Below are positions 1-64,000 of a DNA stretch of 64,000 bases, one piece after another. How positions within the stretch are numbered: the first letter of the stretch is position 1; every line of letters starts with the position of its first letter. Made by a program: the position numbers and the translations under genes. The stretch comes from Aquiluna sp. Lineage in GTDB: Bacteria > Actinomycetota > Actinomycetes > Actinomycetales > Microbacteriaceae. The stretch spans positions 609,059 to 673,058 of the forward strand of contig JAIOXN010000001.1 of assembly GCA_021741585.1 (NCBI GenBank), in the 5' to 3' direction. Under the pieces are notes generated by a model that had not been told where the DNA came from, searched no databases, and saw only the letters and a list, made by a program, of their open reading frames with translations.

Positions 1-827
1 ATTACATAATCGACTGAGCCTAAGACCAATTGATTGACTAGCTCTTTGCTAAGACCGGAAAGATGACCAAGCATCACCAGTCTTCCTGCAACCTCCGTCA
101 AAGATCGAGCATGCAGGGTTGCCAAGGTCCCTGAGTGCCCGTTATTCATGGCCTGAAGCAGGACGGCCATCTCTTTACCTCGGACTTCACCAACCACAAT
201 CCGATCCGGCCTCATGCGCAGGGTTTCAACTATCAATTGCTGGATGCTTATTTCACCGGCCCCTTCTTGATTGGGTGGCCGCTCTATAAGTGACACGGCA
301 GGTGACCTAAGAATCAATTCAGGTGTCTGCTCAATGCATATCACGCGCTCATTGAGCTCAGCAATCAATGCGGATAGCAGGGTGGTCTTACCTGTTGAAG
401 TTGGGCCGGAAATCAGGATGTTGGCCCTTGATTCAAGAAGTTCCAGCAGAAGCGCCTTGGTCGAAGAATCGAACATGTTGACTTCAAGGAGATGATCTAG
501 CCGAACCGTTTGTTCAACGTGTCGCCTAACGCTCAATTGAGGATTGGGGCTTACACCATGCCCAAGCACCGCATGGAATCTCAATGACCCGACCATAAAG
601 TCAGCCATGGGTTTGGCTATGTCTATTCGAGAACCGGCCTCAAAGGCTAGGTCCGAAATGAATGCGGCAAGTTCGCCGTGAGATACAAAAGGGTTTGGTG
701 CCCTCTCCAAACCATTGCCGCAATCAATGAAGGTATTTTCAAATCCGTCCAGCAACAGATCAGTCACGAGCGGATTTTCAAACTGCCCCTCTAGGGCAGC
801 CGGGAAAAGCCGAGCGAATTTTGTCAT
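1..827 (-). CDS. CpaF/TadA-family type II/IV secretion ATPase (Flp pilus assembly), partial. The N-terminus is at 827 and the 3' end runs off the window start.
   Basis: Manual translation of the minus strand from ATG at 827 gives MTKFARLFPAALEGQFENPL...; Walker A ILISGPTSTGKTT; RPDRIVVGEVRG and LQAMNNGHSGTLATLHA motifs typical of CpaF/TadA. Not in the ORF track because it is split by the window edge. Confidence 0.7.
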   Translation of the reverse strand, partial: MTKFARLFPAALEGQFENPLVTDLLLDGFENTFIDCGNGLERAPNPFVSHGELAAFISDLAFEAGSRIDIAKPMADFMVGSLRFHAVLGHGVSPNPQLSVRRHVEQTVRLDHLLEVNMFDSSTKALLLELLESRANILISGPTSTGKTTLLSALIAELNERVICIEQTPELILRSPAVSLIERPPNQEGAGEISIQQLIVETLRMRPDRIVVGEVRGKEMAVLLQAMNNGHSGTLATLHARSLTEVAGRLVMLGHLSGLSKELVNQLVLGSVDYV

Positions 828-1102
828 GGGCACATGCTGCCCAACGAATAAATCTCACAAAGTCACAAAACAGAATCTGTGGAAAAGAAAAGGGGCGGCA
901 GGTTTGGGGGAAACCTGCCGCCAGGCGGTGCCTGCATGGGGGATGCGTATGGCACCGCTTACTGACCGAAATCAGTTCCATAACTCTATAACACTGTCCC
1001 CCAAACTGGGAAATATTCAGTCATTTCCAAGAATTGGATTTAGTCCAAAAAACATTGGCCAAATCTGGCATTATGAAGGAACGTTTAAAACTAAGGACAA
1101 CG

Positions 1103-3076
1103 ATGTCTTCTGAACACGAAATTGAAAATCTTTCGCATGAATCTAGGAGCTTTGCTCCAAGTGCCGAATTCTCCAAATCAGCCATAGCCCAGCCAAACAT
1201 CTACCAAGACTCCAAAGCAAATCGCCTTGAGTTTTGGGCAGATAGAGCTCGTGAACTTGATTGGAGCAAGCCGTTTACCCAGACCCTGGACTGGAGCAAT
1301 GCGCCATTTGCCAAGTGGTTTGCAGACGGTGAACTCAATGTCAGCTACAACTGCCTGGATCGTCACGTTGAGGCCGGTTTTGGAAAAAGGGTTGCGCTCT
1401 TTTTTGAGGGTGAGCCGGGCGACACCAAGGTGTACACATATCTAGACCTGCTTATTGAAGTTAAGAAAGCGGCGAACGTGCTGCTAAAGCTTGGAGTGAC
1501 CGCAGGCGATCGCGTAGCTATCTATATGCCAATGATTCCGGAGGCAATCATCGCAATGCAGGCAGTGGTTCGCATTGGTGCGGTTCACTCCGTTGTGTTT
1601 GGCGGCTTCAGTGCCGATTCTCTGGCATCCCGAATTCAAGATGCCGAAGCCAAGGTGGTAATTACTGCCGATGGCGGATTCCGCAAAGGTAAGGCCAGCG
1701 CTCTAAAACCAGCGGTCGACGAGGCGATTGCCGATGGCAAATGCCCATCGGTGACAAATGTCTTGGTCGTAAAGAGGACTGGGCAGGATGTTGCTTGGAA
1801 CTCCAGCCTTGACCTGTGGTGGGATGAGGAAATGCACGTTGTTGAAAACGAGCATGTTGCCCAAGGTTTCAATGCAGAGCACCCTCTCTTCATCCTGTAC
1901 ACATCTGGCACCACAGGAAAGCCCAAGGGAATCTTGCACACAACAGGTGGATATCTGACTCAGGCTGCATTCACCCACAAAAACGTTTTTGACCTTCACG
2001 CAGCTCAAGACATTTACTGGTGCACGGCAGATGTGGGGTGGATCACCGGTCACTCATATGTGGCATATGGGCCACTTGCAAATGGAGCCACCCAGGTTAT
2101 CTACGAAGGAACTCCAGACTCACCGGACTGGGGTCGCTGGTGGGATATCGTCCAGAAGTACCACGTCAGCATTCTCTATACCGCTCCAACTGCAATCCGC
2201 TCATTTATGAAGATTGGCTCGAGCGTCACCAAGCACTATGACCTGAGTTCGATCAGAGTGCTTGGTTCGGTTGGTGAATCGATTAACCCTGAAGCCTGGA
2301 TGTGGTACCGAGAGGTAATTGGCTCATCAAAGGCTCCAATTGTTGACACCTGGTGGCAAACCGAAACCGGTGCCATCATGGTGTCACCGTTGCCTGGAAT
2401 CACACACACCAAACCAGGAAGCGCCCAAGTTGCAATCCCAGGAATCGAAATTTCTGTCGTGAACGATGAGGGTCAGGAAATTCAGGCTGGACACGGTGGT
2501 TACCTAACGATCACAGAACCATGGCCATCCATGCTTCGCGGCATCTGGGGAGACCCAGAAAGATTCAAGGAAACCTACTGGTCGCGCTTTGAAGGCAAGT
2601 ACTTCGCCGGCGACGGGGCCAAGCTGGACGAAGACGGAGACCTTTGGTTGCTAGGTCGCGTTGACGATGTGATGAATGTCTCAGGGCACCGACTTTCCAC
2701 AACCGAAATTGAATCCGCCCTGGTATCCCACCCATTTGTCGCTGAAGCAGCAGTGGTTGGTGCCAAAGATGAAACCACCGGCCAGGCAGTAGTTGCCTTC
2801 GTGATTCTTAGGAGAAGCCAGCTTGATCACATCGGATCAGAAGCGGACACCTCGAAGATTCTTCGTGAGCACGTTGCCAAGGAAATTGGAGCCATTGCAA
2901 AACCAAGAACAATTTTTGTTGTGGCAGAGCTTCCAAAAACCCGTTCCGGCAAGATCATGCGCAGACTTTTGAGGGACGTCGCTGAAGATCGCCCAATTGG
3001 TGATGTCACGACCCTTGCTGACACCTCGGTGATGGACACCATCACCGGGAGACTAAATGACGGGGCAAGCGACTAG
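1103..3076 (+). CDS. acs: Acetyl-CoA synthetase (AMP-forming).
   Basis: AMP-binding motif [11 protein letters not shown]; C-terminal [11 protein letters not shown] with the conserved regulatory lysine. The ORF track starts at 1034, but [10 protein letters not shown] at 1103 matches canonical Acs N-termini and has an AAGGA Shine-Dalgarno 5 nt upstream. Confidence 0.9.
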
Positions 3077-3514
3077 ATGATAAGAGAGGGCAAAGAATCT
3101 GATTTCGATGCCTTGATTAAATTGCTCGCTGATTTCTCCTCAGAAGCAGGTACGAGCGTTCCCACTAATCACTTGAAGAACGCGCTCTTGCCGCTTCTTG
3201 AAGGCACTGAACTTGGCGAAATCTTGGTGCTGGATCTTGAAGAAGAAATTGTTGGCTATTTGGCGATTGGCTATGGCTGGGGAATTGAATCTGGCGGCAA
3301 GGAGGCGCTCTTTGATGAGATCTTCATTCGCAGTGACTATCGCAATCAGGGACACGGCAAGACGCTGATCCGGCGCGCACTTGCCCACGTCAAAAACCAA
3401 GGAGCTAAAACCGTTTTCCTGGAAACCGAAGCATCAAACCCGGATTCTAGAGAGCTCTATCAAGCTTTGGGCTTCGAGGTTGAAGACTCGATATGGATGC
3501 GGGTGCAAATCTAG
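3077..3514 (+). CDS. GNAT-family N-acetyltransferase (145 aa), translationally coupled to acs.
   Basis: Its ATG immediately follows the acs TAG stop. Acetyl-CoA-binding-type motif RNQGHGKTLIRRAL; GNAT-like length and fold signature. Confidence 0.7.
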   Translation: MIREGKESDFDALIKLLADFSSEAGTSVPTNHLKNALLPLLEGTELGEILVLDLEEEIVGYLAIGYGWGIESGGKEALFDEIFIRSDYRNQGHGKTLIRRALAHVKNQGAKTVFLETEASNPDSRELYQALGFEVEDSIWMRVQI

Positions 3515-3522
3515 GCGCGCCC

Positions 3523-4611
3523 CTAGCCCAACAGTCGATGCATGAGACCTTCAAGAGGGCCTCTTGAAAACCGCTTCCTCCAAAACCAGGAGAAGGCAAT
3601 TGCGCAGATGCTGAAAACAGAACTCGACACCACTACCCACGAAAGGCTTTGGTCGTATAAAAGCCCCAGTTGATCTAGAATTCCCATTCCCACCAGCACG
3701 TGCCCTACATAAATAGTTAGGGCAAGTTGACCGGTTGACACCAATGGTTCGATAACTCTTGCCGAAGCCTTTTCCCCAATCCAGAGTGCAAAAACAATAA
3801 TCAGAACAGCGGTTCCGGCCCCTGCAAGCAAATACAGCGGGAAGGGCGGAATGGGGTCGGTTGACAAAAGAAATCTTGCACTTTGCGGATCAAGATTCGA
3901 GTGGTCACTACCTCGAATACCAAGAGCAAAGAAAGCAAGCACTTCGCTAATTAGGGCTACTGCCCCGGCGCGTATTGCCAGCTTCATCCTCCAGGCCTGA
4001 TCGCTTAGGTTTGTCCTTCCCAACCACATTCCAAATAGATAGAAAGTAATCCAAGGGAAAACTGGGTGAAATCCATCAAAAAATAGGTTGCGGAGAAATC
4101 CCTGCGGGGTAAAGAGCCCCTCATAAGCCAAGCTGTTTAGGTCCCAGTTCTGAAATGGATCAAAAGTAACCAAAAAGACCAGCGAAATCGTGATTGCAGA
4201 AACTCCAATAATCCAAAGTTTTCGGCTTGAGACAAACAGAAGCGCAGCGCCTATTGCCAAATAGGCGCCATAGAAGTGGAGGATGTCAGCTGGCCAGATT
4301 GGGAAGAAGAGCCAGCCAATAACAAAGAGAAATAGTGCTCGTTTAGCTAACCGGATTCGAGCGATTCGCTTTGAATCTGAGTCACCTGCTTCGCGAGCCC
4401 TGCGAGATGCCAGGGAGGCCCCGATGCCTGCGAGAACCACAAAAAGTGCGGCAGCGCGACCATCGAACATTGAAACCAAATAGTGCAACCACTGAGGTCC
4501 AGATTCAGTCGCACCCATGGTTACCTTGAAGTTCACCAGCACCATACCCAGGATCGCAAAGGCACGAGCCAAGTCGAGACCAACCAGGCGAGTATTTTGT
4601 GGCTTATTCAA
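3523..4611 (-). CDS. DUF418/YeiB-family polytopic membrane protein.
   Basis: Multiple TM helices; C-terminal FSRGPLEGLMHRLLG resembles the DUF418 RGPLEWLWR signature. Confidence 0.55.
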   Translation of the reverse strand: MNKPQNTRLVGLDLARAFAILGMVLVNFKVTMGATESGPQWLHYLVSMFDGRAAALFVVLAGIGASLASRRAREAGDSDSKRIARIRLAKRALFLFVIGWLFFPIWPADILHFYGAYLAIGAALLFVSSRKLWIIGVSAITISLVFLVTFDPFQNWDLNSLAYEGLFTPQGFLRNLFFDGFHPVFPWITFYLFGMWLGRTNLSDQAWRMKLAIRAGAVALISEVLAFFALGIRGSDHSNLDPQSARFLLSTDPIPPFPLYLLAGAGTAVLIIVFALWIGEKASARVIEPLVSTGQLALTIYVGHVLVGMGILDQLGLLYDQSLSWVVVSSSVFSICAIAFSWFWRKRFSRGPLEGLMHRLLG

Positions 4612-4638
4612 AGCTTCACTTCGGAGTCAGTTTTCTAA

Positions 4639-5100
4639 CTACCGAAATTCCACAATCAGCTCAACCTCAACCGGAGCATCTAGCGGCAGGGCTGCAACAC
4701 CAACTGCACTTCTAGCGTGCTTGCCAGCTTCGCCAAAAACCTTCTCCAAAAACTCTGATGCGCCGTTGAGCACGGTTGGTTGTGCTGTGAAATCTGGCGT
4801 TGATGCTACAAAGCCGACCACTTTAACAATCTTGGTGATGCGATCGAGGTCGCCGATCACGCTTTTCACTGCAGCAATTGCATTAAGAACACACCGCTGG
4901 GCGATGATCTTGCCCTCTTCGGCAGTTAGATCTTCGCCAACTTTTCCGGTGGCTATGAGTTTGCCGTCAACTAGCGGAATTTGACCGGCTGTGAAAACGA
5001 GATTTCCGGATATCACCGCTGGAAGATATGCCCCTGCCGGTGGTGCTACCGGAGGAAGCTCTAGACCTAATTCTGCAATTCTTGCCTCGAAGCCACTCAT
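4639..5100 (-). CDS. ridA: RidA/YjgF-family reactive-intermediate deaminase.
   Basis: 153 aa, YjgF/chorismate-mutase-like fold signature, PLD...VEVE C-terminus typical of the family. Confidence 0.7.
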   Translation of the reverse strand: MSGFEARIAELGLELPPVAPPAGAYLPAVISGNLVFTAGQIPLVDGKLIATGKVGEDLTAEEGKIIAQRCVLNAIAAVKSVIGDLDRITKIVKVVGFVASTPDFTAQPTVLNGASEFLEKVFGEAGKHARSAVGVAALPLDAPVEVELIVEFR

Positions 5101-5252
5101 TACTCAGCCGCCTTTTTCAAGAACGCAATCAATCCACCCTGAGGGCCTTGGGTTACCTGAACCAGCTCCCAACCCTGGGCTCCCCAGGTATTTAGAATCT
5201 GGGTTTCCTTGTGAAGTAGAAGGGGTGTTGTGACGTATTCCCACTTGGTCAT
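5100..5252 (-). CDS. DUF4177-like small protein (50 aa), unlisted small ORF overlapping the ridA start in a TAATG junction.
   Basis: Manual translation: MTKWEYVTTPLLLHKETQILNTWGAQGWELVQVTQGPQGGLIAFLKKAAE. Below the 60-aa cutoff of the ORF track. The DUF4177 family is commonly paired with RidA in Actinobacteria. Confidence 0.5.
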   Translation of the reverse strand: MTKWEYVTTPLLLHKETQILNTWGAQGWELVQVTQGPQGGLIAFLKKAAE

Positions 5253-5272
5253 TTACAGCTCCGTTTCAGCTA

Positions 5273-7843
5273 ATGAGAGGTAACCTAGAGTCTATGTCCG
5301 GAAAGAGTTCCTTCTCCGCACTCGCAAACTTTTTGAAGTTCGGGTTGCTTAGCGCCGTTGCAGGTGTGTTGTCCGTTGCAATTTTGGCCCCGGCAGTTGC
5401 CGTTGCAGGTGTGGTAGCCACCACAACTGTTGGCATGTTTGAGGGGCTTCCCACTTATATTCGCCCGGTCAATGCCTCGCAATCCTCAAGCATTTATGCA
5501 CTGAGAGACGGCAGCCCGGAGAAAATAGCAACCTTCTTCCACGAGAACCGAGTTGAGGTCCCGTTTGAGGAGATTTCACCAAATCTCATCAATGCAGTGA
5601 TCGCAACAGAAGACCCAAGATTTTATGAGCACGGTGGCGTGGATATCATCTCCTTGCTACGCGCAACCCTCACGAATCTTGCAACCTTCGGTGATGGCCC
5701 CGGTGCATCAACAATCACCATGCAATATGTAAGGCAATCACAGGTTGAGGTTGCGAATCTTTCTGGCGATGCCGAGGCTATCGCATTGGCCACCGAGGTA
5801 ACGATCGAGCGCAAGCTAAAGGAAATTCGCCTAGCGATCGCCCTTGAAAAAGAGGTAAGCAAGAAGGATATTCTTGCTGGGTACTTGAACCTGGTTTTCT
5901 TGGGTAACCAAATCAATGGTGTCGAGACCGCTTCTCAGTATTACTTTGGAACAAGTGCTAAAAACCTGAACATTCCTCAGGCTGCTTACTTGGCAGGAAT
6001 GCTCAAATCGCCAAATGATTACAAGCCCGATTCCTCAAAGAATCTAGAACGCGGAATCGGTCGTCGTAACTATGTTCTGCAAAACATGGCAGACGAGGGC
6101 TACATCACACAGGATCAGGCTGATGCTTACAAGGCATCTCCAATTCAGACTCTAATCACCAAGTCTCGACAGGGCTGCGAAGAAAACCAGGAGACTGCTT
6201 TCTTCTGTGACTTCACGGTATGGACAATCCGAAACTCTCCAGAATTTGGACAGGAGCTTGCAGATCGTGAACAGCTTCTGCGCCGCGGTGGTCTAGAGAT
6301 TTACACGTCCTTGGACCTTGACGCACAAAGTGCCGCATGGAAAGCCACGATGGAAATGCTGCCTCCGGAAAACGAGTGGGGCTTTGGCACCGCATCGGTT
6401 TCCGTGGAGGTTGGAACCGGCCGAGTTATTGCAATGGCCCAGAACAGATATTTCGACCAGTCCGACAACCCCGATGTTGGTCGCACCAGCGTGAACTACA
6501 ACACCGATAAGCCATATGGTGGATCGTCAGGTTTCCAGCCCGGATCAACCTACAAGGTTTTCACCTTGGCCGAATGGCTTAAGAATGGCTACACCCTGGG
6601 TGACCACGTCGATGGCCGAATCTACACCGGTGAAGATGTTGACTTGGATGGCGAACCAGACAAGGTGAAGATTTGGGATGTTGCCAAAGACTTCTATGCA
6701 AGCTGTGGTGGAGTTGGTGGCTTGTGGGAGGTTAACAACTCCGGAGACAAGACCATTGACGACATCAGCGTCTACCAAGCAGTTGTCACCTCCCAGAACA
6801 CTGCCTTTGCGGCAATGGCGTCTCAGCTAGACCTGTGTGGAATTAGAGACACCGCCCAATCTTTCGGCGTGCACCGAGCGGATGGCAGCGATCTAGAGTA
6901 CGTTCCGGCTTCCATTCTGGGAACCAACGAAATTGCACCACTAACCATGGCTGCCGCTTACGCCGGCATTTCAAATAATGGTCTTTACTGCTCACCAATT
7001 GCGATCGACAAGGTAATCCTTAGAAAGACCGGCGAGGAACTGGCAGTACCTCAAAGCCAGTGCAGCCAAGCAGTCAGTCCCGAAATTTCCGCTGCCATGA
7101 TTCACGCCATGAAAGGCGTAGTTTCTGGCGGAACCGGAGCAGCTGCAAATCCTAATGATGGGACTCCATTAGCCGGAAAGACCGGTACAACCGACGATCG
7201 TATTCATACCTGGATGACAGGATTCTCAACCGCAGTGGCTACTGCAACCTGGGTTGGTAACGTGATTGGTCTAACCTCACAATCAAGCAAGAGCGTTGAG
7301 GGAAGAGCAGTATCAACTATCCGTCACTCCATCTGGAAAGCCATCATGACAAAAGTTGATGAGCTATACCCAGGCGAAAGATTCCCGGATGCGAGTTCGA
7401 TTTATGTAAATGCTCAGGTTCTTGGAGTTCCTTTGGTCGAAGGTTATGAACTAGAGAGCGCAAAGGCCGCTTTGGTGTCTGCCGGTTTCGCAGTCGATGT
7501 TGTGGAAACAGCAATTCTTTCCAGTCAGCCAGCAGGCATGGTGGCAAGAACATCTCCCGAATTTGGCGAGCAAATTCCACGAGGTTCAATCGTGAAAATC
7601 TACATTTCGGCTGGGGGAAAGCTGATTGTGCCCGATGTTCGCGGATTGGCATTGCAAGATGCTGCGTTACTTCTTGAGAGTGCTGGCCTAATCGTTTCGT
7701 TGCCGCAGCCAAGTCAATTTTTACTTCTAAACCAATGCGATCCGTTGTTAGAAAATGACCTGGCTTTGTCTAGCCTTCCAGCGCCAGGTGCAGAGGTTTC
7801 CATGAACTCTGCAATCGTCTTGATACCAAACCGATGTGGCTAA
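5273..7843 (+). CDS. ponA: Class A penicillin-binding protein (GT51 transglycosylase + transpeptidase) with C-terminal PASTA domain.
   Basis: GT51 motif EDPRFYEHGGVD; transpeptidase STYK-like motif (GSTYKVFT); C-terminal PASTA-like segment VPDVRGLALQDAALLLESAGL. N-terminal TM anchor. The start could be at MSGKSS (7 codons in). Confidence 0.85.
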   Translation: MRGNLESMSGKSSFSALANFLKFGLLSAVAGVLSVAILAPAVAVAGVVATTTVGMFEGLPTYIRPVNASQSSSIYALRDGSPEKIATFFHENRVEVPFEEISPNLINAVIATEDPRFYEHGGVDIISLLRATLTNLATFGDGPGASTITMQYVRQSQVEVANLSGDAEAIALATEVTIERKLKEIRLAIALEKEVSKKDILAGYLNLVFLGNQINGVETASQYYFGTSAKNLNIPQAAYLAGMLKSPNDYKPDSSKNLERGIGRRNYVLQNMADEGYITQDQADAYKASPIQTLITKSRQGCEENQETAFFCDFTVWTIRNSPEFGQELADREQLLRRGGLEIYTSLDLDAQSAAWKATMEMLPPENEWGFGTASVSVEVGTGRVIAMAQNRYFDQSDNPDVGRTSVNYNTDKPYGGSSGFQPGSTYKVFTLAEWLKNGYTLGDHVDGRIYTGEDVDLDGEPDKVKIWDVAKDFYASCGGVGGLWEVNNSGDKTIDDISVYQAVVTSQNTAFAAMASQLDLCGIRDTAQSFGVHRADGSDLEYVPASILGTNEIAPLTMAAAYAGISNNGLYCSPIAIDKVILRKTGEELAVPQSQCSQAVSPEISAAMIHAMKGVVSGGTGAAANPNDGTPLAGKTGTTDDRIHTWMTGFSTAVATATWVGNVIGLTSQSSKSVEGRAVSTIRHSIWKAIMTKVDELYPGERFPDASSIYVNAQVLGVPLVEGYELESAKAALVSAGFAVDVVETAILSSQPAGMVARTSPEFGEQIPRGSIVKIYISAGGKLIVPDVRGLALQDAALLLESAGLIVSLPQPSQFLLLNQCDPLLENDLALSSLPAPGAEVSMNSAIVLIPNRCG

Positions 7844-8661
7844 GCGGCAACGCAGGCCCGTTCGAGGTTATTGAACTCGAGGGGAAGCTGGGCCTCAAAA
7901 GTCCGCTTCGAATTCTCCATATTTCGGATTTGCATTTTGCCCCTGGGCAGAATGCAAAGCGCTCGTTCCTGAAGGACCTTGCCTTTCTAAAGCCAGATTT
8001 GGTTGTGAACACCGGAGATAACCTCGGCCACAAAGATGCCATCAATCCAACCTTGGATGCGCTTGCACCACTGCTGGATTTCCCCGGGGTCTTTGTGAAC
8101 GGTTCAAACGATTATCGGAGCCCAAGCCCGAGAAATCCGTTCAAATATTTCGCCGGCCCTTCCGACGTTCCTGCCAAACCGAACCTTGATACAAATAGAT
8201 TCACAACCGAACTCACGAATGCGGGCTGGCTCGATCTGAACAATTCCTCAGGAAGCCTCGACATACAAAATCAAAAACTTGGTTTTCTTGGGCTTGATGA
8301 CCCTCACGAAAATCTTGATGATCTCCCATCATTGCCTAAACAGGCTGCTGAAATCTCTGGATCGGATTTGGTGATTGGAGTTTCCCACGCCCCGTACCTT
8401 CGAGTGATCGAGGCCTTCGGCAACTTCGGTGCGCAATTGATGTTTGCTGGCCACACCCATGGCGGACAGATTTGCATGCCTGGCACCAGAGCACTTGTTA
8501 CCAACTGCGATTTACCAACCAAATACGCCCAGGGGCTTTCAGCATGGAAGGGCCAGACAAACGACACCATGTTGCATGTTAGCGGCGGTATGGGTTGCTC
8601 GATTTACGCACCGGTCAGGCTGTTTTGCCCGCCGAGTGCAACCTTGCTTACTGTTTCTTAG
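7834..8661 (+). CDS. Metallophosphoesterase (calcineurin-like).
   Basis: ILHISDLHF...GDN...GSNDY...GHTHGGQ metal-ligand motifs. Conserved partner of ponA2 in actinobacteria. Confidence 0.8.
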
Positions 8662-9725
8662 GCGAGTTCCTGAGCTACTAGCTCAGCAATTTCGTAGGTG
8701 TTTAGGGCTGCACCCTTGCGAAGGTTGTCCCCCACAACAAACAAGTCGATGGTGTTTGGGAAATCCTCTGCCTGGCGAATGCGTCCAACAAATGTTGGGT
8801 CTTGGCCGGCAACAAATGCTGGAGTTGGAAATACACCATTTGCAGGATCGTCCATCACAACAACGGTTGGCTGCTTTTCTAGCTCAGCCCGAACCTCATC
8901 TGCGGTGATGTCCTTGGCGAAGGTTGCGTGAACGGCAAGAGAGTGAGAGACCTGCACCGGAACGCGCACACAAGTTGCAGCAACCTTGAGGTCCTTGATT
9001 CCCAGAATCTTGCGAGATTCGTTGCGAACCTTAAGCTCCTCAGAGGTGTGACCGCCCTCTTTTAGCCCACCAGCAACTGGAATCACGTTCATTGCAATTG
9101 GCACAGCCCATGGAGAATCTGACTGCTTTAGTCCGGCTGCACTAAGAATCTCTGAAACGTTATTGCTTTTAAGTCCTGCCTCGGAGTGGCCACCAACTGC
9201 AGCAATTTCTGCGGCTAGCTGATCAATTCCAGGAGCTCCCGCACCTGATACAGCCTGATAACTGGAAACGACCAACTCGGTCAGGGTCCACTTGCTGTGC
9301 AGTGCGCCAAGGGCCGCCATCATGGTCAGTGTGGTGCAGTTAGGGTTTGCAATGATGCCAAGTGGTCTTGACTTTGCTGCAAATGGGTTTACCTCTGGCA
9401 CGACCAAAGGAACCTCAGGGTTCATTCGGAATGCTGCCGAGTTGTCGACACAAACCACGCCCTTGGCAGCTGCGATTGGAGCCCAAACCTCAGAAACCTC
9501 ATCTGGGACATCGAACATTGCAATGTCGATGCCGTCGAATGCCTCATCGGAGAGTGCAACAACGGTGTGAGGCTTGCCGTGAACCACAATCTCTTTGCCG
9601 GCGCTTCTTGCAGAAGCGATCAGGCGAATTTCTCCCCAGATGTTTTCACGAGCATTAATAATCGAAATCATTACGGTGCCAACGGCCCCGGTTGCTCCAA
9701 CTAGGGCGAGATTAGGCTTTGACAT
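8658..9725 (-). CDS. asd: Aspartate-semialdehyde dehydrogenase.
   Basis: N-terminal [11 protein letters not shown] Rossmann motif; 355 aa; sits directly downstream of ask as in the conserved ask-asd operon. Confidence 0.9.
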
Positions 9726-9727
9726 TA

Positions 9728-10993
9728 TTACCTTCCAGTTCCTGCGTAGATGATTGCGGTATCAGCCGCATCCAATTCGAATGCGGTGTGGACGATGCGG
9801 GTTGCCTCTTTGAGCTGGTCTGCTCTAGTGACAACGGAAATTCGAATCTCGGAGGTTGAAATCATCTCGATGTTGATTCCGGCCTTGGCAAGTGCACCGA
9901 ACAACTTGGCCGAAACACCGGAGGATGTCTTCATGCCGGCACCGACGATCGAAAGCTTTCCAATCTCATCGTCGTAGTTCACGCTCTTGAAACCAACTTC
10001 TTCTTGCTTGCTCTTGAGTTCCTCAACTACCTTGTGGCGATCTGAGTGCGGCAAGGTCAATGAGATGTCAGAGAGGTGATTCTCGGTGGTGGAGACGTTC
10101 TGAACGATCATGTCGATGTTTGCGCCAGCTTCGGCAATGATCTGGAAGATTTCTGCTGCCTTACCTGGGCGGTCCGGAACTCCAACGACTGTGATCTTGG
10201 ATTGAGTGTCATCGGTTGCTACTCCCGAAACAATAGGCTCTTCCATTTCATCTCCTGGTTGATTGGTATAAACAAGTGTGCCTGGGTCAAGGCTGAATGT
10301 GGAGCGAACCCTCAGTGGCACACCGTGCCTTCTTGCAAATTCAACTGCTCGTATATAAAGAATCTTCGCGCCAGAGGAGGAAAGCTCCAACATCGAATCA
10401 ACATCGATCTGGGCAAGCTTTCTGGCTCTTGGAACAACGCGTGGGTCTGCGGTGTAGACACCATCAACATCCGAGTAAATCTCACAGACATCAGCACCAA
10501 GGCCAGCTGCAAGTGCAACAGCTGTGGTGTCAGATCCACCACGACCTAAGGTTGTGACATCTCCGGTTTCAAAGCTAAAACCCTGGAAGCCGGCAACAAT
10601 CGCAACCTCGTTGTTAGCTAGTGCTTCTTTCACGCGGGTTGGTTCGATCTTCCAGATTCGAGCTGAACCGTGTGAAGAGTCTGTTGAAATACCTGCCTGG
10701 TAGCCGGTGAAAGACTTTGAGGCCCCGCCCATATCCTGGATTGCCATAGCTAAAAGCGACATAGAAATGCGCTCACCGGCGGTTAGCAGCATGTCCATCT
10801 CGCGACCGCCGCGCTTTGAAGAAACTGAGTCAGCAAGGTCGATTAGTTCATCGGTGGTGTCGCCCATGGCAGAGACCACAACACAAACCTGATTGCCCTC
10901 AGCCTGGGTCTTAAGCACGCGCGCAGCGACGTGCTTGATCTTCTCAGCGTCAGAGACGGAAGATCCACCGTATTTCTGCACAATTAGTGCCAA
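9728..10993 (-). CDS. lysC: Aspartate kinase, with TTG as the true start. An in-frame internal start at 10244..10246 probably yields a beta regulatory subunit (9728..10246).
   Basis: AAGGAG Shine-Dalgarno 6 nt upstream of TTG gives [12 protein letters not shown], matching C. glutamicum LysC MALVVQKYGG. The ORF-track ATG at 11038 adds 15 residues with no homology. Internal GGAGATGAAATG gives [12 protein letters not shown], which parallels LysC-beta MEEAVLTGVATD. Confidence 0.85.
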
Positions 10994-11050
10994 GGGGTTC
11001 TCCTTGGAAAATTGGGGTGGGATTTTGCCATGCGACAATGCCCCTAAATT

Positions 11051-11647
11051 CTAGTTGACTCGGCGCCTACCCTCAAAGGCTCTACCCAAAGTCATGTCAT
11101 CCGCGTATTCCAGATCGCCACCGACGGGAAGTCCAGATGCCAACTTTGTAACGGAAATCTCCATCGAACCAAGGAGGCGAGTGAGGTAGGTGGCGGTTGC
11201 TTCACCCTCAAGATTTGGATTCGTGGCCAGAATGACTTCTCTAATGTCTGGATCAGCCAGTCTCTTGAGTAGATCTTTGATTCGAAGCTGGTCTGGCCCA
11301 ATTCCAACAATCGGCGAAATTGCGCCACCTAGAACGTGGTAGACACCGCGGAATTCTCTGGTGCGCTCAATTGCATTGATGTCCTTGGATTCCTCAACCA
11401 CACAAATCAAACCAAAATCACGCTTTTGATCGGAGCAAATTCCACACTTATCAGACTCGGAAACATTCCCGCAGGTTTGGCAAAAACGAACCTTCTCTTT
11501 GGCTTCGCGCAAAACCTCCGAAAGTGTTTGAGCAACATCGTTGTCCTGCTCGATCAGATAGAAGGCAATGCGCTGGGCAGACTTGGGCCCAACTCCAGGA
11601 AGTTTTGCTAGCTCATCAATGAGCTCCTGAACGATGCCTTCGTACAC
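11051..11647 (-). CDS. recR: Recombination protein RecR.
   Basis: Zinc finger [16 protein letters not shown]; Toprim region; 198 aa. Confidence 0.9.
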
Positions 11648-13419
11648 TACTTATCCCGCTCTTTTAGAGGTGTAGCTCCAAGAATTTCGCGAAGCACAAA
11701 CTCACCGGCTTTTTCCTCGGAAGCTGGCTGCGATGGAGCCACGATCTGAGGAATAGCCTCAGTCACGTCTTCTTCCATCTCCTCAGGCTCGGTGAATTCC
11801 TCGGCGGGAGTTGGTTCAACGATCGGCGCAACTGGGTTCACCTCAGGAGCTTCGGCAACCTTGGCGCGGTATTTGACCTTCACACCCATGTTCTCAAAAA
11901 TGACCTGGCGCAAAACTTCTGATGCACCTTGAGAGTTCTTGAAAGCATCTACATCTTTTTGAGACTGGAACAAAAGCGTCAAAACTTCATCCGAGTAATC
12001 CAAAACCTTGGTGGTGAAAGCAACCGCCCAAGCTGAGCGAGATTGCTTTGCCAAGGAATTCAAGATTGGCTCCCAAGCATTCTTGAAGCCTGAGGTGGAG
12101 AGATCAGCAACAACCTTGGCTGATTTGACGCTTTCAGGTGCAGAGCTTGTTTCCGGGATGGAAGCCTCCGGCGCACTCACTGCTTGAACAACTGGAGCCT
12201 TTGTGGCAGCAGGTTCTGCAGATTTTGTTGGCGCCTTTGGCTCTGCAGCCTTGGCCGGCTGAGTTGGAACCTCGACTGCGGCAGGCGCCTTCTTGATAAC
12301 ACTCACCTGCTCGATAGATGGAGCCAGGACTCTTGCGCAAAGCAGTTCTAGCTGAAGCCGTGGGTTTGAAGCGGCTGTGGTGTCACCCAGGGCCTTGGAT
12401 GTGGCTTCTGCAGTTTGGGTCAACTGTCTCAAACCAAAGCGATTTGCCTGAATTGTCAAAGTCTCGAACTGCTCTGGGCCTAAGCCTCGAAGAATTGCTT
12501 TGGCTCCGTCTCCGAGCGATGAAACCAGCATCAGATCACGGATTCTCTCAAGAAGGTCCTCAAGGAATCTCCTGGCGTCTTGACCTGACTGGATGACCTT
12601 GTCGACTGCCTCAAAAGCTTTTGCAGGATCGATCTCTGCAAAGGCGTCAATCACCTCGGACATTAGTTGATCGTGGGTAAAGCCAAGCAAGCTAACTGCA
12701 CGTGGGTAGGAAATTTCGTTTGTCTCGCTGCCTGCAATCAACTGGTCCAAAAGTGACAGCGCGTCACGCACGCTACCGCCGGAAGCTCTGACCACCAAAG
12801 GCATAACGCCACCTTCAGCGGTGTACCCCTCCGATTCCAACAGGGTGGTTAGGTATTCAAGCAACTCCCCCGGAGGGACCAAACGAAATGGATAGTGGTG
12901 AGTCCTGGAACGAATTGTTCCAATAACCTTTTCCGGTTCGGTTGTTGCGAAGATGAACTTCACGTGGGCTGGCGGCTCTTCGACGATCTTTAGTAGTGCG
13001 TTGAAGCCCTGCGGGGTAACCATGTGGGCTTCATCCAAAATGAAAATCTTGTAGCGATCGCGCGCTGGGGCAAAAACTGCTCGCTCACGCAGCTCTCTGG
13101 CATCGTCAACACCGTTGTGAGAAGCAGCGTCAATTTCAACTACATCTAGCGAACCAGAACCGCCCCGAGAAAGCTCGATGCAACTTGGGCACTTGCCACA
13201 AGGGGTATCGGTGGGGCCCTCTGCGCAGTTCAAACAGCGCGCAAGAATTCTTGCCGAGGTGGTCTTACCGCAACCCCTGGGACCGGAGAAAAGATAAGCG
13301 TGATTCACCCGGTCTGAACGCAAGGCCGCCATTAACGGATTGGTTACTTGAGTTTGCCCAATTAGCTCAGAGAAAGACTCTGGGCGGTATCTGCGATAAA
13401 GGGCGGTGGTCACCCACAA
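11647..13419 (-). CDS. dnaX: DNA polymerase III subunit tau/gamma.
   Basis: Walker [10 protein letters not shown]; zinc module CGKCPSC; DEAH box (ILDEAHMV); proline/alanine-rich linker. Confidence 0.9.
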
Positions 13420-13463
13420 AGCCTAATTGCTTTGACCGACATTGAATAACAGCCTGTGGATTG

Positions 13464-13724
13464 TTATTTCTTGAGCTTATAAGTTGGGAAATTTGTGAGC
13501 AGCTGCTGCTCCTTTTTCCACTGCGGAAATAACAGTCCAGCCGGGCAGTAGTTCAGAAGACCGGTTGCAATCATTAGCATCCCGAGCGGCAACCACAAAA
13601 GGCTCCAACCTAAGTTTGAAAGTGCTACGAACAGCAAAAAAGAGCCCATAAAGACTCTGGCTGCCCGACCCCAAGGTCCAGACATAAAGCTGATTATTTT
13701 GCGATTGGTTGGGGTTAGTTTCAT
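13464..13724 (-). CDS. DUF2892 (YgaP-like) small membrane protein.
   Basis: 86 aa, two TM helices, conserved NYCPAG motif near the C-terminus. Confidence 0.5.
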   Translation of the reverse strand: MKLTPTNRKIISFMSGPWGRAARVFMGSFLLFVALSNLGWSLLWLPLGMLMIATGLLNYCPAGLLFPQWKKEQQLLTNFPTYKLKK

Positions 13725-13774
13725 TTATTCTCCTGAGTCCAATAATTCAAACACAGGATCTGGAAAAAGATTCC

Positions 13775-13880
13775 CAATAGGCGACCCCCCGTGCACCCAT
13801 CAGAGCTCGGTTACCCTTGCTATCTCTCGATCCTGGGGGATTTGGCCTAGGTGACGCCACACGGGGGGTCGAAAAGTATT
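13775..13880 (-). ncRNA. ffs: Signal recognition particle RNA (small/4.5S type), candidate.
   Basis: On the minus strand, the long closing helix CGACCCCCCGUG pairs with CACGGGGGGUCG. The domain IV-like core reads CCAGG-AUC-GAGA(GNRA tetraloop)-GAU-AGCAAGG. Its position immediately upstream of dnaX is the conserved ffs location. Confidence 0.55.
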
Positions 13881-13890
13881 CTACGCCCTG

Positions 13891-14748
13891 CTAAACCCGA
13901 GCCAGAAGCCAATCGGTGAGGTCAGCAGTTGCATCTTCCTTGACGAGGTCATTGAGCAGTTCGTGATATGCGCCGGGATAAAGCTTTAGCTCTTTATCCA
14001 CCGAACCGATTGATTCGTATAGCGCAATGCTTGCGGTGTGGTCGGTTGAGGTGTCTTTATCCCCGTGCATGATCAAAGTTGGCACCTTCCAGGAATCCAC
14101 CTTGCTCCAAACCTCATCGGAAATCTCGAGAACAGTTTTTGCAACCAAATTCTTTGCTTTTCCCTGGAAGAACATTGGATCCGAAGCGGCAACATCAACT
14201 ACTTCTTGATCCCGAGAAAGAGCCTCGAGTCCTGGTCTTGGGAGTGGAATTGGAGCATTTGGCAATAGCTTTCCGAGGGTTGAACTCAGAACCCTCTCCC
14301 AGGCTTGCGATGGTTGATGCATGGCCGAACTGCCAATCACGGCCCCTGCGATATTCGCAAAATTTCTCACGACACTGCCCGCTGTCACCAAGCCACCCAA
14401 AGAGTGACCATACAAAACAGTAGGGAGATTTCCCATCTGGGCTCTTGCCTTAAGGTGCAGATCAACACCTTGCTGCAGATCAATCAATCCGCGAGCGCCG
14501 TCACTTTCGCCGTGACCCGGTAGGTCAAACGCATAAACATCAAATCCCAGGTCGTTTAGTTTTGGAATTAGCGCATTGTATTGATTCACATATCGCTTGG
14601 AGTACTCTCCCAAACCATGCTGCAAAAGAACCTGAGCTTTTGCAGATTCAGCTCGCCAAATAAACCCAGCTATGCCGGATTCTAGATTCCATGTTTCAAA
14701 TGCGTGATCGCTCATACCCTCAGAATACGCCCAGGGATATCGTGTCAA
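13891..14748 (-). CDS. Alpha/beta hydrolase (lysophospholipase/monoacylglycerol lipase-like).
   Basis: Nucleophile elbow GHSLGG; HGLGE oxyanion region; 285 aa. Confidence 0.7.
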   Translation of the reverse strand: MTRYPWAYSEGMSDHAFETWNLESGIAGFIWRAESAKAQVLLQHGLGEYSKRYVNQYNALIPKLNDLGFDVYAFDLPGHGESDGARGLIDLQQGVDLHLKARAQMGNLPTVLYGHSLGGLVTAGSVVRNFANIAGAVIGSSAMHQPSQAWERVLSSTLGKLLPNAPIPLPRPGLEALSRDQEVVDVAASDPMFFQGKAKNLVAKTVLEISDEVWSKVDSWKVPTLIMHGDKDTSTDHTASIALYESIGSVDKELKLYPGAYHELLNDLVKEDATADLTDWLLARV

Positions 14749-14780
14749 GCCAAAGACCGCTAAACTCTTCGGAGTACCAA

Positions 14781-14868
14781 GGAGAATTCGCCTAGTGGCC
14801 TATGGCGCACGCTTGGAAAGCGTGTTGGGTGCAAGCCCTCGGGGGTTCGAATCCCCCATTCTCCGCCA
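14781..14868 (+). tRNA. tRNA-Ser (anticodon GGA), including the encoded CCA.
   Basis: Cloverleaf by eye: acceptor GGAGAAT/ATTCTCC; anticodon stem CACGC/GCGTG with loop TTGGAAA; long variable arm; T-arm GGGGG-TTCGAAT-CCCCC. Confidence 0.9.
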
Positions 14869-14925
14869 GCAACTCCCTTGATTTATAGCCTCAAAAGGCT
14901 CTTTTGATAGGGAGTTTTTGTTTGA
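14869..14925 (+). terminator. Stem-loop plus T-run downstream of tRNA-Ser.
   Basis: aactcccttgat...gggagtttttgtttg with a nested agcc-tcaaaa-ggct hairpin. Confidence 0.5.
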
Positions 14926-14963
14926 GTTGCAATTGCAAGAGGTGGGCAAGGTATTTGCTGAAA

Positions 14964-15725
14964 TCAATCGAGGGGCTTCTGATGGTCAGAGCTTTCTAGC
15001 CAGTCATTAAATGTGGTTTTTCCCACAAGAGTTTCGCCCCTGCCACGCAAATCGCCTGAAGCCATGCCTCTTCCAAAAACTCCCGGAAGCGGAAACTCGA
15101 GAACCAATTTTTTCAAACCGTCGAAAGCGATCTGCCTTCGAGCCAGATCAGCTAAAACTTCATTTCTTGGACCAACCAAATCCTTTGCGCGCTCAAGTGG
15201 TTTTCCTTCTGCGATGTCCACAAGATGTTGCCCCACTTCCCTTGCAGCCACTGGTCGCATAAGGCATGTTGGAAGAAGCGCAATCGGTCCAGGCATACTT
15301 TGCAGTTGCTGGGTGACGAACTCATGAAATTGGGAGGACCTGGCAATGGTGTATGGGACTGTTCCTTTTTCGACGTTTCGCTCTTGTTCGAGTTTCCCCG
15401 CGTAGTAGCCATCGTCAATCTCATCGATACCGACGATCGATAAAGCCACGTGGTGTTTCACCCCGGTTTGCGCTTCTGCGCTGAAAAGGTTGTCTGTGAC
15501 AGTTGAAAAGAACTTTCGGGCAGCTCTGGCACTCAGCGTAGTTTTATTGGTTACGTCCAAAACTACATCCACGCCATTGAGAGCCTCTATCAAACCCTCG
15601 CCAGAAATCAAATCAATGCCATTTCTTCGGGAAATCGAGACAACTTCGTGTCCTCGGTTTTCGGCAGCCGTGACGGCGAACTTACCCACTAGTCCAGCCC
15701 CACCGGCAACAGCAATCTTCATCGA
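14964..15725 (-). CDS. NAD(P)-binding NmrA/atypical SDR-family protein.
   Basis: The likely start is MKIAVAGGAGLVGK (Rossmann GxxGxxG); the ORF-track extension to 15803 is probably 5' overcall. Confidence 0.6.
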   Translation of the reverse strand, partial: SMKIAVAGGAGLVGKFAVTAAENRGHEVVSISRRNGIDLISGEGLIEALNGVDVVLDVTNKTTLSARAARKFFSTVTDNLFSAEAQTGVKHHVALSIVGIDEIDDGYYAGKLEQERNVEKGTVPYTIARSSQFHEFVTQQLQSMPGPIALLPTCLMRPVAAREVGQHLVDIAEGKPLERAKDLVGPRNEVLADLARRQIAFDGLKKLVLEFPLPGVFGRGMASGDLRGRGETLVGKTTFNDWLESSDHQKPLD

Positions 15726-15908
15726 TAACCTCCCTCTCCAAGATAAGACTCGAGAACTGAAGTGTCCAATTCTGCCTGGTTTATTCGTCGGTTTGCCAGC
15801 CAATGGCGTAGAAAGCTGGCGTAAAAAGTGTTTCTTGCCTTATCAACCTCAGTATTTATGCGGACACCAGGATGGTGGGTCGAATCAAGCATTCTCCGCC
15901 AGAAACTG

Positions 15909-16277
15909 TTACCCGAATTTATTAAGCCAGACTGAAATGGCGATCTTCAATGACTCCCATTCAAAATGCTCATCAACGGTGATCACGCATCTATTTGCAT
16001 CTGCCCACCTGTGATTGAGTTCATTGACTTCAAATTTCAGGCTTCTCGACGCAGGTAGTTTCTTAGCTCCAAGATGCAGAATGAGCTGAAAAACCGGCTC
16101 GGGGAACAGGCGAAAAGTGAGGACATTTGAACCCTCGAGTTTGAAGCTTGGGGCATTCCATTTGATTTCTGATTCCAGCATTTCGAACTCGGCACAAATT
16201 CTTGAGTAGAGACGAGCTATCTCCTCTTTACGGGAGTGCTGCAAATCTGCAAGAAATACATCCAAGTCTGAACTCAT
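15909..16277 (-). CDS. DUF1801 (YdhG-like) domain protein.
   Basis: IKWNAPSF motif characteristic of DUF1801. The ORF track extends to 16433, but the conserved domain begins near MSSDLDVF. Confidence 0.45.
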   Translation of the reverse strand: MSSDLDVFLADLQHSRKEEIARLYSRICAEFEMLESEIKWNAPSFKLEGSNVLTFRLFPEPVFQLILHLGAKKLPASRSLKFEVNELNHRWADANRCVITVDEHFEWESLKIAISVWLNKFG

Positions 16278-16457
16278 TTCAATGCTCCTCATTAGCCAAG
16301 TTAATGTGCTCGACACTACTCCAGGCTTCACTGTGAGGCGACACGGGTGATTTGCAATCTCTAGAGAAGGCATATTCCGGAAGGTAGCCTTTGGGCTCCA
16401 AGGACCCGCAAGTTGGCATGAATCCTGCGACAAGTTGCAAAGCGACTTGGCCGGTCT

Positions 16458-16736
16458 CTAGTTTTTTGGCTTCTTTCGGAAGATCTGCTTAATCCTGGCG
16501 ACTATTCTTTCTAGTCCTTGAACGCCTTGCTTGTTGAGCTCCCTTGCCCATTCAATCTCAAGGGCAAGAATTGAAAGCCCAAAGAAAATAAATAGGATTC
16601 CAGGGCCAGGGGTGACCATCATCACAAGCCCCATAAGCAACAACACTGAACCAAGAATGATCGTTAGAGTCCAACGGACAGGGTGGGGCAACTTGGCGAG
16701 AAAACTCTTGATCTTGTTCAAGCCATCACCTTCCAA
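16458..16736 (-). CDS. PGPGW-motif small transmembrane protein (TIGR02611-like).
   Basis: 92 aa, two TM helices, MVTPGPGILFIFFG motif. Confidence 0.5.
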   Translation of the reverse strand: MEGDGLNKIKSFLAKLPHPVRWTLTIILGSVLLLMGLVMMVTPGPGILFIFFGLSILALEIEWARELNKQGVQGLERIVARIKQIFRKKPKN

Positions 16737-16939
16737 ACAGTGTCACCAATCTAATTCATCGACATCAAGATTTGCTGATACTTCAGAAGTTGAGATATTT
16801 CGACACTCAGCAATCCAAACCTCAGGGACCATTGCCACATCAGACCAAGCACTTGCATCAGCGGGGAATGATCTCGGACTGCAGGTTCTTGCACCATTTG
16901 CTCTATAAGCACGCAATCAGATGTGGCTAGTGTTGAAGA

Positions 16940-17347
16940 ATGTTGAGATTCCAAGTCCAAGCCCACCGTGTGGATGAAAAGGGTGCTGAGCTCACAACCA
17001 AGGAAGCTCGTCTTACCCTGGACACCAGCATTGCTGGAAGAGTAGATGCGCTAAACCCCGTTGAGTTGCTACTAGCCTCCCAGGCCGCTTGCTTTATAAA
17101 AGGTATTGAACGCCTTGCCCTCACCTTAAACTTTGATTACACCGGGGTTGAGGTGTCGCTCGAGGCAGATAGACCAGAGGATCAAGCTCGTATTTCACAG
17201 CTGAGATATCAGATACAGATCGATACAAAGGAAAGCGATCAGAGACTCGAGCTTTTGCACAAAAACCTGAAAAAGCAAGGCACCATCTACAACACGATTA
17301 GCGCCGGGACCGAGCTAATTGGCTCGGTTGCTAGATCAAATAGGTAA
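16940..17347 (+). CDS. OsmC/Ohr-family peroxiredoxin-like protein.
   Basis: NPVELLLASQAAC motif with the conserved Cys; 135 aa. Confidence 0.7.
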   Translation: MLRFQVQAHRVDEKGAELTTKEARLTLDTSIAGRVDALNPVELLLASQAACFIKGIERLALTLNFDYTGVEVSLEADRPEDQARISQLRYQIQIDTKESDQRLELLHKNLKKQGTIYNTISAGTELIGSVARSNR

Positions 17348-17356
17348 ATTGGAACC

Positions 17357-17707
17357 ATGAGCACACCAAATCCTTATGCATCAAGCGACTACTCTCCAGA
17401 AACCGAAAAGCTACTTTCGGTTGCCATTCACCTACTAGCTATCCCATTTGAGTTTTTCGCACCGGTGATTGGCTACTTCGTTTTCAAGGACAAGGGTCCG
17501 TTCATTAGTCACCACGTTAAAGAGTCGATTAACTTCAGCATCACGATGCTTTTGGTCGTGGTAGTCCTCGCGGTTTCGATTATCGGCTGGGCATTCCTTT
17601 GGGCACCACCGATCTACTGGGCCATCATGAGAATCATCGCAGCGGTGAAAGCTGCTCAAGGTGAGTTCTATAAATACCCATTCACTCTCAGGTTGATAAC
17701 TTCCTAG
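17357..17707 (+). CDS. DUF4870-like small membrane protein.
   Basis: 116 aa, two or three TM helices; pattern typical of the DUF4870 family. Confidence 0.45.
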   Translation: MSTPNPYASSDYSPETEKLLSVAIHLLAIPFEFFAPVIGYFVFKDKGPFISHHVKESINFSITMLLVVVVLAVSIIGWAFLWAPPIYWAIMRIIAAVKAAQGEFYKYPFTLRLITS

Positions 17708-17723
17708 AGCAAGTCTCAAGTAA

Positions 17724-17760
17724 CAAAAGAACCCCTGATTTTCATCAGGGGTTCTTTTGT
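17724..17760. terminator. Bidirectional rho-independent terminator between convergent genes.
   Basis: aaaagaacccctgat-tttc-atcaggggttcttttgtt: perfect 11-bp stem flanked by A-run and T-run. Confidence 0.7.
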
Positions 17761-17969
17761 TAGCGAACTAAATTGGTCCAAGCCAAACTCAGCAGGAATA
17801 GACCTGCGCTGAGAAAGGCGAAGCCAAGCCCAAGACCCATCGGTGATCTCCAACCATGCCAACGTTCTTGATAATCAAAACGCTTTCTGGTCCAAGAGTC
17901 CCTGAGTTCAACCCAGTCCGACATTTCCTGGAGGTTCTTTTGTTTCTTTTCCTCGTTCATGTTCTTCAC
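17760..17969 (-). CDS. Hypothetical small membrane protein (69 aa).
   Basis: Lys/Glu-rich N-terminus and a single C-terminal TM helix. No family recognised. Confidence 0.3.
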   Translation of the reverse strand: MKNMNEEKKQKNLQEMSDWVELRDSWTRKRFDYQERWHGWRSPMGLGLGFAFLSAGLFLLSLAWTNLVR

Positions 17970-18188
17970 TTTCTTCGAATCGATTTGAGTGAAGCTGAAT
18001 AATCAACATAAAAAGGCTTCGGAGAAAATCTTAGCCGTTGGATTTGCGATAAACAGGGGCTTTTTGTCTGAATTGATATGCGCTTACAGATTTCTGAAAT
18101 TCTCCTGCTGTGCATCAACTGCCCAAGTTTTACCTGAGTTTTGCGTCAAATCATTAAGAAAGTTAACTCGTCGCTTCGTCGTGAATAT

Positions 18189-18202
18189 TGGGAACGCTTC
18201 CA
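18189..18202. promoter_or_regulatory. LacI/CebR-type operator (TGGGAACGCTTCCA), distal site.
   Basis: 14-bp near-palindrome matching the CebR-box form TGGGAGCGCTCCCA. Lies in the AT-rich leader 120 bp upstream of the SBP gene. Confidence 0.55.
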
Positions 18203-18281
18203 GTTGCCTCAGGCTCATAACATATGCATAACAAGTCATATTCCAAGCGATATTTCTCTTGTTTCTCACTATGTTTCTCTG

Positions 18282-18295
18282 TGGGAGCGTTCCCA
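18282..18295. promoter_or_regulatory. LacI/CebR-type operator (TGGGAGCGTTCCCA), proximal site.
   Basis: Second copy of the same 14-bp motif, 27 bp upstream of the SBP start codon. Confidence 0.55.
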
Positions 18296-18322
18296 TAACT
18301 ATTTCCACGAGAGAAGGAACAC

Positions 18323-19618
18323 ATGGCTACAGCTAAGCGCTACATGGGTTTCGTCAGCCTCGCAGCCGCATCAGGATTAATCCTGTCGGGGTGTGCAGCT
18401 ACGACTGAAACTTCATCAACCAGTTCAGCGTCAAACGGAGGCACAGAAGCCTCTGCAGACCAGAAGGTACTTCAGTTCTGGGCATTCGGCGACATGGGTC
18501 TAGGCGACCTAATCGCTGAGTACGAAGAAATGAACCCAGACATCAAGATCAACATGAAGGTCAGCGACTTTGACCCTCACCACCAGGGTCTATTGACCTC
18601 CCTTGACTCTGCAGCTCCAGACATCGCTGCAATCGAGGTTGGCTACTCATCTTTGTTCAAGGCTGTTGCTGGCAAGTTCACTGACCTTGCAGAGTACGGC
18701 GCAGCTGATGTCGCAGGTGACTACCTCGACTGGCGCTGGAACCACGGTGTTGACCTAGACGGTCGCATTTTCGGTATTCCTACCGATGTGGGCCCAATGA
18801 CCATTTGCTACCGCTCCGACCTATTTGCTGAGGCTGGCTTGCCAACCGACCGCGACGAGGTAAGCGCTCTATGGCCAACCTGGGAAGACTTCATTGCAGT
18901 TGGCGAGCAGTATGTTGCCGCAACTGGAAACAAGTTCCTTTCTTCAACCGGTTACGTATGGAACGCAGTAAAGAACCAGTCCACCGAGAAGTTCTACTCG
19001 GCTGACGGCTCAAGCTTGATCTACGAGACCAACCCACAAATCCAAAAGGCATGGGACCTATCTGTTGCAGCGACTCCAATCGCAGCAAACATTGGTGACT
19101 GGACTGCCGACTGGAACGCTGGTATGAACAACGGCGCTTACGCCGTTCTTACCTGCCCAGCTTGGATGATGGGTTACATCCAGGGTCAGGCTCCTGACCT
19201 TACCGGTGCATGGGATGTTGCAACAATGCCTGAGGGCAGCGGCAACTGGGGTGGCTCACAGCTAACCGTTCCAGCACGTGCACAGTACCCAGAAGAGGCT
19301 GCAAAGTTCATCCTTTGGATCCTTTCTGCAGAGAACCAGTTGAAGCTATTCAAGGCAAGCGGACAGTTCCCATCGACCCTTGCAGCATACGAAGATGCAG
19401 AGCTACTTGCATTTGAGAGCGAGTACTTCAACAACGCTCCAGTTGGATCAATCTACGCAGAGGGTGTCAAGCAGTTGGCTCCAATCTACGAGGGTCCAAA
19501 AGAGCGCGTCATCGACCAGGAGTTCGGTGCAGCACTTGGCCGTATCGCCAATGGCGACCAGTCTGAGGCTGACGCCTGGGCTGAGGCTGTAAACAACATC
19601 AAGCGCGATGTTGGCTAA
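18323..19618 (+). CDS. Sugar ABC transporter substrate-binding lipoprotein (CebE/BglE-like).
   Basis: Lipobox LILSGC; family-1 extracellular solute-binding architecture; 431 aa. Confidence 0.8.
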   Translation: MATAKRYMGFVSLAAASGLILSGCAATTETSSTSSASNGGTEASADQKVLQFWAFGDMGLGDLIAEYEEMNPDIKINMKVSDFDPHHQGLLTSLDSAAPDIAAIEVGYSSLFKAVAGKFTDLAEYGAADVAGDYLDWRWNHGVDLDGRIFGIPTDVGPMTICYRSDLFAEAGLPTDRDEVSALWPTWEDFIAVGEQYVAATGNKFLSSTGYVWNAVKNQSTEKFYSADGSSLIYETNPQIQKAWDLSVAATPIAANIGDWTADWNAGMNNGAYAVLTCPAWMMGYIQGQAPDLTGAWDVATMPEGSGNWGGSQLTVPARAQYPEEAAKFILWILSAENQLKLFKASGQFPSTLAAYEDAELLAFESEYFNNAPVGSIYAEGVKQLAPIYEGPKERVIDQEFGAALGRIANGDQSEADAWAEAVNNIKRDVG

Positions 19619-19633
19619 TAACTAAAAACAAAC

Positions 19634-19669
19634 GCCCCATGGTCCAGGCTCCGGCTTGGGCCATGGGGC
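19634..19669 (+). other. Intercistronic mRNA hairpin between the SBP and permease genes.
   Basis: gccccatggtcca...tgggccatggggc, a 13-bp stem with one G-U. No T-run follows, so it probably acts as a stabiliser or partial attenuator rather than a terminator. Confidence 0.5.
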
Positions 19670-19693
19670 ACCCAACCAGCAAGAGGATTTTCA

Positions 19694-20596
19694 ATGGCTA
19701 CAAACAGTAAGAAGCTTCACCGGGCAGACCGCGTTTCCGGATTTCTCTATACCTCGCCGTTCTTTTTGATATTTGCTGTCTTCGGAATGTTTCCGATCGT
19801 CTACACCTTCTGGGTCGCTTTCCATAAGTGGGACCCGTTCTCCGAACCAAAGTGGATCGGGCTCGATAACTTCACAAACCTCATGGCCGATGACCGGCTT
19901 TGGCTCGCGGTAAAGAACACATTTAGCATCTGGCTGCTCAGCAGCGTCCCGCAGATCATCTTCGCCTTGTTCTTGGCATGGGTGCTAAACCACTCCCGCA
20001 TTCGCGGAAACACTTTCTGGCGCAGCGTTGTGCTGATCCCAAACATCACATCAGTGGTTGCAGTTGCGGTTGTATTCGGACAACTCTTTGGTCGCGAATA
20101 CGGCATGGTCAACTGGCTACTAACAGTTCTAGGCTTCTCCCCAATCGACTGGGTGAATGGAAGCTTTGCATCACACGTTCTTATTTCGATCATGGTTATC
20201 TGGCGCTGGACCGGATATAACGCACTTATTTATTTGGCAGCTATGCAGGCTGTTCCCGAAGAGCTTTATGAAGCAGCAGAGATTGATGGTGCTTCTAAGT
20301 TCCGCCAGTTCATCTCAGTCACCATTCCGCAGATTCGCCCAACCCTGATCTTCACCATCATCGTTAGCACAATCGGTGGATTGCAGATCTTTGCAGAGCC
20401 ACTGATTTTGGATGGCCAAGGCTACGGCGGTGGCGTGAGCCGCCAGTTCAGCACCGTGACACTGTTCATGTTTGAGCAGGGATTCTCGAGATTCGAGTAC
20501 GGCTACGCATCGGCAATCGCGATCGTGCTGACCGTAATCATCATCAGCATCTCGCTTGTCAACTTCCTAATTGTCCGCAAGATTCAGAAGGCGTAA
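19694..20596 (+). CDS. Carbohydrate ABC transporter permease (MalF/CebF type).
   Basis: EAA-like motif ...AAEIDGASKFRQF...; 6 TM helices. Confidence 0.85.
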   Translation: MATNSKKLHRADRVSGFLYTSPFFLIFAVFGMFPIVYTFWVAFHKWDPFSEPKWIGLDNFTNLMADDRLWLAVKNTFSIWLLSSVPQIIFALFLAWVLNHSRIRGNTFWRSVVLIPNITSVVAVAVVFGQLFGREYGMVNWLLTVLGFSPIDWVNGSFASHVLISIMVIWRWTGYNALIYLAAMQAVPEELYEAAEIDGASKFRQFISVTIPQIRPTLIFTIIVSTIGGLQIFAEPLILDGQGYGGGVSRQFSTVTLFMFEQGFSRFEYGYASAIAIVLTVIIISISLVNFLIVRKIQKA

Positions 20597-20598
20597 TC

Positions 20599-21465
20599 AT
20601 GACTGCAATTGAGGCAAACGTTCACAAGGACCAAAGTTCGCTTGGAACCAGGCGAATCAGAGGTCGGCATTACATCCTTCTGGCGGTTGTTGCGCTACTG
20701 TCCTTCTTCCCCTTCTATTGGATGTTTGTAATTTCATCCAATGACTCATCCGCAATCACCAACATCCCGCCGGTTGTGGTTCCAGGACCAAACTTCCTGA
20801 GATCGCTTGGCATGGTCAATGAGATCATCAACTTCTCGGTTCCACTATTGAACAGCTTGTTTGTGGCATCAGTTGTTGCCCTTAGCCAGGTGTTCTTCAG
20901 CACCTTGGCCGGGTTTGCTTTTGCAAAGCTAAGGTTCCGCGGCAAGGGGCCACTGTTCATTTTCATTCTTGCAACGATGACAGTGCCAACCGGATTGGGA
21001 ATCATCCCTTTCTACTTCCTAATGTCGAACCTGGGCCTAATCAACACTTTGGCATCTGTAATCCTCCCGGGCCTAACAACCGCTTTTGGTGTGTTCTGGA
21101 TGCGACAGACCATTGATGGTGGGGTTCCTGACGAACTGATTGAGGCGGCCAAGATTGATGGCGCTTCAAACTTCAGGATCTACCGCTCTATTGTTCTCCC
21201 AGCGATTAGACCTACTGCAACAGTTCTAGGGCTATTTGGGTTCTTGGCTGCTTGGAATGACTTCATGTGGCCACTGTTGAGCTTGAACTCGCCAGAAAAC
21301 TTCACGGTTCAGGTTGCTGTTCGTCAGCTTAGATCCGCATACTTCATTGATTACTCCCTACAAATGACAGGTGCCTTCTTGGCCACTGTGCCATTGTTAA
21401 TCCTGTTCGCTTTGGTAGCCCGCAGAATGGTTGCCGGAGTTATGGCTGGAGCTATCAAGGGATAG
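20599..21465 (+). CDS. Carbohydrate ABC transporter permease (MalG/CebG type).
   Basis: EAAKIDGASNFRIYRSIVLP motif; 6 TM helices. Confidence 0.85.
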   Translation: MTAIEANVHKDQSSLGTRRIRGRHYILLAVVALLSFFPFYWMFVISSNDSSAITNIPPVVVPGPNFLRSLGMVNEIINFSVPLLNSLFVASVVALSQVFFSTLAGFAFAKLRFRGKGPLFIFILATMTVPTGLGIIPFYFLMSNLGLINTLASVILPGLTTAFGVFWMRQTIDGGVPDELIEAAKIDGASNFRIYRSIVLPAIRPTATVLGLFGFLAAWNDFMWPLLSLNSPENFTVQVAVRQLRSAYFIDYSLQMTGAFLATVPLLILFALVARRMVAGVMAGAIKG

Positions 21466-22519
21466 GTGTCAATTGGATCAAAACGGTAAACGCAAGGCAA
21501 GGGCAACCCTGGTCGAAGTAGCCGAACTCGCATTAGTTTCAAAATCCACGGTTTCCCGAGTCATCAACGAGGATGCCGCTGTATCCGAAGAGGCTAGACA
21601 AAGAGTTCTGGATGCTATTAGAGCAACCGGCTATCGCGTTAACCAAAGCGCAAGGGCGCTTGTTTCAAACAAGACTGGCGCCATTGCCGTCGCAATTTAC
21701 GAACAGCTAGCCACCTATTTCACAAGCTCGTTCTCAGGTGCGATGGTTACTGCTCTGCAGGACTTCTTCTTTGAGAGGGACCTTCAGGTTTTGATTCTGC
21801 CTGCGCCTAACCGCGAGCGTCAAAAGCGCATTGAGAAGTACATCTACGAAGGCCACGTCGATGGAGCAATCCTGCTGGGTCCGGTGAGAGAAGACATCTT
21901 GCTCTCTGACCTACTCAGCGCCCAGGTTCCAATTGTTGTGGGTGGTCGCCCAATCGGCTCAGACTCGGTTTCCTATGTTGACATCGATAATGCCAAAGCC
22001 TCAGAGCTGGCTGTTCAAGAACTTATCCGCAGCGGCCGCAAGACAATTGGTTTCATAACCGGGCAGCTCTCAAACGCCTCCGCCACCGACCGCCTCCGAG
22101 GCTACAAGCTCGCAATTGATGGCTCGGATGCTAGGGATGATGAGACTCTAATCGGCATTGCCGACTGGGGCTATGAGTCTGCAGCGATTGCGACCAGAAA
22201 GCTACTCGAGCTGCACCCGGAGCTAGACGCTATTTTCTGCTCCAATGACCTAATGGCCACAGCCGCCATCGCAGTCATCCGAGACTCTGGGAGAAAGATT
22301 CCAGAAGATATTGCCGTTATTGGTTTTGACGATTCGCCAATAGCACTTAGAACCACTCCTCAACTCACCTCGGTGGCACAGAGCCCCGAGGACTATGCCC
22401 GAGCACTTGGGGAGAATCTGCTCAAGCAAATGTCAGGTGAAGATCTAAGTCCGAAACCTGTAATCCTGCCAACACAAATTGTGTGGCGCGACAGCTTCAA
22501 ACCAGAAAATCATAAATAA
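21431..22519 (+). CDS. LacI-family transcriptional regulator (CebR-like). The start is uncertain; an in-frame TTG at 21473 is likely.
   Basis: HTH ATLVEVAELALVSKSTVSRVIN followed by a periplasmic-binding-fold sugar sensor domain. The first 14 codons of the ORF-track model overlap the preceding permease. Confidence 0.8.
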   Translation: MPELWLELSRDRCQLDQNGKRKARATLVEVAELALVSKSTVSRVINEDAAVSEEARQRVLDAIRATGYRVNQSARALVSNKTGAIAVAIYEQLATYFTSSFSGAMVTALQDFFFERDLQVLILPAPNRERQKRIEKYIYEGHVDGAILLGPVREDILLSDLLSAQVPIVVGGRPIGSDSVSYVDIDNAKASELAVQELIRSGRKTIGFITGQLSNASATDRLRGYKLAIDGSDARDDETLIGIADWGYESAAIATRKLLELHPELDAIFCSNDLMATAAIAVIRDSGRKIPEDIAVIGFDDSPIALRTTPQLTSVAQSPEDYARALGENLLKQMSGEDLSPKPVILPTQIVWRDSFKPENHK

Positions 22520-22527
22520 GGAGAGAA

Positions 22528-23910
22528 ATGAAGTTTCCAGAAAATTTCCTATGGGGTTCTGCGACCTCCTCGTATCAAATCGAGGGTGCAGCAACTCAGG
22601 ATGGAAGAGGGCCTAGCATCTGGGACACTTTCTCTCACACTCCAGGCAAGGTAGTCGGTGGTGACACCGGCGACATCGCCATCGATCACTACAACCGCAT
22701 GCCAGAAGATGTCCAAATCATGAAGGACATGGGACTACAGGCATATCGCTTCTCCATCGCATGGTCCAGAATCATGCCAGAGGGCAAAGGTGCGATTGAG
22801 AAGCGCGGACTCGACTTCTACTCACGTCTAACCGATCAGCTCCTAGAGCAAGGCATCAAGCCACTGCCTACTTTGTATCACTGGGACCTCCCAGAAGCTT
22901 TGGACAAAGAAGGTGGCTGGCTCAACAGAGACACAGCCCAACATTTTGCAGATTATTCAGCGGTCGTTTTCGAGACACTTTCGGACCGCATCGACACCTG
23001 GGCAACCCTAAACGAACCTTGGTGTTCCGCATTCTTGGGCTACGGCGCCGGCATCCACGCGCCAGGCCACCAAAACGCTGCAGAGGCTTTCAAGGCTGCT
23101 CACCACTTGCTATTGGGTCATGGAAAAGCGGTTGAGGCAATGCGCTCAATGAAGCCAGAGCACAAGCTTGGAATCGTTCTAAACCTGGCACCGGTTTACC
23201 TGATCGGTGAAGCACCAGCTGATCACCCAGCCCATCAGGCAATCGCGTTGCAGGATGCAATGCTGAATCGACTCTGGCTAAATTCAATTCTTAGCGGTGA
23301 ATACCCAAGCACTTTGCTGGACCTAGGTTCGGTATTTACTTCCTCTGTCCAAGAAGGCGACCTTGCTCAAATCAGTCGCCCATTGGATTGGTTGGGAGTG
23401 AACTACTACCAAGACTCTCGTTCGGTGCCAGATTTCTCGGGCTCCACCTCCGGGTATATCGACAGCACTGGCAACGGCTCAATGCCAGGCTCGCAGGGAG
23501 TAAAGCCAGCACCTGCAGTTGGTGAAATAACTGATTTCGGTTGGTCAACCACCCCAGATGGCTTGCGAGTTCTTTTGGAGTCGCTAGATCAGGACTATGA
23601 AAACATGCCGCCGATCATGATCACCGAAAACGGCTGTGCATACGATGACCCAATGGTTGATGGTGTCATTGACGATAAGCGCAGAATTGCTTACCTAACA
23701 GATCACCTAAAGGCTGTTTCTGAGGCAATCGAGCAGGGCGTTGACGTTCGTGGATACATGCACTGGTCACTCTTTGACAACTTCGAGTGGGCAGAGGGCT
23801 ACAGCAAGCGTTTCGGCCTAATCCACGTTGATTTTGAAACCCAAAAGAGAACCTTGAGAAACTCTGCAAAGTTGTACAGCAAGATCATTCGGAACAATGG
23901 CGATATCTAA
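22528..23910 (+). CDS. bglB: GH1 beta-glucosidase.
   Basis: Catalytic acid/base TLNEPW and nucleophile ITENG; N-terminal FLWGSATSSYQIEGA. Confidence 0.9.
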   Translation: MKFPENFLWGSATSSYQIEGAATQDGRGPSIWDTFSHTPGKVVGGDTGDIAIDHYNRMPEDVQIMKDMGLQAYRFSIAWSRIMPEGKGAIEKRGLDFYSRLTDQLLEQGIKPLPTLYHWDLPEALDKEGGWLNRDTAQHFADYSAVVFETLSDRIDTWATLNEPWCSAFLGYGAGIHAPGHQNAAEAFKAAHHLLLGHGKAVEAMRSMKPEHKLGIVLNLAPVYLIGEAPADHPAHQAIALQDAMLNRLWLNSILSGEYPSTLLDLGSVFTSSVQEGDLAQISRPLDWLGVNYYQDSRSVPDFSGSTSGYIDSTGNGSMPGSQGVKPAPAVGEITDFGWSTTPDGLRVLLESLDQDYENMPPIMITENGCAYDDPMVDGVIDDKRRIAYLTDHLKAVSEAIEQGVDVRGYMHWSLFDNFEWAEGYSKRFGLIHVDFETQKRTLRNSAKLYSKIIRNNGDI

Positions 23911-24808
23911 GCCAATAGCCATTGCAATCAGCATGCTGATTGCTACATCTACCCTCACAGGATGCGCAATGAGCGAACCAACCGATCCAAACTTGCTTTG
24001 GTCTCAAGAATTTGATGGCGAAGCAGGGTCTGCGTTGGACTCAACCTATTGGACTGCTGAGATTGGTGATGGCGGCTCAAAAGGTATTCCAGGCTGGGGC
24101 AACAGTGAGCGCCAGTATTACCTAGAAGAGGCCGCACGCACCGATGGCGAAGGAAACTTGGTCATCACTGCAACCAAGATGCCGGTTTATAGCAAGGACA
24201 ATCCAGATGGGATGCCAACCGAGGAGAATCCATACCTCTGCTATTACCTAACCGCTTGTGAGTGGACCAGTGCCAGAGTTATTACCGAGAACAAACTTTC
24301 CTTTATGTATGGCCGCATGGAAACCAGAATCAAAATGGGTGGCGGCCAAGGAGCATGGCCTGCATTCTGGATGCTCGGCACAAACATCGAGCAGGTCGGT
24401 TGGCCACAAAGCGGCGAAATCGACATCATCGAGTCTCTTGGACGAGACCCAATGACCGCATATGCAACTTTGCATGGGCCTGGATACTTTGCCGGCCAAG
24501 GCTATGGTGCAACCAGCGCTAGGCCGGATGCCCTGGCCGATGATTTCCACGTTTATGCGATCAACTGGAAACCTGACTACATCGAGTGGGAAATCGATGG
24601 CGAGGTTTTCCACACCGCCACGCCTGAGGATGTAGCTCCCAATGAATGGGTCTACAACCAACCGTTTTACCTCTTGATGAACCTGGCAATGGGCGGTGGC
24701 TTTGGTGGAAACATCGATCCAAAACTTGAGTCTTCACAAATGTCAGTTGATTACATCAGGTACTCAAAATACGAAGGCTTTGGGGAAATTTCCGAGACCT
24801 CGGAGTAA
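23897..24808 (+). CDS. GH16 beta-1,3(-1,4)-glucanase (laminarinase-type) lipoprotein.
   Basis: Lipobox LTGC; GH16 catalytic motif GEIDIIE (ExDxxE). Confidence 0.8.
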   Translation: MAISKPIAIAISMLIATSTLTGCAMSEPTDPNLLWSQEFDGEAGSALDSTYWTAEIGDGGSKGIPGWGNSERQYYLEEAARTDGEGNLVITATKMPVYSKDNPDGMPTEENPYLCYYLTACEWTSARVITENKLSFMYGRMETRIKMGGGQGAWPAFWMLGTNIEQVGWPQSGEIDIIESLGRDPMTAYATLHGPGYFAGQGYGATSARPDALADDFHVYAINWKPDYIEWEIDGEVFHTATPEDVAPNEWVYNQPFYLLMNLAMGGGFGGNIDPKLESSQMSVDYIRYSKYEGFGEISETSE

Positions 24809-24833
24809 TCGCGTTCCGAAAGTTTGGACCAGG

Positions 24834-25277
24834 TCAGGCCAGCTTCAGAGCAATCATCACTTGCCCACCACCAGAGCTGATTTGAGTAGCGAACGAGAGC
24901 TCTGGTGCAAGGCGGGTAAGTCTGTCCAATAGCCAATCCGAGGCCTTATCTGCATCGTTTTGGTCTGGGCAGCGCGCAATGATTTCCCTGCCGCCTTTAT
25001 TGCGAAGTCGCTCTACCGTTTCAAAAATTGGAGATGGGTCAACAACAAGCAAGTCACTCCCCCATGGAACAACCGGGGAGATTTTGCCCTTCATTGTGTT
25101 GCACTGGCGATGAGCTAAACGCTCAACAAAGGCAGCGCCCTTCTTGACCCTGATTGCTCCGTAGCTATCAACACTTGGGCCAAGGTCGTTGTTCACAGAC
25201 ATGTCTGGATCGACGCTTTTATCGCATAACCAACAGGTCCAATTGTCTTGGGTTCCAACTTCGTTCAAATCGCTCAT
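24834..25277 (-). CDS. Hypothetical protein with a degenerate HNH-like zinc-finger core.
   Basis: CWLC ... HRQCNTMKG (a CxxC plus the HxxCNxxKG ending typical of HNH nucleases); 147 aa. No canonical DH dyad. Confidence 0.35.
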   Translation of the reverse strand: MSDLNEVGTQDNWTCWLCDKSVDPDMSVNNDLGPSVDSYGAIRVKKGAAFVERLAHRQCNTMKGKISPVVPWGSDLLVVDPSPIFETVERLRNKGGREIIARCPDQNDADKASDWLLDRLTRLAPELSFATQISSGGGQVMIALKLA

Positions 25278-25357
25278 TAGTGCAGATTACGCCAGGAACG
25301 ACTGATTGCAGCTCAGCTCAAGTAAAGAGTTCACCTTCGCTGGTTAGACTCGGTTAA

Positions 25358-26215
25358 ATGAGTGCGATTTTGGTGGAAAACCTCAGAAAAACCTACGGGA
25401 AATCAGACGCAGTCTCTGAGGTCTCTTTTGATGTTCAACAGGGTGAGACTTTTGTGTTGCTTGGACCAAATGGCGCTGGAAAGTCAACAACCATTGAAAT
25501 TCTTGAAGGACTCAGAGTTAGAACTTCGGGGGATGTCAGAGTTCTTGGCCATGATCCGCAGCAGCTTAGCCGCGACTTCAAGTCACGCATCGGAATCGTT
25601 CAGCAATCCGCCGGTGACCTGGGAAGGCTTTCGGTTCGAGACATAGTCACTCACTTTGCCTCGCTCTATCCAAACCCAAGATCAATTGACGAGGTAATCG
25701 CTGCAGTTGGCCTCGAGGGCAAAGCATCCGAGCCTGTCAAGAAGCTCTCTGGTGGCCAGGCCCACCGAGTCGATGTCGCACTTGGCTTGATTGGCAATCC
25801 AGAGGTTCTATTTCTGGATGAGCCGACAACTGGCTTCGACCCTGAAGTTCGCAGAGCATTTTGGGAGGTAATACGTGGCCTCCAGAACGAGGGGATGACA
25901 ATCATGCTCACCACTCATTACCTAGATGAAGCAGAAGAACTAGGGCATCGTGGTGGCGTGATAGTAGACGGCAAGCTAGTAGCCCTTGGAAACATTGAAG
26001 AACTTGGCGGGAAAGAATCCAGAACCCCGGTTGTGACATGGACCGAAAACGGTGAGGAACAGAACCACAAAACCACAAGCCCAGCCTGGTTTATCGGCGA
26101 ACTTTCTCAAAGACTCCAGGCTGAGCCTCAAAACCTCCAAATCCGGGTTCCATCTCTTGAAACCGTATATCTCGAACTTGTGAATCAGCACAGAGGGGCA
26201 AACCATGCAGACTAA
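25358..26215 (+). CDS. ABC transporter ATP-binding protein (ABC-2/DrrA-like).
   Basis: Walker A GPNGAGKST, signature LSGGQ, Walker B LFLDEPT. Confidence 0.85.
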   Translation: MSAILVENLRKTYGKSDAVSEVSFDVQQGETFVLLGPNGAGKSTTIEILEGLRVRTSGDVRVLGHDPQQLSRDFKSRIGIVQQSAGDLGRLSVRDIVTHFASLYPNPRSIDEVIAAVGLEGKASEPVKKLSGGQAHRVDVALGLIGNPEVLFLDEPTTGFDPEVRRAFWEVIRGLQNEGMTIMLTTHYLDEAEELGHRGGVIVDGKLVALGNIEELGGKESRTPVVTWTENGEEQNHKTTSPAWFIGELSQRLQAEPQNLQIRVPSLETVYLELVNQHRGANHAD

Positions 26216-27023
26216 ACTCCCCGGCACATTAGAAGTGGGCTTCAAAAGAATTGGATACGAACTAAAGAACTATTTGCGGACGCCTGACGCACTTTTTTTC
26301 AACTTCTTCTTTCCCATTCTTATGTTGGTGATCTTTACAGTCGCGTTCTCCCAAGGTGAGCTTGATTTTCCTGGGCTCGACAGAACTCTGGTTTCCGCAG
26401 ATTTCTATTTGCCTGCAATGCTGGCGATGGGGGTATTGGTTTCTGGAACCCAAAACTTAGGAATTGACATTGCAATTGAGCGACACGATGGTACTCTCAG
26501 ACGGCTGTCCGGAACCCCAATCTCTGTTGTCTCCTATTTCATTGGGAAGTTTGGCCAGGTTCTAATCTCAGGCACCGCTCAGGCGTTGTTTCTGATTGCC
26601 GTTGCCAAGTTTGGTTTTGGAGCAAATCTTCCGACTACGGCTGAGGCTTGGCTAACGGTGGCCTGGGTTTTCTATCTTGGCTTGATCGCAACCAGCGTCC
26701 TTGGAATCGCAATCAGTTCACTCCCTAGAAGTGCAAAGAGTGCGAATAGCGTGATATTGCCTCCTGTGCTCATTTTGCAATTCATCTCAGGGGTTTATCT
26801 CGCCTTTGCGGATTTGCCAGGTTGGTTGCAAAACATTGCCAGTATTTTTCCGCTCAAATGGATTGCACAAGGATTTAGAGCCACATTCTTTCCCGATGAA
26901 TTCAAGGTGGCTGAACTAGGCGGAGCCTGGAATCTAGATCAAGTTGCTATTGCCCTCGGGATTTGGGTTGTGATTGGAACCACAGCTACTTTGCTTAGTT
27001 TCAGGTGGACAAGAAGGGCGTAA
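26205..27023 (+). CDS. ABC-2 family transporter permease.
   Basis: 6 TM helices; ABC-2 type; overlaps the ATPase gene by 11 nt, consistent with one operon. Confidence 0.75.
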   Translation: MQTKLPGTLEVGFKRIGYELKNYLRTPDALFFNFFFPILMLVIFTVAFSQGELDFPGLDRTLVSADFYLPAMLAMGVLVSGTQNLGIDIAIERHDGTLRRLSGTPISVVSYFIGKFGQVLISGTAQALFLIAVAKFGFGANLPTTAEAWLTVAWVFYLGLIATSVLGIAISSLPRSAKSANSVILPPVLILQFISGVYLAFADLPGWLQNIASIFPLKWIAQGFRATFFPDEFKVAELGGAWNLDQVAIALGIWVVIGTTATLLSFRWTRRA

Positions 27024-27072
27024 GCCTAGACTTGCACCGAACAGTTTTTGATAAAAAAGAATAAGGACGAAG

Positions 27073-28464
27073 ATGTTCCCAAAGGATTTCACCTGGGGTG
27101 TTGCAACCTCTAGCTACCAAATTGAGGGTGCCGCATATGAAGACGGCAAAGGCAAGTCGATCTGGGACACATTCTGTGAAGAGCCCGGCCGAGTAAACAA
27201 CAGCGATAACGGCTTAGTGGCAAACGATCACTATCACCGCTACCCCGAAGATGTCGCCCTAATGAAGTCAGTTGGTGCGAAGGCCTATCGATTCTCAATC
27301 TCTTGGCCAAGACTTTTCCCAAACGGAGACCAGGTCCGCGAAGAGCGTGGGTTTGCCTTCTATCACAAGCTCCTTGATGAGCTTGATGCGGCTGGCATTG
27401 AGCCAGTGCTAACCCTCTACCACTGGGATCTGCCTCAAGCACTGCAAGATAAAGGCGGCTGGGCAAACCGAGACATCGTCAAGGCTTTCGAGTATTACGC
27501 TCAAGAAGTTGCCAAGGAATTTGGAGCCAGAGTAAAGCGATTCTCCCCAATCAATGAACCTTGGGTTGTTTCATGGCTTGGCTACGGAATGGGAGTCCAT
27601 GCTCCTGGAATTCAAGATATCGGCCAAGCTGTTGCCGCCTCTCACCACACGGTTATGGCACACAATGCAGCTCTGAGGGCAATCAAGTCGATCGCGCCAA
27701 CCGCACTGGTTGGTCCAGTTTTGAATCAGGCCATGCCAGATGTTGACGACGTATTTGATCCTGAGCAGATGCAAGCTGCAAAAGTGATGGATGCTCAGCA
27801 AAACCTGTTCTGGATGGAAGGAATCTTCCGTGGCGAGTACCCGCAACTGATTTGGGATATCTATGGAGACCACCTAAAGAAGGTAGTTCAGCCTGGAGAT
27901 CTTGATGTGGCTGAAAATGACTGGCTTGGAATCAATTTCTATTTCAATTCTCGCATTGGGCACAAGGTTCCAAAGGACCACTTCTCAAGGGCACGAGTGA
28001 TTGACCAGCTTATGGATTACGCAGTTGAAGGCCAATCAATGGGTCCACTGACAGACATGGGCTGGCCAGTAACGCCATATGGCATCGGTGACCTGCTTGT
28101 TCGCTGGACCAGGGAATACGGCGCACAAGTGCCACAGATGTTTATCACCGAGAACGGTTGCGCCTATGAGGTTGGGCCGGATACATCAGGCCAGGTTCAC
28201 GACACCGATCGAATTTCTTACCTCAATGACCACCTTTTGAGCGTTGCAGATGCAATTGCACGAGGTGCAGATGTTGGTGGATATTTCCAGTGGTCGTTGA
28301 TGGACAACTTTGAGTGGGCCGAAGGCTACTCAAAGCGCTTTGGAATTGTCTATGTGGACTTTGATACCCAGGAGAGAATTCCAAAGGAATCTGCGAAGTT
28401 CTACTCGAAAGTTATCGAAACTCAGGGTGCGAATCTCACAAGGAGACAAACCCTAGTTTCCTAG
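27073..28464 (+). CDS. GH1 beta-glucosidase, second paralog.
   Basis: FTWGVATSSYQIEGAA; INEPW; ITENGCAY. Confidence 0.9.
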   Translation: MFPKDFTWGVATSSYQIEGAAYEDGKGKSIWDTFCEEPGRVNNSDNGLVANDHYHRYPEDVALMKSVGAKAYRFSISWPRLFPNGDQVREERGFAFYHKLLDELDAAGIEPVLTLYHWDLPQALQDKGGWANRDIVKAFEYYAQEVAKEFGARVKRFSPINEPWVVSWLGYGMGVHAPGIQDIGQAVAASHHTVMAHNAALRAIKSIAPTALVGPVLNQAMPDVDDVFDPEQMQAAKVMDAQQNLFWMEGIFRGEYPQLIWDIYGDHLKKVVQPGDLDVAENDWLGINFYFNSRIGHKVPKDHFSRARVIDQLMDYAVEGQSMGPLTDMGWPVTPYGIGDLLVRWTREYGAQVPQMFITENGCAYEVGPDTSGQVHDTDRISYLNDHLLSVADAIARGADVGGYFQWSLMDNFEWAEGYSKRFGIVYVDFDTQERIPKESAKFYSKVIETQGANLTRRQTLVS

Positions 28465-28890
28465 TTGGGAAATAATCTTTTCGATTCTGGATTGCTTGGT
28501 TGCTGAGGCTTTGGCCTCAGTCACCTGCCTTGCAATTTCTTTGCGCTTTGAATAGCTAAGAGACTCGAAGGTTTCTTTCACCCCGGCACCAATAAGTGCG
28601 GTGATTAGATCTTGAGGCATGTCAACTTCGCGTCGTCCCACTTCTAATTCAAGGTAAACCTCGACCTCGTCACCAGCTTCAACCCCGGCCTGGTCACGGT
28701 TTGCTCTTGGAAATACGACGTGACACTCGCCATTTACACCAGTTGCGGTGCTTTGGTAGGTATGACCGTTTATTGTCACCTTTAGCGCTGCGCGCCGATT
28801 AGCACCTAATTCAGCCAAGACCTCGTCTGGAATATGCAGCGAGGCGTGAGGGCCATTGCCCACTACAACCGTCAGGTAACTAACGCCCAT
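28453..28890 (-). CDS. DUF1905 / YdeI-OmpD-associated family protein.
   Basis: 145 aa; N-terminal beta-rich DUF1905-like region and C-terminal KRKEIARQV...RIEKII helix typical of YdeI-like proteins. Confidence 0.45.
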   Translation of the reverse strand: MGVSYLTVVVGNGPHASLHIPDEVLAELGANRRAALKVTINGHTYQSTATGVNGECHVVFPRANRDQAGVEAGDEVEVYLELEVGRREVDMPQDLITALIGAGVKETFESLSYSKRKEIARQVTEAKASATKQSRIEKIISQLGN

Positions 28891-28924
28891 TGCTAATTGC
28901 TCCGTGATTGAGGTTGCCGCTTAG

Positions 28925-29728
28925 TTAGCTAACAATCGCCGGAATGATCGCTCCGGAGAATACCTGCCAGGCAAGCAATGACTTAGCCACCAAGCTCAAG
29001 GTGATATAGGTCTTTTCTCCAAACAGGTAGTTCTTCCATGGGCCGACCTTTTTGTACTGGAAGGCCTGGTTGAAGGCGAAGGTATTGAAGAAAATGAAGA
29101 TTGCAATCACGATGCCATAGACAAAGCCAGGAATCTCAGCGGCGCTAGAGCTGCCAGGCTGGATTATGTAGACCGCAAGAATCAACCAAGGGACAATTCC
29201 GGTGATGGAACCCATGATGAATGGAAGACCCTTACCGTTTCCTGGTGTCTCATATTTTTCTTGCAGTGCACCAAAGAAAATCATCGATGCGTTCACGCCA
29301 AAGATTGCAACTAGGGCTGCAAAGTTAGAAACACCATTTAGCTGTGCGATCAGCCAGATCATCACTGAGGATGACAACGAGTACTCAACCCAGCGGAAGT
29401 AATTGTGGTTCTGCTTGAGTCCTGCTTTGTATCGCCCAAAGAACATTGGGGAGGAAATGATGAAGTGGAACAGGGCAGATAGTGCCAAAAACCCAACGAC
29501 ACCGGCACCGATGTTGATGTCAAAGAGCTCGACTCGCTCAGGAGGAATCGGCACACCCGGAGGGCCCGCTGGATACTCAATGGTTACCGGGAAAAGAATC
29601 TGGTTATCAAGCAGGGTCAGAACATATGTCAGACCAAGTGCTTGGGCAAGGTGAAGAAATCCTGCCACCACGTTGTATCTGCGAAGACCCTTGATTTGAG
29701 TATCTATATCTTTTACGCGTCTGGCCAT
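28925..29728 (-). CDS. Heliorhodopsin: 7-TM retinal-binding protein with inverted topology.
   Basis: 267 aa, 7 TM helices. Matches HeR hallmarks: FLHLAQ (His in TM1), ALFHFI (His in TM2), FRWVEYSLSSSVM (Glu counterion in TM3), IFGVNASM, PGFVYGI, and SLVAKSLLAWQVFSG (Schiff-base Lys in TM7). Collinear with the 48C12 prototype. Confidence 0.9.
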   Translation of the reverse strand: MARRVKDIDTQIKGLRRYNVVAGFLHLAQALGLTYVLTLLDNQILFPVTIEYPAGPPGVPIPPERVELFDINIGAGVVGFLALSALFHFIISSPMFFGRYKAGLKQNHNYFRWVEYSLSSSVMIWLIAQLNGVSNFAALVAIFGVNASMIFFGALQEKYETPGNGKGLPFIMGSITGIVPWLILAVYIIQPGSSSAAEIPGFVYGIVIAIFIFFNTFAFNQAFQYKKVGPWKNYLFGEKTYITLSLVAKSLLAWQVFSGAIIPAIVS

Positions 29729-29785
29729 GAGCCACCCCTTTGTCGTTACCTTATGCCTGAACCTATCAGTAGATAGATTTCTTCC

Positions 29786-31285
29786 TTAGTTTTGTGGGAA
29801 CCCTAGGTTGAGCCCACCGTGACTTGGGTCAAGCCAACGAGACGTAATCACCTTGGTCTGAGTGAAGAATCGGAATCCTTCTTCACCGTGAGCGCGAGAA
29901 TCACCGAACAGCGAGTGCTTCCAACCACCGAAGCTGAAGTATGCAACCGGCACAGGAATTGGAACGTTGATGCCGATCATTCCAACTTCTACCTCGTGCT
30001 GGAACTTTCTGGCTGCACCACCATCGTTGGTGAAGATTGCGGTGCCGTTTCCGAACTCACCTGAGTTGATTAGCTGCAAACCCTCCTCATAAGAGTTCAC
30101 GCGGATAACGGAAAGAACTGGGCCAAAGATTTCTTCTTTGTAGACCTTTGAACTCAATGGCACTCTGTCAATAAGAGTTGGTCCAAGCCAAAACCCCCTT
30201 GGATCACCATCTGGCACAACGCCGCGACCATCAACCACAACACTTGCGCCATCTTGTTCCGCCGCAGCGATGTAGGACTGCACTTTGTCTCGGTGAACCT
30301 GTGTCACCAATGGACCCATGTCACAAGAGCGACGGCCATCTCCAACCTTGATCTGAGCCATCCGGCTGGAGATCTTCTCAATAAGCGAATCTGCAACTGG
30401 CTCAACAGCCACAACAACTGAGATGGCCATGCAGCGCTCACCAGCAGAACCAAAACCTGCATTGACGGCTGAATCTGCTACCAAATCAAGATCAGCATCT
30501 GGCAACACGAGCATGTGGTTCTTGGCACCACCCAGAGCCTGAACGCGTTTTCCATGCTTCGCTGCGGTCTCATAAATGTATTGCGCGATAGGTGTCGAAC
30601 CGACAAATGAGATTGAAGCAACATCCGGGTGAGTCAAAAGCCCGTCTACCGCTTCTTTATCGCCCTGCAGAACGTTGAATATGCCGTCGGGAAGGCCGGC
30701 TTCTTTCCAGAGCTGAGCCATCCAAATAGCCGCTGATGGATCCTTCTCGCTTGGCTTTAGCACAACTGCATTGCCGGCCGCAATTGCGACTGGGAAGAAC
30801 CACATTGGAACCATGGCCGGGAAGTTGAATGGGCTGATAATTCCAACAACACCAAGAGGTTGCTTGATGGAGTAGACATCAACATTCGTTGATGCATTCT
30901 CGGAATATTCACCCTTCAATAGATGCGGCATGCCGCAGGCAAATTCGACAACCTCTTGACCACGGGTGATCTCGCCCAAGGCATCGGAAAGCACCTTGCC
31001 GTGCTCTCGAGTAATGATCTCCGCTAGTTCACCTTTGCGGGAATCGAGCAGCTCCCGGAATTTGAAAATAATTGCCTGGCGCCGTGCAAGTGTGGTGTCG
31101 CGCCAAGCTGGAAAGGCGGCCTTTGCACTCGCAATTGTCTTTGCGATTTCTGCCTGGTCGGCAAAACCAACTTTGGCAATTACTTCACCAAGGGCTGGGT
31201 TGAATACTTCACCAAATCGACCGGATGCGCTTTCAATTTCAGCGCCATTTGTCCAATGTCCAACAACGTCCATGTTGTAAACCAA
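29786..31285 (-). CDS. mmsA: CoA-acylating methylmalonate-semialdehyde dehydrogenase.
   Basis: ALDH-superfamily catalytic Cys region (ERCMAIS) and Glu (VVLKPSEKDP); the overall N-terminus matches MmsA. Confidence 0.8.
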   Translation of the reverse strand: MVYNMDVVGHWTNGAEIESASGRFGEVFNPALGEVIAKVGFADQAEIAKTIASAKAAFPAWRDTTLARRQAIIFKFRELLDSRKGELAEIITREHGKVLSDALGEITRGQEVVEFACGMPHLLKGEYSENASTNVDVYSIKQPLGVVGIISPFNFPAMVPMWFFPVAIAAGNAVVLKPSEKDPSAAIWMAQLWKEAGLPDGIFNVLQGDKEAVDGLLTHPDVASISFVGSTPIAQYIYETAAKHGKRVQALGGAKNHMLVLPDADLDLVADSAVNAGFGSAGERCMAISVVVAVEPVADSLIEKISSRMAQIKVGDGRRSCDMGPLVTQVHRDKVQSYIAAAEQDGASVVVDGRGVVPDGDPRGFWLGPTLIDRVPLSSKVYKEEIFGPVLSVIRVNSYEEGLQLINSGEFGNGTAIFTNDGGAARKFQHEVEVGMIGINVPIPVPVAYFSFGGWKHSLFGDSRAHGEEGFRFFTQTKVITSRWLDPSHGGLNLGFPQN

Positions 31286-31338
31286 CTAACTGCCACTTTG
31301 GGCCTTGGTCATAATTTTACAACCAAGCTCTAGGGGAG

Positions 31339-31512
31339 CTAGCTCGCCTTTCGTTGTGCGGATTTTGCGCCAGACTTTCTTTGCTTAACTGCATCCCTAA
31401 GAATCAACTCGATTTGAGCATTGAGAGACCTGAGGTCCTGCTCGGCCCAACCCTTGAGCTCCTCCCAGAGCTCAAGGGGAATCCGAAGCGGAATTGCTTT
31501 TTTCTCACTCAT
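31339..31512 (-). CDS. Arc/MetJ-type ribbon-helix-helix DNA-binding protein (57 aa), unlisted small ORF.
   Basis: Manual translation: MSEKKAIPLRIPLELWEELKGWAEQDLRSLNAQIELILRDAVKQRKSGAKSAQRKAS. Beta-strand IPLRIP followed by two helices matches the Arc-repressor pattern. Its start lies 2 nt after the SPFH stop codon. Confidence 0.55.
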   Translation of the reverse strand: MSEKKAIPLRIPLELWEELKGWAEQDLRSLNAQIELILRDAVKQRKSGAKSAQRKAS

Positions 31513-31514
31513 GA

Positions 31515-32486
31515 TTAGCTGTAGAGGGTTCCGGTGTTTACTACTGGAGACGCCTCTCGCTCAGATACGAGCACTACAAGTAGGTTGCTAACCATGGATG
31601 CTCTCTTGTCCTCATCCAAGACGATGTTGCTGCTCTTTTCTAGATCATTTAGCGCCATTTCAACCATGCCAACAGCACCCTGAACAATCTTGCGCCTGGC
31701 AGAGATAATTGCATCTGCTTGCTGACGCCTCAGCATCGCCTGAGCAATTTCAGGAGCATAGGCAAGGTGGGTTAGACGAGCATCTTCAATAACAACTCCA
31801 GCAACCGCAAGCCTTCTTGATAGATCTACGCGAAGCTCGTTTGAAACTTCCTCAGGGTTTCCACGAAGAGTCAGCTCTTCGGAGAGCTCACCTGAGTCGG
31901 AGTGGTCATATGGGAACTGGGTTGCAACGTGGCGAAGTGATGTTTCCAATTGGGTCTTCACGTAGTTGCGGTAATCATCAACTTCAAACACAGCCTTAGC
32001 GGTGTCAGAAACCTTCCAAACCACAACCGACGCAATCTCAATTGGATTACCTTTGCGATCATTCACCTTGATGGTGTCACCAACCTCGGTGCGCGCGCGC
32101 AAGGAAATCTTGTATCGAGCATCGGTTTTCTTGATAGTGGTGCCGGTTTCCTTGGCTTTCTTGAACTTCTCCTCTTGAGGAGTTGGAGTCGGTGTGCCGT
32201 TTGAATACAGTGGGTTAGCCCAGTGCAAACCGGCCTTCTTGATGGTTCCGCGGTACTTTCCAAACAGGATCAAGACTCTTGCCTCGTTTGGCTGCAAAGA
32301 GAAGAAGCCACCATACAGAATCGTCACCAGGGTGAAGACAGCCACAGGCAAGAACACCATTAGTGATTCTTCGCCAGATTCGCGAACCACACTGAAGAAC
32401 CAGAAGCCGGTTGCTATTTCAATTGCGGTTAGGACAAAAAACATGAGTGCGCCGTTGAGAACGCGTGCTTCTTTTTCGTTAGTCAA
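31515..32486 (-). CDS. SPFH/band-7 (stomatin/flotillin-like) membrane protein.
   Basis: Two N-terminal TM helices, then an SPFH domain (VLILFGKYRGTIKKAGLHWANPL...) and a C-terminal coiled-coil. Confidence 0.75.
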   Translation of the reverse strand: MTNEKEARVLNGALMFFVLTAIEIATGFWFFSVVRESGEESLMVFLPVAVFTLVTILYGGFFSLQPNEARVLILFGKYRGTIKKAGLHWANPLYSNGTPTPTPQEEKFKKAKETGTTIKKTDARYKISLRARTEVGDTIKVNDRKGNPIEIASVVVWKVSDTAKAVFEVDDYRNYVKTQLETSLRHVATQFPYDHSDSGELSEELTLRGNPEEVSNELRVDLSRRLAVAGVVIEDARLTHLAYAPEIAQAMLRRQQADAIISARRKIVQGAVGMVEMALNDLEKSSNIVLDEDKRASMVSNLLVVLVSEREASPVVNTGTLYS

Positions 32487-32501
32487 TCTTGCTCCTATAT
32501 C

Positions 32502-32517
32502 AAAGTGATATCACTTT
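32502..32517. promoter_or_regulatory. Perfect 16-bp palindrome AAAGTGATATCACTTT upstream of the SPFH-RHH operon, candidate operator.
   Basis: Exact inverted repeat, 16-31 bp upstream of the SPFH start codon, in the 48-bp gap after folD. Confidence 0.45.
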
Positions 32518-32534
32518 AGTATTAAAAACAAGAT

Positions 32535-33386
32535 TTAGGAAGCTGCTAAAACCACATTCTTTAGAAGCATTGCCCTGGTCATTGGACCCACTCCGCCTGG
32601 GTTGGGAGATAAGAAGCCCGCAACCTCATTCACGCCTGGGTGAACATCACCTGTGAGCTTGCCATCAACCCTTGTGATGCCTACATCCAAAACCGCAGCA
32701 CCTTCTTTGATCCACTCTGGTTTCACAAAGTGTGGCTGGCCTAGGGCGGCAACAACTATGTCTGCGCGCTTTACCGCGGCTGCAATGTCTTTGCTCGCAC
32801 TATGGAGCAAGGTGACAGTTGAATCAATGCCTTTGCGAGTCATCAAAAGACTCAACGGTCTTCCAACGGTGAGGCCGCGACCGATGATTGCAACCTCTGC
32901 GCCTTTGGTTGGGACATCAAATCGCTTTAGTAGTTCAACGATTCCGTTCGGCGTGCAGGGAAGCGGAGATTTCATCTCCCCCGATACATTCATAACCAAT
33001 TTGCCAAGGTTGATCGGGTGAAGTCCATCTGCATCTTTGGCTGGATCAATCATTTCCAACAATGCGTTGGAATCCATGCCTGAAGGTAATGGAAGCTGAA
33101 TGATGTATCCGGTTACCTCTTTAGCTTCGTTCAAATCCCGAATTGCGGCCTGAACATCTTTTGCTGATGCGGTTGCAGGGAGATCAATTCGAATTGAGTC
33201 GATGCCAACCTCTGCACAATCCCTGTGCTTACCGCCGACATAGGAATGTGAACCTGGGTCATCACCAACCAGGAGAGTCCCGAGCCCGGGAACAATTCCT
33301 TTAGCCTTTAGCGCCTGAACTTCGACCGCGAGTTCGCTCTTGATGGCCTTAGCGGTTCCTAAGCCATCAAGGGATATCGCGGTCAA
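32535..33386 (-). CDS. folD: Bifunctional methylene-THF dehydrogenase/methenyl-THF cyclohydrolase.
   Basis: 283 aa, characteristic [14 protein letters not shown] / PGGVGPMT motifs. Confidence 0.9.
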
Positions 33387-33390
33387 AGAT

Positions 33391-34671
33391 CTACCAGTTC
33401 TCTAGGTCTGAATAAAGTGGGATGTTCTCGGTGAGAACGCGGACTCTTGCTCGCAGTGCTGGAAGGTCAGCACCTGGAATCAGAGCACCGGCGATGATGT
33501 CGGCAACTTCCTTGAATTCCTCAGCACCAAAACCACGGGTTGCGAGCGCCGCAGCACCAATTCGAACACCGGAGGTGACCATAGGTGGGCGTGGGTCGTT
33601 TGGAACTGAGTTCTTGTTTACAGTTACACCGGCTTCGTGAAGCAGGTTCTCGGCAGTCTGACCGTCAATTGCGGCGTTGCGAAGATCCACCAAAACCAGG
33701 TGAACGTCAGTTCCGCCGGTTAGCACGCTGATACCTGCGTCAACCACGTCCTTCTGTACTAGGCGTTCAGCGATGATGCGTGCGCCTTCGATTGTGCGAG
33801 CCTGGCGCTCTTTGAAATCTGGCTGCATCGCAGCCTTGAATGCAACTGCCTTTGCGGCAATCACATGCATAAGTGGGCCACCCTGCTGACCTGGGAATAC
33901 AGCAGAATCAATCTTCTTGGCGTATTCCTGCTTGCACAGAATCAAACCGGAACGAGGGCCACCAAGAGTTTTGTGAACTGTTGTAGAAACGACATCTGCA
34001 TATGGGACTGGGCTTGGGTGCAAACCTGCTGCAACCAATCCTGCGAAGTGAGCCATGTCAACCCAAAGCTTTGCTCCAACCTCATCCGCAATTTTGCGGA
34101 ACTCTGCAAAGTCAAGGTGACGGGAATATGCAGACCAACCTGCGATCAAAACAGTTGGCTTCACCTCGTGAGCTCTTTGGCGCACGATGTCCATGTCAAT
34201 CAAAAAAGTCTCTGGGTTCAGCTCATAAGCGTGAGCCTCATACATCTTGCCCGAGAAGTTGAGTTTCATACCGTGGGTTAGGTGTCCACCGTGAGCCAAT
34301 GACAGACCAAGAAGTCTGTCGCCTGGGTTAGCAAGGGCCATCATCACGGCAGCATTTGCTGTCGCGCCAGAGTGTGGTTGGACGTTTGCGTGCTCAGCAC
34401 CAAAGAGTTCTTTTGCTCGCTCGCGGGCAAGCTCCTCTGCGACGTCGACTGCTTCGCAACCGCCGTAGTAGCGCTTGCCGGGATAGCCCTCAGCATATTT
34501 ATTGGTCAGCACAGATCCCTGCGCCTCTAGAACGCCGCGCGAGACAAAGTTCTCGCTGGCGATCATCTCGAGAGTGTGGCGCTGGCGGTCTAGCTCCTGC
34601 TGCAGCACCGCTGCAATCTCAGGATCAACCTCGGACAGGGGCGCATTAAAGCTCTTTGGCTGTGTGGACAT
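33391..34671 (-). CDS. glyA: Serine hydroxymethyltransferase.
   Basis: PLP-Lys motif [13 protein letters not shown]; 426 aa. Confidence 0.9.
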
Positions 34672-34731
34672 GACAGGAGTTTACCAGCCACAAAGGCCTA
34701 TAGAGCTCATTGGCTCAATAGGATTGAGCCC

Positions 34732-35589
34732 ATGACTTTGACCAAAGAGCACTGGGTTCTCACATTTGTTTGCCCAGATAAAAAAGGTATTGTCCACGCC
34801 ATCACAGGTGCGGTTGTGGAAATTGGCGGGAACATCACCGAGAGCAAGCAATACACCTCTTTGGACACCGGTCGCTTCTTCATGAGATTGCAGATCGAGG
34901 CGGAAATCACCAAGGAAGCCTTTGGCCAACAGTTTGAACAGATCGCCAAAGACTTTGAAATGGAATATGTGCTCGACCACGTCGAGCGCAAAATGAAGAC
35001 CTTGGTCTTAGTATCCAAGGCTGGGCACGCTCTAAACGATTTACTTTTCCGCCAGCGAGCAGGGCAGCTTCCAATCGAAATCCCAATGGTTTTTGCTAAT
35101 CACCCGGAACTCAAAGAGCTCACCAATTTCTTTGGAGTCCCTTTTGAGAGTCATGAGATCAAGAACAATGTGGACAAGGCGCTTTTTGAAAAACGACTTC
35201 GTGAGTTCATCCACGAGAACCAGATTGAGCTAATTGTTCTGGCCCGCTACATGCAGATTCTCTCCCCTGAGTTCTGCAAAGAATTTGCCGGCAAAATCAT
35301 CAACATCCACCACAGCTTCTTGCCTGGATTCAAAGGCGCTAACCCATATGCACAGGCTCACGCCAGAGGTGTGAAGCTCATTGGTGCCACCGCTCACTTT
35401 GTAACCGAGGATCTCGATGAGGGACCAATCATCGAACAAAACGTCACCCGAGTTGAGCACTCGGAATCAAAGAGCCAATTAGTTTCAATTGGACAGGACG
35501 CGGAGTCCAAAACCCTGACCCAGGCGGTCAAATGGTTCGCCGAACACCGCGTCCTGCTTGATGGTCAAAGAACCATCATTTTCCGCTAA
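34732..35589 (+). CDS. purU: Formyltetrahydrofolate deformylase.
   Basis: N-terminal ACT domain plus formyltransferase core (INIHHSFLP, HFVTEDLDEGPII). Confidence 0.85.
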   Translation: MTLTKEHWVLTFVCPDKKGIVHAITGAVVEIGGNITESKQYTSLDTGRFFMRLQIEAEITKEAFGQQFEQIAKDFEMEYVLDHVERKMKTLVLVSKAGHALNDLLFRQRAGQLPIEIPMVFANHPELKELTNFFGVPFESHEIKNNVDKALFEKRLREFIHENQIELIVLARYMQILSPEFCKEFAGKIINIHHSFLPGFKGANPYAQAHARGVKLIGATAHFVTEDLDEGPIIEQNVTRVEHSESKSQLVSIGQDAESKTLTQAVKWFAEHRVLLDGQRTIIFR

Positions 35590-37810
35590 AGCGCCACAGA
35601 CCAAGCCCAATCAACAGAGCTAGAAATGCCGCAAAAATCCATAATGGGTTGAACATCACTGAATCTTGACTTTGGATAGTTTCGGCCCGAGGTTCGGGAT
35701 CGTTGATGGCAACTACCGTGATCGGCTCGGCCGTTGGTGCCGTGTTTTCTTCGAGAGTCAATGGTTCTGCACTTTGCGCATCATTAGGCTCTTGAGTTGT
35801 TTCTTCGAGAACTTTCGACTCGCGAATCGCAGTTGGAGCAGTAAGGCTAGGGGTTCGGGCTGGGTCTGACTCTTTTTGAACTTCGCTAGCGACTTCGTTG
35901 ACAACCTGTTCTAGCACTTCCTCAAGAATGGCTTCAGGGGTGGTTTCTTGGATTTGAGTTTCTTCCTCGATCACCGGATCTGCTGGAACAAAATCTGATG
36001 AGGAGTCGGGAATTGTTGGAGCAGGAGACCAAACTTCTTCTTGGACGGGATCCTCGGGCTCAGAAATCTCTGGCTGAACCGGATCTTGAACAACGATTTC
36101 ATCGACTTCAGGCTCAAGGGGCTCTTCGACGAGTAGTTCCAAATTCTCGATTTGAAGACTAGCGATGGAATTGGGTCCAGGATTGCCAGCCGCATCGGTG
36201 GCAAGGCTCTGATCAAAATTCCAGATTGCTGTGCCATAGCCGCAGCTAGCAAAAAATTTCCACACAGATGCTTCTACTTCTTCGTATTGAGAATCGCAGG
36301 CTTCGCTGAAATCAAAAACCACATCAGCTGGATTGAAGTCGACCACTTCTGAGAAACTCAAAACCGCGCTGTATAGAAATGCGTCTTCAACTGTCACAGA
36401 CTCTTGACTCCAAGAAGCAGATGGTCCGATCGTGTCAGTTGTGAATCCGAAAACTAGATCTAGTTCAGGGCCCATATTTCCGAGGCTGTCTGATATCGAG
36501 TTCGCGGCTAGGGTCAACAAGTGTTCGCCCTCGAAGCAGTCCGAAACAACAATTGTGCTTGCAAGTTCCCCGAACTCGATTCCCCCGCAATTAGAAATAG
36601 AGAATGCCGTGAGATCTGGATTGACAAGACTTCCGTCGATTGCGAAACCGATTTCGACACTATTCTTACTAAACAATTCTTGACTTGAAACAAATTCAAA
36701 TGTGGGTGCCGTCAAATCGATATCCAATGACGCAACCGAATTTGACTGAGGCCCGAAAAAGGCATCCCCCAGAGAAAGCGCCAATAGTGTGACCTCAACC
36801 GGGGTGGAATTGCAATTCACCACGTCAATTTCAGCCTGAGTCCCGAGCATTCTTATCTCACCAATCTCACAACCCGTGCCAGATAATGTGATGTCGGCAT
36901 CGCTCAAGCCAGTGATTTCAGAACTCATCGACAATTCAAAGGTCAATTTATCGCTTTGCACCTGTGTTCCAGAAAACCCCAAAACTTGAAGGGGAAGTTG
37001 ATATCTCAAAACCAGATAGCCGTTACCGGTCTGGACCCCTTGGGTGTGAACAGGTGAAGTTACATAGTCGTTTCTTGCATAGCTGGAACCGCCACCGCCG
37101 CCACCGCCGTCGGAACAGCAGTCATCATCATCGGCACCGCCACCGCCACCGCCGTACCAACCGCCGCCGCCACCGCCACCGCCTGCATTCCAGCTAGTTC
37201 CTCCCGACCCGCCTTGCGCAAAAGAGCCGCTGGCTGGAGACGTGCCGCCATTGGAATAGCCTGCGGAACCTCCGTTGGATTGGGTTCCTGCACCACCGCC
37301 TGAACCCTGCCCGGATTTCCCAGCCTCGGCAACTAGGCCTCCGCCTGATCCACCCATGGCTCCTGAATATCCTCCGGTGCCTCCACCGCCACCGGCCACC
37401 GCGATCCTCGAGTTAGTCGCGGAGTTCAAACGAATATCTGTGGCACCGCCACCGGCACCTTCGTTTCCACGATTACCACCCGAAGCGCCACCACCGTTGT
37501 ATCCACCAGGAGCAGATGCTGCCACCGAACCTGCGCCACCAACAACGATGATGAGCTGTTCGGGGAGATTGGTTAGGACTCCAGTGAGCTTGCCGCCGAG
37601 ACCACCTCTACCACCACTGGCACCAAAAGCTTCAAATTCAATTTCCTGAACTCCAGGAGGAACTTCAAATACAACATGGCTGCCTGAGAATTCAAAAGTT
37701 GCTTCACAAATCCCTTGCGTGCAGACCTCAGCAGCTGAAGCAGAATGGGCGATGAGCATGGCCGATAAAAGCGCAGAACTGGCTGCAAACGAAATAAGTT
37801 TATTTTTCAT
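35576..37810 (-). CDS. Large secreted glycine-rich/acidic surface protein with a C-terminal membrane anchor.
   Basis: Signal peptide MKNKLISFAASSALLSAMLIAHSASA. About 190-aa GGxGG-rich region containing a DDDDCC run. Beta-rich middle. Pro/Glu/Asp-rich linker. Terminal hydrophobic helix plus RFSGK tail with no LPXTG. Confidence 0.6.
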   Translation of the reverse strand: MKNKLISFAASSALLSAMLIAHSASAAEVCTQGICEATFEFSGSHVVFEVPPGVQEIEFEAFGASGGRGGLGGKLTGVLTNLPEQLIIVVGGAGSVAASAPGGYNGGGASGGNRGNEGAGGGATDIRLNSATNSRIAVAGGGGGTGGYSGAMGGSGGGLVAEAGKSGQGSGGGAGTQSNGGSAGYSNGGTSPASGSFAQGGSGGTSWNAGGGGGGGGWYGGGGGGADDDDCCSDGGGGGGGSSYARNDYVTSPVHTQGVQTGNGYLVLRYQLPLQVLGFSGTQVQSDKLTFELSMSSEITGLSDADITLSGTGCEIGEIRMLGTQAEIDVVNCNSTPVEVTLLALSLGDAFFGPQSNSVASLDIDLTAPTFEFVSSQELFSKNSVEIGFAIDGSLVNPDLTAFSISNCGGIEFGELASTIVVSDCFEGEHLLTLAANSISDSLGNMGPELDLVFGFTTDTIGPSASWSQESVTVEDAFLYSAVLSFSEVVDFNPADVVFDFSEACDSQYEEVEASVWKFFASCGYGTAIWNFDQSLATDAAGNPGPNSIASLQIENLELLVEEPLEPEVDEIVVQDPVQPEISEPEDPVQEEVWSPAPTIPDSSSDFVPADPVIEEETQIQETTPEAILEEVLEQVVNEVASEVQKESDPARTPSLTAPTAIRESKVLEETTQEPNDAQSAEPLTLEENTAPTAEPITVVAINDPEPRAETIQSQDSVMFNPLWIFAAFLALLIGLGLWRFSGK

Positions 37811-37823
37811 GAGGACAAAGTAA

Positions 37824-37851
37824 AACTCCCTGCAATTTCTTGCAGGGAGTT
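37824..37851 (-). terminator. Rho-independent terminator of icd.
   Basis: aactccctgcaa-tttc-ttgcagggagtt followed on the minus strand by UUUU. A second hairpin, cagcccccgaaaagggctg, lies at 37857..37876. Confidence 0.6.
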
Positions 37852-37880
37852 ATCCACAGCCCCCGAAAAGGGCTGAGTTA

Positions 37881-39098
37881 CTAAGCCAAACGAGTTTTGA
37901 GATTAGCCGCGATGCTTGCCATGAACTCCTCGGTGGTTTCCCACTTCTGGTCCTTGCCGACAAGAGCTGCTAGATCCTTGGTCATTGAACCGGCTTCAAC
38001 GGTCTCGATGATTACATCCTCTAGGGTCTGTGCGAAAGCTGCGACCTCTGGAGTGCCATCAAGCTTGGCGCGGTGCATTAGACCACGAGTCCAAGCGAAG
38101 ATGGATGCAATTGGGTTGGTTGAGGTCTTCTCACCGCGCTGGTGAGCGCGGTAGTGGCGGGTCACGGTTCCGTGAGCAGCCTCAGCCAATGCAACCTTGC
38201 CATCTGGAGTGGTCAGAACCGAGGTCATTAGACCCAAAGAACCAAAGCCCTGGGCAACGGTGTCGGACTGAACATCGCCGTCATAGTTCTTACAGGCCCA
38301 AACGTAGCCACCTTCCCATTTGAGGCAGGCGGCAACCATGTCATCGATTAGTCGGTGCTCATAGGTAAGACCTGCAGCTGCAAAACGGTCTGCATACTCT
38401 GCATCAAATACCTGCTGGAAGGCGTCCTTGAATGCGCCATCGTAAGCCTTCAAGATTGTGTTCTTGGTTGACATGTAAACCGGGTAGTTGCGAGCTAGTC
38501 CGTAGTTGAAAGAAGCACGAGCAAAGTCACGAATTGAATCCATGTAGTTGTACATACCCATTGCAACGCCACCCTCAGCTGGGTAGTCAGCAATGGTCCA
38601 GGTCTGACCCTCTGAGCCATCCTCTGGAGTCCAGGTCATTGTGACCTTACCCTTGCCAGGAACCTTGAAGTCTGTCGCCTTGTACTGATCACCGTGAGCG
38701 TGACGGCCAATGATGATTGGCTTGGTCCAACCAGGAACAAGTCTTGGAACGTTGGAAATAATGATTGGCTCGCGGAAAACCACACCGTCCAAAATGTTTC
38801 GGATGGTTCCATTTGGTGAGCGCCACATCTTCTTGAGCTTGAACTCTTCAACGCGGGCTTCGTCTGGGGTGATGGTTGCACACTTCACGCCAACGCCGTG
38901 CTTCTGAATTGCGTGAGCTGCATCGATAGTCACCTGGTCATCGGTGGCATCGCGGTTCTCAACCGATAGGTCGTAGTACTCGAGGTCCACGTCCAAAAAC
39001 GGAAGGATCAAACTCTTTTTGATTTCATCCCAAATGATGCGGGTCATCTCGTCGCCGTCTAGCTCGACGACCTTGCCAACCACCTTGATTTTGCTCAT
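37881..39098 (-). CDS. icd: NADP-dependent isocitrate dehydrogenase (homodimeric, subfamily II).
   Basis: The start [23 protein letters not shown] is the type-II IDH N-terminus; the ORF-track start at 39122 adds 8 codons. Confidence 0.9.
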
Positions 39099-39168
39099 GG
39101 TTCTCCTGAAAATAATGCGCAAAAAGCGCGAAACGGGCTTCTCTAAGCCTATCGGTTAGCATTGCCCA

Positions 39169-40581
39169 ATGCGTCTTTTCTCAAAAGCCCTCATTGCCGC
39201 AGTGACATCAGCCCTAGTGCTCTCCGGCTGCTCTTCTGAACCACAAACACCAAAGACTTACGAGTCTGAAGTTGGGATTCAGCTGTTTATGTGGAATTGG
39301 GATTCGATTGCGCAGGAGTGCGAGTTTCTAGGTGATTCCGGAGTCGACTGGGTGCTCACCTCACCGCCACAAGAACACATCCAGGGTGATGCCTGGTGGA
39401 CCTCCTACCAGCCGGTTAGCTACCAAATCCAATCCAAGCTCGGTAACAGAGACCAGTTCAAGAACATGGTTGAGACTTGTGCCAACAACGAAGTCGACAT
39501 CATCGCCGATGCCGTCATAAACCACATGGCAGGGGTTGATTCGGGCACAGGCACTGCCGGCACCAAATTCACCAAATACGAGTATCCGAATCTTTACACA
39601 AAGGCAGATTTCCACAACTGCAACCTCACCCCAAACGACCAAATCCAGAACTACCAAGATCGCCAACAGGTGCAAACCTGTGAGCTTGTTGGCCTGAGCG
39701 ATCTTGATCACAAGAGCCAGAAGGTTCAAACCAACATCCTGGGCTATCTCAATGATCTGCTCGCTCTTGGCGTGAAGGGCTTCCGGATTGATGCCGCTAA
39801 ACACATCTATGCCCCCGAACTTGAAACGATAATTACCCAATTACCAGAGGGAACACGAATCCTCAATGAGGTGATTCAGTCAAGTGGCGAGCCGATCAAG
39901 GCAACCGAGTATTTACCTTTTGGCGAGGTCTTCGAGTTTGACTATGCCAAGTCTCTAAAGAGCATGTTCAAGGGCCAAGTTATTACCCCTGCCGCAAACA
40001 CAACCCGGTTTGATGGCTATGCCCCAAGCTCACAGTCTGCAATCTTTGCCTCAAACCACGACACCGAGCGCAACAGCCAAACCTTGAACTACAAAACTGC
40101 CAAAGACTTTGAACTGGCAACAGCCCTCTTGCTTGCCGAAAACTACGGCCAGCCGATTCTTTATTCTTCATACGCTTTTGAAAGCTACGACGCTGGCCCC
40201 AAGCAAGAAAATAACCTGATTGCGAATGCTACCTGCGAGGGTGACCCTGCGCCAAAGGATGAGTATGTAACTGGTGAGTGGATTTGCCAGCACCGCTGGG
40301 AATCAACGCTGAACATGATTACTTTCCACAAACAAACCTCCGGTCTTGAGATCCAAAATCGCTTCAAGACCAGGGGTGTTTATGGGTTCTCAAAAGCAAA
40401 TCTGGGCTATTTCATCACCAACGTTCTAGCAAAAGACGAAGTAGAAATCGAAGTGGAAACCGGCCTGCCGGATGGTGAATACCAGAACCTTTTCGAAGCC
40501 GGAAGTTACCAAATCGTGGATGGAATCCTGAGAGCGACAATGCCACCTAAAAGCGCGATTGCACTATTGGTTCAGGACTAA
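39169..40581 (+). CDS. GH13 alpha-amylase lipoprotein.
   Basis: Lipobox LSGCSS; GH13 regions [25 protein letters not shown]. Confidence 0.85.
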
Positions 40582-42383
40582 ACCAAAGAGTCTCGCCAGG
40601 CTTCATAGAGCCTTGAGAACTTGCCTCCATTTTCAACAAGCTCAACTGGGGAGCCGTCTTCAATCACCTTGCCATGCTCCATCACTAAGACTCGGTCGGC
40701 AATCGAAACAGTGGATAACCTGTGAGCAATAATCACTGCGGTTCGGCCCCTCAAGAGCGTCTTCAGACCATTTTGAACCATCTTCTCCGATGGAATATCC
40801 AGTGAGCTGGTTGCCTCATCCAGAATTAGCACCGCTGGGTTTGCCAAGAATGCTCTTGCGAATGAAATCAACTGGCGCTGACCAGAGGAAACCCTGCCAC
40901 CGCGTTTATTCACGTCGGTGTCATAACCATCCGGAAGAGACTCAATGAACTCGTGTGCACCAACTGCTTTTGCAGCAATAACCACATCTTCCATGCTTGC
41001 CCCGGGGCGACCAAGCTGAATGTTCTCGGCGACCGATCCGGAAAATAGATAGGCCTCCTGAGTCACCATGACCACCTCACGCCGCAAGTCACCATTGGAA
41101 ATATCCCTTAGATCCACGCCATCAAGCTTCACGCTTCCCTTGGATGGGTCATAGAACCTAGAAATCAACTTCGCCAAAGTGGACTTTCCTGCACCAGTGG
41201 TGCCAACCAGGGCGATGGTTTGCCCGGCAGGGATGTCCAAGGTGAAGGGGTGCAAAACAACCCCACCGGTTGAATACTGGAATTCAACCTCGGAGAAGGA
41301 AACATTGCCTGAAGCGTTCGCAAATGAAACTGGACTCTTTGGCTCTGGAACGGTTGGCTCTTCCTGCAAAACTCCAGAGATTTTTTCAAGAGCAGAAGCT
41401 GCCGATTGATAGGAGTTATAGAAAATTGCAATTTGTTCCATCGGTTCGAAGAACCTTCTGGAATACAAAATGGCCGCGGTCAGGACGCCAATCCCCAAGG
41501 ACCCATCCAAGACTCGGAATCCGCCAAACAACAGAACTGCTGCGACCGTGATATTTCCAATCAAGATTAGACCTGGGTCGTAAATACCAAATAGCTGTAT
41601 TAGCCGTGCGTTGTGACGTCGGAAATCTTCTACCAGCCCACCAAAGTGATTCTCGTTTCGCTTCTCCTTTCGGAATGCCTTGACCGCGCGAATGCCGGTC
41701 ATGCTTTCCACGAAGTATTGAATCTGTCGCGAGGAAGCCACTTTTTGTTTGCGATAGCCAAGCAAGGTTTGCACCTGGAACCACCTGGTCAGAATCGCCA
41801 AAGGCAATAGCGCAATCAGCAAGATGAAGAAGCTTGGTGGATCCAGCAAGAGCAGTGCAACGGCCGTGAAAATCATGAAGGTTCCGGACACCACCAATTC
41901 GCTCAAACCACCTGAGAGCAATTCACCAATCGAATCTAGGTCGCTGGTTTGCCGCGCAATCACTCGGCCAGCGGTGTATTTCTCATGGAATTCAACCGAA
42001 AGCTTTTGGGTGTGCACGAACATCCGGTTGCGCAAATCAAAGAGCATCGCATTTGAAAGTCTTGCGGTCAGCATCAAGAAGTAATAGACCAATCCAGCGG
42101 CAAGTCCAGCGGCAGATAAGTAAACAAATATCGTCCAATACAAGGTCGAATAATCATTGAGCATCGCCTTGGGCAAAGCGGAGTCAATCGCGAAAGCAAT
42201 CAGCGCAGGACCGGCAACGCGAAGCGTTGTCGATGTCAGCACAATCGCAATCGCCAGGAAAATCTGCCGTTTGACCGGAGAAATCAATGAGCCCAGGAGC
42301 TTGCGAGATCTGGCCCTGATGTAGCGAGATTCAGTCTTGCTTAGGTCTGTGCGTTCCTCATCGTTTGTTCCGAACAGGCTCAT
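40578..42383 (-). CDS. ABC exporter, fused permease-ATPase (type I exporter), heterodimer partner B.
   Basis: 6-TM domain plus NBD with Walker [10 protein letters not shown], signature SSGQRQ, Walker B LILDEATS. Confidence 0.85.
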
Positions 42384-44155
42384 AGGTTCACCTCCCTAGC
42401 CTTGGTCTCTTCTTCCAAAGAAGAGATGACATAGCGATAGTGAGCAGAAGATTTCAGAAGCTCTTGATGAGTGCCAAAGCCGGTGATTTTGCCGTTTTCC
42501 ATCAGCGCAACCTTGTCCGCCAACATCACAGTTGATGGTCTATGCGCAACAATCAAAGCGGTGGTGGATTTTAGGACGTGCCTTAGTGCATCTTCCACCA
42601 TCGCTTCGGTATCAACATCAAGCGCAGAAAGCGGGTCGTCCAAAACCAAAATTCTCGGTTTTGCAGCTACCGCCCTGGCGAGCGCTAGCCTCTGGCGCTG
42701 ACCCCCGGAGAGCGAAAGCCCTTCCTCCCCGATCAAAGTATCAACGCCATTTGGAAGGTCATAAACAAAGTGCGCCTGAGCGATATCGATCGCCTGCTTA
42801 AAGTCAGCTTCTGTGGCATCCGGGTCGCCCAGCAACACGTTTTCGCGGACCGAAGATGAGAACAAGGTCGCATCCTCAAATGCCATGGCAATATGGGTGC
42901 GCAATTCAGATCTAGTCATGTCCCTGATGTCCACGCCATCAATCAGAATCGCACCCGAATCAACCTCATACAATCTTGTGGTCAACGCGGTTAACGTAGT
43001 TTTTCCTGACCCTGTTATTCCTATCAGAGCCACCGACTCGCCAGGTTCAAGTCGCAGGGTGACGCCGTCAATGATTCCTGGCTGGTTGGCCGGGGCATCT
43101 TGATATTTGAACCGAACGTCTCTGAATTCCAAAACACCATTGGGGTGCGCAACGCTTTTTGGGCTCTCTGGGTCGCGAATCAGATCCGGCTCATCCATGA
43201 CTTCGAAGAATCGAGTGGTGGCACTCTTGGCCTCGAGCGTGAAGCCAAGCAGGAATCCGAGAGACTCGGTTGGCCACCGCAAGACCATGGCGGTTGCCAC
43301 GAAAGCCACCAAAGTACCAACTGAAATCTCTCCGTTGGCAGCCAAAATCACTCCGGCTAATAAAGCCAAACCAAGCGCCAGTTCCGGAATGAGAATTAGA
43401 TAAAGCCAGATGTTAGCAACCGCTCTGGCCTTCAGGATTTGAGTGTTAAATAGCTCTCTTGCCTGTTTGGAAAACTGGTTCGAAGCGAAGTCCCCGCGGC
43501 CAAATGCCTTCAAAACTCGAACACCGTGGACAGCTTCTTCCACCCTGGTTGCAAGGTCGCCGGCTTGATCCTGGGAGAGTCTTGCGATTGTGCCGTATTG
43601 GCTTTCAAACTTAAAGCCAATCAACCAAATCGGAACCGATGCGATTGTGAAGATAAGGCCCAGCCAAAAGTTGAAGGTGAACAAAAGCGCGAGACCAACT
43701 ATCAGTGTGATCAGGTTTGCGGTAAGCAAGACCAGACCAAAACTCAACCAACGGCGTATCAGGTTCAAATCCGAAATAGCCCTTGAGATCAACTGTCCCG
43801 ATGGCCAGCGATCATGGAATGCCACCGGTAGATCCTGCAACTTGGCATAAATCGTGTTTCGCATTCGGGCTTCGACGAACGTCCCGGGCATTAGAACCAA
43901 CCAGCGCCTCAGAAGCACAAACATTGCCTCGGCAAAGCCGAGCCCTAGAATCAACAAAACCGCAGGAATTAGTGCATCTAGACCTCCGGACACTAGAGAG
44001 TTGACAAGATCTCGCAGGAACTGCGGAATGGCCAGAGCAAACATGTGGGCGGCAATAGCCGCAACTATGCCAAGCATCAACCTTGGTACAGCGGATTTGG
44101 CGTATGGCAAAAGACGCCAGAGCGTTCTAAAGCTGCCTTTGGGTTTTTGCGACAT
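42380..44155 (-). CDS. ABC exporter, fused permease-ATPase, heterodimer partner A.
   Basis: Walker [10 protein letters not shown], signature LSGGQRQ, Walker B LVLDDPLS; overlaps its partner by 4 nt. Confidence 0.85.
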
Positions 44156-44239
44156 TATCCATCCCTGCCGCCATGAGTTAGGCAGCCTTTCAGGGTATCA
44201 GTAGTAACAATCCGCAATAAAGAAATAGTCCAAAAAGAA

Positions 44240-44764
44240 ATGAGTTTTTATAGAGCGAACCCAGAAGGAGACATCATGTCGATTACAGACAGCTACCTAG
44301 AAAACAACAAGAAATATGCCGCAACTTTCAAAGGTCCACTTCCTTTGCCACCTGCAAAGCACGTTGCAATCCTTGCCTGCATGGATGCTCGCCTAAATGT
44401 TTATGGAGCACTTGGCATCCAAGAGGGTGAGGCACACGTGATTCGCAATGCCGGTGGTGTTGTGACAGAAGACGAGATTCGCTCATTGGCAATCAGCCAG
44501 AGGCTTCTAGGAACCAAGGAAATCATCCTCATCCACCACACCGATTGCGGCATGCTCACATTCACTGATGACGGCTTCAAGAAGTCGATTCAAGAAGAAG
44601 TTGGCATCAAGCCCAACTGGGCCGCAGAGGCTTTCAACGATATTGATGAGGACGTCCGCCAATCAATCTCAAGGATCAAGCACTCAGCCTTCATCCCACA
44701 CACCGATTCAGTTCGTGGTTTTGTCTTTGACGTCGCAACTGGGCTTCTTAACGAAGTTAAATAG
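44240..44764 (+). CDS. Beta-class carbonic anhydrase. The start may be MSITDS at 44276.
   Basis: Zinc ligands in ACMDAR...HHTDCGM. Confidence 0.8.
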   Translation: MSFYRANPEGDIMSITDSYLENNKKYAATFKGPLPLPPAKHVAILACMDARLNVYGALGIQEGEAHVIRNAGGVVTEDEIRSLAISQRLLGTKEIILIHHTDCGMLTFTDDGFKKSIQEEVGIKPNWAAEAFNDIDEDVRQSISRIKHSAFIPHTDSVRGFVFDVATGLLNEVK

Positions 44765-44779
44765 TCACAAAAAAAAGAA

Positions 44780-44810
44780 AGAGGGAGGCGAGAGCCTCCC
44801 TCTTTTGCTA
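44780..44810. terminator. Bidirectional rho-independent terminator between the carbonic anhydrase gene and purH.
   Basis: agagggaggc-gaga-gcctccctct flanked by A8 upstream and TTTT downstream. Confidence 0.75.
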
Positions 44811-44815
44811 TTTAT

Positions 44816-46408
44816 TTAGTGGTAAAAGTGACGCTCTGAAGTGAAATACATAGTCACACCTGCAGCTTTTGCTGCTGCAATAACTTCTTCATCTCGAACA
44901 CTGCCGCCTGGCTGAACGACAGCGCTTACGCCAGCATCAAGCAGAACCTGAAGACCATCGGCAAACGGGAAGAATGCATCAGAGGCTGCGACTGAACCTG
45001 GGACCCGCTGGCCAGCTCTTGAGACTGCAAGTCGGCAAGAATCAACACGATTTACCTGACCCATTCCGATACCAACCGCAGCTCCATTTTTCGCAAGCAG
45101 GATGGCGTTGGATTTCACGGCTCTGGATGCACGCCAAGCAAATTCAAGATCTAGCATCTGCTCTTTTGTGGCAGGTGACCCGGTCACCAATTCCCACTTA
45201 GAACTGTCTAGTTTTTCAAAACCATCCGAGTCCTGCACCAATGCACCACCGGAAATCTGGCGGAACTCTGTGGTTGGTCTTTGATAGTCCCCCTGCAGCT
45301 CCAAAATTCTTAGGTTCTTCTTCTTTGAAAGAATTTCCAATGCCCCAGACTCAAAACCGGGGGCGATGATGACCTCGGTGAACACTTCAGATACCGCTTG
45401 TGCCATCAAAGTTGTCACCATCGAATTTGCAGCGATAACTCCCCCGAATGCCGAGACTGGATCTGTTTCATGAGCCCTGGAGTATGCACTTGCAATCGGG
45501 TCAACATCCCCCGGAAGAGCGACCGCAACGCCGCAAGGGTTTGCATGTTTGATGATCGCAACAGCAGGCTCTTTGTGATCAAATGCTGCGCGAAGCGCTG
45601 CATCGGTGTCGACATAGTTGTTATAAGACATCTCTTTGCCGCCCAAAAGCTTGGCTTGCGCAACACCAGGATTGACTCCATCCTGGGAATAAAGAGCAGC
45701 ACTCTGGTGAGAGTTCTCGCCATAGCGCAAAGTGTTTTCCAGCTTGAAAGAAAGATTGAGTGTCTGAGGTGTTTGCTCAGCCGAGAACTCCTGAAGCATC
45801 CATGTAGCGACTGCAGAGTCGTAGGAAGCGGTGTGAGAGAAGGCCTCCTGCGCCAGTTTCCTGCGCAGTGCGAGAGTTGTGCCACCGGACTCAAGTGCTT
45901 GAAGCACTAGCTCGTAATTCTTTGGGTCAACAACAATTGCGACGTTGGCGTGGTTCTTGGCTGAAGCTCTAACCATTGCAGGTCCACCAATATCAATTTG
46001 CTCAACAACTGCGTCTCCCTTGGCCCCTGAATCCACCGTCTCAACAAACGGGTAGAGATTCACGCAAACCAAATCAAAAGCTTTGATTCCAAGTCCAGCT
46101 AGTTCACTGACGTGATCATCGAGTCGAAGATCTGCCAACAAACCTCCGTGAATCGAAGGGTGAAGGGTCTTTACTCGGCCGTCTAGGGACTCTGGGAAAC
46201 CAGTGACCTCAGATACTTCGGTGACCGGAAGACCTGCATCGGCGATCTGCTTCGCGGTTGAACCGGTGGAAACAATTTCGACCCCCAAGGCAACTAAGCC
46301 CTTGGCAAGATCCAGCAACCCCGTCTTATCGGAAACGGAGATCAAGGCCCTTTTCGGAGCGATCACATCGCGCTGGGAATATTCTTCTGGGTTTCTTGCC
46401 CCTGCCAT
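44816..46408 (-). CDS. purH: Bifunctional AICAR transformylase/IMP cyclohydrolase.
   Basis: 530 aa; MGS-like and AICARFT domains; ISVSDKTGL motif. Confidence 0.9.
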
Positions 46409-46998
46409 TACTGAGCCCTCTCGGATAGGTTGATCTTGCCTTCGGCAATCTCTCTAACAACGTCAATTAGCTGATCTCTCTCAACCGCTTTGATCATTTC
46501 GTGTAAATCGCCTTCGCTGATTCCACTGGGAATTGCGATGCTTTGTTGAGCCAAAATTGGTCCGGAGTCAACACCCGCATCAACGATATGAATTGTGCTT
46601 CCGGTTACTTGAGCATTTGCAGCAAGCGCATCTCTGACAGCGTGAGCTCCAGGAAAATCTGGAAGAAGCGACGGGTGCATGTTAATCAGATTTGGGCTAA
46701 GTGCCGAGACAAACTCCGCAGGCAATATCTTCATAAACCCCGCTAGAACAACGAGGTCCGGATTCATAAATTTCACGTTGGCCAATAGCGCTTTAGCCCA
46801 TGCTTCTCTTGACTCAAACCGGCCCGGCTCAACCACGAAGGTTGGGACACCGAAGTTTTCAGCGTGAGCAAGACCCGGGGCTGGGTTATCAGAACCTACC
46901 GCTAGGACCCTCACCGGGTAAAGCGGATTATCTGCCGCTTCTAATAGCGCCAATAGGTTCGAACCGGAACCTGAAATGAGAACCACAACCGAAAGCAC
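46408..46998 (-). CDS. purN: Phosphoribosylglycinamide formyltransferase.
   Basis: 196 aa; ISGSGSNL; NxHPSLLP motif. Confidence 0.9.
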
Positions 46999-48248
46999 TA
47001 GCTTCTCCGATCTGCCGCGTCTGAATATGGCCTTATCACAATCAATCCGGCCAAGAAGCTTGGGATTAGCACCTCAAAAAACACAGCGATTGCCACCAAG
47101 ACCGAATTTGAACCAATAAATTCGAAGCGACCAGGCCCAAAGCTTCCCGATGCCAAAAGCACCAGAAGAAAAGCTGCCAAAGCTGCCACGAGAGCGGCCA
47201 TGAACGCAAAGGCTAATGATGCCGAGAACCGAGTGGCATATTCCCACCGCATTTGATCCGTGAATCTTTTGACCAAGAGCGTTCCAAGAAAAGCGGCTAC
47301 AACCGGAACTAAAACAAACAAGATTCCACGATCGAAACCACCGGTTGGGATTGCCGCGAAAATCGGGAAAGCCGGCATCGGACCAAGTTGGGTGGCTAGA
47401 GGCGATACCGAAGACCCAACTCCAATTGAAAAGCCAACGCCAGAAATCCACGCCAATCCATAAATCAAGAGGTTTGGCAAAATAGCGAGCTGCCCAAGTG
47501 TCAAAAGAACCCCCCCGAGGATGCTGACGCGCATTCCCTCATAAAGCCGAACAACCTCAATCCATCCAAAACCAAGAGATAGCGCCAGTGCCAACGAGCT
47601 AACCATCAACATTGCGGCGACCACTCCCAGACCAACCCGGGAAGCTGGGCTAAGCACGGTGGAAAGGGACCAGTGCAACTTGGAGAAGGAATTCTTTGCG
47701 AAGTTCCTGACCCAAATTCGCTCTTTGGCCTCCGGCCCATTAGCACCCTCAAAAAGTTCGAATCTGGATCCAGCCACCGAGGCAATGAAGACGAGTGAAC
47801 CAAAGAATAACGCTGGGGAGATCAAGGGTGCCCACTCGGCCACCAACACAGCTTCACCTGCGACCAACATATTTGCACCCAAGCCGATGGCACCAAATGT
47901 TGCTGCTCCACCAATCCAGGCTGGCCATATTGAAGAGGCTGCGGAGAGACGGTGCCCGATTCGCAGAACCATGAGCGCCATCAACAGAGTTAATCCAAGT
48001 GGAAGAGCGCTCATCGTGAATTCTGGAAAAGGAATTTCTAGAATCTCGCCCGCTGAGAAATGCAATGGCACACCACAAGCTAGCAAGAATGCATAAACTG
48101 CCACCCGCAGCGCCACCAAATAGTCGATTTCGCCATTGCCTTCAATAAACCAGGCAAGAGTGAGAGGGGCAACAACAACGCCAATGGCAATAGCAGCAAT
48201 AATCAGCGCTTGGAGCGCTGCAACGGCGAAGCTAAGCCCCCGATTCAC
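46998..48248 (-). CDS. DUF6350/PerM-like polytopic membrane protein.
   Basis: About 10 TM helices, 416 aa. Position between sucD and purN matches Mycobacterium Rv0955 (PerM) synteny. Confidence 0.5.
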   Translation of the reverse strand: MNRGLSFAVAALQALIIAAIAIGVVVAPLTLAWFIEGNGEIDYLVALRVAVYAFLLACGVPLHFSAGEILEIPFPEFTMSALPLGLTLLMALMVLRIGHRLSAASSIWPAWIGGAATFGAIGLGANMLVAGEAVLVAEWAPLISPALFFGSLVFIASVAGSRFELFEGANGPEAKERIWVRNFAKNSFSKLHWSLSTVLSPASRVGLGVVAAMLMVSSLALALSLGFGWIEVVRLYEGMRVSILGGVLLTLGQLAILPNLLIYGLAWISGVGFSIGVGSSVSPLATQLGPMPAFPIFAAIPTGGFDRGILFVLVPVVAAFLGTLLVKRFTDQMRWEYATRFSASLAFAFMAALVAALAAFLLVLLASGSFGPGRFEFIGSNSVLVAIAVFFEVLIPSFLAGLIVIRPYSDAADRRS

Positions 48249-48254
48249 GATGAG

Positions 48255-49142
48255 CTAGAGGTTTGCGATGATGCCACGCATGAGCTCAGCGGTCTCAGAA
48301 GGAGTCTTTCCAACCTTGACGCCAACAGCCTCAAATGCTTCCTTCTTGGCCTGAGCGGTACCGGCAGAACCAGAAACAATTGCGCCCGCGTGACCCATGG
48401 TCTTACCCTCTGGAGCGGTGAAGCCTGCAACATAAGCAACTACCGGCTTGGTGACGTGCTTTGCGATGTAGGCTGCAGCCTTCTCCTCAGAGTCACCACC
48501 AATTTCACCGATCAAGACGATTGCCTTGGTTTCAGGGTCGTTCTCGAAAGCCTCAAGTGCATCGATGTGGGTGGTGCCAATAACTGGGTCTCCACCAATA
48601 CCAATAGCGGTTGAGAAACCGATCTCACGAAGTTCATACATCATCTGGTAGGTCAGAGTTCCAGACTTGGAAACCAGGCCGATTGGTCCAGTACCTGCAA
48701 TGTTTGATGGAGTAATACCAGCGTTGGACTGTCCCGGAGAGATGATTCCTGGGCAGTTTGGTCCAATCAAGCGGGTCTTCTGACCCTTCTCTACGTTGTA
48801 AGCCCAAGCCGATGCGGAATCGTGAACCGGGATACCCTCGGTGATGGCAACAGCCAAAGGAATCTCGGCGTCAATCGCCTCAACAATTGCAGCACCTGCG
48901 AATGCTGGTGGCACAAAAATCACGGAGACGTTTGCGCCGGTTGCTGCCATTGCATCTGCAACGGTTCCGAATACTGGAAGATCCTTGCCACCGATGTTGA
49001 CGGTCTCGCCAGCCTTGCGTGGGTTGACGCCACCAACAATGTTGGAGCCACCTGCAAGCATGCGAGCTGTGTGCTTCTGACCTTCGGCACCGGTCATTCC
49101 CTGAACGATGATTCGGGAGTCTGAGTTTAGATAAATTGCCAT
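48255..49142 (-). CDS. sucD: Succinate--CoA ligase alpha subunit.
   Basis: CoA-binding and phosphohistidine region (GHAGAIVSG). Confidence 0.9.
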
Positions 49143-49153
49143 GTTGCTACTCC

Positions 49154-50311
49154 CTACTTATTTGCCAAAGCGGCTGCCTTGTCGGCACCGCCGTCCATGG
49201 TGTCAGCCAATGAAACCAATGGGTGGTTGAAATCAGCGAGAATCTTGCGACCCTCTTCAACGTTGTTGCCATCTAGGCGAACGACAAGTGGCTTGGAAGC
49301 TCTCTCACCTAGGGTGTTGAGCGCTCCAACAATTCCGTTTGCCACCGCGTCACAAGCGGTGATTCCACCGAATACGTTCACAAACACGCTGCGAACCTGT
49401 GGGTCATTCAAAATCACATCGAGACCAGCAGCCATAACCTCAGCGGATGCGCCACCACCAATGTCCAGGAAGTTGGCTGGCTTCACATTGCCGTGGCGCT
49501 CACCTGCGTAAGCAACAACATCAAGTGTGCTCATAACTAGACCAGCACCGTTTCCGATGATTCCAACTTGGCCATCAAGTTTGACGTAGTTCAGATCCAT
49601 CTCTTTGGCCTTGGCCTCAAGTGGATCAAGCTGATCGCGCTCCATCTCTTCGCGCTCGTGACGGAACTCGGCGTTGTCGTCTAGAGTCACCTTGCCGTCA
49701 AGAGCAAGAATCTTTCCATCCTTGGTTAGAACAAGTGGGTTCACCTCGACCAAGGTCGCGTCTTCTTTTTTGAAGACGTCGTAGAGCTTCACAAAAACAT
49801 CAGCTACTGAATCAAGCAGCTCGTCTGGGAAACCGCCAGCCTTTGCAATCTCAAGAGCCTTGGCCTTGTCAATTCCAGTCACAGCAGAAACCGGAATCTT
49901 GGCTAGAGCATCTGGACGCTCAACTGCGAGCTGCTCGATCTCCATGCCACCCTCGACTGAACACAGGGAGAGGAAAGTTCGGTTTGAACGGTCTAGCAAT
50001 ACCGAGAAGTAGAACTCCTGGTCGATTGCCGCGCCCTGCGCGATCATCACGCGCTTTACAACATGGCCCTTGATGTCTAGGCCAAGAATCTTCTCAGCGG
50101 CAGCCTTGGCTTCCTCAGGTGAATGAACCACCTTGACGCCACCGGCCTTGCCTCGGCCACCCACTTTTACCTGGGCTTTGACAACAACTGTCCCGCCAAT
50201 GGCAGCTGCTGCAGCCTCGGCTTCCTCAGGAGTGTCGGCAATTTTGCCCTGCAAGACAGGGACGCCATAGTTTTCAAAAAGATCGCGCGCTTGGTACTCA
50301 AATAAATCCAC
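49154..50311 (-). CDS. sucC: Succinate--CoA ligase beta subunit.
   Basis: ATP-grasp N-terminus [12 protein letters not shown]. Confidence 0.9.
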
Positions 50312-50382
50312 GGTGAATTTCCGTTCCTAGATCTGACGGACAACCCGATAATTCTAGCGAGTGATCCGTGCCCAATTGCCCG

Positions 50383-52650
50383 CTAAAGCTTGGTAATTGG
50401 TGCCATTTTCACCAATAAGCGCTTGGTTGGTCCGGCATCAAATCTAATTTCGGCGGTTTGCTTCGGAGGTGAGCCGGCCACTGATACAACTAAGCCCTTG
50501 CCAAAGCTCTCGTGTTGGATCGCGTCTCCTACTGCCAATTCCAAGTCCTTGTTGTCGCGAATTGCGGCCGGGGTGTTGACAGCTCCTGCCCAACTGGTCT
50601 TTGGTGTTGGGCGATTGCTTTGGACAAGGGGCGCTCGTTCGGTTCCAACTTGCTCCACCAGTTCCGATGGAATATCAGACAGGAATGAAGAAGGGATGAA
50701 ACTTGCGGTGTTGCCAAAAAGGGTTCGCTGCAAAGCATGAGAAATAACTAGTTTCTGCCTAGCTCTTGTCATGCCGACATACATCAATCTGCGCTCTTCT
50801 TGCAGCCCGCCTGGTTCGTCAAAGCTTCTAACGTGAGGAAGGGTCCCCTGCTCCAGGCCAATCAAGAAAATCACTTGATATTCCAAACCCTTGGCGGTGT
50901 GAAGGGTCATCAAAGAAATAGAACCGGACTCATCTTCAATCTCATCGGCAGCGGCAGCCAGGGTGACCTCGGCAAGATAATCCGCAACCGAACCCTCTGG
51001 ATTTTGCGCTTGCCATTCAAAGAGTTGACCCAAAAGCGCATCCAGGTTGTCCACCCGAGCCTCATCTTGTGGGTCTTTGGAATTCTCCAACTCCGTGCGG
51101 TACCCGCTGCGTTCAAGGGTGAGCTTGAGAACATCTGCGGGACCATCGGTTGCGGTCATTGCCTCGAGCTCATTTAGGAGTTCGCCAAATCCCTGCACCG
51201 CGGCGGTGAGCTTCGGGCCAAGGCCTAACTCATTCGCATGCAGAAGCGCCTGTCGGAAAGTCATATCCGCTTGCCTTGCATGATGAGCAATCTTGAGTTC
51301 GGTTTTATCGCCGATACCTCGCGTTGGAATGTTCAAAACCCGGCGAACAGCCTCGTCATTTCTGCCATTTGAAATGGCTGAAAGATATGCGAGCGCATCT
51401 TTGATTTCCTTGCGCTCAAAGAACTTCAGGCCACCAATAACTGCATATGGGACCCGCTGGCTTTTTAGCTCGGCTTCCAAAGAAGGGGTTAGCGCATTTG
51501 TGCGATAGAGGACCGCCATGTCTCTGTAGTTGACGCCCTCTGAATGCATGGTTTGCATTTGATCAACGACAAAAGCCGCTTCGTTTCTCTCGTCGTAACC
51601 GGTGAAGACTGTGATCTTTTCCCCGGCCCCGGAATCGGTCCAGAGGTTTTTTGCTGGGCGATATGGGTTTTGAGAAATCACCGCGTTTGCCGCGGAAAGA
51701 ATGTTTTGAGTGGAGCGATAGTTTTGCTCCAACAGCACGGTTTCTGCCCCAGGAAAATCTCGCTCAAACTCGGTGATGTTGCGGATGTCTGCACCGCGGA
51801 ATGCATAGATTGACTGATCCGAATCACCAACAACTGTGAGTTCCGCTGGATGCATCAGCTCTCCGGTGCGGTCATCAAAATTCGCATACTCATCCGGCAA
51901 CGGCCTGGTTAGTTCTCGGATCAGGGCATACTGAGCATGGTTGGTGTCTTGATACTCATCAACCAAGATGTGCCTAAAGCGTTTTTGATACCTGGCCCTC
52001 ACCTCGGGGAAGGCCCTGAACAAACCAACCGTCTCGGCAATCAGATCGTCAAAGTCAAATGCGTTGTTTCTTCTAAGTGCAGCCTCATAGCCCTGGAAAA
52101 CCTCTGCAACGATGCGCTCTTTGGGGTTTGAGCGATCGGCATTTCTCGCGAAATCCTCGGCGTCTTTCAGCTCGTTTTTGGCATTTGAAATAATTGCGGC
52201 TGCTTGCTGCGGCTTCAGATCGGTGTCCTCGGCCCCTGCTTCTCGAAGCAATCTTTTGAGGAGCGCTCTGGTGTCCCCAGTGTCATAGACGCTGAAGTTG
52301 GCATCGTGTCCAAGGCGTTCGGCCTCGCGACGAAGAATCATTAGGCAAGCGGAGTGGAAGGTCTTAATCCACATACCCTGGGCTGATTGCCCAACCAGGC
52401 TCTCGACTCGCTCGCGCATCTCGCTGGCAGCCTTGTTTGTGAATGTGATGGCAAGAATCTGGGATGGCCAGAGTTCTTTTTTAGCCAAGAAATGTGCGAT
52501 GCGATGGGTCAAAACCCTGGTCTTGCCAGAGCCTGCACCTGCAACAATCAAAAGCGCGCGGCCGCGATAAACCACCGCTTTTTGCTGTTGTGGATTTAGG
52601 CCCTCTAGAAGGTCCTCGGACTCTGGTTGTTCAAAAAGATCTAACTGCAT
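50383..52650 (-). CDS. pcrA: ATP-dependent DNA helicase PcrA/UvrD.
   Basis: Walker A AGAGSGKT; DExx VDEYQDTN; helicase motifs III-VI. Confidence 0.9.
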   Translation of the reverse strand: MQLDLFEQPESEDLLEGLNPQQQKAVVYRGRALLIVAGAGSGKTRVLTHRIAHFLAKKELWPSQILAITFTNKAASEMRERVESLVGQSAQGMWIKTFHSACLMILRREAERLGHDANFSVYDTGDTRALLKRLLREAGAEDTDLKPQQAAAIISNAKNELKDAEDFARNADRSNPKERIVAEVFQGYEAALRRNNAFDFDDLIAETVGLFRAFPEVRARYQKRFRHILVDEYQDTNHAQYALIRELTRPLPDEYANFDDRTGELMHPAELTVVGDSDQSIYAFRGADIRNITEFERDFPGAETVLLEQNYRSTQNILSAANAVISQNPYRPAKNLWTDSGAGEKITVFTGYDERNEAAFVVDQMQTMHSEGVNYRDMAVLYRTNALTPSLEAELKSQRVPYAVIGGLKFFERKEIKDALAYLSAISNGRNDEAVRRVLNIPTRGIGDKTELKIAHHARQADMTFRQALLHANELGLGPKLTAAVQGFGELLNELEAMTATDGPADVLKLTLERSGYRTELENSKDPQDEARVDNLDALLGQLFEWQAQNPEGSVADYLAEVTLAAAADEIEDESGSISLMTLHTAKGLEYQVIFLIGLEQGTLPHVRSFDEPGGLQEERRLMYVGMTRARQKLVISHALQRTLFGNTASFIPSSFLSDIPSELVEQVGTERAPLVQSNRPTPKTSWAGAVNTPAAIRDNKDLELAVGDAIQHESFGKGLVVSVAGSPPKQTAEIRFDAGPTKRLLVKMAPITKL

Positions 52651-52662
52651 TGTTTGGGAAGC

Positions 52663-53508
52663 TTAGCTTTTGTCACCGACTACTTTGAGCAGAACATCGG
52701 GCTGGTCGGCAAACAATCCATCAATCCCTGAATCGATCAGCCTCTCGAACCAGGTTCCAACTTCACCCTCGGCAGTTTCTATCCTCGCGGTGTAGGCAAA
52801 AACCTTGAGACCTAAATCCTTTGCCATGCCAACAACATCACCTTGGAAGAGCATTGAGATAGCGACCGAGACTCCATCAAAATTCTCTGCAATTTCAGCC
52901 AAGAGCTCATGGTCCAACTGGGCTTTGCCTACCGGAAGCATGTCCGGTGCTGAGAGAAACACATATTTACAATCCGGCCCAATTACCCTTTTGAGTTCTC
53001 GCAAAATACCGAACTCAAAACACTCGAGGGTGATTTGGATGCCTCTTTGTTGCCAATTGGATTTTTGAAGCTCGCTTGCAACCTCGGCAACAATGTCAAG
53101 ACCAAGCTGCTGGAAATGCTTGCCATGCTTAACCTCAATGATCAGATGTTTACCGTCAAACTTTGGGTTTGCTAGAACCTGCGCCAAGGTCGGGATTTGG
53201 AACTTGCCACTGTAGGAAGCACTCTCCACCCGAGATTCTGGGTAGCGCTCATTGACTCGCAGTTGAGCAATGTCCTCAAGATTCAGGTCTTCAACCTTGG
53301 CCGAGAGAAAGTTCTTGTCGTCAATGTTGGTGGTGTGGGAAAGATCGTTATCGTGCAGAATCACGGCCTTGTGATCCTTGGTAATCACAACATCAAACTC
53401 GATGGCATCTGCACCTTGGGAAAATGCCAACTCAAATGACTCCATGGTGTTTTCGGGAAGGTAGCCACAGGCTCCGCGATGCCCAAAAACCAACATGTTT
53501 ACTCCCAC
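52663..53508 (-). CDS. Glycerophosphodiester phosphodiesterase.
   Basis: GDPD motifs [14 protein letters not shown] and EFDV. Confidence 0.75.
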
Positions 53509-55052
53509 TCGATAGTTCCCGGCGGCTTGGATGTGATATCCAAGACCACGCGGTTCACGCCACTCACCTCGTTGGTGATGCGGTTGGAAATCTTTGCCAG
53601 AAGGTCATAAGGCAAGCGGGACCAGTCTGCGGTCATGGCATCCTCGGAGGAAACCGGACGCAAGACGATCGGGTGGCCATAGCTTCTGCCATCTCCCTGT
53701 ACGCCGACCGAGCGAACATCGGCCAAAAGCACAACCGGGCACTGCCAGATTTCGGCATCCTTGCCGGCGGCGTGAAGTTCCTCGCGCACGATCAAATCTG
53801 CTTTTCTCAGAAGGTCCAGACGCTCTTTAGTCACCTCACCAACAATCCTGATGCCTAGACCTGGGCCTGGGAACGGTTGCCGCTGCACAATTTCTGAAGG
53901 CAATCCAAGCTCGGCACCAATGGCACGAACCTCGTCTTTGAAAAGCGCTCGAAGAGGCTCGACCAATTCGAACTGCAAGTCCTCAGGCAAACCACCAACG
54001 TTGTGGTGGCTCTTGATTCCGGCAGTTGCGCCACCACCAGATTCAACAACATCTGGATAGAGGGTTCCCTGAACCAAGAACTTAATAGGTCGGTTATCTG
54101 CCTTTGCTTCGGCAACCAAGTCTCTTTCCGCCGCCTCAAAGCTGCGGATGAATTCTCGTCCGATGATCTTACGTTTGGTCTCCGGGTCGGTTACACCGGC
54201 TAGCTCCCTGAGGAAGGTTTCTTCTGCGTTGACAGTGATCAAGCGGATGCCGGTTGCGGCAACATAGTCGCGCTCAACCTGCTCTGCTTCACCCTCGCGC
54301 AATAGGCCATGGTCAACAAATACTGCGGTTAGCTGGTCGCCAACGGCCTTGTGCACCAAGGCGGCTGCAACGGCTGAATCAACACCTCCAGAGAGGCCAC
54401 AAATAACCCTGGCATCACCAACTTGCGCTCGAATCTTCTCAACCTGCTCGGCTATCACGTTTCCAGAGTTCCAGTCCGGCTTCAATCCAGCGCCTTGGTA
54501 AAGGAAGTTCTTTAGAACCTCCTGGCCCATCTGAGAGTGCTTTACCTCGGGGTGCCACTGAACGCCAAAGATCCCCTTGGATTGATTTTCAAAGGCTGCA
54601 ACCGGGGTGGTTGCTGTTGATGCTAGAACATCGAAACCTTCGGGCGCTTCAACAACCTGGTCACCATGGCTCATCCAGCAGGTTTGCAAATCTGGCTGGT
54701 TTGCCAATAGCGTTCCGCCATTTGATACCACCAAATCGGTGGCACCATATTCCTTCTTGCCGGTTTGATCCACCTTGCCGCCAAGGTTCTTTGCCAAGAT
54801 CTGGAAGCCGTAACAAATACCCAGAACCGGAATTCCAAGTTCAAGAATTGCAGGATCTAGCTGGGGTGAACCCGCCTCATAAACAGAGGCTGGGCCACCG
54901 GAAAGGATGATTGCGCTTGGGTTGTGTGCCTGAATCTCTTTTGCGGTGATGTCGTGGTGGACGATCTCCGAGTAGACATTTGCTTCGCGAACTCTACGAG
55001 CAATCAGCTGAGCGTATTGGGCTCCAAAATCAACAACTAGAACCTTGCTCAT
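53499..55052 (-). CDS. guaA: GMP synthase (glutamine-hydrolysing).
   Basis: GATase ICYGFQ catalytic Cys; PP-loop SGGVDS; C-terminal dimerisation domain. Confidence 0.9.
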
Positions 55053-55486
55053 TCTCCACGCTCAACTTTCTCAATTTCGGCTTTGGCTAATTTGGCGTAC
55101 CTGTGCTCGGTGTAGAAACTCAAAAGCGGGACAACGCCACCGGCTGCGATAAACAAGAACCTAGTGAAGGGCCACCGCATCAGAGTCCAGAGCCTAAAGT
55201 CTGCAAATAAATACAAAACATAGAGCCAGCCGTGGACAATCAGAATGATGACAGTGAGGTTGAAACCAACCTCCGGCAATCCAAGCCCATCGATCCCGTA
55301 TTGCTCAAATGTGATGAATCCGTTTGGGCCCAACAGCCATAAGTCATATCCCAAAAACGGCAAACGCCTGATGCCCCAGGTGACCATCAAAAGAATCAAA
55401 AAGGTTCCAGTGATGATTGATGAAGCTTTGTAGAGTTTTAGAACTCCACGAATCTGGGGTAATTGAGATTTGGCTGGGCCGGTCAT
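55049..55486 (-). CDS. DUF3817-family membrane protein.
   Basis: 145 aa, 3-4 TM helices. Conserved neighbour of guaA in Actinobacteria. Confidence 0.5.
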
Positions 55487-55500
55487 GCCTGAAGTTTACG

Positions 55501-57129
55501 CTAGCTCAGAGCCGCTAGAGCCTCAAGCACGTTTGCCTTGCATGCTTCGGCAGTTGTTGCAACAAGCGCCTTCTGAGCAACTAGCTTCGCTTCTTCCTGT
55601 GTCACAGAAGACAGCGCCGAGCGAACCGCACCGACCTGTGACCTGGAAGCCGAAACGGATTTGAAGCCAAGACCGGCAAGCACAACAGCGAAGGCTGGGT
55701 CCGAGGCGCTCTCGCCACAAACACCTGAAGAAATTCCTGCTTTGGCGCTATCCACAGCAATCTTCTCAAGCATTCTCACCAGAGCTGGCTGCCATGGGTT
55801 CAAAAGTGTTCCCAGGCCTGCGTTCATGCGGTCTGCCGCAAACAGGTACTGCGATAGATCGTTGGTTCCAACTGAAATGAAATCGAGCTTTCCAGCAAGG
55901 TCATTTAGCGCCATCGCAATTGAAGGAGTCTCAACCATGATGCCGACCTTGAACGAACCGGCTTGCTTTGCCAGATCAGCAAACTCAACAGCTTCTGAAA
56001 CGGTCGCGATCATTGGAGCCATAACCCAAACCTCGCGGCCAGTTTTCGCCCTTGCAACTTCTAAGGAAGCCAGCTGATCGACAATAAAGTCGCGGTGATT
56101 TTGAATCAACCTGAAGCCTCGGATTCCCAAGGCTGGATTTTCCTCTTCTGGCATGTCCAGGAATGGAACCGGCTTATCGCTTCCTGCATCGATGGTCCTG
56201 ACGACCACCGGACCCTCAGGTGCTGCTGCCAAGATCTCGGCATAGGCCTGCGCTTGTTTGTCTCTAGAAGGCTTTACCTTCTCTGACAAATAAAGCAATT
56301 CGGTGCGGAAGAGGCCAACACCGTTGGCAGCGGTGGTAGCCGCTGCAATCGAATCTTCCAGCGAACCAATGTTTGCCCTCACTGGCACAATCGGCTCTGT
56401 TGCCTTGGCAACAAAGGTGATTGCCTTGGTTGCCAAAGAGTCGTCACCGTTGATAATTACTCGGTCACCAACTGGGTCAACCAACACCAACTGACCATCG
56501 ATCAGATCGGCAGCCTTTGCGCAAGAAACCACAGCCGGAATCGAGCGAGAGCGGCAGATGATCGCGGTGTGAGAGGTTGGGCCACCAGCGATAGTCACAA
56601 CACCGACAACCGCATCTGTGAATTGAGCGGTATCCGCTGGGGAGAAATCCTCACCAACCAAAACGTATCTGCCGGTAGTTGGAAGCTCCAGCCCAAGTGA
56701 GACTCCAGCAATCTTTGCGGCGACGCGATTGGCTAGATCCTTCAAATCTGCAAATCGCTCTTCGAATGCAGGGTCCCCGGCAAGGAGTTCGCCGAACTCA
56801 TCGACCGCCATCACAAATGAGGTTGCCGCGTTCCAACCCGAATCGATGTTAGATTCTGCGGTTTCAAAAAGTTCTTCGTCTTCCAAAAGCATCTTTAGTG
56901 CTTCAAAAATCTCCGCACTGGTTTCGCCAACTTTTTCTGCAAGCTCGTCAAGGTATGCACTGACAAAATCCACAGCTTCGCGCAAAGTGGCTTTTTCACC
57001 TGCCTGGTCGCCATCGTGCTTGGCAGGTCCAGGGAGACTTGTGTGTGGCTTTACCCGGAAAACCTCTGCGGTGACCGCGTTTAGGCCAACGCCTAGGCCG
57101 GACAGGATTGTGGTTGGCAGCTGGCTCAA
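55501..57129 (-). CDS. ptsI: Phosphoenolpyruvate-protein phosphotransferase (PTS enzyme I).
   Basis: Phosphohistidine domain GGPTSHTAI; PEP-utilising TIM-barrel C-terminal domain. Confidence 0.9.
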   Translation of the reverse strand: MSQLPTTILSGLGVGLNAVTAEVFRVKPHTSLPGPAKHDGDQAGEKATLREAVDFVSAYLDELAEKVGETSAEIFEALKMLLEDEELFETAESNIDSGWNAATSFVMAVDEFGELLAGDPAFEERFADLKDLANRVAAKIAGVSLGLELPTTGRYVLVGEDFSPADTAQFTDAVVGVVTIAGGPTSHTAIICRSRSIPAVVSCAKAADLIDGQLVLVDPVGDRVIINGDDSLATKAITFVAKATEPIVPVRANIGSLEDSIAAATTAANGVGLFRTELLYLSEKVKPSRDKQAQAYAEILAAAPEGPVVVRTIDAGSDKPVPFLDMPEEENPALGIRGFRLIQNHRDFIVDQLASLEVARAKTGREVWVMAPMIATVSEAVEFADLAKQAGSFKVGIMVETPSIAMALNDLAGKLDFISVGTNDLSQYLFAADRMNAGLGTLLNPWQPALVRMLEKIAVDSAKAGISSGVCGESASDPAFAVVLAGLGFKSVSASRSQVGAVRSALSSVTQEEAKLVAQKALVATTAEACKANVLEALAALS

Positions 57130-57132
57130 AAC

Positions 57133-57402
57133 CTAGCCCTTTAGAAATTCTTGAATCTGAGCAATTAGCGACTGTGCCAAAGCTTCATCTTCGGTGTCAA
57201 TCTCGACGCTTAGCTCTTCACCAGTTTTGGCCTTGAGGGCCATCATGCGAAGAGGGGAGTTTGCCTTGACTAGCTCTTCGCCAGCCTTGCCCATGCGGAT
57301 TTCCAAACCGGACTCTTTTACCAATTTCACGATCTGGCCAGCAGGTCTTGCGTGCAGACCAATTGGATCTTCGATAGTGACGGTTGCGGTAACGGTGGCC
57401 AT
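57133..57402 (-). CDS. ptsH: Phosphocarrier protein HPr.
   Basis: 89 aa; active-site region GLHARPAG. Confidence 0.9.
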   Translation of the reverse strand: MATVTATVTIEDPIGLHARPAGQIVKLVKESGLEIRMGKAGEELVKANSPLRMMALKAKTGEELSVEIDTEDEALAQSLIAQIQEFLKG

Positions 57403-57452
57403 GGGAGTCTCCTTTTGGTAAAGCGGTGTCTAAATCTTAGTTTCGAGAAGTG

Positions 57453-58598
57453 CTAGTTTGCCATCTCTGGCAAGGCAAAAGCTTCATCATGGTGAGCCAC
57501 GACAGAGACAAGGGCTTCGAATAGCGAATGTCCCTGCTCAATCCCAGTCACCTCTGTCACAAACTCCGCTGCAGTTTTCTCAAGAAGCAATTTTTGCATC
57601 TGGGCAACCTCAGGGTCCGAGTCGGAAACAAACCTGAGCGCAGCACCAACTACCCCAAGCAAGCTAACGGGAATTCTGCCCAATTCTGAAAGGTATGCCG
57701 CGGGCCCGATCAATCTCTCGTGACGAGAGAGTTTTCTGAGCGGTTGACGCCCCACCCTCTCAACCGAATCATCGATTGCAGGATTAGCGAGTCGCGAAAG
57801 AGTCTTCTTCACATAAAGTGCGTGGTCCGCCTGATCGAATCCGTGCTTGTGAACAAGCGCCATTGAAGTCTCATCCAGAACGCGCTGGGTGTAAAGCAAA
57901 ACATCTGGGTCAGACAGCGCAATTGATATGGACGGGTGACCAGCAAGCTGCCCAAGATATGCGACCGTCAGGTGACCTGTGTTCACTGTGTAAAGCTTGC
58001 GCTCAATAAATGGCATCAGATCCGGAACAAACTTTGCCCCTGGAATATCGAGCTCCAGACCGGCCAGGTTGGAGTTGTCAATAACCCATTCGCAGAATGG
58101 CTCGACACTCACATTCGGCTCCGTGCCAGGTGTTTGCATCGGGACAATGCGGTCAACTGCGGTATTGGCGTAAACCACCTTGCTTGAATCCTGGACGTCG
58201 ATTGCGCCCTCGAGGATGTTGGTGGCATTAACGGCATTTTCGCAAGCCATCACGACAAGTGGTTTTTGAGCAGCTCTGGCCCGGATACCCTCTTGGATTG
58301 TGCTGGCAATTCTTGGAAGAATCCCGGCTCCGACTGATGCTGTCACCACATCGGCTGAAGCAATTGCTGTCACCAGCTCAGCTCTCTGATTAAGAGAGTG
58401 GAGGGTATTGAAATTTGAGTATGTCTTGGTATTTGCCGTTGAATCTAATTCCGTGAGTTGATACTCGCCAGAATTATTCAGTGCATCCAAGATTTCTTGG
58501 TTCACGTCTGCAAAGGTGACGTGAAAACCTGCGTCCTGAAGGACGGCACCAATAAACCCCCGGCCGATGTTCCCGGCTCCAAAGTGGACTGCCTTCAT
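57453..58598 (-). CDS. mtlD: Mannitol-1-phosphate 5-dehydrogenase.
   Basis: N-terminal MKAVHFGAGNIGRGFIG; 381 aa. Confidence 0.85.
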   Translation of the reverse strand: MKAVHFGAGNIGRGFIGAVLQDAGFHVTFADVNQEILDALNNSGEYQLTELDSTANTKTYSNFNTLHSLNQRAELVTAIASADVVTASVGAGILPRIASTIQEGIRARAAQKPLVVMACENAVNATNILEGAIDVQDSSKVVYANTAVDRIVPMQTPGTEPNVSVEPFCEWVIDNSNLAGLELDIPGAKFVPDLMPFIERKLYTVNTGHLTVAYLGQLAGHPSISIALSDPDVLLYTQRVLDETSMALVHKHGFDQADHALYVKKTLSRLANPAIDDSVERVGRQPLRKLSRHERLIGPAAYLSELGRIPVSLLGVVGAALRFVSDSDPEVAQMQKLLLEKTAAEFVTEVTGIEQGHSLFEALVSVVAHHDEAFALPEMAN

Positions 58599-58629
58599 TT
58601 CTATTTACCTGCCTTTTCGCAGTTTGTAG

Positions 58630-59064
58630 CTAGCTTGGATCTTGTTGCAAAAGCGCAAGCACCGCGGCGGCATCTCCGGTGCTGGTTAGAATCTCGAGGT
58701 TTGCCTCGTCTTGAATCAATTCAGCAAGGTTGCCGAGAATCTCAACGTGACCATCGCCCTTGGAAGCGATCCCCAGAACACACTTGACTTCCTCATCGCC
58801 CCACTGAATTGGATCCTGGAGCCTAAGGAAGACCAACTGGTCAAACACAACAAACTGCCTTGAAACATCGGTGCCGTGAGGAATTGCAAAACCAAGCCCA
58901 ATTGCGGAAGAAAAGATTTGCTCTCTCTCCCACATCGCTGCCGCATACTCGGGAGTGATTGCACCCAGTTCAATCAGCAACTGACCGCAGATGGCCACGG
59001 CCTCCTCGTTAGAGGAGGCCGCAGCATCTAGCTTGATTCCGGCCTGAGTAATCAGATTAGTCAT
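58630..59064 (-). CDS. PTS mannitol/fructose-family EIIA component.
   Basis: PTS_EIIA_2 fold with the conserved His in FAIPHG. The ORF-track start at 59109 overlaps EIIB; MTNLITQ at 59064 is more likely. Confidence 0.75.
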   Translation of the reverse strand: MTNLITQAGIKLDAAASSNEEAVAICGQLLIELGAITPEYAAAMWEREQIFSSAIGLGFAIPHGTDVSRQFVVFDQLVFLRLQDPIQWGDEEVKCVLGIASKGDGHVEILGNLAELIQDEANLEILTSTGDAAAVLALLQQDPS

Positions 59065-59371
59065 CGGAGATGTCTTGTCCTGCCTGCAAGGCACCAACCA
59101 ATTTTGCAATGGTTAGGTCTCCCAGGAACATATCGAACATGACCACTACCGAGTCAGGAACCGCCTGCTTAGCGCGGTTTCCTAGACTGCGGTGGCAGAG
59201 CACAAGATCGTGCTCGGTGCCGGCCAACTGATTTACAGGTGAGTGAGTCACAGTGATGCCCTGCGCTTTTAGCTGCTTAGCCAATTGCTTGGCAACCATC
59301 ACTGATGAGCCCATGCCCGCCTCACATGCAACAACAATGTTCTTGATTGAGGCTCCGGATACTTTTGCCAT
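59057..59371 (-). CDS. PTS mannitol-type EIIB component.
   Basis: Active-site Cys in VVACEAGMGSS. Confidence 0.8.
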   Translation of the reverse strand: MAKVSGASIKNIVVACEAGMGSSVMVAKQLAKQLKAQGITVTHSPVNQLAGTEHDLVLCHRSLGNRAKQAVPDSVVVMFDMFLGDLTIAKLVGALQAGQDISDD

Positions 59372-59373
59372 GA

Positions 59374-60486
59374 TTACTCGCTTGCGCCAGTCTTCATTGC
59401 CTTGGACTTAGCCTGAGCTTCTTCTAGGCTGCCTGAGTCATCCCTTGAAAGCTTCAATAGGAAGTAAGCAACTACGAAAGAAACTGCTGCAGCTAGGAAC
59501 ACACCAAGAAGAACACCGAAGTGGTTTCCCGGAGGGGTCATAGCCATCCAAGCGAAGATCGATCCTGGAGATGGGGTTGCTACTAGACCAACACCGGTTG
59601 CAAGGAATGTTGCAACACCGGTTGCTCCACCAGCAATCATCGCAAGGATGGTCTGTGGCTTTAGAAGTACGTATGGGAAGTAGATCTCGTGGATTCCACC
59701 AAGGAAGTGGATGATGATTGCACCAGGTGCAGATCCGCGAAGAAGCTTTGGACCAGCTAGCCAGAATGCAGCCAATAGACCTAGACCTGGACCTGGGTTG
59801 GTCTCAATCATGAACATGATTGACTTGCCCATCTCTTCTGCTTCAACAACACCAATTGGAGCAAGAACTCCGTGGTTGATTGCGTTGTTTAGGAACAGAA
59901 CCTTTGCAGGCTCAATCAGAATCGAGATCAGAGGTAGTAGACCTGCGTTTACTAGAGCCTGGATACCGGCACCTAGAACATCGCTGATCGCCTTCATGAC
60001 TGGACCAATACCTACGTATCCGATGATTGCGAATAGCAATCCGGAGATACCTAGTGAGAAGTTACCAATCAACATTTCGAACCCAGCTGGTGTGCGTGGG
60101 TCCAAAACAGCGTCAATCTTCTTCAATACCCATGCAGCTAGAGGACCAATAATCATGGCACCTAGGAACATTGGGATGTCGGTTCCAACAATCACACCAA
60201 CGGTTGCGATCGAAGCGATAACCGCTCCACGCTGACCGTGAACCATGCGACCACCGGTGTAACCAATAAGAATTGGCAACAAGTTGACAATCATTGGTCC
60301 AACCATTGATGAAAGCTGCTCGTTTGGTAGCCAGCCAGTTGGGATGAACAAAGCTGTTAGTAGACCCCATGCAATGAATGCACCAATGTTTGGGATCACC
60401 ATTCCAGCGAGGTTACCGCCGAGCTTCTGCATCGAAGCTCGCCACCCAGTGTGGGTACCGTCTCCGGCGGGGATAAAATTAGCCAT
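59374..60486 (-). CDS. mtlA: PTS mannitol-specific EIIC component.
   Basis: 370 aa polytopic; mannitol EIIC motifs (GIHEIYFPYVLL). Confidence 0.85.
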   Translation of the reverse strand: MANFIPAGDGTHTGWRASMQKLGGNLAGMVIPNIGAFIAWGLLTALFIPTGWLPNEQLSSMVGPMIVNLLPILIGYTGGRMVHGQRGAVIASIATVGVIVGTDIPMFLGAMIIGPLAAWVLKKIDAVLDPRTPAGFEMLIGNFSLGISGLLFAIIGYVGIGPVMKAISDVLGAGIQALVNAGLLPLISILIEPAKVLFLNNAINHGVLAPIGVVEAEEMGKSIMFMIETNPGPGLGLLAAFWLAGPKLLRGSAPGAIIIHFLGGIHEIYFPYVLLKPQTILAMIAGGATGVATFLATGVGLVATPSPGSIFAWMAMTPPGNHFGVLLGVFLAAAVSFVVAYFLLKLSRDDSGSLEEAQAKSKAMKTGASE

Positions 60487-60613
60487 GGGTACTGCCTTCC
60501 TATTTAGGGGTTGTATTCAGTTGAAGCGTCGGGGGGAAATGTGTTTTTGGAGGCCCAGTTCCCTTCCGGCGTCTTCTTTATCCTTCGATTCCGGCAATGA
60601 ACCGAAGAAACTT

Positions 60614-61372
60614 TTATGCGAGGGCAATTTCCACCCCTGCTCTTTGAAATGCGTCAATGTATTCCGCATCGCCATCCACGTCTGTTACCAGACGATCAAA
60701 ATCTTCAAAACTTGCAAATTTAGCTGGGTAAGCAGAACCGAATTTGCCGCTGTCAACCAGAAGCAGCTTCTCAACCGAGTTCTTCATCATGGTCTTTTTA
60801 ACCAAGGCTTCATCGGTGTCATAGGCAGTTATTCCACCGGCAAGTGAGATGCCATTTGCTCCGATGAAGCTGACAACAGCATTCATGTCTAGCAAGTCCG
60901 AAACAGTCTTAGCCCCGACCGCACTCAAGGTAGCCGGGCGAATCCTTCCGCCCAGAAGGTGAGTTGGAGTGGAGGAATCAGCAATGCGGGAAGCCAGCGT
61001 GACCGAGTTGGTTACCACCAAAAGCTTTGGCTTGTCCCTCAAGAATGGAGCAAGGCATTCAGTGGTAGTTCCGCCGTCAACAAAAACGGCACCTTCATCG
61101 GGCAAAAAGGTTGCGGCGGCGGCGGCCACCATCTTCTTGAGGTTTGGGTTGCGGTTATAGCGCTCTGGGATTGTGTACTCATGGGCGAATCGCTCGATTG
61201 CAATTGCACCACCGTGAACTCGGCGAACTACACCCCGTCTTTGAAGAACATCTAAATCTCGGCGAACAGTTTCAACAGCGACATCCAATTTATTTGCAGC
61301 TGAGTTGGCATCGAGGCGACCGTCTTCACGGGTCCACTCCACAAGCTTTAGCCTGCGTTCCTCTGCCAACAT
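60614..61372 (-). CDS. DeoR/GlpR-family transcriptional regulator (likely mtl operon repressor).
   Basis: N-terminal HTH (...ANSAANKLDVAVETVRRDLDVL...) and C-terminal DeoR sugar-phosphate sensor domain. Confidence 0.8.
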   Translation of the reverse strand: MLAEERRLKLVEWTREDGRLDANSAANKLDVAVETVRRDLDVLQRRGVVRRVHGGAIAIERFAHEYTIPERYNRNPNLKKMVAAAAATFLPDEGAVFVDGGTTTECLAPFLRDKPKLLVVTNSVTLASRIADSSTPTHLLGGRIRPATLSAVGAKTVSDLLDMNAVVSFIGANGISLAGGITAYDTDEALVKKTMMKNSVEKLLLVDSGKFGSAYPAKFASFEDFDRLVTDVDGDAEYIDAFQRAGVEIALA

Positions 61373-61491
61373 CTTTGTCGTCCTTTGTGGGTCTGAAACT
61401 GCCTGTTTCGCGTAATTAGAGAAAAATTAGCAGTCTTTTCACAGGAAAACTAACACAAACGGGCAAAAACTCACATTTGCAGGTAACGATT

Positions 61492-62244
61492 CTATAAACC
61501 TCGCTCGCGAATCACCTGGTCCATAACCAGGCGACCCCACAAATAGAAGGCCGCGAGGGCAAAGAATGCCCACTCAATTGCGTAGAACGCCGTCAGCCAA
61601 TTCACCTCAATGGTGGCCTGGCGAATTCCGATCGAAATCTTTTCCAATTCGGGCAGATCCAAACCGTTTGTCACGATCACATAGCCCGGATAGCTGGGTA
61701 GCACCTCACCGCTATATAGGTTCACCAGCTGACCCAGGTTGATCGAACCAAGGATTTCTCCCTCGGTCTCAGCCACACCTTCCGTCGGTTCAAAAAGGCC
61801 CTCTAGGGGAAGTTGTGATTGCGGGGTAATTTCCAACTGAGTTTTTGCGGCAAGGATCTTTTCAAGGCTCTCTGAAAAACCAAGGGCAAGCGTGATCATT
61901 GCATTATCTTGAACAGCTCGACCAATCAACCAATAGCCGGGAACAGCGTCCTCTCCAACTAACTGGAGCCTCGAGGAAACAATAAAGAGATTTTCCGTCT
62001 CAAGGGTCGCCTCAAATTTGACGAGCCGATCAAATACCGGAGAAGTGACCGGTTCGCCCGCAGTTACCAATTCGGTGATTGAAATGGCTTCCTGGTCGGG
62101 ATTTTCAATCCCGACGGTGTTGAAGGTTCTTGAAAGCTGCCATTGCATCAAAAGTGAGAAGGTGACCGAAATCAACAATGCGATCCCGAGGCCACCGATC
62201 CACTTTGGCCTTTTGGCAACTTGCCAAAAATTAACCGAGGTCAT
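61492..62244 (-). CDS. Hypothetical membrane-anchored protein (N- and C-terminal TM helices; SURF1-like topology).
   Basis: 250 aa; TM at 15-35 and about 215-235. The family assignment is tentative. Confidence 0.3.
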   Translation of the reverse strand: MTSVNFWQVAKRPKWIGGLGIALLISVTFSLLMQWQLSRTFNTVGIENPDQEAISITELVTAGEPVTSPVFDRLVKFEATLETENLFIVSSRLQLVGEDAVPGYWLIGRAVQDNAMITLALGFSESLEKILAAKTQLEITPQSQLPLEGLFEPTEGVAETEGEILGSINLGQLVNLYSGEVLPSYPGYVIVTNGLDLPELEKISIGIRQATIEVNWLTAFYAIEWAFFALAAFYLWGRLVMDQVIRERGL

Positions 62245-63360
62245 TTAGTCATATGGGTTGAGAACGATGTCAACCTTTTGGAATTCTTTGACATCGCTGT
62301 AACCGGTGGTAGCCATTGCCCTGCGCAATGCACCCATTAGGTTTGCGGTTCCCTCGGCACTCTCGGCAGGTCCGGTAAGGATGTTCTCAAGCGGTGCGTG
62401 AGAGCCAACCCAAACTCGCTTTCCTCTTGGCAAGCTCTGGTTCACAGCCTCTTGCCCCCAGTGCCAGCCTCGGCCAGGCGCCTGTGACGCTCTTGCCAAA
62501 ACGGTTCCAAGCATCACTGCGTCAGCACCGCAGGCAATTGCCTTGACGATATCTCCAGAAGTTCCAAGACCACCATCTGCAATCACGTGGACGTATCTTC
62601 CACCTGACTCATCCATGTAGTCGCGTCTTGCAGCAGCGACATCGGCAACCGCGGTTGCCATCGGCGCATGGATTCCAAGAATGTTTCTGGTGGCACTAGC
62701 TGCCCCGCCACCAAAGCCAACCAGGACACCGGCTGCACCGGTGCGCATTAGGTGTAGACCAGCTTGGTAGGTGGCTGCGCCACCAACAATTACTGGCACA
62801 TCCAACTTGTAGATGAATTCTTTGAGGTTTAGCGGCTCAACAGACTTTGAGACGTGTTCAGCAGAAACCGTGTTTCCACGAATCACGAACATTTCCACGC
62901 CGGCTTTGAGAACGACCTCTGAAAACTCAGCAGTTCTTTGCGGGGAGAGTGCTCCGGCCACTGTTACTCCGGCTGCTCTAATCTCGGCCAGTCTTGCGGT
63001 GATGAGCTCTGGCTGAATAGCTTTTGCGTAGACGCGCTGCAAAACCGAAGTTGCATCTTCGTCTTTTGCGTTTGCAATCTCTTCAAGTTGTTGGATTGGA
63101 TCCTCGTAGCGAGTCCACAGACCCTCTAGATCTAATACGCCCAAGCCGCCAAGCTTGCCAATCTCAATTGCGGTGGCAGGAGACATTGCGCTGTCCATTG
63201 GGGCAGCCACAACAGGCAAATCAAACTTGAATGCATCAATTGACCAGTTGGTTGAGACATCCTGAGGATCTCTGGTTCTTCTGGTTGGGACTACTGCGAT
63301 GTCATCGAAGGCATAAGCCTTCCTAGCGCTCTTGGCGCGCCCAATTTCGGTTTCGTTCAT
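62245..63360 (-). CDS. guaB3: GuaB3-type IMPDH-family protein (no CBS insert).
   Basis: 371 aa, IMPDH TIM-barrel motifs (GGLG...GSICTT-like region), lacks the CBS pair. Directly downstream of guaB as in Actinobacteria. Confidence 0.75.
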   Translation of the reverse strand: MNETEIGRAKSARKAYAFDDIAVVPTRRTRDPQDVSTNWSIDAFKFDLPVVAAPMDSAMSPATAIEIGKLGGLGVLDLEGLWTRYEDPIQQLEEIANAKDEDATSVLQRVYAKAIQPELITARLAEIRAAGVTVAGALSPQRTAEFSEVVLKAGVEMFVIRGNTVSAEHVSKSVEPLNLKEFIYKLDVPVIVGGAATYQAGLHLMRTGAAGVLVGFGGGAASATRNILGIHAPMATAVADVAAARRDYMDESGGRYVHVIADGGLGTSGDIVKAIACGADAVMLGTVLARASQAPGRGWHWGQEAVNQSLPRGKRVWVGSHAPLENILTGPAESAEGTANLMGALRRAMATTGYSDVKEFQKVDIVLNPYD

Positions 63361-63367
63361 GATCTTC

Positions 63368-64000
<633 letters not shown>

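What the first reader, a model, noticed from the sequence alone, without database searches (positions are those of the whole stretch)
17970..24808. Beta-glucan/cellodextrin-type uptake locus with two CebR-box-like operators and no cognate ATPase
The AT-rich leader carries two copies of a CebR-box-like 14-mer (TGGGAACGCTTCCA at 18189..18202; TGGGAGCGTTCCCA at 18282..18295). Downstream lie a lipoprotein SBP, two permeases, a LacI regulator, a GH1 beta-glucosidase and a GH16 laminarinase lipoprotein (EIDIIE catalytic motif). The GH16 gene suggests the substrate is laminarin or mixed-linkage glucan oligosaccharides from algae rather than cellulose. No ABC ATPase is encoded locally, which is consistent with a shared MsiK-type ATPase elsewhere in the genome.
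Basis: partly seen in the sequence, partly recalled or inferred. Interest (0 to 1): 0.5.

Follow-up and report, generated by a model that had tools for sequence, protein, structure and literature searches.

The report
Repressor-controlled beta-glucan uptake operon, Aquiluna
This is an ordinary but cleanly built six-gene sugar operon in a small planktonic actinobacterium (Aquiluna-like): a surface enzyme probably cuts algal beta-1,3-glucan (laminarin), a transporter imports the fragments, an internal enzyme splits them to glucose, and a built-in CebR/CelR-type repressor probably switches the whole set through two conserved operator sites.

Summary
Both 14-mers are at the stated coordinates. They are the only strong matches to the CebR/CelR box in the 64 kb window. 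The six genes are as described: lipoprotein CebE-like binding protein, two permeases, LacI regulator, GH1 beta-glucosidase, and GH16 laminarinase-type lipoprotein with EIDIIE.

The source is Aquiluna-like (Luna-1 Microbacteriaceae). Thirteen related environmental or MAG contigs repeat the gene order as far as each extends, and eight carry all six genes. All nine contigs with enough upstream DNA keep two boxes 92-94 bp apart. The consensus of 18 such sites is exactly TGGGAGCGCTCCCA.

The regulator's closest solved homologue is Thermobifida CelR, at 38% identity. No MalK/MsiK-type ATPase lies in the operon or the window.

The laminarin assignment rests on the GH16 gene. The binding protein's sugar pocket does not distinguish beta-1,3 from beta-1,4 ligands.

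Expressed clusters of the same composition (GH16, cellobiose-type ABC transporter, LacI, GH1) were already reported in Luna-1 Rhodoluna MAGs (PMC12915301, 2026). This is therefore a new member of a known kind.

I found no published description of three details. One is the fixed two-operator geometry. Another is the regulator gene sitting inside its own operon. The third is a conserved GlnR-box-like direct repeat 64-65 nt upstream of the proximal operator.

The parts
18189..18202 (.). Distal CebR/CelR-type operator, TGGGAACGCTTCCA (palindromic), 134 nt upstream of the SBP start codon
   Evidence: 21.9 bits. A distal box lies at -127 to -137 in all 9 related leaders. S. scabiei has its CebR site at -131 of cebE (PMC4890002).
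18217..18232 (+). Conserved direct repeat ATAAC-N6-ATAAC. It is GlnR-box-like and is a candidate site for an OmpR-family activator. Function not shown.
   Evidence: It is the only match in the window (expected 0.09). It sits 64-65 nt upstream of the proximal box in all 9 leaders. Published GlnR boxes have the form GTnAC-n6-GTnAC and t/gTAAC-n6-Gc/aAAC (PMC10704036).
18270..18275 (+). -10-like hexamer TATGTT (inferred promoter element). It would place the transcription start at about the first bases of the proximal operator.
   Evidence: A TAnnnT hexamer starts 7-12 nt upstream of the proximal box in 7 of 9 leaders. The other two show CATTAT or CACTAT in the alignment. The consensus sigma-70 scan found nothing here. 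This is inference only.
18282..18295 (.). Proximal CebR/CelR-type operator, TGGGAGCGTTCCCA, 41 nt upstream of the SBP start codon
   Evidence: 23.9 bits. Present at -33 to -45 in all 10 related leaders, including the short L036 leader.
18323..19618 (+). Lipoprotein solute-binding protein, CebE family (431 aa, lipobox LSGC, Cys24)
   Evidence: Pfam SBP_bac_1/8. PDB 5ixp E 6e-85 and 8bfy CebE E 5e-79. The non-reducing glucose subsite is fully conserved.
19694..20596 (+). ABC permease, MalF/CebF type (300 aa)
   Evidence: Pfam BPD_transp_1. NCBIfam UgpA/GlcT-like.
20599..21465 (+). ABC permease, MalG/CebG type (288 aa)
   Evidence: Pfam BPD_transp_1. NCBIfam UgpE/GlcU/MalG-like.
21473..22519 (+). 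LacI-family repressor, CelR/CebR-like (348 aa from TTG 21473; the mechanical ORF starts at 21431)
   Evidence: Pfam LacI plus Peripla_BP_3. Best solved homologue is 5ysz at E 5e-65 and 38% identity. Start chosen and the 348-aa protein P0001.
22528..23910 (+). Cytoplasmic GH1 beta-glucosidase, BglC-like (460 aa, no signal peptide)
   Evidence: TIGR03356, 592 bits above the cut-off of 478.5. NEP at aa 162 and ENG at aa 367.
23897..24808 (+). GH16 endo-beta-1,3-glucanase (laminarinase-type) lipoprotein (303 aa, lipobox LTGC, Cys23, EIDIIE at aa 174-179 = nt 24416-24433). Its start overlaps the GH1 stop by 14 nt.
   Evidence: Pfam Glyco_hydro_16. PDB laminarinases 3azx and 4dfs at E 1e-61, lichenases at about 1e-7. 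Motif coordinates.

Best explanation
This is a self-contained, substrate-inducible beta-glucan utilisation operon of an Aquiluna-like (Luna-1) actinobacterium.

Inferred working:
1. The membrane-anchored GH16 endo-beta-1,3-glucanase cuts laminarin-type glucan at the cell surface.
2. The lipoprotein CebE-like binding protein captures the oligosaccharides.
3. The two permeases import them. Power comes from a MalK/MsiK-type ATPase encoded somewhere else.
4. The cytoplasmic GH1 beta-glucosidase splits them to glucose.
5. Without substrate, the CelR/CebR-like LacI repressor, encoded inside the operon and therefore autoregulated, binds two 14-bp palindromes. One lies at about the transcription start and the other 93 bp upstream. 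An imported disaccharide (laminaribiose and/or cellobiose) releases it.

Shown by sequence: gene identities, lipoboxes, catalytic motifs, the two boxes and their conservation, and the absence of a local ATPase.

Inferred: repressor-box binding, the inducer, the substrate linkage, the promoter position, and the remote ATPase.
For: - Gene families.
- Tight spacing of the six genes (gaps of 75, 2, 7, 8 and -14 nt), implying one transcript.
- The same gene order, as far as each contig extends, in 13 related contigs whose regulators are 58-86% identical to the window's. Eight contigs carry all six genes.
- Two boxes in every one of the 9 leaders with enough upstream DNA, 92-94 bp apart, while the DNA between them is otherwise poorly conserved.
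- The consensus of 18 sites is exactly TGGGAGCGCTCCCA. This is the experimentally bound CebR site of Streptomyces (PMC4890002).
- In the other loci fetched with the SBP as query, the box (at least 15 bits) appears only where a LacI gene lies downstream in the operon (L006, L023, L026, L027) and in L013, where no LacI hit was found. It appears in none of 20 other Streptomyces, Kineococcus, Microbacterium and further loci, including L021, whose LacI is 66% identical to CelR.
- The GH16 gene groups with laminarinases and has the six-residue ExDxxE form, not the lichenase ExDxE form. The meaning of the two motif forms is established GH16 knowledge.
- Clusters of the same composition are transcribed in situ in Rhodoluna MAGs (PMC12915301).
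- In Streptomyces the ATPase MsiK is likewise encoded away from cebEFG (PMC4890002). The C. thermocellum cellodextrin transporter B also lacks a local ATPase gene (PMC9601137).
Against: - No experiment on this protein set exists.
- The regulator is only 38% identical to CelR, and its recognition helix reads VSKSTVSRVIN against VGRGTVSRVIN in CelR.
- The binding protein's reducing-end subsite differs from CebE, but that subsite varies across the whole family, including the CelR-linked loci without GH16. It therefore says nothing decisive about beta-1,3 versus beta-1,4.
- GH16 laminarinase-group enzymes can also cut mixed-linkage glucan.
- No sigma-70 consensus promoter was detected.
- The ATPase partner was not located.
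Confidence: 0.8

Rival explanations
1. This is a classical cellobiose/cellodextrin (cellulose-derived) CebR-CebEFG-BglC system. The GH16 gene is an accessory, and beta-1,4-linked sugars are the transported substrate and inducer.
For: The closest characterised relatives of the SBP (CebE, 8bfy) and the regulator (CelR, 5ysz) handle cellobiose or cellotriose. The box is identical to the cellobiose-responsive CebR box. The CebE residues that contact the non-reducing glucose and Y307 are conserved.
Against: None of the window ORFs submitted to the family searches is a cellulase. The only extracellular enzyme in the cassette is of laminarinase type, and it is kept in every related contig that reaches that position. 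All side chains contacting the reducing-end glucose of cellotriose are replaced: T424G, D425A, Q281D, Q235N, Q417R. A related SBP, CbpB, binds both sugars in one site, so homology to a cellobiose binder does not exclude laminaribiose (PMC9601137).
Confidence: 0.15
2. The substrate is mixed-linkage beta-1,3/1,4-glucan or another beta-1,3-glucan source (fungal or yeast wall, bacterial curdlan) rather than algal laminarin.
For: Some laminarinase-group GH16 enzymes are beta-1,3(4)-glucanases; PDB hits 7wwc and 7ww4 carry that name. A Gram-positive locus with a surface GH16 plus an ABC importer serves mixed-linkage glucan in Blautia producta (PMC10318527).
Against: The host is a planktonic photoheterotroph of waters where laminarin is the abundant soluble beta-glucan (PMC12422013 and PMC12915301). 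The catalytic motif is the laminarinase form ExDxxE, and lichenases match only at about 1e-7.
Confidence: 0.15
3. The two palindromes are not operators of the embedded LacI protein. They are either bound by another regulator or are conserved for some other reason.
For: No binding data exist. The regulator's recognition helix differs from CelR at two positions.
Against: The boxes travel with this regulator gene in all related contigs, whatever the neighbouring genes are. The same motif is found only in loci with a CelR-like LacI in the operon, plus L013. The proximal box overlaps the inferred transcription start.
Confidence: 0.05

Closest known systems
Streptomyces CebR-CebEFG-BglC / MsiK cello-oligosaccharide system (S. 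reticuli, S. griseus, S. scabiei)
   Same: - CebE-family lipoprotein SBP, two permeases and a GH1 beta-glucosidase.
- LacI-family repressor and the 14-bp box TGGGAGCGCTCCCA, with a site about 131-134 nt upstream of the SBP gene.
- The ATPase is not encoded in the operon (PMC4890002).
   Different: - Here the repressor gene lies inside the operon, between the second permease and GH1, instead of being divergently transcribed.
- Both boxes are in one leader, 93 bp apart. Streptomyces has one upstream of cebE and one upstream of bglC.
- A GH16 laminarinase-type lipoprotein is added.
- The SBP is about 40% and the regulator 38% identical to the characterised proteins.
- The reducing-end sugar contacts of CebE are replaced.
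Thermobifida fusca CelR (PDB 5ysz) and the cebEFG-bglC-celR loci of Nocardiopsis, Marinitenerispora, Aeromicrobium and a Micromonosporaceae MAG (L006, L021, L023, L027)
   Same: CelR is the best solved homologue of the regulator. The box motif is the same, and the regulator gene lies in the same transcription direction as the transporter genes.
   Different: Those regulators are 55-67% identical to CelR, against 38% here. Their gene order is GH1 then LacI, and they have no GH16. Their box number and spacing differ: one box, or two about 55 bp apart.
Beta-1,3-glucan CAZyme gene clusters of Luna-1 Rhodoluna MAGs (PMC12915301, AEM 2026)
   Same: Same bacterial lineage and same listed components: GH16 endo-beta-1,3-glucanase, cellobiose-type ABC transporter, LacI regulator and GH1. 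They are transcribed in estuarine water.
   Different: The published clusters carry up to four GH16 genes and a sigma-70 factor gene. In the passages I read (term searches), that paper does not describe operators, promoter architecture or the missing ATPase. I could not compare sequences because its MAGs were not available to the tools.
Gram-positive beta-glucan loci with surface GH16 plus ABC importer (Blautia producta MLG locus); C. thermocellum transporter B/CbpB
   Same: The logic is the same: a cell-anchored GH16, SBP-dependent import, then cytoplasmic breakdown (PMC10318527). CbpB binds both cellodextrins and laminaribiose, and its operon also lacks the ATPase gene (PMC9601137).
   Different: These are different phyla. 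The intracellular enzymes differ (GH94 phosphorylase and GH3 instead of GH1), as do the regulators. The SBPs are only distantly related (7x0i, E 7e-8).

Membership tests
CebR/CelR subfamily of LacI repressors | N-terminal LacI HTH plus a periplasmic-binding-protein-like sugar domain | tested here: met
   Pfam PF00356 plus PF13377/PF00532.
CebR/CelR subfamily of LacI repressors | Closer to characterised CelR/CebR than to other characterised LacI regulators | tested here: met
   5ysz scores 223 bits (E 5e-65) against 143 bits for CcpA. It is nevertheless a divergent branch, at 38% identity. No CebR-specific NCBIfam model matched.
CebR/CelR subfamily of LacI repressors | 14-bp palindromic operator TGGGAGCGCTCCCA upstream of regulated genes | tested here: met
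   There are two sites in the leader. The consensus of 18 orthologous sites is identical to the published box.
CebR/CelR subfamily of LacI repressors | Binds the box in vitro and is released by cellobiose or cellotriose | not testable with these tools
   Needs EMSA with purified protein and candidate sugars.
CebEFG-MsiK type CUT1 ABC importer | CebE-homologous lipoprotein SBP plus two MalF/MalG-type permeases in one operon | tested here: met
   Lipobox LSGC.
CebEFG-MsiK type CUT1 ABC importer | ATPase not encoded with the transporter and supplied by a shared MsiK encoded elsewhere | tested here: inconclusive
   Absence from the operon and the 64 kb window is shown. Presence of msiK elsewhere in the genome could not be examined.
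CebEFG-MsiK type CUT1 ABC importer | Ligand is cellobiose or cellotriose | tested here: inconclusive
   Non-reducing subsite residues are conserved and reducing-end contacts are replaced. That subsite varies across the whole family, so it is not diagnostic.
GH16 laminarinase group (endo-beta-1,3-glucanases) | GH16 domain with the ExDxxE catalytic motif, and laminarinases as nearest characterised relatives | tested here: met
   PF00722. EIDIIE at aa 174-179. 3azx, 4dfs, 2hyk and 2vy0 match at E 1e-57 to 1e-61. CAZy subfamily numbering was not computed.
GH16 laminarinase group (endo-beta-1,3-glucanases) | Hydrolyses laminarin | not testable with these tools
   Needs an enzyme assay.
GH1 beta-glucosidase (BglC-like) | Scores above the curated cut-off of the GH1 beta-glucosidase model and has both catalytic glutamate motifs | tested here: met
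   TIGR03356, 592 bits against a cut-off of 478.5. NEP at aa 162 and ENG at aa 367.
GlnR-regulated promoters of actinobacteria | GlnR box (two 5-nt sites separated by 6 nt, such as GTnAC-n6-GTnAC) upstream of the promoter, bound by GlnR | tested here: inconclusive
   The sequence pattern RTAAC-n6-RTAAC is present and fixed in position in 9 leaders and resembles published boxes. No glnR gene or other GlnR target could be examined. I do not file the locus under this family.

The most novel reading that the evidence does not exclude
The Luna-1 cassette may be a laminarin-specialised offshoot of the Ceb system. In this reading the CelR-like repressor and the CebE-like binding protein have both shifted to laminari-oligosaccharides. 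The promoter would then integrate two signals. Repression would come through two operators held at a fixed 92-94 bp, the same distance as lac O1-O3. Activation would come through a conserved GlnR-box-like repeat at about -65 to -50, coupling algal-glucan use to nitrogen status in a genome-streamlined photoheterotroph.
Probability: 0.2. Interest if true: 0.45.

Novelty: new member of a known kind. Interest (0 to 1): 0.3.

Why it matters
Laminarin is one of the largest pools of labile carbon in surface waters, and its bacterial use is mostly described for Bacteroidota PULs. This cassette shows in sequence detail how very small planktonic actinobacteria could do the same job with a six-gene, self-regulated operon, and it offers a simple predicted switch that can be tested. 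It adds regulatory detail (operators, their geometry, a possible second control site) to clusters so far reported only as gene lists with transcript counts. It does not change how CebR-type systems are understood.

Tried and rejected
1. Other regulon members in the window. The weight-matrix scan found no further site above 13.4 bits. The second GH1 (27073-28464) and its ABC-2 exporter have no box.
2. SBP pocket as a test of beta-1,3 versus beta-1,4. The mapping onto CebE contacts was validated: all 24 residue names matched at an offset of 28. However, the reducing-end subsite turned out to vary in every clade, so I dropped it as evidence.
3. DNA looping by a LacI-like tetramer as the reason for the 92-94 bp spacing. 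The protein ends about 7 residues after the last core strand aligned to the CelR C-terminus and has no C-terminal heptad helix. A lac-type tetramer is therefore unlikely. The constant spacing may instead reflect promoter geometry. This remains open.
4. A consensus sigma-70 promoter or an intrinsic terminator. None was found in the leader or after GH16.
5. A structured RNA in the leader or operon. There were no Rfam matches in 17000-29000.
6. A local MalK-type ATPase. Motif and phmmer scans of all six frames found only exporter-type ATPases.
7. The weak 3-mismatch hits at 2922 and 3151. They lie within or just after an acetyl-CoA synthetase gene and score no more than 13.3 bits, so I treat them as chance.


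Full report
**Observation**

Against the canonical box TGGGAGCGCTCCCA they carry 2 and 1 mismatches. All six other hits in the 64 kb carry 3 mismatches, which is about what shuffles give.

The leader 17970-18322 is 40.5% G+C against 50.9% for the window.

The six genes are as described:

| Gene | Coordinates | Key evidence |
|---|---|---|
| SBP | 18323-19618 | lipobox LSGC |
| Permease | 19694-20596 | BPD_transp_1 |
| Permease | 20599-21465 | BPD_transp_1 |
| LacI regulator | 21473-22519 | LacI HTH plus sugar domain |
| GH1 beta-glucosidase | 22528-23910 | TIGR03356 592 bits (cut-off 478.5); NEP and ENG motifs |
| GH16 | 23897-24808 | lipobox LTGC; EIDIIE at aa 174-179 |

One correction concerns the regulator. 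Its mechanical ORF begins at 21431, inside the preceding permease gene. The real start is most likely TTG 21473, 7 nt after the permease stop and behind a GGGA/AGG stretch. That gives 348 aa, the length of a 99%-identical database protein and of the orthologue in L001.

The gaps between the six genes are 75, 2, 7, 8 and -14 nt, which indicates one transcript.

**Source and relatives**

The best genome match is an Aquiluna sp. MAG (L001). Its SBP is 81% identical, and it has the same six genes in the same order at 66-87% identity.

A protein search with the regulator found about 30 clusters at 58-99% identity, then a drop to about 42%. I fetched contigs for seven of these. Together with L001 that gives 13 contigs. 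Every one repeats the order SBP, permease, permease, LacI, GH1, GH16 as far as it extends, and eight carry all six genes.

The neighbouring genes differ between contigs:
- dnaX-recR-ask-asd side in the window and L001;
- a Cof-type hydrolase next to serS in L029 and L031, with a matching upstream end in L024 and L032;
- a TetR/glyoxalase pair in L028;
- an MIP channel in L034.

The cassette therefore behaves as a unit.

**Operators**

All nine leaders with at least 140 nt of upstream DNA contain two boxes. The distal box lies at -127 to -137 and the proximal at -33 to -45 from the SBP start. Their spacing is 92, 93 or 94 bp in every case. The DNA between them is otherwise poorly conserved.

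The symmetrised consensus of the 18 non-redundant sites is exactly TGGGAGCGCTCCCA, with R/Y at positions 6 and 9. Scanned with this matrix, the window gives 23.9 and 21.9 bits for the two sites and 13.4 for the next best. The lowest training site scores 17.3, and the 95th percentile of shuffle maxima is 16.1.

As a specificity control I scanned the other loci fetched with the SBP as query. Sites of at least 15 bits occur in five loci:
- L006, L023, L026 and L027, each with a LacI gene downstream in the operon. Their LacIs are 67%, 55%, 39% and 61% identical to CelR.
- L013, where no LacI hit was found.

No such site occurs in the 20 other loci. These include the Streptomyces and Kineococcus loci, whose LacI genes where present are at most 36% identical to CelR. 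They also include the Microbacterium loci L002 and L003 (41% and 39% to CelR) and L021, whose LacI is 66% identical to CelR.

TGGGAGCGCTCCCA is the site bound by CebR in Streptomyces. In S. scabiei it lies 131 nt upstream of cebE (PMC4890002).

**Regulator**

The best solved homologue is 5ysz, at 223 bits, E 5e-65 and 38% identity over the full length. CcpA is next at 143 bits. I know 5ysz as Thermobifida fusca CelR with cellobiose; that identification rests on my own knowledge.

The protein is therefore a divergent member of the CelR/CebR branch. Its recognition helix reads VSKSTVSRVIN against VGRGTVSRVIN in CelR.

It ends about 7 residues after the last core strand and has no LacI-type tetramerisation helix. 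I therefore do not attribute the fixed 92-94 bp spacing to lac-style looping, although the distance equals lac O1-O3 (own knowledge).

**Transporter**

The SBP matches S. scabiei CebE (8bfy, E 5e-79) and the Kribbella protein 5ixp (E 6e-85).

I mapped the 24 cellotriose-contacting residues of CebE (PMC10714786, table 2) onto it. All 24 reference letters matched at an offset of 28, which validates the mapping. The results by subsite were:
- Non-reducing glucose subsite: F70, E125, T172, D173, W303, W331, G333 and S334 are all conserved.
- Middle subsite: Y307 is kept and F282 becomes W.
- Reducing-end subsite: every side-chain contact is replaced (T424G, D425A, Q281D, Q235N, Q417R).

This looked like a linkage change, but the same subsite also differs in the CelR-linked loci that lack GH16. 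It is therefore not diagnostic.

C. thermocellum CbpB binds cellobiose and laminaribiose in one site, with differences only at the second subsite (PMC9601137). Homology to a cellobiose binder thus leaves the ligand open.

No MalK/MsiK-type ATPase is present. The window's only ABC ATPase domains are a DrrA-type subunit (25358-26215, paired with an ABC-2 permease) and two fused exporters. None of the related cassettes has an ATPase gene either. Whether an msiK gene exists elsewhere in the genome could not be tested.

**Enzymes**

The GH16 protein aligns with Thermotoga and other laminarinases at E 1e-57 to 1e-61, and with lichenases only at about 1e-7. Its catalytic motif is the six-residue form ExDxxE typical of laminarinases, not the ExDxE form of lichenases (established GH16 knowledge). 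Its lipobox places it on the outer face of the membrane. GH1 has no signal peptide.

**Mechanism**

The most likely sequence of events is:
1. surface cleavage of beta-1,3-glucan by GH16;
2. capture and import by the Ceb-like transporter with a remote ATPase;
3. hydrolysis to glucose by GH1;
4. repression by the embedded CelR-like protein at two operators, relieved by an imported disaccharide.

A -10-like hexamer (TATGTT, 18270-18275) starts 12 nt upstream of the proximal box. Comparable hexamers occur in the other leaders. The proximal box would then cover the transcription start.

Because the regulator gene is inside the operon, induction also raises repressor synthesis (autoregulation). All of this is inference from anatomy and from the Streptomyces and Thermobifida paradigm.

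**Third conserved element**

A direct repeat, ATAACATATGCATAAC at 18217-18232, is the only match to RTAAC-N6-RTAAC in the window (expected 0.09). An equivalent T[AT]AC-N7-TAAC repeat sits exactly 64-65 nt upstream of the proximal box in all nine leaders. Its form resembles published GlnR boxes, GTnAC-n6-GTnAC and t/gTAAC-n6-Gc/aAAC (PMC10704036). It may be an activator site. I could not test this.

**Comparison and novelty**

The system works like the Streptomyces CebR-CebEFG-BglC/MsiK system and meets the sequence-level membership criteria. It differs in three ways: the regulator gene is internal, both boxes lie in one leader, and a GH16 gene is added.

Clusters of the same composition were reported as transcribed in Rhodoluna MAGs of the same Luna-1 lineage (PMC12915301). 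[quoted passage not shown]

At the gene-content level the locus is therefore already known. The operator pair, its fixed geometry and the TAAC repeat are regulatory details I found in none of the papers my full-text searches returned.

I rate it a new member of a known kind, of modest interest.

Noticed in passing
window 18217-18232; also L001, L024, L028, L029, L031, L032, L034, L038 leaders: A direct repeat T[AT]AC-N7-TAAC sits exactly 64-65 nt upstream of the proximal operator in all nine leaders. It resembles published actinobacterial GlnR boxes and could be an activator site linking the operon to nitrogen status.
   Followed up: partly
window 28925-29728 (-): A heliorhodopsin gene (Pfam PF18761, E 5e-95) lies immediately downstream of the second GH1 gene.
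   Followed up: no
window 25358-28464 (+): A DrrA/DrrB-type ABC-2 exporter pair (25358-26215, 26205-27023) is followed 50 nt later by a second GH1 beta-glucosidase (27073-28464), which is 46% identical to the L001 operon GH1. This is an unusual pairing. No CebR-type box lies upstream.
   Followed up: partly
window 35576-37810 (-): A 744-aa protein has a match to the ALK/LTK glycine-rich domain (PF12810, E 3e-20), a domain named after animal receptor kinases.
   Followed up: no
window 55501-60486 (-): PtsI, mannitol dehydrogenase-family and PTS EIIC genes are present, consistent with a mannitol PTS but not confirmed as one. The genome would then combine mannitol uptake with a laminarinase cassette. 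PMC12422013 reports mtlA mainly in saltwater Aquiluna and beta-1,3-glucanase in no saltwater Aquiluna.
   Followed up: no
L002-L027 (loci fetched with the SBP as query): CebE-like SBP operons of Streptomyces, Kineococcus and Microbacterium have divergently transcribed LacI genes (where one is present) and no CebR-type box of at least 15 bits. They are probably controlled through a different operator.
   Followed up: partly
L030 7012-10407: In one related contig the cassette is followed by a 460-aa protein with no Pfam hit and two more BPD_transp_1 permeases. This may be a second sugar importer whose binding protein is unrecognised.
   Followed up: no
window 24834-25277 (-): A 147-aa ORF converges on the GH16 gene, 25 nt from its stop. 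It has no Pfam or NCBIfam match, and no terminator-like hairpin was detected between the two genes.
   Followed up: no

Follow-up and report, generated by a model that had tools for sequence, protein, structure and literature searches.

The window, as the whole 64-kb stretch of Aquiluna DNA analysed here is called, carries a gene for a protein of seven hydrophobic segments, HeR, between two co-directional neighbors. The gene upstream, mmsA, encodes a CoA-acylating methylmalonate-semialdehyde dehydrogenase, whose match to TIGR01722 exceeds the cutoff of 448.5 bits, and the gene downstream encodes a protein with DUF1905 and OmdA/YdeI-like domains. An earlier, sequence-only reading of this DNA had placed the gene between a DUF1905/YdeI-like gene and mmsA, and both identities are borne out by Pfam and TIGR01722. 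The coordinates of the three genes, of the elements in the gap upstream of HeR and of the codons for its hallmark residues are given in Table 1.

Table 1. Features at the HeR locus, with positions counted from the first nucleotide of the window
Feature	Position	Strand	Basis
HeR coding sequence, 267 aa plus stop	28925..29728	-	ATG-to-stop ORF; PF18761, NF038020, alignment with 48C12
mmsA, upstream of HeR, co-directional	29786..31285	-	TIGR01722, 689 bits
DUF1905 + OmdA/YdeI-like gene, 145 aa, downstream of HeR, co-directional	28453..28890	-	Pfam PF13376 + PF08922
Intergenic gap, mmsA stop to HeR start, 57 nt	29729..29785	-	sequence
Candidate actinobacterial -10 box TAAGGT (TANNNT), 25 nt before ATG, preceded by CAGGCA	29753..29748	-	comparison across loci
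Ribosome-binding site GGGGTGG, 3 nt before ATG	29732..29738	-	sequence
Small palindrome CTATC-TACT-GATAG over the expected -35 zone	29763..29776	-	sequence
His26 codon CAC, TM1 (48C12 H23)	29651..29653	-	HMMER alignment to 6su3
His88 codon CAC, TM2 (48C12 H80)	29465..29467	-	HMMER alignment to 6su3
Glu115 codon GAG, Schiff-base counterion, TM3 (48C12 E107)	29384..29386	-	HMMER alignment to 6su3
Ser245 codon AGC, TM7 (48C12 S237)	28994..28996	-	HMMER alignment to 6su3
Lys249 codon AAG, retinal Schiff-base lysine, TM7 (48C12 K241)	28982..28984	-	HMMER alignment to 6su3

The window is ordinary chromosome, and HeR sits in a rearrangement-prone stretch of housekeeping genes. The GC content is about 0.50 and uniform along the window, with no anomaly at HeR. 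The genes present include those for acetyl-CoA synthetase, a class A PBP, asd/ask, recR, dnaX, the SRP RNA and tRNA-Ser; a beta-glucoside/glucan utilization cluster; folD, glyA and purU; icd, purH, purN, sucCD, a UvrD/PcrA-type helicase and guaA; and a mannitol-type PTS and IMPDH-family genes. The sole ABC exporter pair of the window consists of half-transporters of 601 and 591 aa at 40578..44155, 11 kb from HeR. Among the scanned ORFs of the 64-kb window there is no glutamine synthetase, photolyase, histidine kinase, MerR regulator or NAD+ synthetase.

Heliorhodopsins, membrane proteins that bind retinal and sense light, have been known as a family since 2018, and are represented by Pfam and NCBIfam models and by several solved structures. 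HeR matches the heliorhodopsin Pfam model, PF18761, over profile positions 1-241 of 242 with 318 bits and an E value of 4.8e-95, far over the cutoff of 26.7 bits. It also matches the NCBIfam equivalog NF038020, “heliorhodopsin HeR”, over positions 1-244 of 244 with 343.4 bits (E 7.1e-103; cutoff 100 bits). All six of the PDB sequences that it matches are heliorhodopsins, the top one being the 48C12 chain (E 5.5e-84). Besides PF18761, no Pfam model is matched at E <= 0.01, type-1 rhodopsin models (PF01036) included, and the better fit to a type-1 model that the sequence-only reading had named as a warning sign was not seen. The reading frame is intact and of full length in comparison with thousands of homologues. 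Relative to its relatives the gene has dN/dS values of 0.07-0.12, with synonymous sites nearly saturated, and is under strong purifying selection.

The family prototype is 48C12 (PDB 6SU3/6SU4/6UH3), from a Lake Kinneret actinobacterial fosmid. As the sequence-only reading had held, HeR is collinear with it, with 57.8% identity over 251 aligned residues and all of the hallmark residues kept. The quoted motifs FLHLAQ, ALFHFI, RWVEYSLSSSVM and SLVAKSLLAWQ are found at residues 24, 85, 112 and 245, respectively, and careful alignment places the TM7 lysine, K249, at the position of 48C12 K241. In an alignment with 26-27 relatives, H26, H88, E115, S245 and K249 are invariant. Of a further 12 residues picked around the Schiff base of 48C12, 10-11 are identical in HeR. 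Four of the six subfamily-1 markers of Cho et al. are kept, I142, E149, P172 and Q213 of 48C12 being I150, E157, P180 and Q221 in HeR. The two proteins differ in length and in single positions: up to TM3, HeR is eight residues longer, with three of the extra residues in the N-terminal tail and the other five divided between the end of helix 1 and the first extracellular loop, and it has T176 for A168, I210 for L202, S174 for C166 and F151 for L143.

The AlphaFold model of HeR (pLDDT 77.5, pTM 0.77) has seven long helices, at residues 8-39, 73-105, 110-130, 136-159, 168-189, 201-225 and 234-266, with a beta-hairpin between helices 1 and 2 whose strands comprise residues 45-52 and 64-72. The ten best Foldseek matches of this model in the PDB, which include 6su4, 6su3, 6uh3 and 6is6, are all heliorhodopsins, with TM scores of 0.83-0.91, an rmsd of about 2 Å and E values of about 1e-20; on the 48C12 structures it superimposes with TM scores of 0.87-0.91, again at about 2 Å rmsd. 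Lys and Arg residues number 16 in the N terminus and loops 2-3, 4-5 and 6-7, and one in the remaining loops. By the positive-inside rule, this distribution indicates that the N terminus is probably in the cytoplasm, because the side that bears it has 16 positive charges against one on the opposite side. The inverted topology predicted from the charges is the one expected in the sequence-only reading.

That the protein might instead be a type-1 rhodopsin, another seven-helix protein or the product of a decaying pseudogene has a negligible probability. Type-1 rhodopsin structures are only distant fold matches of the model, with best E values of about 7e-4 to 1e-3, TM scores of 0.5-0.6 and 12-14% identity. 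A type-1 rhodopsin or a pseudogene is ruled out by the Pfam and Foldseek results, the intact frame and a dN/dS ratio of about 0.1. The heliorhodopsin call is borne out by the family HMMs, by the mapped residues, by the predicted fold and topology, and by the purifying selection on the gene. It can be said with high confidence that the ORF is a genuine, intact and expressed-looking chromosomal heliorhodopsin gene of a freshwater/estuarine Aquiluna (Microbacteriaceae, Actinomycetota) belonging to the 48C12 subfamily, and its product is proposed to be a non-pumping photosensor or regulator whose partner is encoded elsewhere.

HeR is an already known and ordinary member of its family, since an identical protein is labeled in NCBI and Aquiluna heliorhodopsins have been surveyed in print. 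The NCBI entry MCF8545929.1, “heliorhodopsin HeR [Aquiluna sp.]”, is identical to the window protein at 267 of 267 residues. The expectation that a pipeline would call the gene hypothetical is wrong for current NCBI annotation, since NCBIfam offers the NF038020 equivalog and NCBI lists the identical protein by its family name; “hypothetical protein” is found only in older JGI annotations of homologues. More than 7,500 homologues are found at E <= 1e-20, and relatives are 66-86% identical to HeR. Heliorhodopsins are confined to monoderms (PMC8612252), and the host here is a monoderm: the identical protein and the closest loci come from Aquiluna and other Microbacteriaceae (Actinomycetota). A survey of the Luna-1 subcluster (ISME Commun 2025; PMC12422013) covered heliorhodopsins across Aquiluna and Rhodoluna, and reported frequencies of 96% among saltwater Aquiluna genomes, 57% among freshwater ones and 60% among the genomes of Rhodoluna. 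They mostly co-occur with actinorhodopsin, and both types are transcribed in situ (PMC12422013).

The region upstream of HeR had been described as its own promoter gap. The gap itself is real, and at the level of the family a promoter of its own is a fitting description; for the window copy the claim is lowered to modest support, because the corresponding gap of the closest relative found (locus L081) is without the TANNNT box. The upstream 100 nt of HeR were compared in 65 non-redundant related loci. In 58 of the 65, whatever the upstream gene, a TANNNT hexamer (TAGnnT in most) has its first base 18-42 nt ahead of the HeR start codon, compared with a mean of 17.4 and a maximum of 26 loci in shuffles. 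Such a hexamer falls in this range in about 27% of shuffled sequences, and the single TAAGGT of the window could be a chance occurrence. An unbiased EM search of the upstream regions returned the motif GGCCTAGTCTGA with a log-likelihood of 154.6 versus 31-44 for shuffles. In nearly all related loci an AAGGAGG-like element occupies the place of the window ribosome-binding site. The -10 consensus of actinobacterial sigma-A promoters is TANNNT. Judged by its sequence and position, the conserved hexamer would serve as a -10 box, with a short leader and its ribosome-binding site of AAGGAGG type coming after it, and the HeR genes of related loci would usually carry their own promoter.

The same type of hexamer precedes many other genes of the window, and the element is probably a generic housekeeping -10 box for that reason; its occurrence before so many unrelated genes led to the rejection of a special regulatory or light-response site. 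In six window genes the box lies at -12/-13, a placement that implies putative leaderless mRNAs. A scan with E. coli-type consensus sequences found no promoter in the 57-nt gap. The small palindrome is the only hairpin in the fold of this gap and is not kept in L081, where the gap is not homologous to that of the window. It was considered as a terminator and rejected: the scan detected no terminator, and the gap folds no better than shuffled sequences (z 0.41).

Transcripts could also enter HeR from mmsA or leave it towards the YdeI-like gene. Read-through from mmsA is possible because L081 has the same adjacency without a box. Downstream, the gap between HeR and the YdeI-like gene is 34 nt, with no stable hairpin and a fold no better than that of shuffles, and the E. 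coli-type scan, which covered terminators too, detected none before or after HeR. The short gap and the lack of a terminator make it possible that the YdeI-like gene is co-transcribed with HeR.

The surroundings of HeR in related genomes were compared in two ways. One was a tblastn of the window neighbors against the best 80 related genomic loci, which belong to Aquiluna, Rhodoluna, Cryobacterium and other Micrococcales; in the other, every ORF within 3.5 kb of HeR in 81 loci was clustered de novo. Neither comparison gives a conserved operon partner, with no neighbor family present in more than 17 of the 81 loci. The most common neighbors are an MMPL transporter, followed by DUF1801/DUF5655-like (16), PGPGW membrane (15), DUF4870 (11) and DoxX (11) proteins. 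Three window genes, the YdeI-like gene, the Band-7 gene and folD, each occur only once in this set. A link of HeR to the nearby SPFH/Band-7 gene, in the manner of the flotillin-associated rhodopsins of SAR11, was rejected on that account. The order mmsA, HeR, YdeI-like gene is absent from the best 80 species representatives compared.

The closest relative found, L081, is 86% identical to HeR and lies on a metagenomic contig. It alone shares with the window a co-directional aldehyde dehydrogenase gene adjoining HeR, with a 54-nt gap, and its downstream gene is a different one; other near relatives have still other gene contexts. The HeR region is homologous among the relatives and heavily rearranged, since genes homologous to the PGPGW, DUF4870 and “c15” neighbors flanking HeR in relatives are present in the window too, yet at distances of 3.6-12 kb. 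Part of the variation may reflect paralogous HeR positions, because some Aquiluna genomes hold two heliorhodopsin copies (PMC12422013); two of the loci, L031 and L034, are both from one MAG. A neighborhood that shifts in this way is in line with published surveys, where co-transcription with a neighbor was predicted for only 18.8% of the HeR genes of actinobacteria.

These data bear on the idea that HeR is an operon-coupled regulator of the YdeI-like DUF1905/OmdA protein or of MmsA, comparable to the action of AbHeR on glutamine synthetase. The three genes do share one strand, their gaps measure 57 and 34 nt with no terminator detected in between, L081 also has an aldehyde dehydrogenase gene followed by HeR across its 54-nt gap, and the published cases of regulation involve operon neighbors. 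However, the YdeI-like gene adjoins HeR in none of the 80 other loci, and mmsA occurs within 5 kb of HeR (at 2-5 kb) in just 12 other loci, in all but one of them on the opposite strand and with other genes between. Neither the YdeI-like nor the MmsA family is among the ten published recurrent neighbor groups, and coupling of this kind is considered highly unlikely.

A further proposal is that the HeR genes of Aquiluna and Rhodoluna would be self-contained cassettes of promoter, ribosome-binding site and gene, reshuffled within a plastic stretch of about 15 kb without an operon partner, and that the YdeI-like gene would be a new capture that is co-transcribed in this genome. Taken as a whole, this proposal is a long shot; if true, it would argue for a subfamily that works independently or through a global target, and not on an enzyme encoded by a neighbor. 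What the comparison brings out is a subfamily-1 heliorhodopsin without a conserved neighbor in the best 80 related genomes and usually with a -10-type element of its own. These two points are consistent with the literature, in which actinobacterial HeR genes are mostly seen as transcribed alone. They also advise caution against naming a partner from an adjacent gene, here mmsA or the YdeI-like gene.

The balance of probability leans modestly towards a sensor or regulatory role for HeR with a partner encoded elsewhere, by analogy with characterized members of the family. The photochemistry is extrapolated from 48C12, a protein of 58% identity, and from other bacterial heliorhodopsins: all-trans retinal would be bound to Lys249 as a protonated Schiff base, with Glu115 balancing the charge. 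Green light of about 550 nm would isomerize the retinal. The Schiff-base proton would then be taken up inside the protein by an acceptor group, with His26 and His88 among its members, and would not be released, so that no ions would be pumped. A long-lived photointermediate would reshape the cytoplasmic loops, which are rich in Lys and Arg, and in this way modulate one or more partners encoded elsewhere in the genome. Since the proton would be kept internal, nothing would be pumped and the intermediate would act on partners, the protein would be a slow-cycling photosensor or regulator and not an energy transducer. Transcription probably starts at the gene's own housekeeping-type promoter in the 57-nt gap, with a possible run-on into the YdeI-like gene.

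The retinal itself probably comes from the environment or from genes outside the window. Pfam and NCBIfam matches among the scanned window ORFs include no type-1 rhodopsin, carotenoid or retinal-synthesis genes. Of the Aquiluna genomes in the Luna-1 survey, only 22% have blh, the gene for retinal formation (PMC12422013).

Transport of ions, either light-driven or light-gated as in the viral protein V2HeR3, has a very slight probability. A viral heliorhodopsin has been shown to transport protons (PMC9448325), but the transporting viral proteins form another subfamily, which is without the carotenoid site described below. HeR is 58% identical to 48C12 and shares with it the subfamily-1 markers I150, E157, P180 and Q221, and the bacterial heliorhodopsins are described in the literature as lacking ion pumping.

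A different output has been proposed in a 2025 preprint (Kornilov et al.), according to which most heliorhodopsins are carotenoid-antenna light harvesters and not sensors. In HeR, this would mean a two-chromophore light harvester, with an external xanthophyll antenna bound at a lateral opening close to the ring of the retinal, and such a function could add to a sensor role. The site is defined in the preprint by an aromatic pair at 48C12 positions 162 and 206, Gly169 and non-bulky residues at 166 and 210. All of these features are present in HeR, where the predicted site consists of F170 and F214 (48C12 F162 and F206), Gly177 (G169), S174 and A218 (166 and 210) and Asn215 (N207); F170, G177, F214 and N215 are invariant in the 26-27 relatives. 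Luna-1 bacteria also produce carotenoids (PMC12422013). Even so, the preprint is not peer-reviewed and derives its proposal from docking and from comparing structures. By its count 91% of heliorhodopsins have the site, which makes the site uninformative about HeR in particular, and the subfamily of HeR is not known to have any output that conserves energy, for example by transporting ions. An antenna function is accordingly rated as unlikely, although less so than transport or operon coupling.

The statement that the physiological role of heliorhodopsins is still unresolved no longer holds entirely, as regulatory functions tied to particular partners have appeared in print from 2022 onwards. 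Sensor or regulator functions of bacterial heliorhodopsins have been shown with glutamine synthetase, photolyase and an ABC exporter (PMC9529153, PMC11109279; Cho et al.). Ten recurrent neighbor groups of heliorhodopsin genes were described by Cho et al., among them glutamine synthetase, photolyase and ABC transporters, and none of the ten adjoins HeR in the window. OcHeR acts with the heterodimeric ABC exporter OmrDE (PMC11109279). The window too encodes a half-transporter pair, but unlike the OcHeR system this pair is separated from HeR by 11 kb and many unrelated genes, with no shared operon, and none of the families found repeatedly beside HeR in the annotated related loci is a heterodimeric ABC exporter.

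AbHeR, from Actinobacteria bacterium IMCC26103, binds and activates glutamine synthetase (PMC9529153). It belongs to subfamily 1, as does HeR, and HeR also has positively charged cytoplasmic loops 2-3 and 6-7. Action by protein-protein contact, as in AbHeR, is a candidate mode for HeR. [quoted passage not shown] The prototype 48C12, so similar in sequence and fold, likewise comes from another host genus and has a different gene neighborhood. The most direct comparison is with the heliorhodopsins of the Luna-1 survey, for which a sensor or regulator role is assumed (PMC12422013); they are of the same genus and the same family as HeR, and nothing essential distinguishes HeR from them.

Two of the gene families that accompany heliorhodopsin in related genomes are also present in the window. 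The first is a conserved small membrane protein of the PGPGW family, located by tblastn, which is 74% identical to the PGPGW protein flanking heliorhodopsin in 15 related loci. A 125-aa plus-strand open reading frame overlaps it, matches no family and is probably spurious. The second family, c15, is a 147-aa protein without a Pfam or NCBIfam match, found near heliorhodopsin in several Aquiluna genomes (L005, L008, L009, L010 and L019). Where c15 is upstream of heliorhodopsin, the small PGPGW gene is the sole gene between them; in L019 c15 is directly downstream. The window member is 3.6 kb from heliorhodopsin, past GH1 and ABC-2 genes. Two further related loci, L031 and L034, are on different contigs of one metagenome-assembled genome (Aquiluna sp. 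LE_2052), each with a heliorhodopsin gene in a near-identical context, which may mean either that there is a second copy or that the bin mixes strains.

The beta-glucan/beta-glucoside utilisation cluster comprises a sugar ABC importer (a binding protein and two permeases), a LacI regulator, two GH1 beta-glucosidases and a GH16 glucanase. Its second GH1 gene is convergent with the ydeI-like gene, overlapping the 3′ end of the latter by 12 nt. A 744-aa protein has a hit to the ALK/LTK glycine-rich domain (PF12810, E 2.8e-20), a domain familiar chiefly from the receptor tyrosine kinases of animals; a Pfam search of the remainder gave no match. The order of the SRP RNA, dnaX and recR conforms to the classical ffs-dnaX-recR arrangement.

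Leaderless mRNAs are common in Actinobacteria. In six window genes a TANNNT hexamer begins 12-13 nt ahead of the start codon, leaving no space for a ribosome-binding site, which suggests that their transcripts are leaderless. The mmsA frame as listed starts at a TTG; because in the alignment the orthologue from the closest relative (L081) starts opposite Met5 of the window protein, the true start is probably the downstream ATG.

Features of the window, with strand and supporting detail
Feature	Position	Strand	Detail
dnaX + recR	11051..13419	-	SRP RNA just upstream
Bacterial small SRP RNA	13777..13873	-	Rfam RF00169, 54.6 bits
tRNA-Ser(GGA)	14781..14868	+	
PGPGW gene	16461..16721	-	
Probably spurious frame	16531..16908	+	
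Beta-glucan/beta-glucoside cluster	18323..24808, 27073..28464	+	
c15 member	24834..25277	-	TANNNT
Gene	25358..26215	+	TANNNT
mmsA, 5′ end as listed (from a TTG)	31271..31285	-	
mmsA, probable ATG start	31273..31271	-	
SPFH/Band-7 (flotillin-like) gene	31515..32486	-	two genes upstream of heliorhodopsin
Gene	33391..34671	-	TANNNT
Gene	34732..35589	+	TANNNT
ALK/LTK glycine-rich domain protein	35576..37810	-	TANNNT
Gene	39169..40581	+	TANNNT
Two half-size ABC exporters	40578..44155	-	601 and 591 aa; ABC_membrane + ABC_tran

The SPFH/Band-7 gene near heliorhodopsin brings to mind SAR11, in which flotillin-associated rhodopsins have been described (PMC10308929). Its closeness is probably coincidental, since it is a singleton in the comparison of 81 neighbourhoods. 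The exporter pair belongs to the same protein class as the ABC exporter that a heliorhodopsin was shown to modulate with light in Ornithinimicrobium (PMC11109279), but in the window the pair lies 11 kb from the heliorhodopsin gene.

Follow-up and report, generated by a model that had tools for sequence, protein, structure and literature searches.

A stretch of Aquiluna sp. DNA of 64,000 nucleotides (referred to below as the window) carries, on its minus strand, a gene for an SPFH/Band-7 membrane protein followed immediately by a gene for a 57-residue Arc-like ribbon-helix-helix (RHH) protein. The pair is preceded by repeats of an 8-bp palindromic box, and the three elements are linked in the same way across phyla. 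On the basis of sequence comparisons we consider it probable that this is a negatively autoregulated two-gene operon, with the Arc-like protein acting as a repressor that binds the tandem boxes and sets the dosage of the SPFH protein; DNA binding, repression, cooperativity and co-transcription are properties that we infer. A first-pass annotation of this DNA had described the SPFH gene, the small reading frame and an upstream palindrome, in each case at the positions found here.

The SPFH gene and its Arc-like partner

The SPFH reading frame (31515..32486, minus strand) encodes 323 amino acids from a TTG codon, 5 nt before which a Shine-Dalgarno sequence, AGGAG (32492..32496, minus strand), can be read directly; in a relative that is 82% identical (L339) the corresponding start is ATG. 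The protein matches Pfam Band_7 (PF01145) with E=1.5e-24 and 87.4 bits (cut-off 23.6), and its hydropathy profile peaks at residues ∼12-34 and ∼42-64, giving two N-terminal hydrophobic segments that are followed by the SPFH domain and by a conserved C-terminal tail ending in PVVNTGTLY. With a domain above threshold and a predicted N-terminal membrane anchor the protein is assigned to the SPFH superfamily, and its function in the module is one that we infer. It is 46% identical to its Dokdonella orthologue, and the nearest relative of solved structure, prohibitin-1, is distant (E=4e-4). An identity as HflK or HflC was rejected, since the TIGR01933 hflK model reaches 17.8 bits where 159.4 are required, and the SPFH gene is alone, with no paralogue beside it. 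The NCBIfam scan returned no specific family, the YlcI/YnfO and hflK models falling far under their cut-offs. The label 'HflC' that JGI attaches to homologues is a generic one.

According to Hinderhofer et al. (PMC2636767) NfeD is the only recognised conserved operon partner of SPFH genes, the two forming conserved two-gene operons with a small dedicated partner (stomatin PH1511/PH1510, YbbK-YbbJ, FloA/FloT with NfeD). The same paper gives no NfeD partner for SPFH3, 4 and 6-12, calls SPFH6-12 undocumented, and on a term search makes no mention of a DNA-binding partner. The present pair resembles these operons in joining an SPFH gene to a small dedicated partner in a conserved two-gene unit and differs from them in that the partner is a soluble protein of DNA-binding type rather than a membrane NfeD/OB-fold protein. 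That an RHH protein takes the place of NfeD had been claimed at the outset, and the claim is borne out: the Arc-type gene lies directly downstream, the neighbours of the pair in the window are folD and an aldehyde dehydrogenase gene with no NfeD adjacent, and NfeD families are not listed among the called neighbours of the related loci examined. The SPFH protein belongs to a distinct subfamily, as shown by its distant match to prohibitin-1 and the low hflK score.

The partner gene (31339..31512, minus strand) begins with ATG 2 nt past the SPFH stop, as previously noted, the junction (TAATCATG) reading TAA-TC-ATG. Over residues 8-44 the protein matches Pfam Arc (PF03869) with 23.2 bits and E=6.3e-5, the gathering cut-off being 20.4, and RHH_5 reaches 21.9 bits, under its cut-off of 26. 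The alignment to P22 Arc is full-length. A profile of the family finds P22 Arc (1arq, E=2e-3) and single-chain Arc (1u9p, E=2.8e-6) in the PDB, and hhalign assigns Arc a probability of 91% over 50 columns, as opposed to 49% for Mnt and 1% for CopG. With a score above the curated threshold we place the protein, by sequence, in the Arc family of the MetJ/Arc superfamily. Residues K5, R10, R28, S29, N31, Q33, I34, E35 and R39 are invariant among its homologues, which are 45-60% identical across phyla; the R-S-x-N motif that opens helix B is common to the family, Arc and Mnt, the Gly in the inter-helix loop of Arc is absent, and the tail past residue 45 is short, variable in length, charge and sequence, and not conserved.

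Homologues form ∼20 close clusters and thousands of distant ones, and the gene differs from that of L339 by 21 synonymous and 11 non-synonymous codon changes, mostly at third positions. Since clusters of homologues exist and the changes are mainly synonymous, the small reading frame is a real gene; at 57 amino acids it falls below the 60-residue default for listing reading frames, which would explain why it is missing from the ORF track. In some other records, too, the gene has been overlooked or mislabelled; in Deinococcus sp. QL22 it carries the name 'PTS ascorbate transporter subunit IIC'.

Two AlphaFold2 runs on the monomer (26 and 129 sequences) gave a confident straight helix over residues 13-56 and not a beta-alpha-alpha fold, and a Foldseek search of the monomer model against the PDB found no match. 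These results count against the proposed repressor, the lack of such a predicted fold having been named at the outset as a ground for refutation, but they come from models of a single chain, whereas RHH proteins exist only as intertwined dimers and the homology to Arc is clear. One long amphipathic helix predicted with high confidence is what would be expected if the small protein were a helical partner of the SPFH oligomer, standing in for NfeD, and if the boxes had another reader; the repeats would then serve as a promoter element, an UP element or an RNA leader, or be recognised by a different regulator. We regard this as highly improbable, because homology to Arc extends from one end of the domain to the other and takes in both the DNA-contacting strand and the phosphate-contact motif R-S-x-N, and because the boxes themselves, described below, argue against it.

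Tandem boxes upstream of the SPFH gene

Between the stop of folD (32535) and the start of SPFH there are 48 nt, which contain a perfect 16-bp palindrome, AAAGTGATATCACTTT (32502..32517), that consists of box 1 and symmetric AAG/CTT spacers. Box 1, a putative operator (32506..32513), is a perfect TGATATCA with the core GATATC and the sole exact copy in the window. Box 2, likewise a putative operator (TGATATAG, 32495..32502, minus strand), lies 11 bp downstream, shares 2 nt with the Shine-Dalgarno sequence and completes a tandem pattern with 2 mismatches, for which 0.11 matches are expected by chance. A degenerate third box, TAATACTA (32517..32524, minus strand), sits 11 bp upstream of box 1 and provides a second tandem match with 3 mismatches, so that the order in the window is TAATACTA, TGATATCA, TGATATAG; the arrangement recurs in L339 (TAATAGTA) and in a further locus, L001 (AGATAGTA). 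In the window the third box overlaps a −10-like TAAAGT (32513..32518, minus strand), a tentative assignment, as a sigma-70 scan at the locus detected no canonical promoter. A terminator scan of the folD-SPFH gap gave nothing convincing, and read-through from glyA-folD may therefore occur.

The initial proposal that the 16-bp palindrome is the operator survives in part. A palindromic element upstream is indeed conserved, but the conserved unit is the 8-bp box TGATATCA repeated every 11 bp and not the longer palindrome. Significance of the palindrome by itself was ruled out, with ∼1.2 perfect palindromes of at least 16 bp expected per 64 kb and 3 present in the window, and a single TGATATCA is not unusual either (0.56 expected). 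The significance of the site rests entirely on its conservation across genomes.

Related loci were retrieved by means of the RHH protein alone, and the best-scoring 80 of 579 confirmed loci were taken for comparison. In 78 of these 80 an orthologous SPFH gene (42-82% identity) lies directly upstream on the same strand, the gap between the genes often ranging from −8 to +10 nt, with frequent overlap of start and stop codons. The cassette occurs in Actinobacteria, Xanthomonadales (Gammaproteobacteria), Planctomycetota, Acidobacteriota, Armatimonadota, Deinococcus plasmids, Clostridia (Bacillota) and others, the same linkage being seen in actinobacterial contigs, Deinococcus plasmids and a clostridial replicon. 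Gene order and the upstream palindromic element, whose conservation had been suggested as a check, are thus retained, along with the tight spacing of the two genes, in both related and very distant genomes. A third conserved gene was also sought; DUF4177 and an ORF with 3 TM segments are confined to Xanthomonadales and absent from the window.

Tandem boxes are found upstream of SPFH in nearly all of the related loci. The best TGATATCA-N3-TGATATCA match has at most 2 mismatches in 68 of 83 loci, where random windows of 310 nt typically give 7-8, and the 11-bp spacing is constant in all loci, with a distance from box to start codon that ranges from ∼17 to 160 nt. Each box position is conserved to 88-99% among 76 unique operators, in which a TTGCAA-like hexamer stops 2-3 nt short of box 1, and TATCAT/TATCTT, 16 nt downstream, is provided by box 2; these positions imply that the operator overlaps the core promoter. 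In Xanthomonadales the inferred −35/−10 spacer is occupied by box 1, and the −10 lies within box 2. On the Deinococcus wulumuqiensis plasmid pDrdIV the same extended palindrome, CAAAGTGATATCACTTTG, precedes the SPFH gene.

These properties bear on the question of what reads the boxes. Dimeric DNA-binding proteins typically recognise a palindromic core that recurs with each helical turn, the repeat persists in phyla with different promoters, and the variable distance to the start codon runs counter to a fixed leader-RNA element. A few loci (L195, L212, L116, L185) have boxes and SPFH with no adjacent RHH, as would suit a small protein that serves only as a partner of the SPFH oligomer, but in two others (L030, L033) SPFH is absent and the boxes remain with RHH, which argues against that role.

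The association was also examined in reverse, with 120 metagenome contigs picked solely for an exact tandem motif and 120 viral contigs bearing the motif as a control. SPFH lies within 400 bp of the motif in 57 of the metagenome contigs, 42 of which have RHH as well, and adjoins it in 1 viral contig, essentially background. The 63 metagenome contigs with no SPFH nearby represent either chance matches or other targets. Family members with A6/P8 in the strand go with near-perfect boxes (mean of 1.2 mismatches, n=56) and those with x6/L8 with degenerate boxes of the TGATATA type (∼3 mismatches), a weak hint, confounded by phylogeny, that strand residues and box specificity covary.

Probable autoregulation and competing readings

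How the operon would work can be outlined by reference to Arc. With residues ∼5-11 (K-A-I-P-L-R-I) each RHH dimer would form a two-stranded beta-sheet that enters the major groove at one TGATATCA box, and neighbouring dimers would bind cooperatively to boxes that, with an 11-bp spacing, lie on the same face of the helix. As the boxes are on or beside the promoter, in the window between the −10-like element and the ribosome-binding site, bound repressor would block transcription of spfh-rhh. The repressor is encoded last and its expression would be coupled to that of the SPFH gene, tightly or at the level of translation, so that its concentration should track SPFH synthesis and the dosage of an oligomeric scaffold could be held within a narrow range. 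Since a conserved ligand-sensing domain is lacking from the repressor, the default assumption is simple concentration-dependent homeostasis of the kind known from Arc, Mnt and CopG. Autoregulation had been suggested from the first, and it is the natural reading of boxes that follow RHH where SPFH is absent and that overlap the −35/−10 region in Xanthomonadales. The name of membrane-stress module that was offered along with it is a conjecture.

An extension of autorepression, and not its exclusion, would make the operon a sensor by partner switching, in which SPFH oligomers, assembled or unassembled, sequester or release RHH and transcription follows the state of the membrane or the amount of free scaffold, much as in the control of PspF by PspA. 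The unusual conservation of RHH across phyla, which includes the exposed helix-B residues Q33, E35 and R39, is in keeping with such an interaction, as are the strict linkage and frequent start/stop overlap, with the fixed stoichiometry that they imply, an SPFH domain that two N-terminal TM segments are predicted to leave in the cytoplasm, on the same side as RHH, and a repressor that has no ligand domain of its own. Conservation of this kind can, however, be explained by the constraints of DNA binding and dimer/tetramer formation alone, and the units of RHH and operator that lack SPFH argue against a sensor of this type as well. We consider partner switching rather unlikely, and assign an equally small chance to the cassette being a widely transferred sensor of membrane state in which an SPFH cage captures and releases its own Arc-like repressor.

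Likeness to antitoxins had also been pointed out. The cassette could in principle be a mobile addiction or defence-like element, with SPFH as a membrane effector harmful in excess and RHH as a labile brake. A patchy distribution among phyla combined with high conservation of proteins and operator suggests horizontal spread as a unit, and on a Deinococcus plasmid the genes lie amid AbiE, Fic, ImmA/IrrE and IS5, while in actinobacterial contigs they have a type III restriction enzyme-like gene on one side and a Prim-Pol/AAA_25 island on the other. Against this, the pair in the window and in L339 is surrounded by housekeeping genes (glyA, folD, aldehyde dehydrogenase) and is not anomalous in composition, the context in Xanthomonadales is chromosomal and stable, the module occurs in just the one of 120 motif-bearing viral contigs, and the gene order is effector first, then regulator. 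The short unconserved tail of RHH argues that there is no toxin-neutralising domain, and a PADLOC-DB 2.0 scan gave no match at E≤0.01 for SPFH, RHH or the DUF4177 neighbour in Xanthomonadales. The antitoxin analogy is therefore not upheld, and we find an addiction or defence role very unlikely. A type II toxin-antitoxin module with an RHH antitoxin was rejected, there being no conserved toxin-binding extension and SPFH being absent from PADLOC. Phage and plasmid collections include a few Deinococcus and clostridial loci built in the same way, together with one unannotated 'phage' contig, and no annotated function for the cassette was found in them. Stenotrophomonas and Xanthomonas are tractable hosts that carry the module.

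Relation to known systems and implications

P22 Arc binds as a dimer of dimers to a 21-bp operator located between the −35 and −10 of Pant. The architecture of the present site fits this arrangement, its sub-sites being spaced by one helical turn (11 bp) over the promoter. Arc and Mnt are the closest relatives by sequence, equal in size (∼53-57 residues) and likewise free of a ligand domain. The differences are that each box is itself palindromic (GATATC) and the boxes are direct repeats, that the base-facing strand residues are A6/P8/R10 in place of Q9/N11/R13 in Arc, and that Arc and Mnt belong to a phage immunity switch (immI) while the present cassette is chromosomal or plasmid-borne and includes a membrane-scaffold gene.

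CopG of pMV158, according to PMC2724298, is a small RHH repressor co-transcribed with RepB that blocks RNA polymerase at its own promoter. A small RHH repressor in one operon with the gene that it controls is what we propose here also, but CopG is encoded first, controls a replication initiator and has no detectable profile similarity to the 57-residue protein. RHH antitoxins (ParD, CopG-like) share with the present protein its small size, the probable autoregulation of a two-gene operon through palindromic repeats and an occasional location on plasmids or near mobile genes; they differ in that here there is no conserved C-terminal toxin-binding extension or known toxin partner and the gene order is reversed. 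In the Psp systems (PspA-PspF; pspA-ydjGHI/SamI of B. subtilis, with SPFH) feedback ties a membrane-associated effector to control of its own operon, similar to the coupling proposed here. The regulators are not homologous, however, and Psp relies on an activator that is sequestered by the effector, whereas here the data support a relation between repressor and operator, sequestration of the repressor by SPFH being speculative.

The open-access literature that we searched yielded no description of an SPFH-RHH pairing or of its operator. To our knowledge bacterial SPFH proteins are ubiquitous and most have no defined function or regulation, and a regulator-operator pair conserved to such a degree across phyla is uncommon. 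One SPFH subfamily travels together with an Arc-like regulator of its own and a putative operator that hardly varies, TGATATC(A) every 11 bp, and conservation of the pair across phyla implies that SPFH dosage is under strong selection and that the cassette has spread as a unit. A defined site and a protein of 57 residues offer an experimental handle with which the question of when and why the scaffold is expressed becomes answerable. If capture and release of the repressor were true, it would constitute a minimal partner-switch circuit new to the SPFH superfamily, in which transcription reports the amount of assembled scaffold or a perturbation of the membrane, and would provide a defined output that can be tested in a bacterial SPFH subfamily whose function is undocumented.

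The SPFH gene and the small protein encoded behind it

The SPFH gene (31515..32486, minus strand) encodes 323 residues with two hydrophobic segments at the N-terminus and a Pfam Band_7 match (E=1.5e-24), and starts at a TTG codon with AGGAG 5 nt before it. The nearest solved SPFH protein is prohibitin-1, a remote relative (E=4e-4), and the score against the hflK equivalog model falls far under threshold; judged from sequence, the protein is a member of the SPFH superfamily that is not HflK/C and lies outside any NfeD operon. It carries a Pro/Thr/Lys-rich insertion of ∼28 residues (…SNGTPTPTPQEEKFKKAKETGTTIKKTDA…, residues about 95-122, 31786..31872 region) that the Dokdonella orthologue lacks.

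Directly behind the SPFH stop, across the junction TAA-TC-ATG with its 2-nt gap, lies an ORF of 57 codons (31339..31512, minus strand), below the usual 60-aa threshold for ORF listing. Its product matches Pfam Arc at 23.2 bits (gathering cut-off 20.4), and a search of 5.8 billion proteins returned ∼20 close clusters of homologues of 54-63 aa together with many of 58-72 aa, some named 'Arc family DNA-binding protein' by NCBI; a profile search gave at least 8000 candidates. In the alignment K5, R10, R28, S29, N31, Q33, I34, E35 and R39 are invariant while the tail beyond residue 45 is variable, and codon differences from the 82%-related contig L339 comprise 21 synonymous and 11 non-synonymous changes. 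Against the PDB the family profile matched P22 Arc end to end (1arq, E=2e-3; single-chain Arc, E=2.8e-6), with strand K-A-I-P-L-R-I on Q-F-N-L-R-W and R28-S29-x-N31 on R-S-V-N of Arc. The hhalign probabilities were 91% for Arc, 49% for Mnt and 1% for CopG; of the comparator sequences used, that of Arc is consistent with the PDB alignment. By these sequence measures the ORF is a real gene and its product a relative of Arc, a putative regulator within that family.

Ribbon-helix-helix (RHH) domains fold solely as intertwined dimers. Two AlphaFold2 runs (26 and 129 sequences), both of the monomer, gave a confident single helix over residues 13-56 and not the β-α-α fold expected of an RHH domain; the structural matches of these models were to coiled coils only. 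The loop glycine is absent from the family. The highest profile score, 146 bits, belongs to a 102-aa metagenome protein (P0241) whose single chain contains a full RHH and, after it, helix A and helix B once more. Either a partial tandem duplication that arose naturally or an artefact of assembly or gene calling may account for it. On Deinococcus sp. QL22 plasmid NZ_CP097154.1 (locus L095, 2995-3192) the orthologue behind SPFH is labelled 'PTS ascorbate transporter subunit IIC', evidently a misannotated 65-aa Arc-like protein.

Conservation and setting of the gene pair

The order SPFH then RHH with a 2-nt gap recurs in other actinobacterial metagenome contigs with close RHH homologues, and in contig L339 synteny is full (glyA, folD, SPFH, RHH, aldehyde dehydrogenase, heliorhodopsin). 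The RHH gene is also found behind the SPFH orthologues of a Nanopelagicales MAG (L336) and a 2-Mb contig (L338). Where a source is named for the top SPFH homologues, it is Actinobacteria or Nanopelagicales, which points to an actinobacterial origin of the window. Two genes downstream of the pair, the window has its heliorhodopsin gene (28925..29728, minus strand; PF18761, E=4.8e-95).

Scanning the RHH alignment against one genome per species yielded at least 579 confirmed loci, the best 80 of which were examined. These 80 include Planctomycetota, Latescibacterota, Armatimonadota, Ignavibacteria, Fibrobacteraceae, Acidobacteriota, Microbulbifer, Steroidobacteraceae and many Xanthomonadales, Stenotrophomonas maltophilia and Xanthomonas among them, and in 78 of the 80 an SPFH orthologue (42-66% identity) lies immediately upstream on the same strand, the intergenic gap often being -8 to +10 nt. 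Together with the tandem boxes found upstream, this strongly bears out the conservation expected of an SPFH-RHH module. Extra, lineage-specific genes occur in Xanthomonadales only and are absent from the window: a DUF4177 gene directly after RHH in 34 of the best 80 loci (60 aa in L007, 4212-4394), as in Dokdonella, where the SPFH protein is 46% identical, and in some loci a three-TM ORF of 95-135 aa between SPFH and RHH (L051, 2636-3004).

The pair is also carried by Deinococcus plasmids and a clostridial replicon. On the 31-kb plasmid pDrdIV (L093, NZ_CP031162.1, 2084-3201) it sits amid AbiE, Fic, AbrB/MazE, ImmA/IrrE and IS5 genes. In the actinobacterial metagenome loci L001-L005 it is flanked by a restriction-type gene (ResIII/RE_endonuc) on one side and an AAA_25 + Prim-Pol island on the other, and hence in some lineages its surroundings vary and are mobile in part.

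Tandem boxes upstream of SPFH

The SPFH gene, the 57-aa ORF and the perfect 16-bp palindrome AAAGTGATATCACTTT (32502..32517), which lies in the 48-nt gap from the end of folD (32535) to the SPFH start, are all real and located where the first-pass annotation placed them. By itself the palindrome proves nothing, because ∼1.2 perfect palindromes of at least 16 bp are expected by chance in 64 kb of this composition, against 3 present; the two others are GCAATCAGCATGCTGATTGC (20 bp, 23924..23943) and GGCAACCGCGGTTGCC (16 bp, 62644..62659). When upstream DNA is aligned, the conserved unit proves to be the 8-bp box TGATATCA, present in two copies with a spacing of exactly 11 bp. Of 83 loci, 16 have a best tandem free of mismatches; there is 1 mismatch in 38 loci, 2 in 14, 3 in 10 and 4 in 5, compared with typically 7-8 in random 310-nt windows. 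In 76 unique operators all seven positions of TGATATC are 88-100% conserved in both boxes, with a T-rich spacer between them. In the window a degenerate box TAATACTA (32524..32517), a central box TGATATCA (32513..32506) and a box TGATATAG (32502..32495) that overlaps the Shine-Dalgarno sequence follow one another on the minus strand. The central box, flanked symmetrically by AAG/CTT spacers, makes up the 16-bp palindrome; the extended palindrome CAAAGTGATATCACTTTG of Deinococcus wulumuqiensis plasmid pDrdIV has the same form. Of the autoregulated module first proposed, the pair and an upstream element are thus conserved, but the operator is to be sought in the spaced boxes and not in the 16-mer.

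In the reverse direction, the neighbors of exact TGATATCA-N3-TGATATCA matches were inspected in 120 metagenome and 120 viral contigs chosen blind. An SPFH orthologue lies within 400 bp of the tandem in 57 of the metagenome contigs, 42 of these with a detectable RHH gene. Two more, L119 and L179, have the same perfect operator and a divergent RHH (…FRSTNGQLQWII…) behind an SPFH orthologue ending in …VVNAGTLHH and …VVNTGTLNH, respectively; since both fell under the tblastn threshold, the family reaches lineages that this search missed. Among the viral contigs the module was found in one of 120, L280 (IMGVR_UViG_3300029387_000027, 3245-4299), which could be prophage-adjacent or a misclassified host fragment. 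This near absence from motif-selected viral contigs speaks against a mobile addiction or defense cassette, as do the lack of any PADLOC match, the unconserved RHH tail, and the housekeeping surroundings and flat composition in the window; plasmid and island settings and a patchy yet highly conserved distribution favor such a cassette, which we judge very unlikely. The antitoxin-type regulation suggested at first likewise finds no support, given the tail and PADLOC results.

Two Lysobacterales MAG contigs (L030, 1349-1607; L033, 10-269) hold RHH with tandem TGATATCA boxes 70-80 nt ahead of it and no SPFH gene in front, and therefore the boxes co-inherit with RHH. These orphan units, like the Arc homology, argue against the small protein being a helical structural partner with the boxes read by something else; the monomer models and a few loci without RHH are the sole support for that reading, and we give it only a slim chance. 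Residues A6/P8 of the strand accompany near-perfect boxes and x6/L8 accompany TGATATA-type boxes, a weak hint of covariation in specificity that is confounded by phylogeny.

Promoter overlap and a proposed circuit

In the operator consensus, which Xanthomonadales dominate, box 1 begins 2-3 nt after a TTGCAA-like hexamer and TATCAT/TATCTT, 16 nt downstream, is part of box 2, so that the operator fills the spacer and -10 element of a σ70-type promoter. At the actinobacterial loci a TANNNT element, which reads TAAAGT in the window and TAGTAT in L001, abuts box 1 and may serve as the promoter there. A generic promoter scan at this site found nothing canonical.

Autorepression by RHH proteins is classical, and Arc operators place a palindromic core once per helical turn over the promoter, with variants in MetJ and CopG. 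The window operator appears to share this layout, a palindromic core repeated every helical turn over the promoter. For CopG such a variant is described in PMC2724298. Hinderhofer et al. (PMC2636767) distinguish 12 prokaryotic SPFH subfamilies, of which 6-12 are undocumented, and report NfeD as the sole conserved partner; here the adjacent partner is an Arc-like RHH protein. In the open-access literature searched, where absence is not proof, no paper was found that connects SPFH proteins with an RHH/Arc partner or with this operator, and a dedicated Arc-like repressor with a cross-phylum-conserved operator on an SPFH subfamily appears to be undescribed.

The original observation is confirmed and its interpretation is partly supported, the membrane-stress role being unsupported; we infer DNA binding, repression, co-transcription and any membrane-stress link of the module. 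Extreme conservation and fixed stoichiometry make it attractive that the SPFH protein additionally sequesters the repressor in a Psp-like partner switch, an addition that we nonetheless hold to be improbable. The explanation that we consider probable in its four parts is autorepression, in which cooperative binding of Arc-like dimers to the boxes would repress spfh-rhh, with the repressor gene last in the operon and coupled to SPFH translation. Because of this position and coupling the circuit would keep SPFH dosage steady and, as the repressor has no ligand domain, its default mode would be concentration-dependent homeostasis.

Follow-up and report, generated by a model that had tools for sequence, protein, structure and literature searches.

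The locus and its conservation

An open reading frame of 744 aa with an ATG start, read from the sequence, occupies positions 35576..37810 of the minus strand in the 64-kb window, that is, in the whole stretch of DNA that was analysed, and its product is 100% identical to the NCBI entry 'hypothetical protein K9G13_05230 [Aquiluna sp.]'. A sequence-only reading had placed the gene at exactly these positions and had ordered its product as a signal peptide, a Gly-rich block with a DDDDCC run, beta-rich repeats, an acidic linker and a C-terminal transmembrane (TM) helix, and both the frame and this order of domains have been recovered. Domain identity, predicted fold, architecture, conservation and synteny were computed for the protein, and the full-length AF2 model reaches a pLDDT >90 across aa 30-560. 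The Sec-type signal peptide (aa 1-26; 37733..37810, minus strand) reads MKNKLISFAASSALLSAMLIAHSASA|AE, with K2 and K4 in the n-region, a hydrophobic core and a cleavage-type site ASA|AE; it has no lipobox, a helix is modelled within it at aa 2-18, and the N-terminus of all orthologues is equivalent to this signal-peptide region, in agreement with the earlier assignment.

Around the gene lie icd, purU, glyA, folD, an amylase-family gene and ABC transporters, all of them housekeeping genes, and no partner gene or operon context hinting at a ligand was found at the locus. Aquiluna borgnonia preserves the order icd-gene-purU-glyA, as do nearly all of the 25 species-level loci (two have icd displaced), and the window contains no paralogue of the protein. 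Since >20 species-level genomes carry the gene intact and in synteny, a pseudogene is ruled out. Across loci the protein is 36-56% identical whereas icd, purU and glyA are 75-90% identical, which is, as far as sequences go, the pattern of a surface protein.

Two conserved elements precede the gene. In the spacer between icd and the gene, a terminator scan located a 12-bp hairpin with a GNRA-type loop and a U4 tail (37824..37851, minus strand), which is found in 21 of 22 aligned loci with 97.7% of cells paired and compensatory changes in 2 pairs; its U-G wobbles are legal on the minus strand only, and no Rfam family matches it. The hairpin probably serves as the terminator of icd, as a cis-regulatory element or as both. 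A -10-like TAnnnT hexamer (37817..37822, minus strand) lies 6-7 nt upstream of the ATG and reads TACTTT, TAGTTT, TAGCTT, TACCTT, TATTTT or TAGCGT in all 22 aligned loci; there is no Shine-Dalgarno sequence upstream of the ATG, and a leaderless transcript starting from the hexamer is possible. In many database homologues the start codon has been called too far upstream, across the conserved hairpin.

The antisense frames at 36964..37197 and 37275..37649 of the plus strand, which had been ascribed to codon repetitiveness, do exist and are by-products of GGN codons because they lie wholly within the Gly-rich coding region; the repetitiveness of the DNA itself is modest, the GGN arrays detected by TRF being short and imperfect and the Gly codons mixed (GGC, GGT, GGA and GGG). 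Rfam returned for the locus only a sub-threshold chance match to sR28, inside the coding region.

The glycine-rich head

The mature protein begins with an ALK/LTK-type glycine-rich domain (aa 27-272; 36995..37732, minus strand), which combines a TNF-like beta-sandwich with Gly-rich segments and carries the invariant pair C30/C35. A search for a 'Gly-rich' Pfam family had been proposed, and the Gly-rich block (aa 58-264, 37% Gly) indeed matches PF12810 with 73.8 bits against a cut-off of 24.5 (E=2.8e-20), aligning to profile positions 11-236 of 243. At E up to 1 Pfam yields no family besides PF12810, which is carried by all 120 homologues listed. The head is modelled with a pLDDT of 93.3, and in the predicted fold a Gly-rich subdomain is inserted between the strands of a TNF-like beta-sandwich; the sequence shows about 12 Gly-rich segments of invariant length, which the model places with confidence and to which DSSP assigns neither helix nor strand. 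Neither phmmer with the protein nor hmmsearch with the family profile matched any PDB sequence, and because the profile misses ALK among these sequences, the link to ALK rests on the Pfam profile and the predicted fold. The same family profile detects 13,656 representative protein clusters. The protein adds a member to a known, catalogued domain family, and the Aquiluna family itself is unstudied; the literature search returned no publication on bacterial cellular members of the ALK-type glycine-rich domain and none combining Aquiluna and 'glycine-rich'.

The PF12810 domain, which binds the ligand in the ALK/LTK receptor tyrosine kinases (PDB 7LRZ, 7NX3, 7LIR and 7NX0), is also present in the Aquiluna protein; the ALK domain comprises 14 PPII helices (PMC12227593). 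In ALK/LTK the glycine-rich domain is followed by an EGF-like module (PMC10605310), whereas in Aquiluna the Ig-like repeats, three in number, and then the acidic spacer come after it, and MAM, LDLa and heparin-binding regions are absent from the bacterial protein. It has neither the kinase nor the EGF-like module by which membership of ALK/LTK as a whole protein is judged, and ALK-like signalling is impossible for it because it has no cytoplasmic domain; the UniRef name 'receptor protein-tyrosine kinase' borne by an orthologue is a misnomer.

The Gly-rich segments of solved homologues are polyglycine-II helices, and by analogy those of the Aquiluna head may be so too. Since polyglycine-II bundles such as those of the snow flea and springtail do act as antifreeze proteins (PMC12227593), the flat Gly-rich lattice might be read as an ice-binding surface, or as another physico-chemical surface such as an anti-aggregation or anti-grazing coat, that engages no specific ligand. 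Conservation within the protein is highest in the Gly-rich core, head identity between orthologues being 61%, and the mature protein is extremely acidic, with a net charge of -82 that would coat these very small planktonic cells with a charged brush. We nevertheless consider a coat or antifreeze surface improbable. By analogy with the sole characterised relatives, the domains of ALK/LTK, which bind their cytokines, and those at the tips of phage tail fibres, which have been proposed to bind host receptors, the head would recognise an extracellular ligand.

The acidic loop and the cysteines

Between two invariant Gly runs of the head lies a conserved acidic loop, A-DDDD-CC-S-D (aa 226-234; 37109..37135, minus strand), the string at aa 226-243 being ADDDDCCSDGGGGGGGSS. 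Its C231 and C232 are, as had been noticed, the only adjacent cysteines among the 10 of the whole protein. The CC pair of the loop is present in 107 of 118 homologues, and 6 have no Cys there, while a single Cys never occurs (the loop was not located in the other 5); adjacent cysteines that are either both present or both absent suggest a vicinal disulfide between C231 and C232. The total number of cysteines in the same 118 proteins is 10 in 109, 8 in 7 and 11 in 2, and the cysteines stand in conserved pairs, one pair per module.

Within the domain model the loop is the block of lowest confidence (pLDDT 75), and it may be regarded as a candidate vicinal disulfide and/or a candidate cation site. 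As DDDxCCxD it is the most conserved non-Gly feature of the domain and is not hypervariable; because the receptor-binding tips of phages are hypervariable whereas this loop is conserved, it may have a structural role and not be where a ligand binds. A family pattern built around it by hand at the DNA level, WYGGGGGGxDxxxCCxD, was found in 25 Aquiluna-type genomes, and by this sequence signature the DDDxCCxD loop with its adjacent cysteines defines the Aquiluna lineage of the domain. Patterns back-translated from the family alignment gave 600 matches in genome and viral contigs, none of which was confirmed by tblastn, because back-translated Gly-rich patterns are too unspecific.

Stalk, spacer and membrane anchor

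The beta-rich repeats announced by the sequence-only reading lie at aa 273-560 and are three in number. Repeat 1 (aa 273-368; 36707..36994, minus strand) is all-beta with a pLDDT >90 in the AF2 model and holds the invariant pair C314/C333. Repeat 2 (aa 369-462; 36425..36706, minus strand) has the invariant C408/C425 and the motif D441-x-x-G-N445-x-G-P448, and repeat 3 (aa 463-560; 36131..36424, minus strand) the invariant C505/C523 and the motif D539-x-x-G-N-x-G-P. Repeats 1 and 3 are homologous to repeat 2 with hhalign probabilities of 98.1% and 97.5%, respectively, and Foldseek matched the region to tandem Ig domains, e.g., those of NCAM2, titin, invasin and protocadherin. No Pfam Big_* family exceeds its threshold here, Big_12 reaching 16 bits against a cut-off of 27 (E=0.014) and being the only match of the region at E up to 10. 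The fold comparison and the internal homology, together with this sub-threshold score, place the three homologous repeats in the Ig-like fold and outside any curated Big family. The repeats are about 30% identical between orthologues, and each is probably stapled by a disulfide.

The stalk is followed by a disordered spacer rich in Pro and Glu (aa 561-718; 35657..36130, minus strand; pLDDT <50), a putative wall-spanning segment that contains 21 P, 31 E and 10 D and has a net charge of -36; the acidic linker expected at this place is thus present, with 158 aa instead of the approximately 170 aa first estimated. Between orthologues the spacer ranges from 98 to 182 aa and is 22% identical. The C-terminal anchor (aa 719-744; 35579..35656, minus strand) opens with N-P-L-W, continues with a predicted TM helix at aa 722-741 (pLDDT 83-90, AF2) and ends in R-F-S-G-K, exactly the helix and tail that had been described, with the protein ending 3-5 residues past the helix. 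At E up to 10 Pfam matches nothing in the spacer and the anchor.

No LPXTG or LAXTG occurs in the last 60 aa, the motif being absent also from 117 of 118 homologues, and the absence of LPXTG inferred earlier is thereby confirmed. By this criterion the protein would be no sortase substrate, and it is presumably the TM helix that retains it. A crude scan of the 64-kb window revealed no credible sortase-like TLxTC gene and no credible LPXTG substrate. The C-terminus has nonetheless the look of a tripartite signal, with an aromatic P-W or P-Y often before the helix and with R..G[RK]$ in 93 and RKMMVR$ in 16 of the 118 homologues, and one might suppose that an end of the form P-W, TM helix, R-x-S-G-R/K is a new and dedicated sorting signal, of the kind known from LPXTG/sortase or PEP-CTERM/exosortase, by which the protein is covalently attached to the wall. 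The geometry of the locus speaks strongly against it. The gene and purU converge and overlap at their 3' ends by 14 nt (35576..35589), which sets the last residues S-G-K-stop, and an overlap of 14 nt, as in most loci, or 25 nt is found in 17 of 17 loci where both gene ends can be read. The purU C-terminus, RTIIFR*, is invariant in the 17 loci, and the SGK/SGR tail is conserved because it is antisense to the IIFR* end; the other tail, RK[IM]MVR, comes from this antisense DNA too, translated in a different frame under the 25-nt overlap. Conservation of the tail is therefore a by-product of the purU overlap and, as read from these loci, no sorting signal. Furthermore, no NCBIfam family matches the protein at E up to 1, curated sorting domains (PEP-CTERM, GlyGly-CTERM, PGF-CTERM, MYXO-CTERM and similar) included, and, ordinary membrane proteins aside, no other ORF of the window has such an end. 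Covalent attachment through a dedicated signal is accordingly very unlikely, and the W-R-x-S-G-R/K end was rejected as a new sorting motif, its last codons overlapping opposite-strand purU at every locus read. The 'atypical anchoring mode' of the earlier reading was an overstatement, since an ordinary stop-transfer TM helix and a short basic tail, the conserved residues of which are dictated by purU, suffice to explain the anchoring.

Comparison with other surface and phage proteins

The logic of the membrane-anchored Aquiluna protein is that of Gram-positive wall-spanning proteins, with a signal peptide, a distal functional domain, an Ig-like stalk, a Pro-rich or acidic spacer, a hydrophobic C-terminus and basic residues; the difference from sortase-dependent proteins lies in the missing LPXTG or LAXTG. 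A surface protein held by a C-terminal hydrophobic tail is also known in Listeria ActA. Among actinobacteria, the mycobacterial PE_PGRS proteins are likewise surface-associated and Gly-rich, but they differ in fold family and export route, having a PE domain and no TNF-like sandwich and depending on type VII secretion. No PE_PGRS protein is among the PDB or Pfam matches of the Aquiluna protein. For PE_PGRS proteins, polyglycine-II 'sail' domains made of PPII-helix bundles have been predicted (PMC13243192).

The TNF-like and Gly-rich unit is shared with phage tail proteins, namely the gp24 tail fibre of cyanophage Pam3 (7YPX) and the gp33 tail wing brush of mycobacteriophage Bxb1 (9D93), and more distantly with gp38 of Salmonella phage S16. 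In Pam3 gp24 the unit has 39% Gly and 12 Gly-rich motifs, and it has been proposed to recognise the host receptor, its similarity to the ALK of C. elegans having been noted (PMC9608196). Phage tail proteins are, after ALK, the closest solved folds of the Aquiluna head, which also has many phage matches in BFVD and matches PHROGs 7388, 5811 and 1589 (E=1e-19 to 4e-14), so that a domesticated or remnant receptor-binding protein, i.e., a prophage tail fibre and no cellular surface protein, has to be weighed. The gene is, however, a cellular one, flanked by icd on one side and purU/glyA/folD on the other and with no phage genes in its vicinity, and its product has a signal peptide and TM anchor where phage fibres have baseplate-docking helices and an adjacent chaperone gene; none of the hallmarks of a virion protein (an N-terminal docking domain, a phage context, a chaperone gene) is found, the head following directly after the signal peptide, and its loops are conserved instead of hypervariable. 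The WYGGGGGGxDxxxCCxD pattern of the 25 Aquiluna-type genomes has 0 matches in IMG/VR viral contigs, and a tblastn search with the head gave no match in 50,697 phage genomes, which together make a phage remnant highly improbable.

Just as little credit can be given to the earlier prediction of a beta-solenoid or a flexible filament, or to an extensible filament varying in length by repeat slippage, for in spite of 37% Gly in GGxGG and GGGGG strings and the short GGN arrays seen by TRF, those arrays are imperfect, no repeat-type family accompanies PF12810 in Pfam, the confident globular model matches the ALK glycine-rich domain (GRD), and the comparison of strains that had been suggested revealed no length variation, the head measuring 245-249 aa with invariant Gly runs in 52 orthologues.

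Proposed function and significance

Taken as a cellular surface protein, the product of this gene would be exported by Sec and its signal peptide cleaved, leaving a mature protein whose domains we infer to be ordered from outside to inside. Outermost would stand the globular ALK/LTK-type head, modelled as a TNF-like beta-sandwich with rigid, tightly packed Gly-rich inter-strand loops; next inward would come the stalk, formed by the three homologous Ig-like repeats with a probable disulfide staple in each, then the disordered and strongly acidic Pro/Glu-rich spacer, whose approximately 160 aa would be long enough to cross the peptidoglycan, and innermost one TM helix with a basic cytoplasmic stub of 4-5 residues. 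The head would in this way be held outside the wall as a putative binding module. By analogy with its relatives the protein is most likely a wall-spanning, surface-displayed binding protein, and we consider it reasonably probable that it is a type I, C-terminally membrane-anchored cell-surface protein, conserved in the aquatic actinobacterial genus Aquiluna (Microbacteriaceae, Luna-1), that displays its head as such a module.

A more specific and rather speculative proposal is that the protein, which diverges far more between species than its housekeeping neighbours, takes part in an arms race as a specific recognition protein, either a phage receptor or decoy or an adhesin that attaches these ultra-small planktonic cells to other cells or to particles, with the DDDxCCxD loop and its strained vicinal disulfide acting as a redox- or cation-dependent ligand switch. 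If this were true, the surface of Aquiluna would bear the very module that phages use at the tips of their tail fibres, and cellular bacterial genes would, besides phages, be a possible reservoir for the metazoan ALK/LTK ligand-binding domain. For annotation, the label 'receptor protein-tyrosine kinase' and the start codons set too far upstream in many homologues need correction. A human oncogenic receptor and a small number of phage tail structures supply nearly all that is known of the ALK/LTK glycine-rich domain, and its members encoded in bacterial cells are unstudied. The Aquiluna family provides a compact, single-copy and syntenic example in a cultivable genus with a complete genome of Aquiluna borgnonia, and it may become a tractable model for the bacterial ligands of this fold, for polyglycine-II folding after Sec export and for the function of vicinal disulfides.

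Architecture of the gene product

The open reading frame at 35576..37810 on the minus strand opens with ATG and encodes 744 aa, exactly as the sequence-only reading had described it, and NCBI lists an identical product, under the name 'hypothetical protein', from a MAG of Aquiluna sp., a Microbacteriaceae genus of the Luna-1 subcluster. The layout proposed there is likewise recovered from the sequence: aa 1-26 form a Sec-type signal peptide, aa 58-264 a block of 37% Gly containing ADDDDCCSDGGGGGGGSS, and aa 273-560 a beta-rich region; next come a spacer of 158 aa, computed to hold 21 Pro, 31 Glu and 10 Asp at a net charge of -36, and a predicted transmembrane helix (aa 722-741), then RFSGK. 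The two antisense ORFs reported over the gene are both present within the Gly-rich coding region and are by-products of GGN codons; the repetition to which they had been ascribed is weak at the DNA level, since the GGN arrays are short and imperfect, with glycine encoded by GGC (36), GGT (36), GGA (22) and GGG (12). A sub-threshold Rfam match to the archaeal C/D-box sRNA sR28, antisense in the same coding region at 37544..37601 (+), is almost certainly due to chance (E=0.041; 19.4 bits where the gathering score is 39).

The glycine-rich head

A Pfam match, which the sequence-only reading had suggested looking for, was found: aa 58-264 belong to the ALK/LTK glycine-rich domain family, PF12810 (73.8 bits, gathering score 24.5, profile positions 11-236 of 243 aligned). 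The AlphaFold2 model built with a 52-sequence alignment places aa 30-560 at pLDDT above 90, and a model of the isolated head (aa 27-275) scores pLDDT 93.3 and pTM 0.90; its ten beta-strands are drawn from the two ends of the sequence, and the region between them is confident yet devoid of helix or strand. ALK and LTK are also among the Foldseek matches of the full-length model. The published cyanophage tail fibre Pam3 gp24 combines a TNF-like sandwich with loops that build a lattice from 12 Gly-rich motifs (39% Gly), resembles nematode ALK and has been proposed to recognize the host receptor; as described, it fits the Aquiluna head (PMC9608196). In ALK, 14 PPII helices have been described (PMC12227593), and the Gly segments of the head may, by homology, adopt a polyglycine-II conformation. 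Because of the PF12810 match, the confident model and the fit to Pam3 gp24, the beta-solenoid or flexible filament that had been predicted from the glycine repeats is unsupported and not favoured; the length variation that was to be compared between strains amounts to 245-249 aa across orthologues, with invariant Gly runs and 61% identity, which likewise speaks against a solenoid or filament.

The glycine-rich domain is widespread, a profile search with the head retrieving 13,656 representative clusters at E up to 1e-3, of which 417 remain when the limit is set at 1e-30. Among predicted viral structures, the head resembles many virion proteins of phages and giant viruses (TMq 0.62-0.71); three PHROG families of unknown function also match it (E=1e-19 to 4e-14). 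The clusters include giant proteins of 2,000-7,800 aa (P0121-P0133 and others) that carry the domain in up to nine copies and outscore the Aquiluna proteins themselves on the Aquiluna head profile. In UniProt-derived tables, automatic naming has attached 'PE-PGRS family protein' or 'receptor protein-tyrosine kinase' to bacterial and phage carriers of the domain, including P0046 (Aquiluna borgnonia, UniRef) and the BFVD matches A0A8S5QTR7, A0A8S5SE10, A0A2P0VMX4 and others. Neither the window protein nor P0046 has space for a kinase domain, and the viral entries appear to have been so named on account of the shared glycine-rich domain.

Cysteines, Ig-like repeats and spacer

Between two invariant Gly runs of the head lies a loop that reads x-D-D-x-x-C-C-x-D in most orthologues and is the least confident stretch of the head model (pLDDT 75). 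Among 118 full-length homologues, 107 have CC in this loop, six have no Cys and none has a single Cys, the loop of the remaining five not being located by the search pattern. Total Cys numbers are 10 in 109 proteins, 8 in seven and 11 in two, and C30 and C35 are invariant, even in homologues without CC. On the simplest reading, five disulfides would form: C30-C35, the vicinal C231-C232 and one in each Ig-like repeat. The DNA pattern encoding WYGGGGGGxDxxxCCxD was found in 25 species-representative genomes, all of the Aquiluna/Microbacteriaceae type, and in no IMG/VR contig. Two points are distinctive: this conserved acidic loop with adjacent Cys, and the weak conservation of the protein at a fixed housekeeping locus.

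The beta-rich region consists of three mutually homologous repeats (aa 273-368, 369-462 and 463-560; hhalign probabilities 98.1%, 97.5% and 82.4%), each with an invariant Cys pair, the second and third sharing a D-x-x-G-N-x-G-P motif. Foldseek relates this remainder of the full model to tandem Ig domains, and the repeats are Ig-like in predicted fold, but no Pfam Big family reaches threshold on them (Big_12, 16 bits against 27). The spacer is disordered (pLDDT below 50) and ranges from 98 to 182 aa, with 22% identity between orthologues. A disordered chain can extend by up to about 0.3 nm per residue; the 158 residues could thus reach roughly 50 nm, which should be enough for crossing a Gram-positive wall.

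The C-terminal anchor and the overlap with purU

As the sequence-only reading had stated, neither LPXTG nor LAXTG precedes the helix; such a string is absent in 117 of the 118 homologues and present in one. The C-terminus could be taken for a new sorting signal, its tail being R..G[RK]$ in 93/118 homologues and RKMMVR$ in 16/118. However, the gene and the housekeeping gene purU are convergent and their 3' ends overlap by 14 nt (35576..35589), the S-G-K-stop codons being the reverse complement of purU ATT TTC CGC in a shifted frame. The overlap, of 14 nt or, for RK[IM]MVR tails, 25 nt, occurs in all 17 loci with both ends readable (the window and 16 further loci), across which the purU C-terminus RTIIFR* is invariant. 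The tail types ..SG[RK] and RK[IM]MVR are one antisense DNA read in two frames, and the purU overlap sets the last residues of the surface protein. Since the tail codons are antisense to the invariant purU end, tail conservation is a by-product of the overlap and gives no evidence for a sorting signal, a reading that is not favoured; NCBIfam sorting-domain models do not match the protein, and no second ORF in the 64-kb window has a similar C-terminal end. This leaves an ordinary stop-transfer helix, accompanied by a single basic residue, R740, that the overlap does not include.

Genomic setting and the upstream spacer

The gene lies among housekeeping genes (folD, glyA, purU and icd, together with ABC exporters and a gene of the amylase family), and the order icd-gene-purU-glyA is found in the complete Aquiluna borgnonia genome and in nearly all of 25 species-level loci. 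Identities across these loci are 82-90% for icd, 75-83% for purU and 80-90% for glyA, against 36-56% for the studied protein, a far lower conservation that is common for surface-exposed proteins. Given this order and these identities, the gene is cellular, vertically inherited and intact. A phage remnant, for which the virion-protein matches of the head might speak, is not favoured; no phage genes lie near the locus in the window, and tblastn against phage genomes gave no match. In two species (loci L005 and L014), icd does not lie between the amylase-family gene and the studied gene. Locus L003, a 2,480-bp contig labelled as a Verrucomicrobiota MAG (JAURFH010000370.1), carries an icd fragment 87% identical to that of the window, with the spacer hairpin described below and an orthologue of the gene behind it; it is almost certainly a mis-binned Aquiluna contig.

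The 70-nt spacer between icd and the gene (37811..37880, minus strand) is nearly invariant among Aquiluna species, also upstream of the orthologous genes in loci L001-L026, and far better conserved than the protein, which is about 40% identical. Its first element, from 5' to 3', is a hairpin that varies between species. Then comes the almost invariant TGTGGAWAACTCCCTGC..GAAA..GCRGGGAGTTTTA (37851..37824, minus strand), whose 12-bp stem is closed by a GNRA-type loop and trailed by a U4 tail. The last is a TAnnnT box that ends 6-7 nt short of the ATG, and a Shine-Dalgarno sequence is lacking. In the 12-bp stem 97.7% of cells are paired, two pairs show compensatory changes, and 11 of 22 sequences have a U-G wobble, which read from the opposite strand would become a C-A mismatch; no Rfam family matches the hairpin. 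The simplest reading is that the icd terminator probably abuts a leaderless-mRNA promoter here, although its sequence is conserved to a degree unusual for a terminator. Locus L014 retains the TAnnnT box and the 5' half of the hairpin (TGTGGATAACTCCCTGCAAGAAA) but has a decayed 3' arm, which hints at a role of the 5' half beyond the terminator stem. Many database homologues (P0005, P0011, P0017, P0023, P0035, P0048 and others) bear N-terminal extensions such as 'VDNSLQEIAGSF...' or VDNSLQEIAGSFTF(L)GMK, which arise because the conserved hairpin upstream has been translated in frame; their start codons have therefore been called too far upstream, the true start being the Met of the signal peptide. 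The window's own hairpin is not in frame with its ORF.

Proposed function and significance

In the best-supported model, the protein is of membrane type I and its Ig-like stalk and acidic spacer would carry a binding head of the ALK/phage type beyond the cell wall. It would act as an adhesin or receptor-binding protein towards a putative ligand rather than as a receptor kinase, because it has nothing in the cytoplasm able to transduce a signal. We regard the domain assignment and architecture as highly probable and the overall model of a membrane-anchored surface protein with a binding head as somewhat favoured, the binding function itself being an even bet. A role as an antifreeze or physico-chemical coat is not favoured.

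The fold and the Pfam family are already known, and automated pipelines already name orthologues 'glycine-rich protein'; a literature search found no paper on cellular bacterial members of the ALK/LTK glycine-rich domain family. The Aquiluna protein represents an uncharacterised addition to a known domain family, set in a conventional surface-protein architecture.
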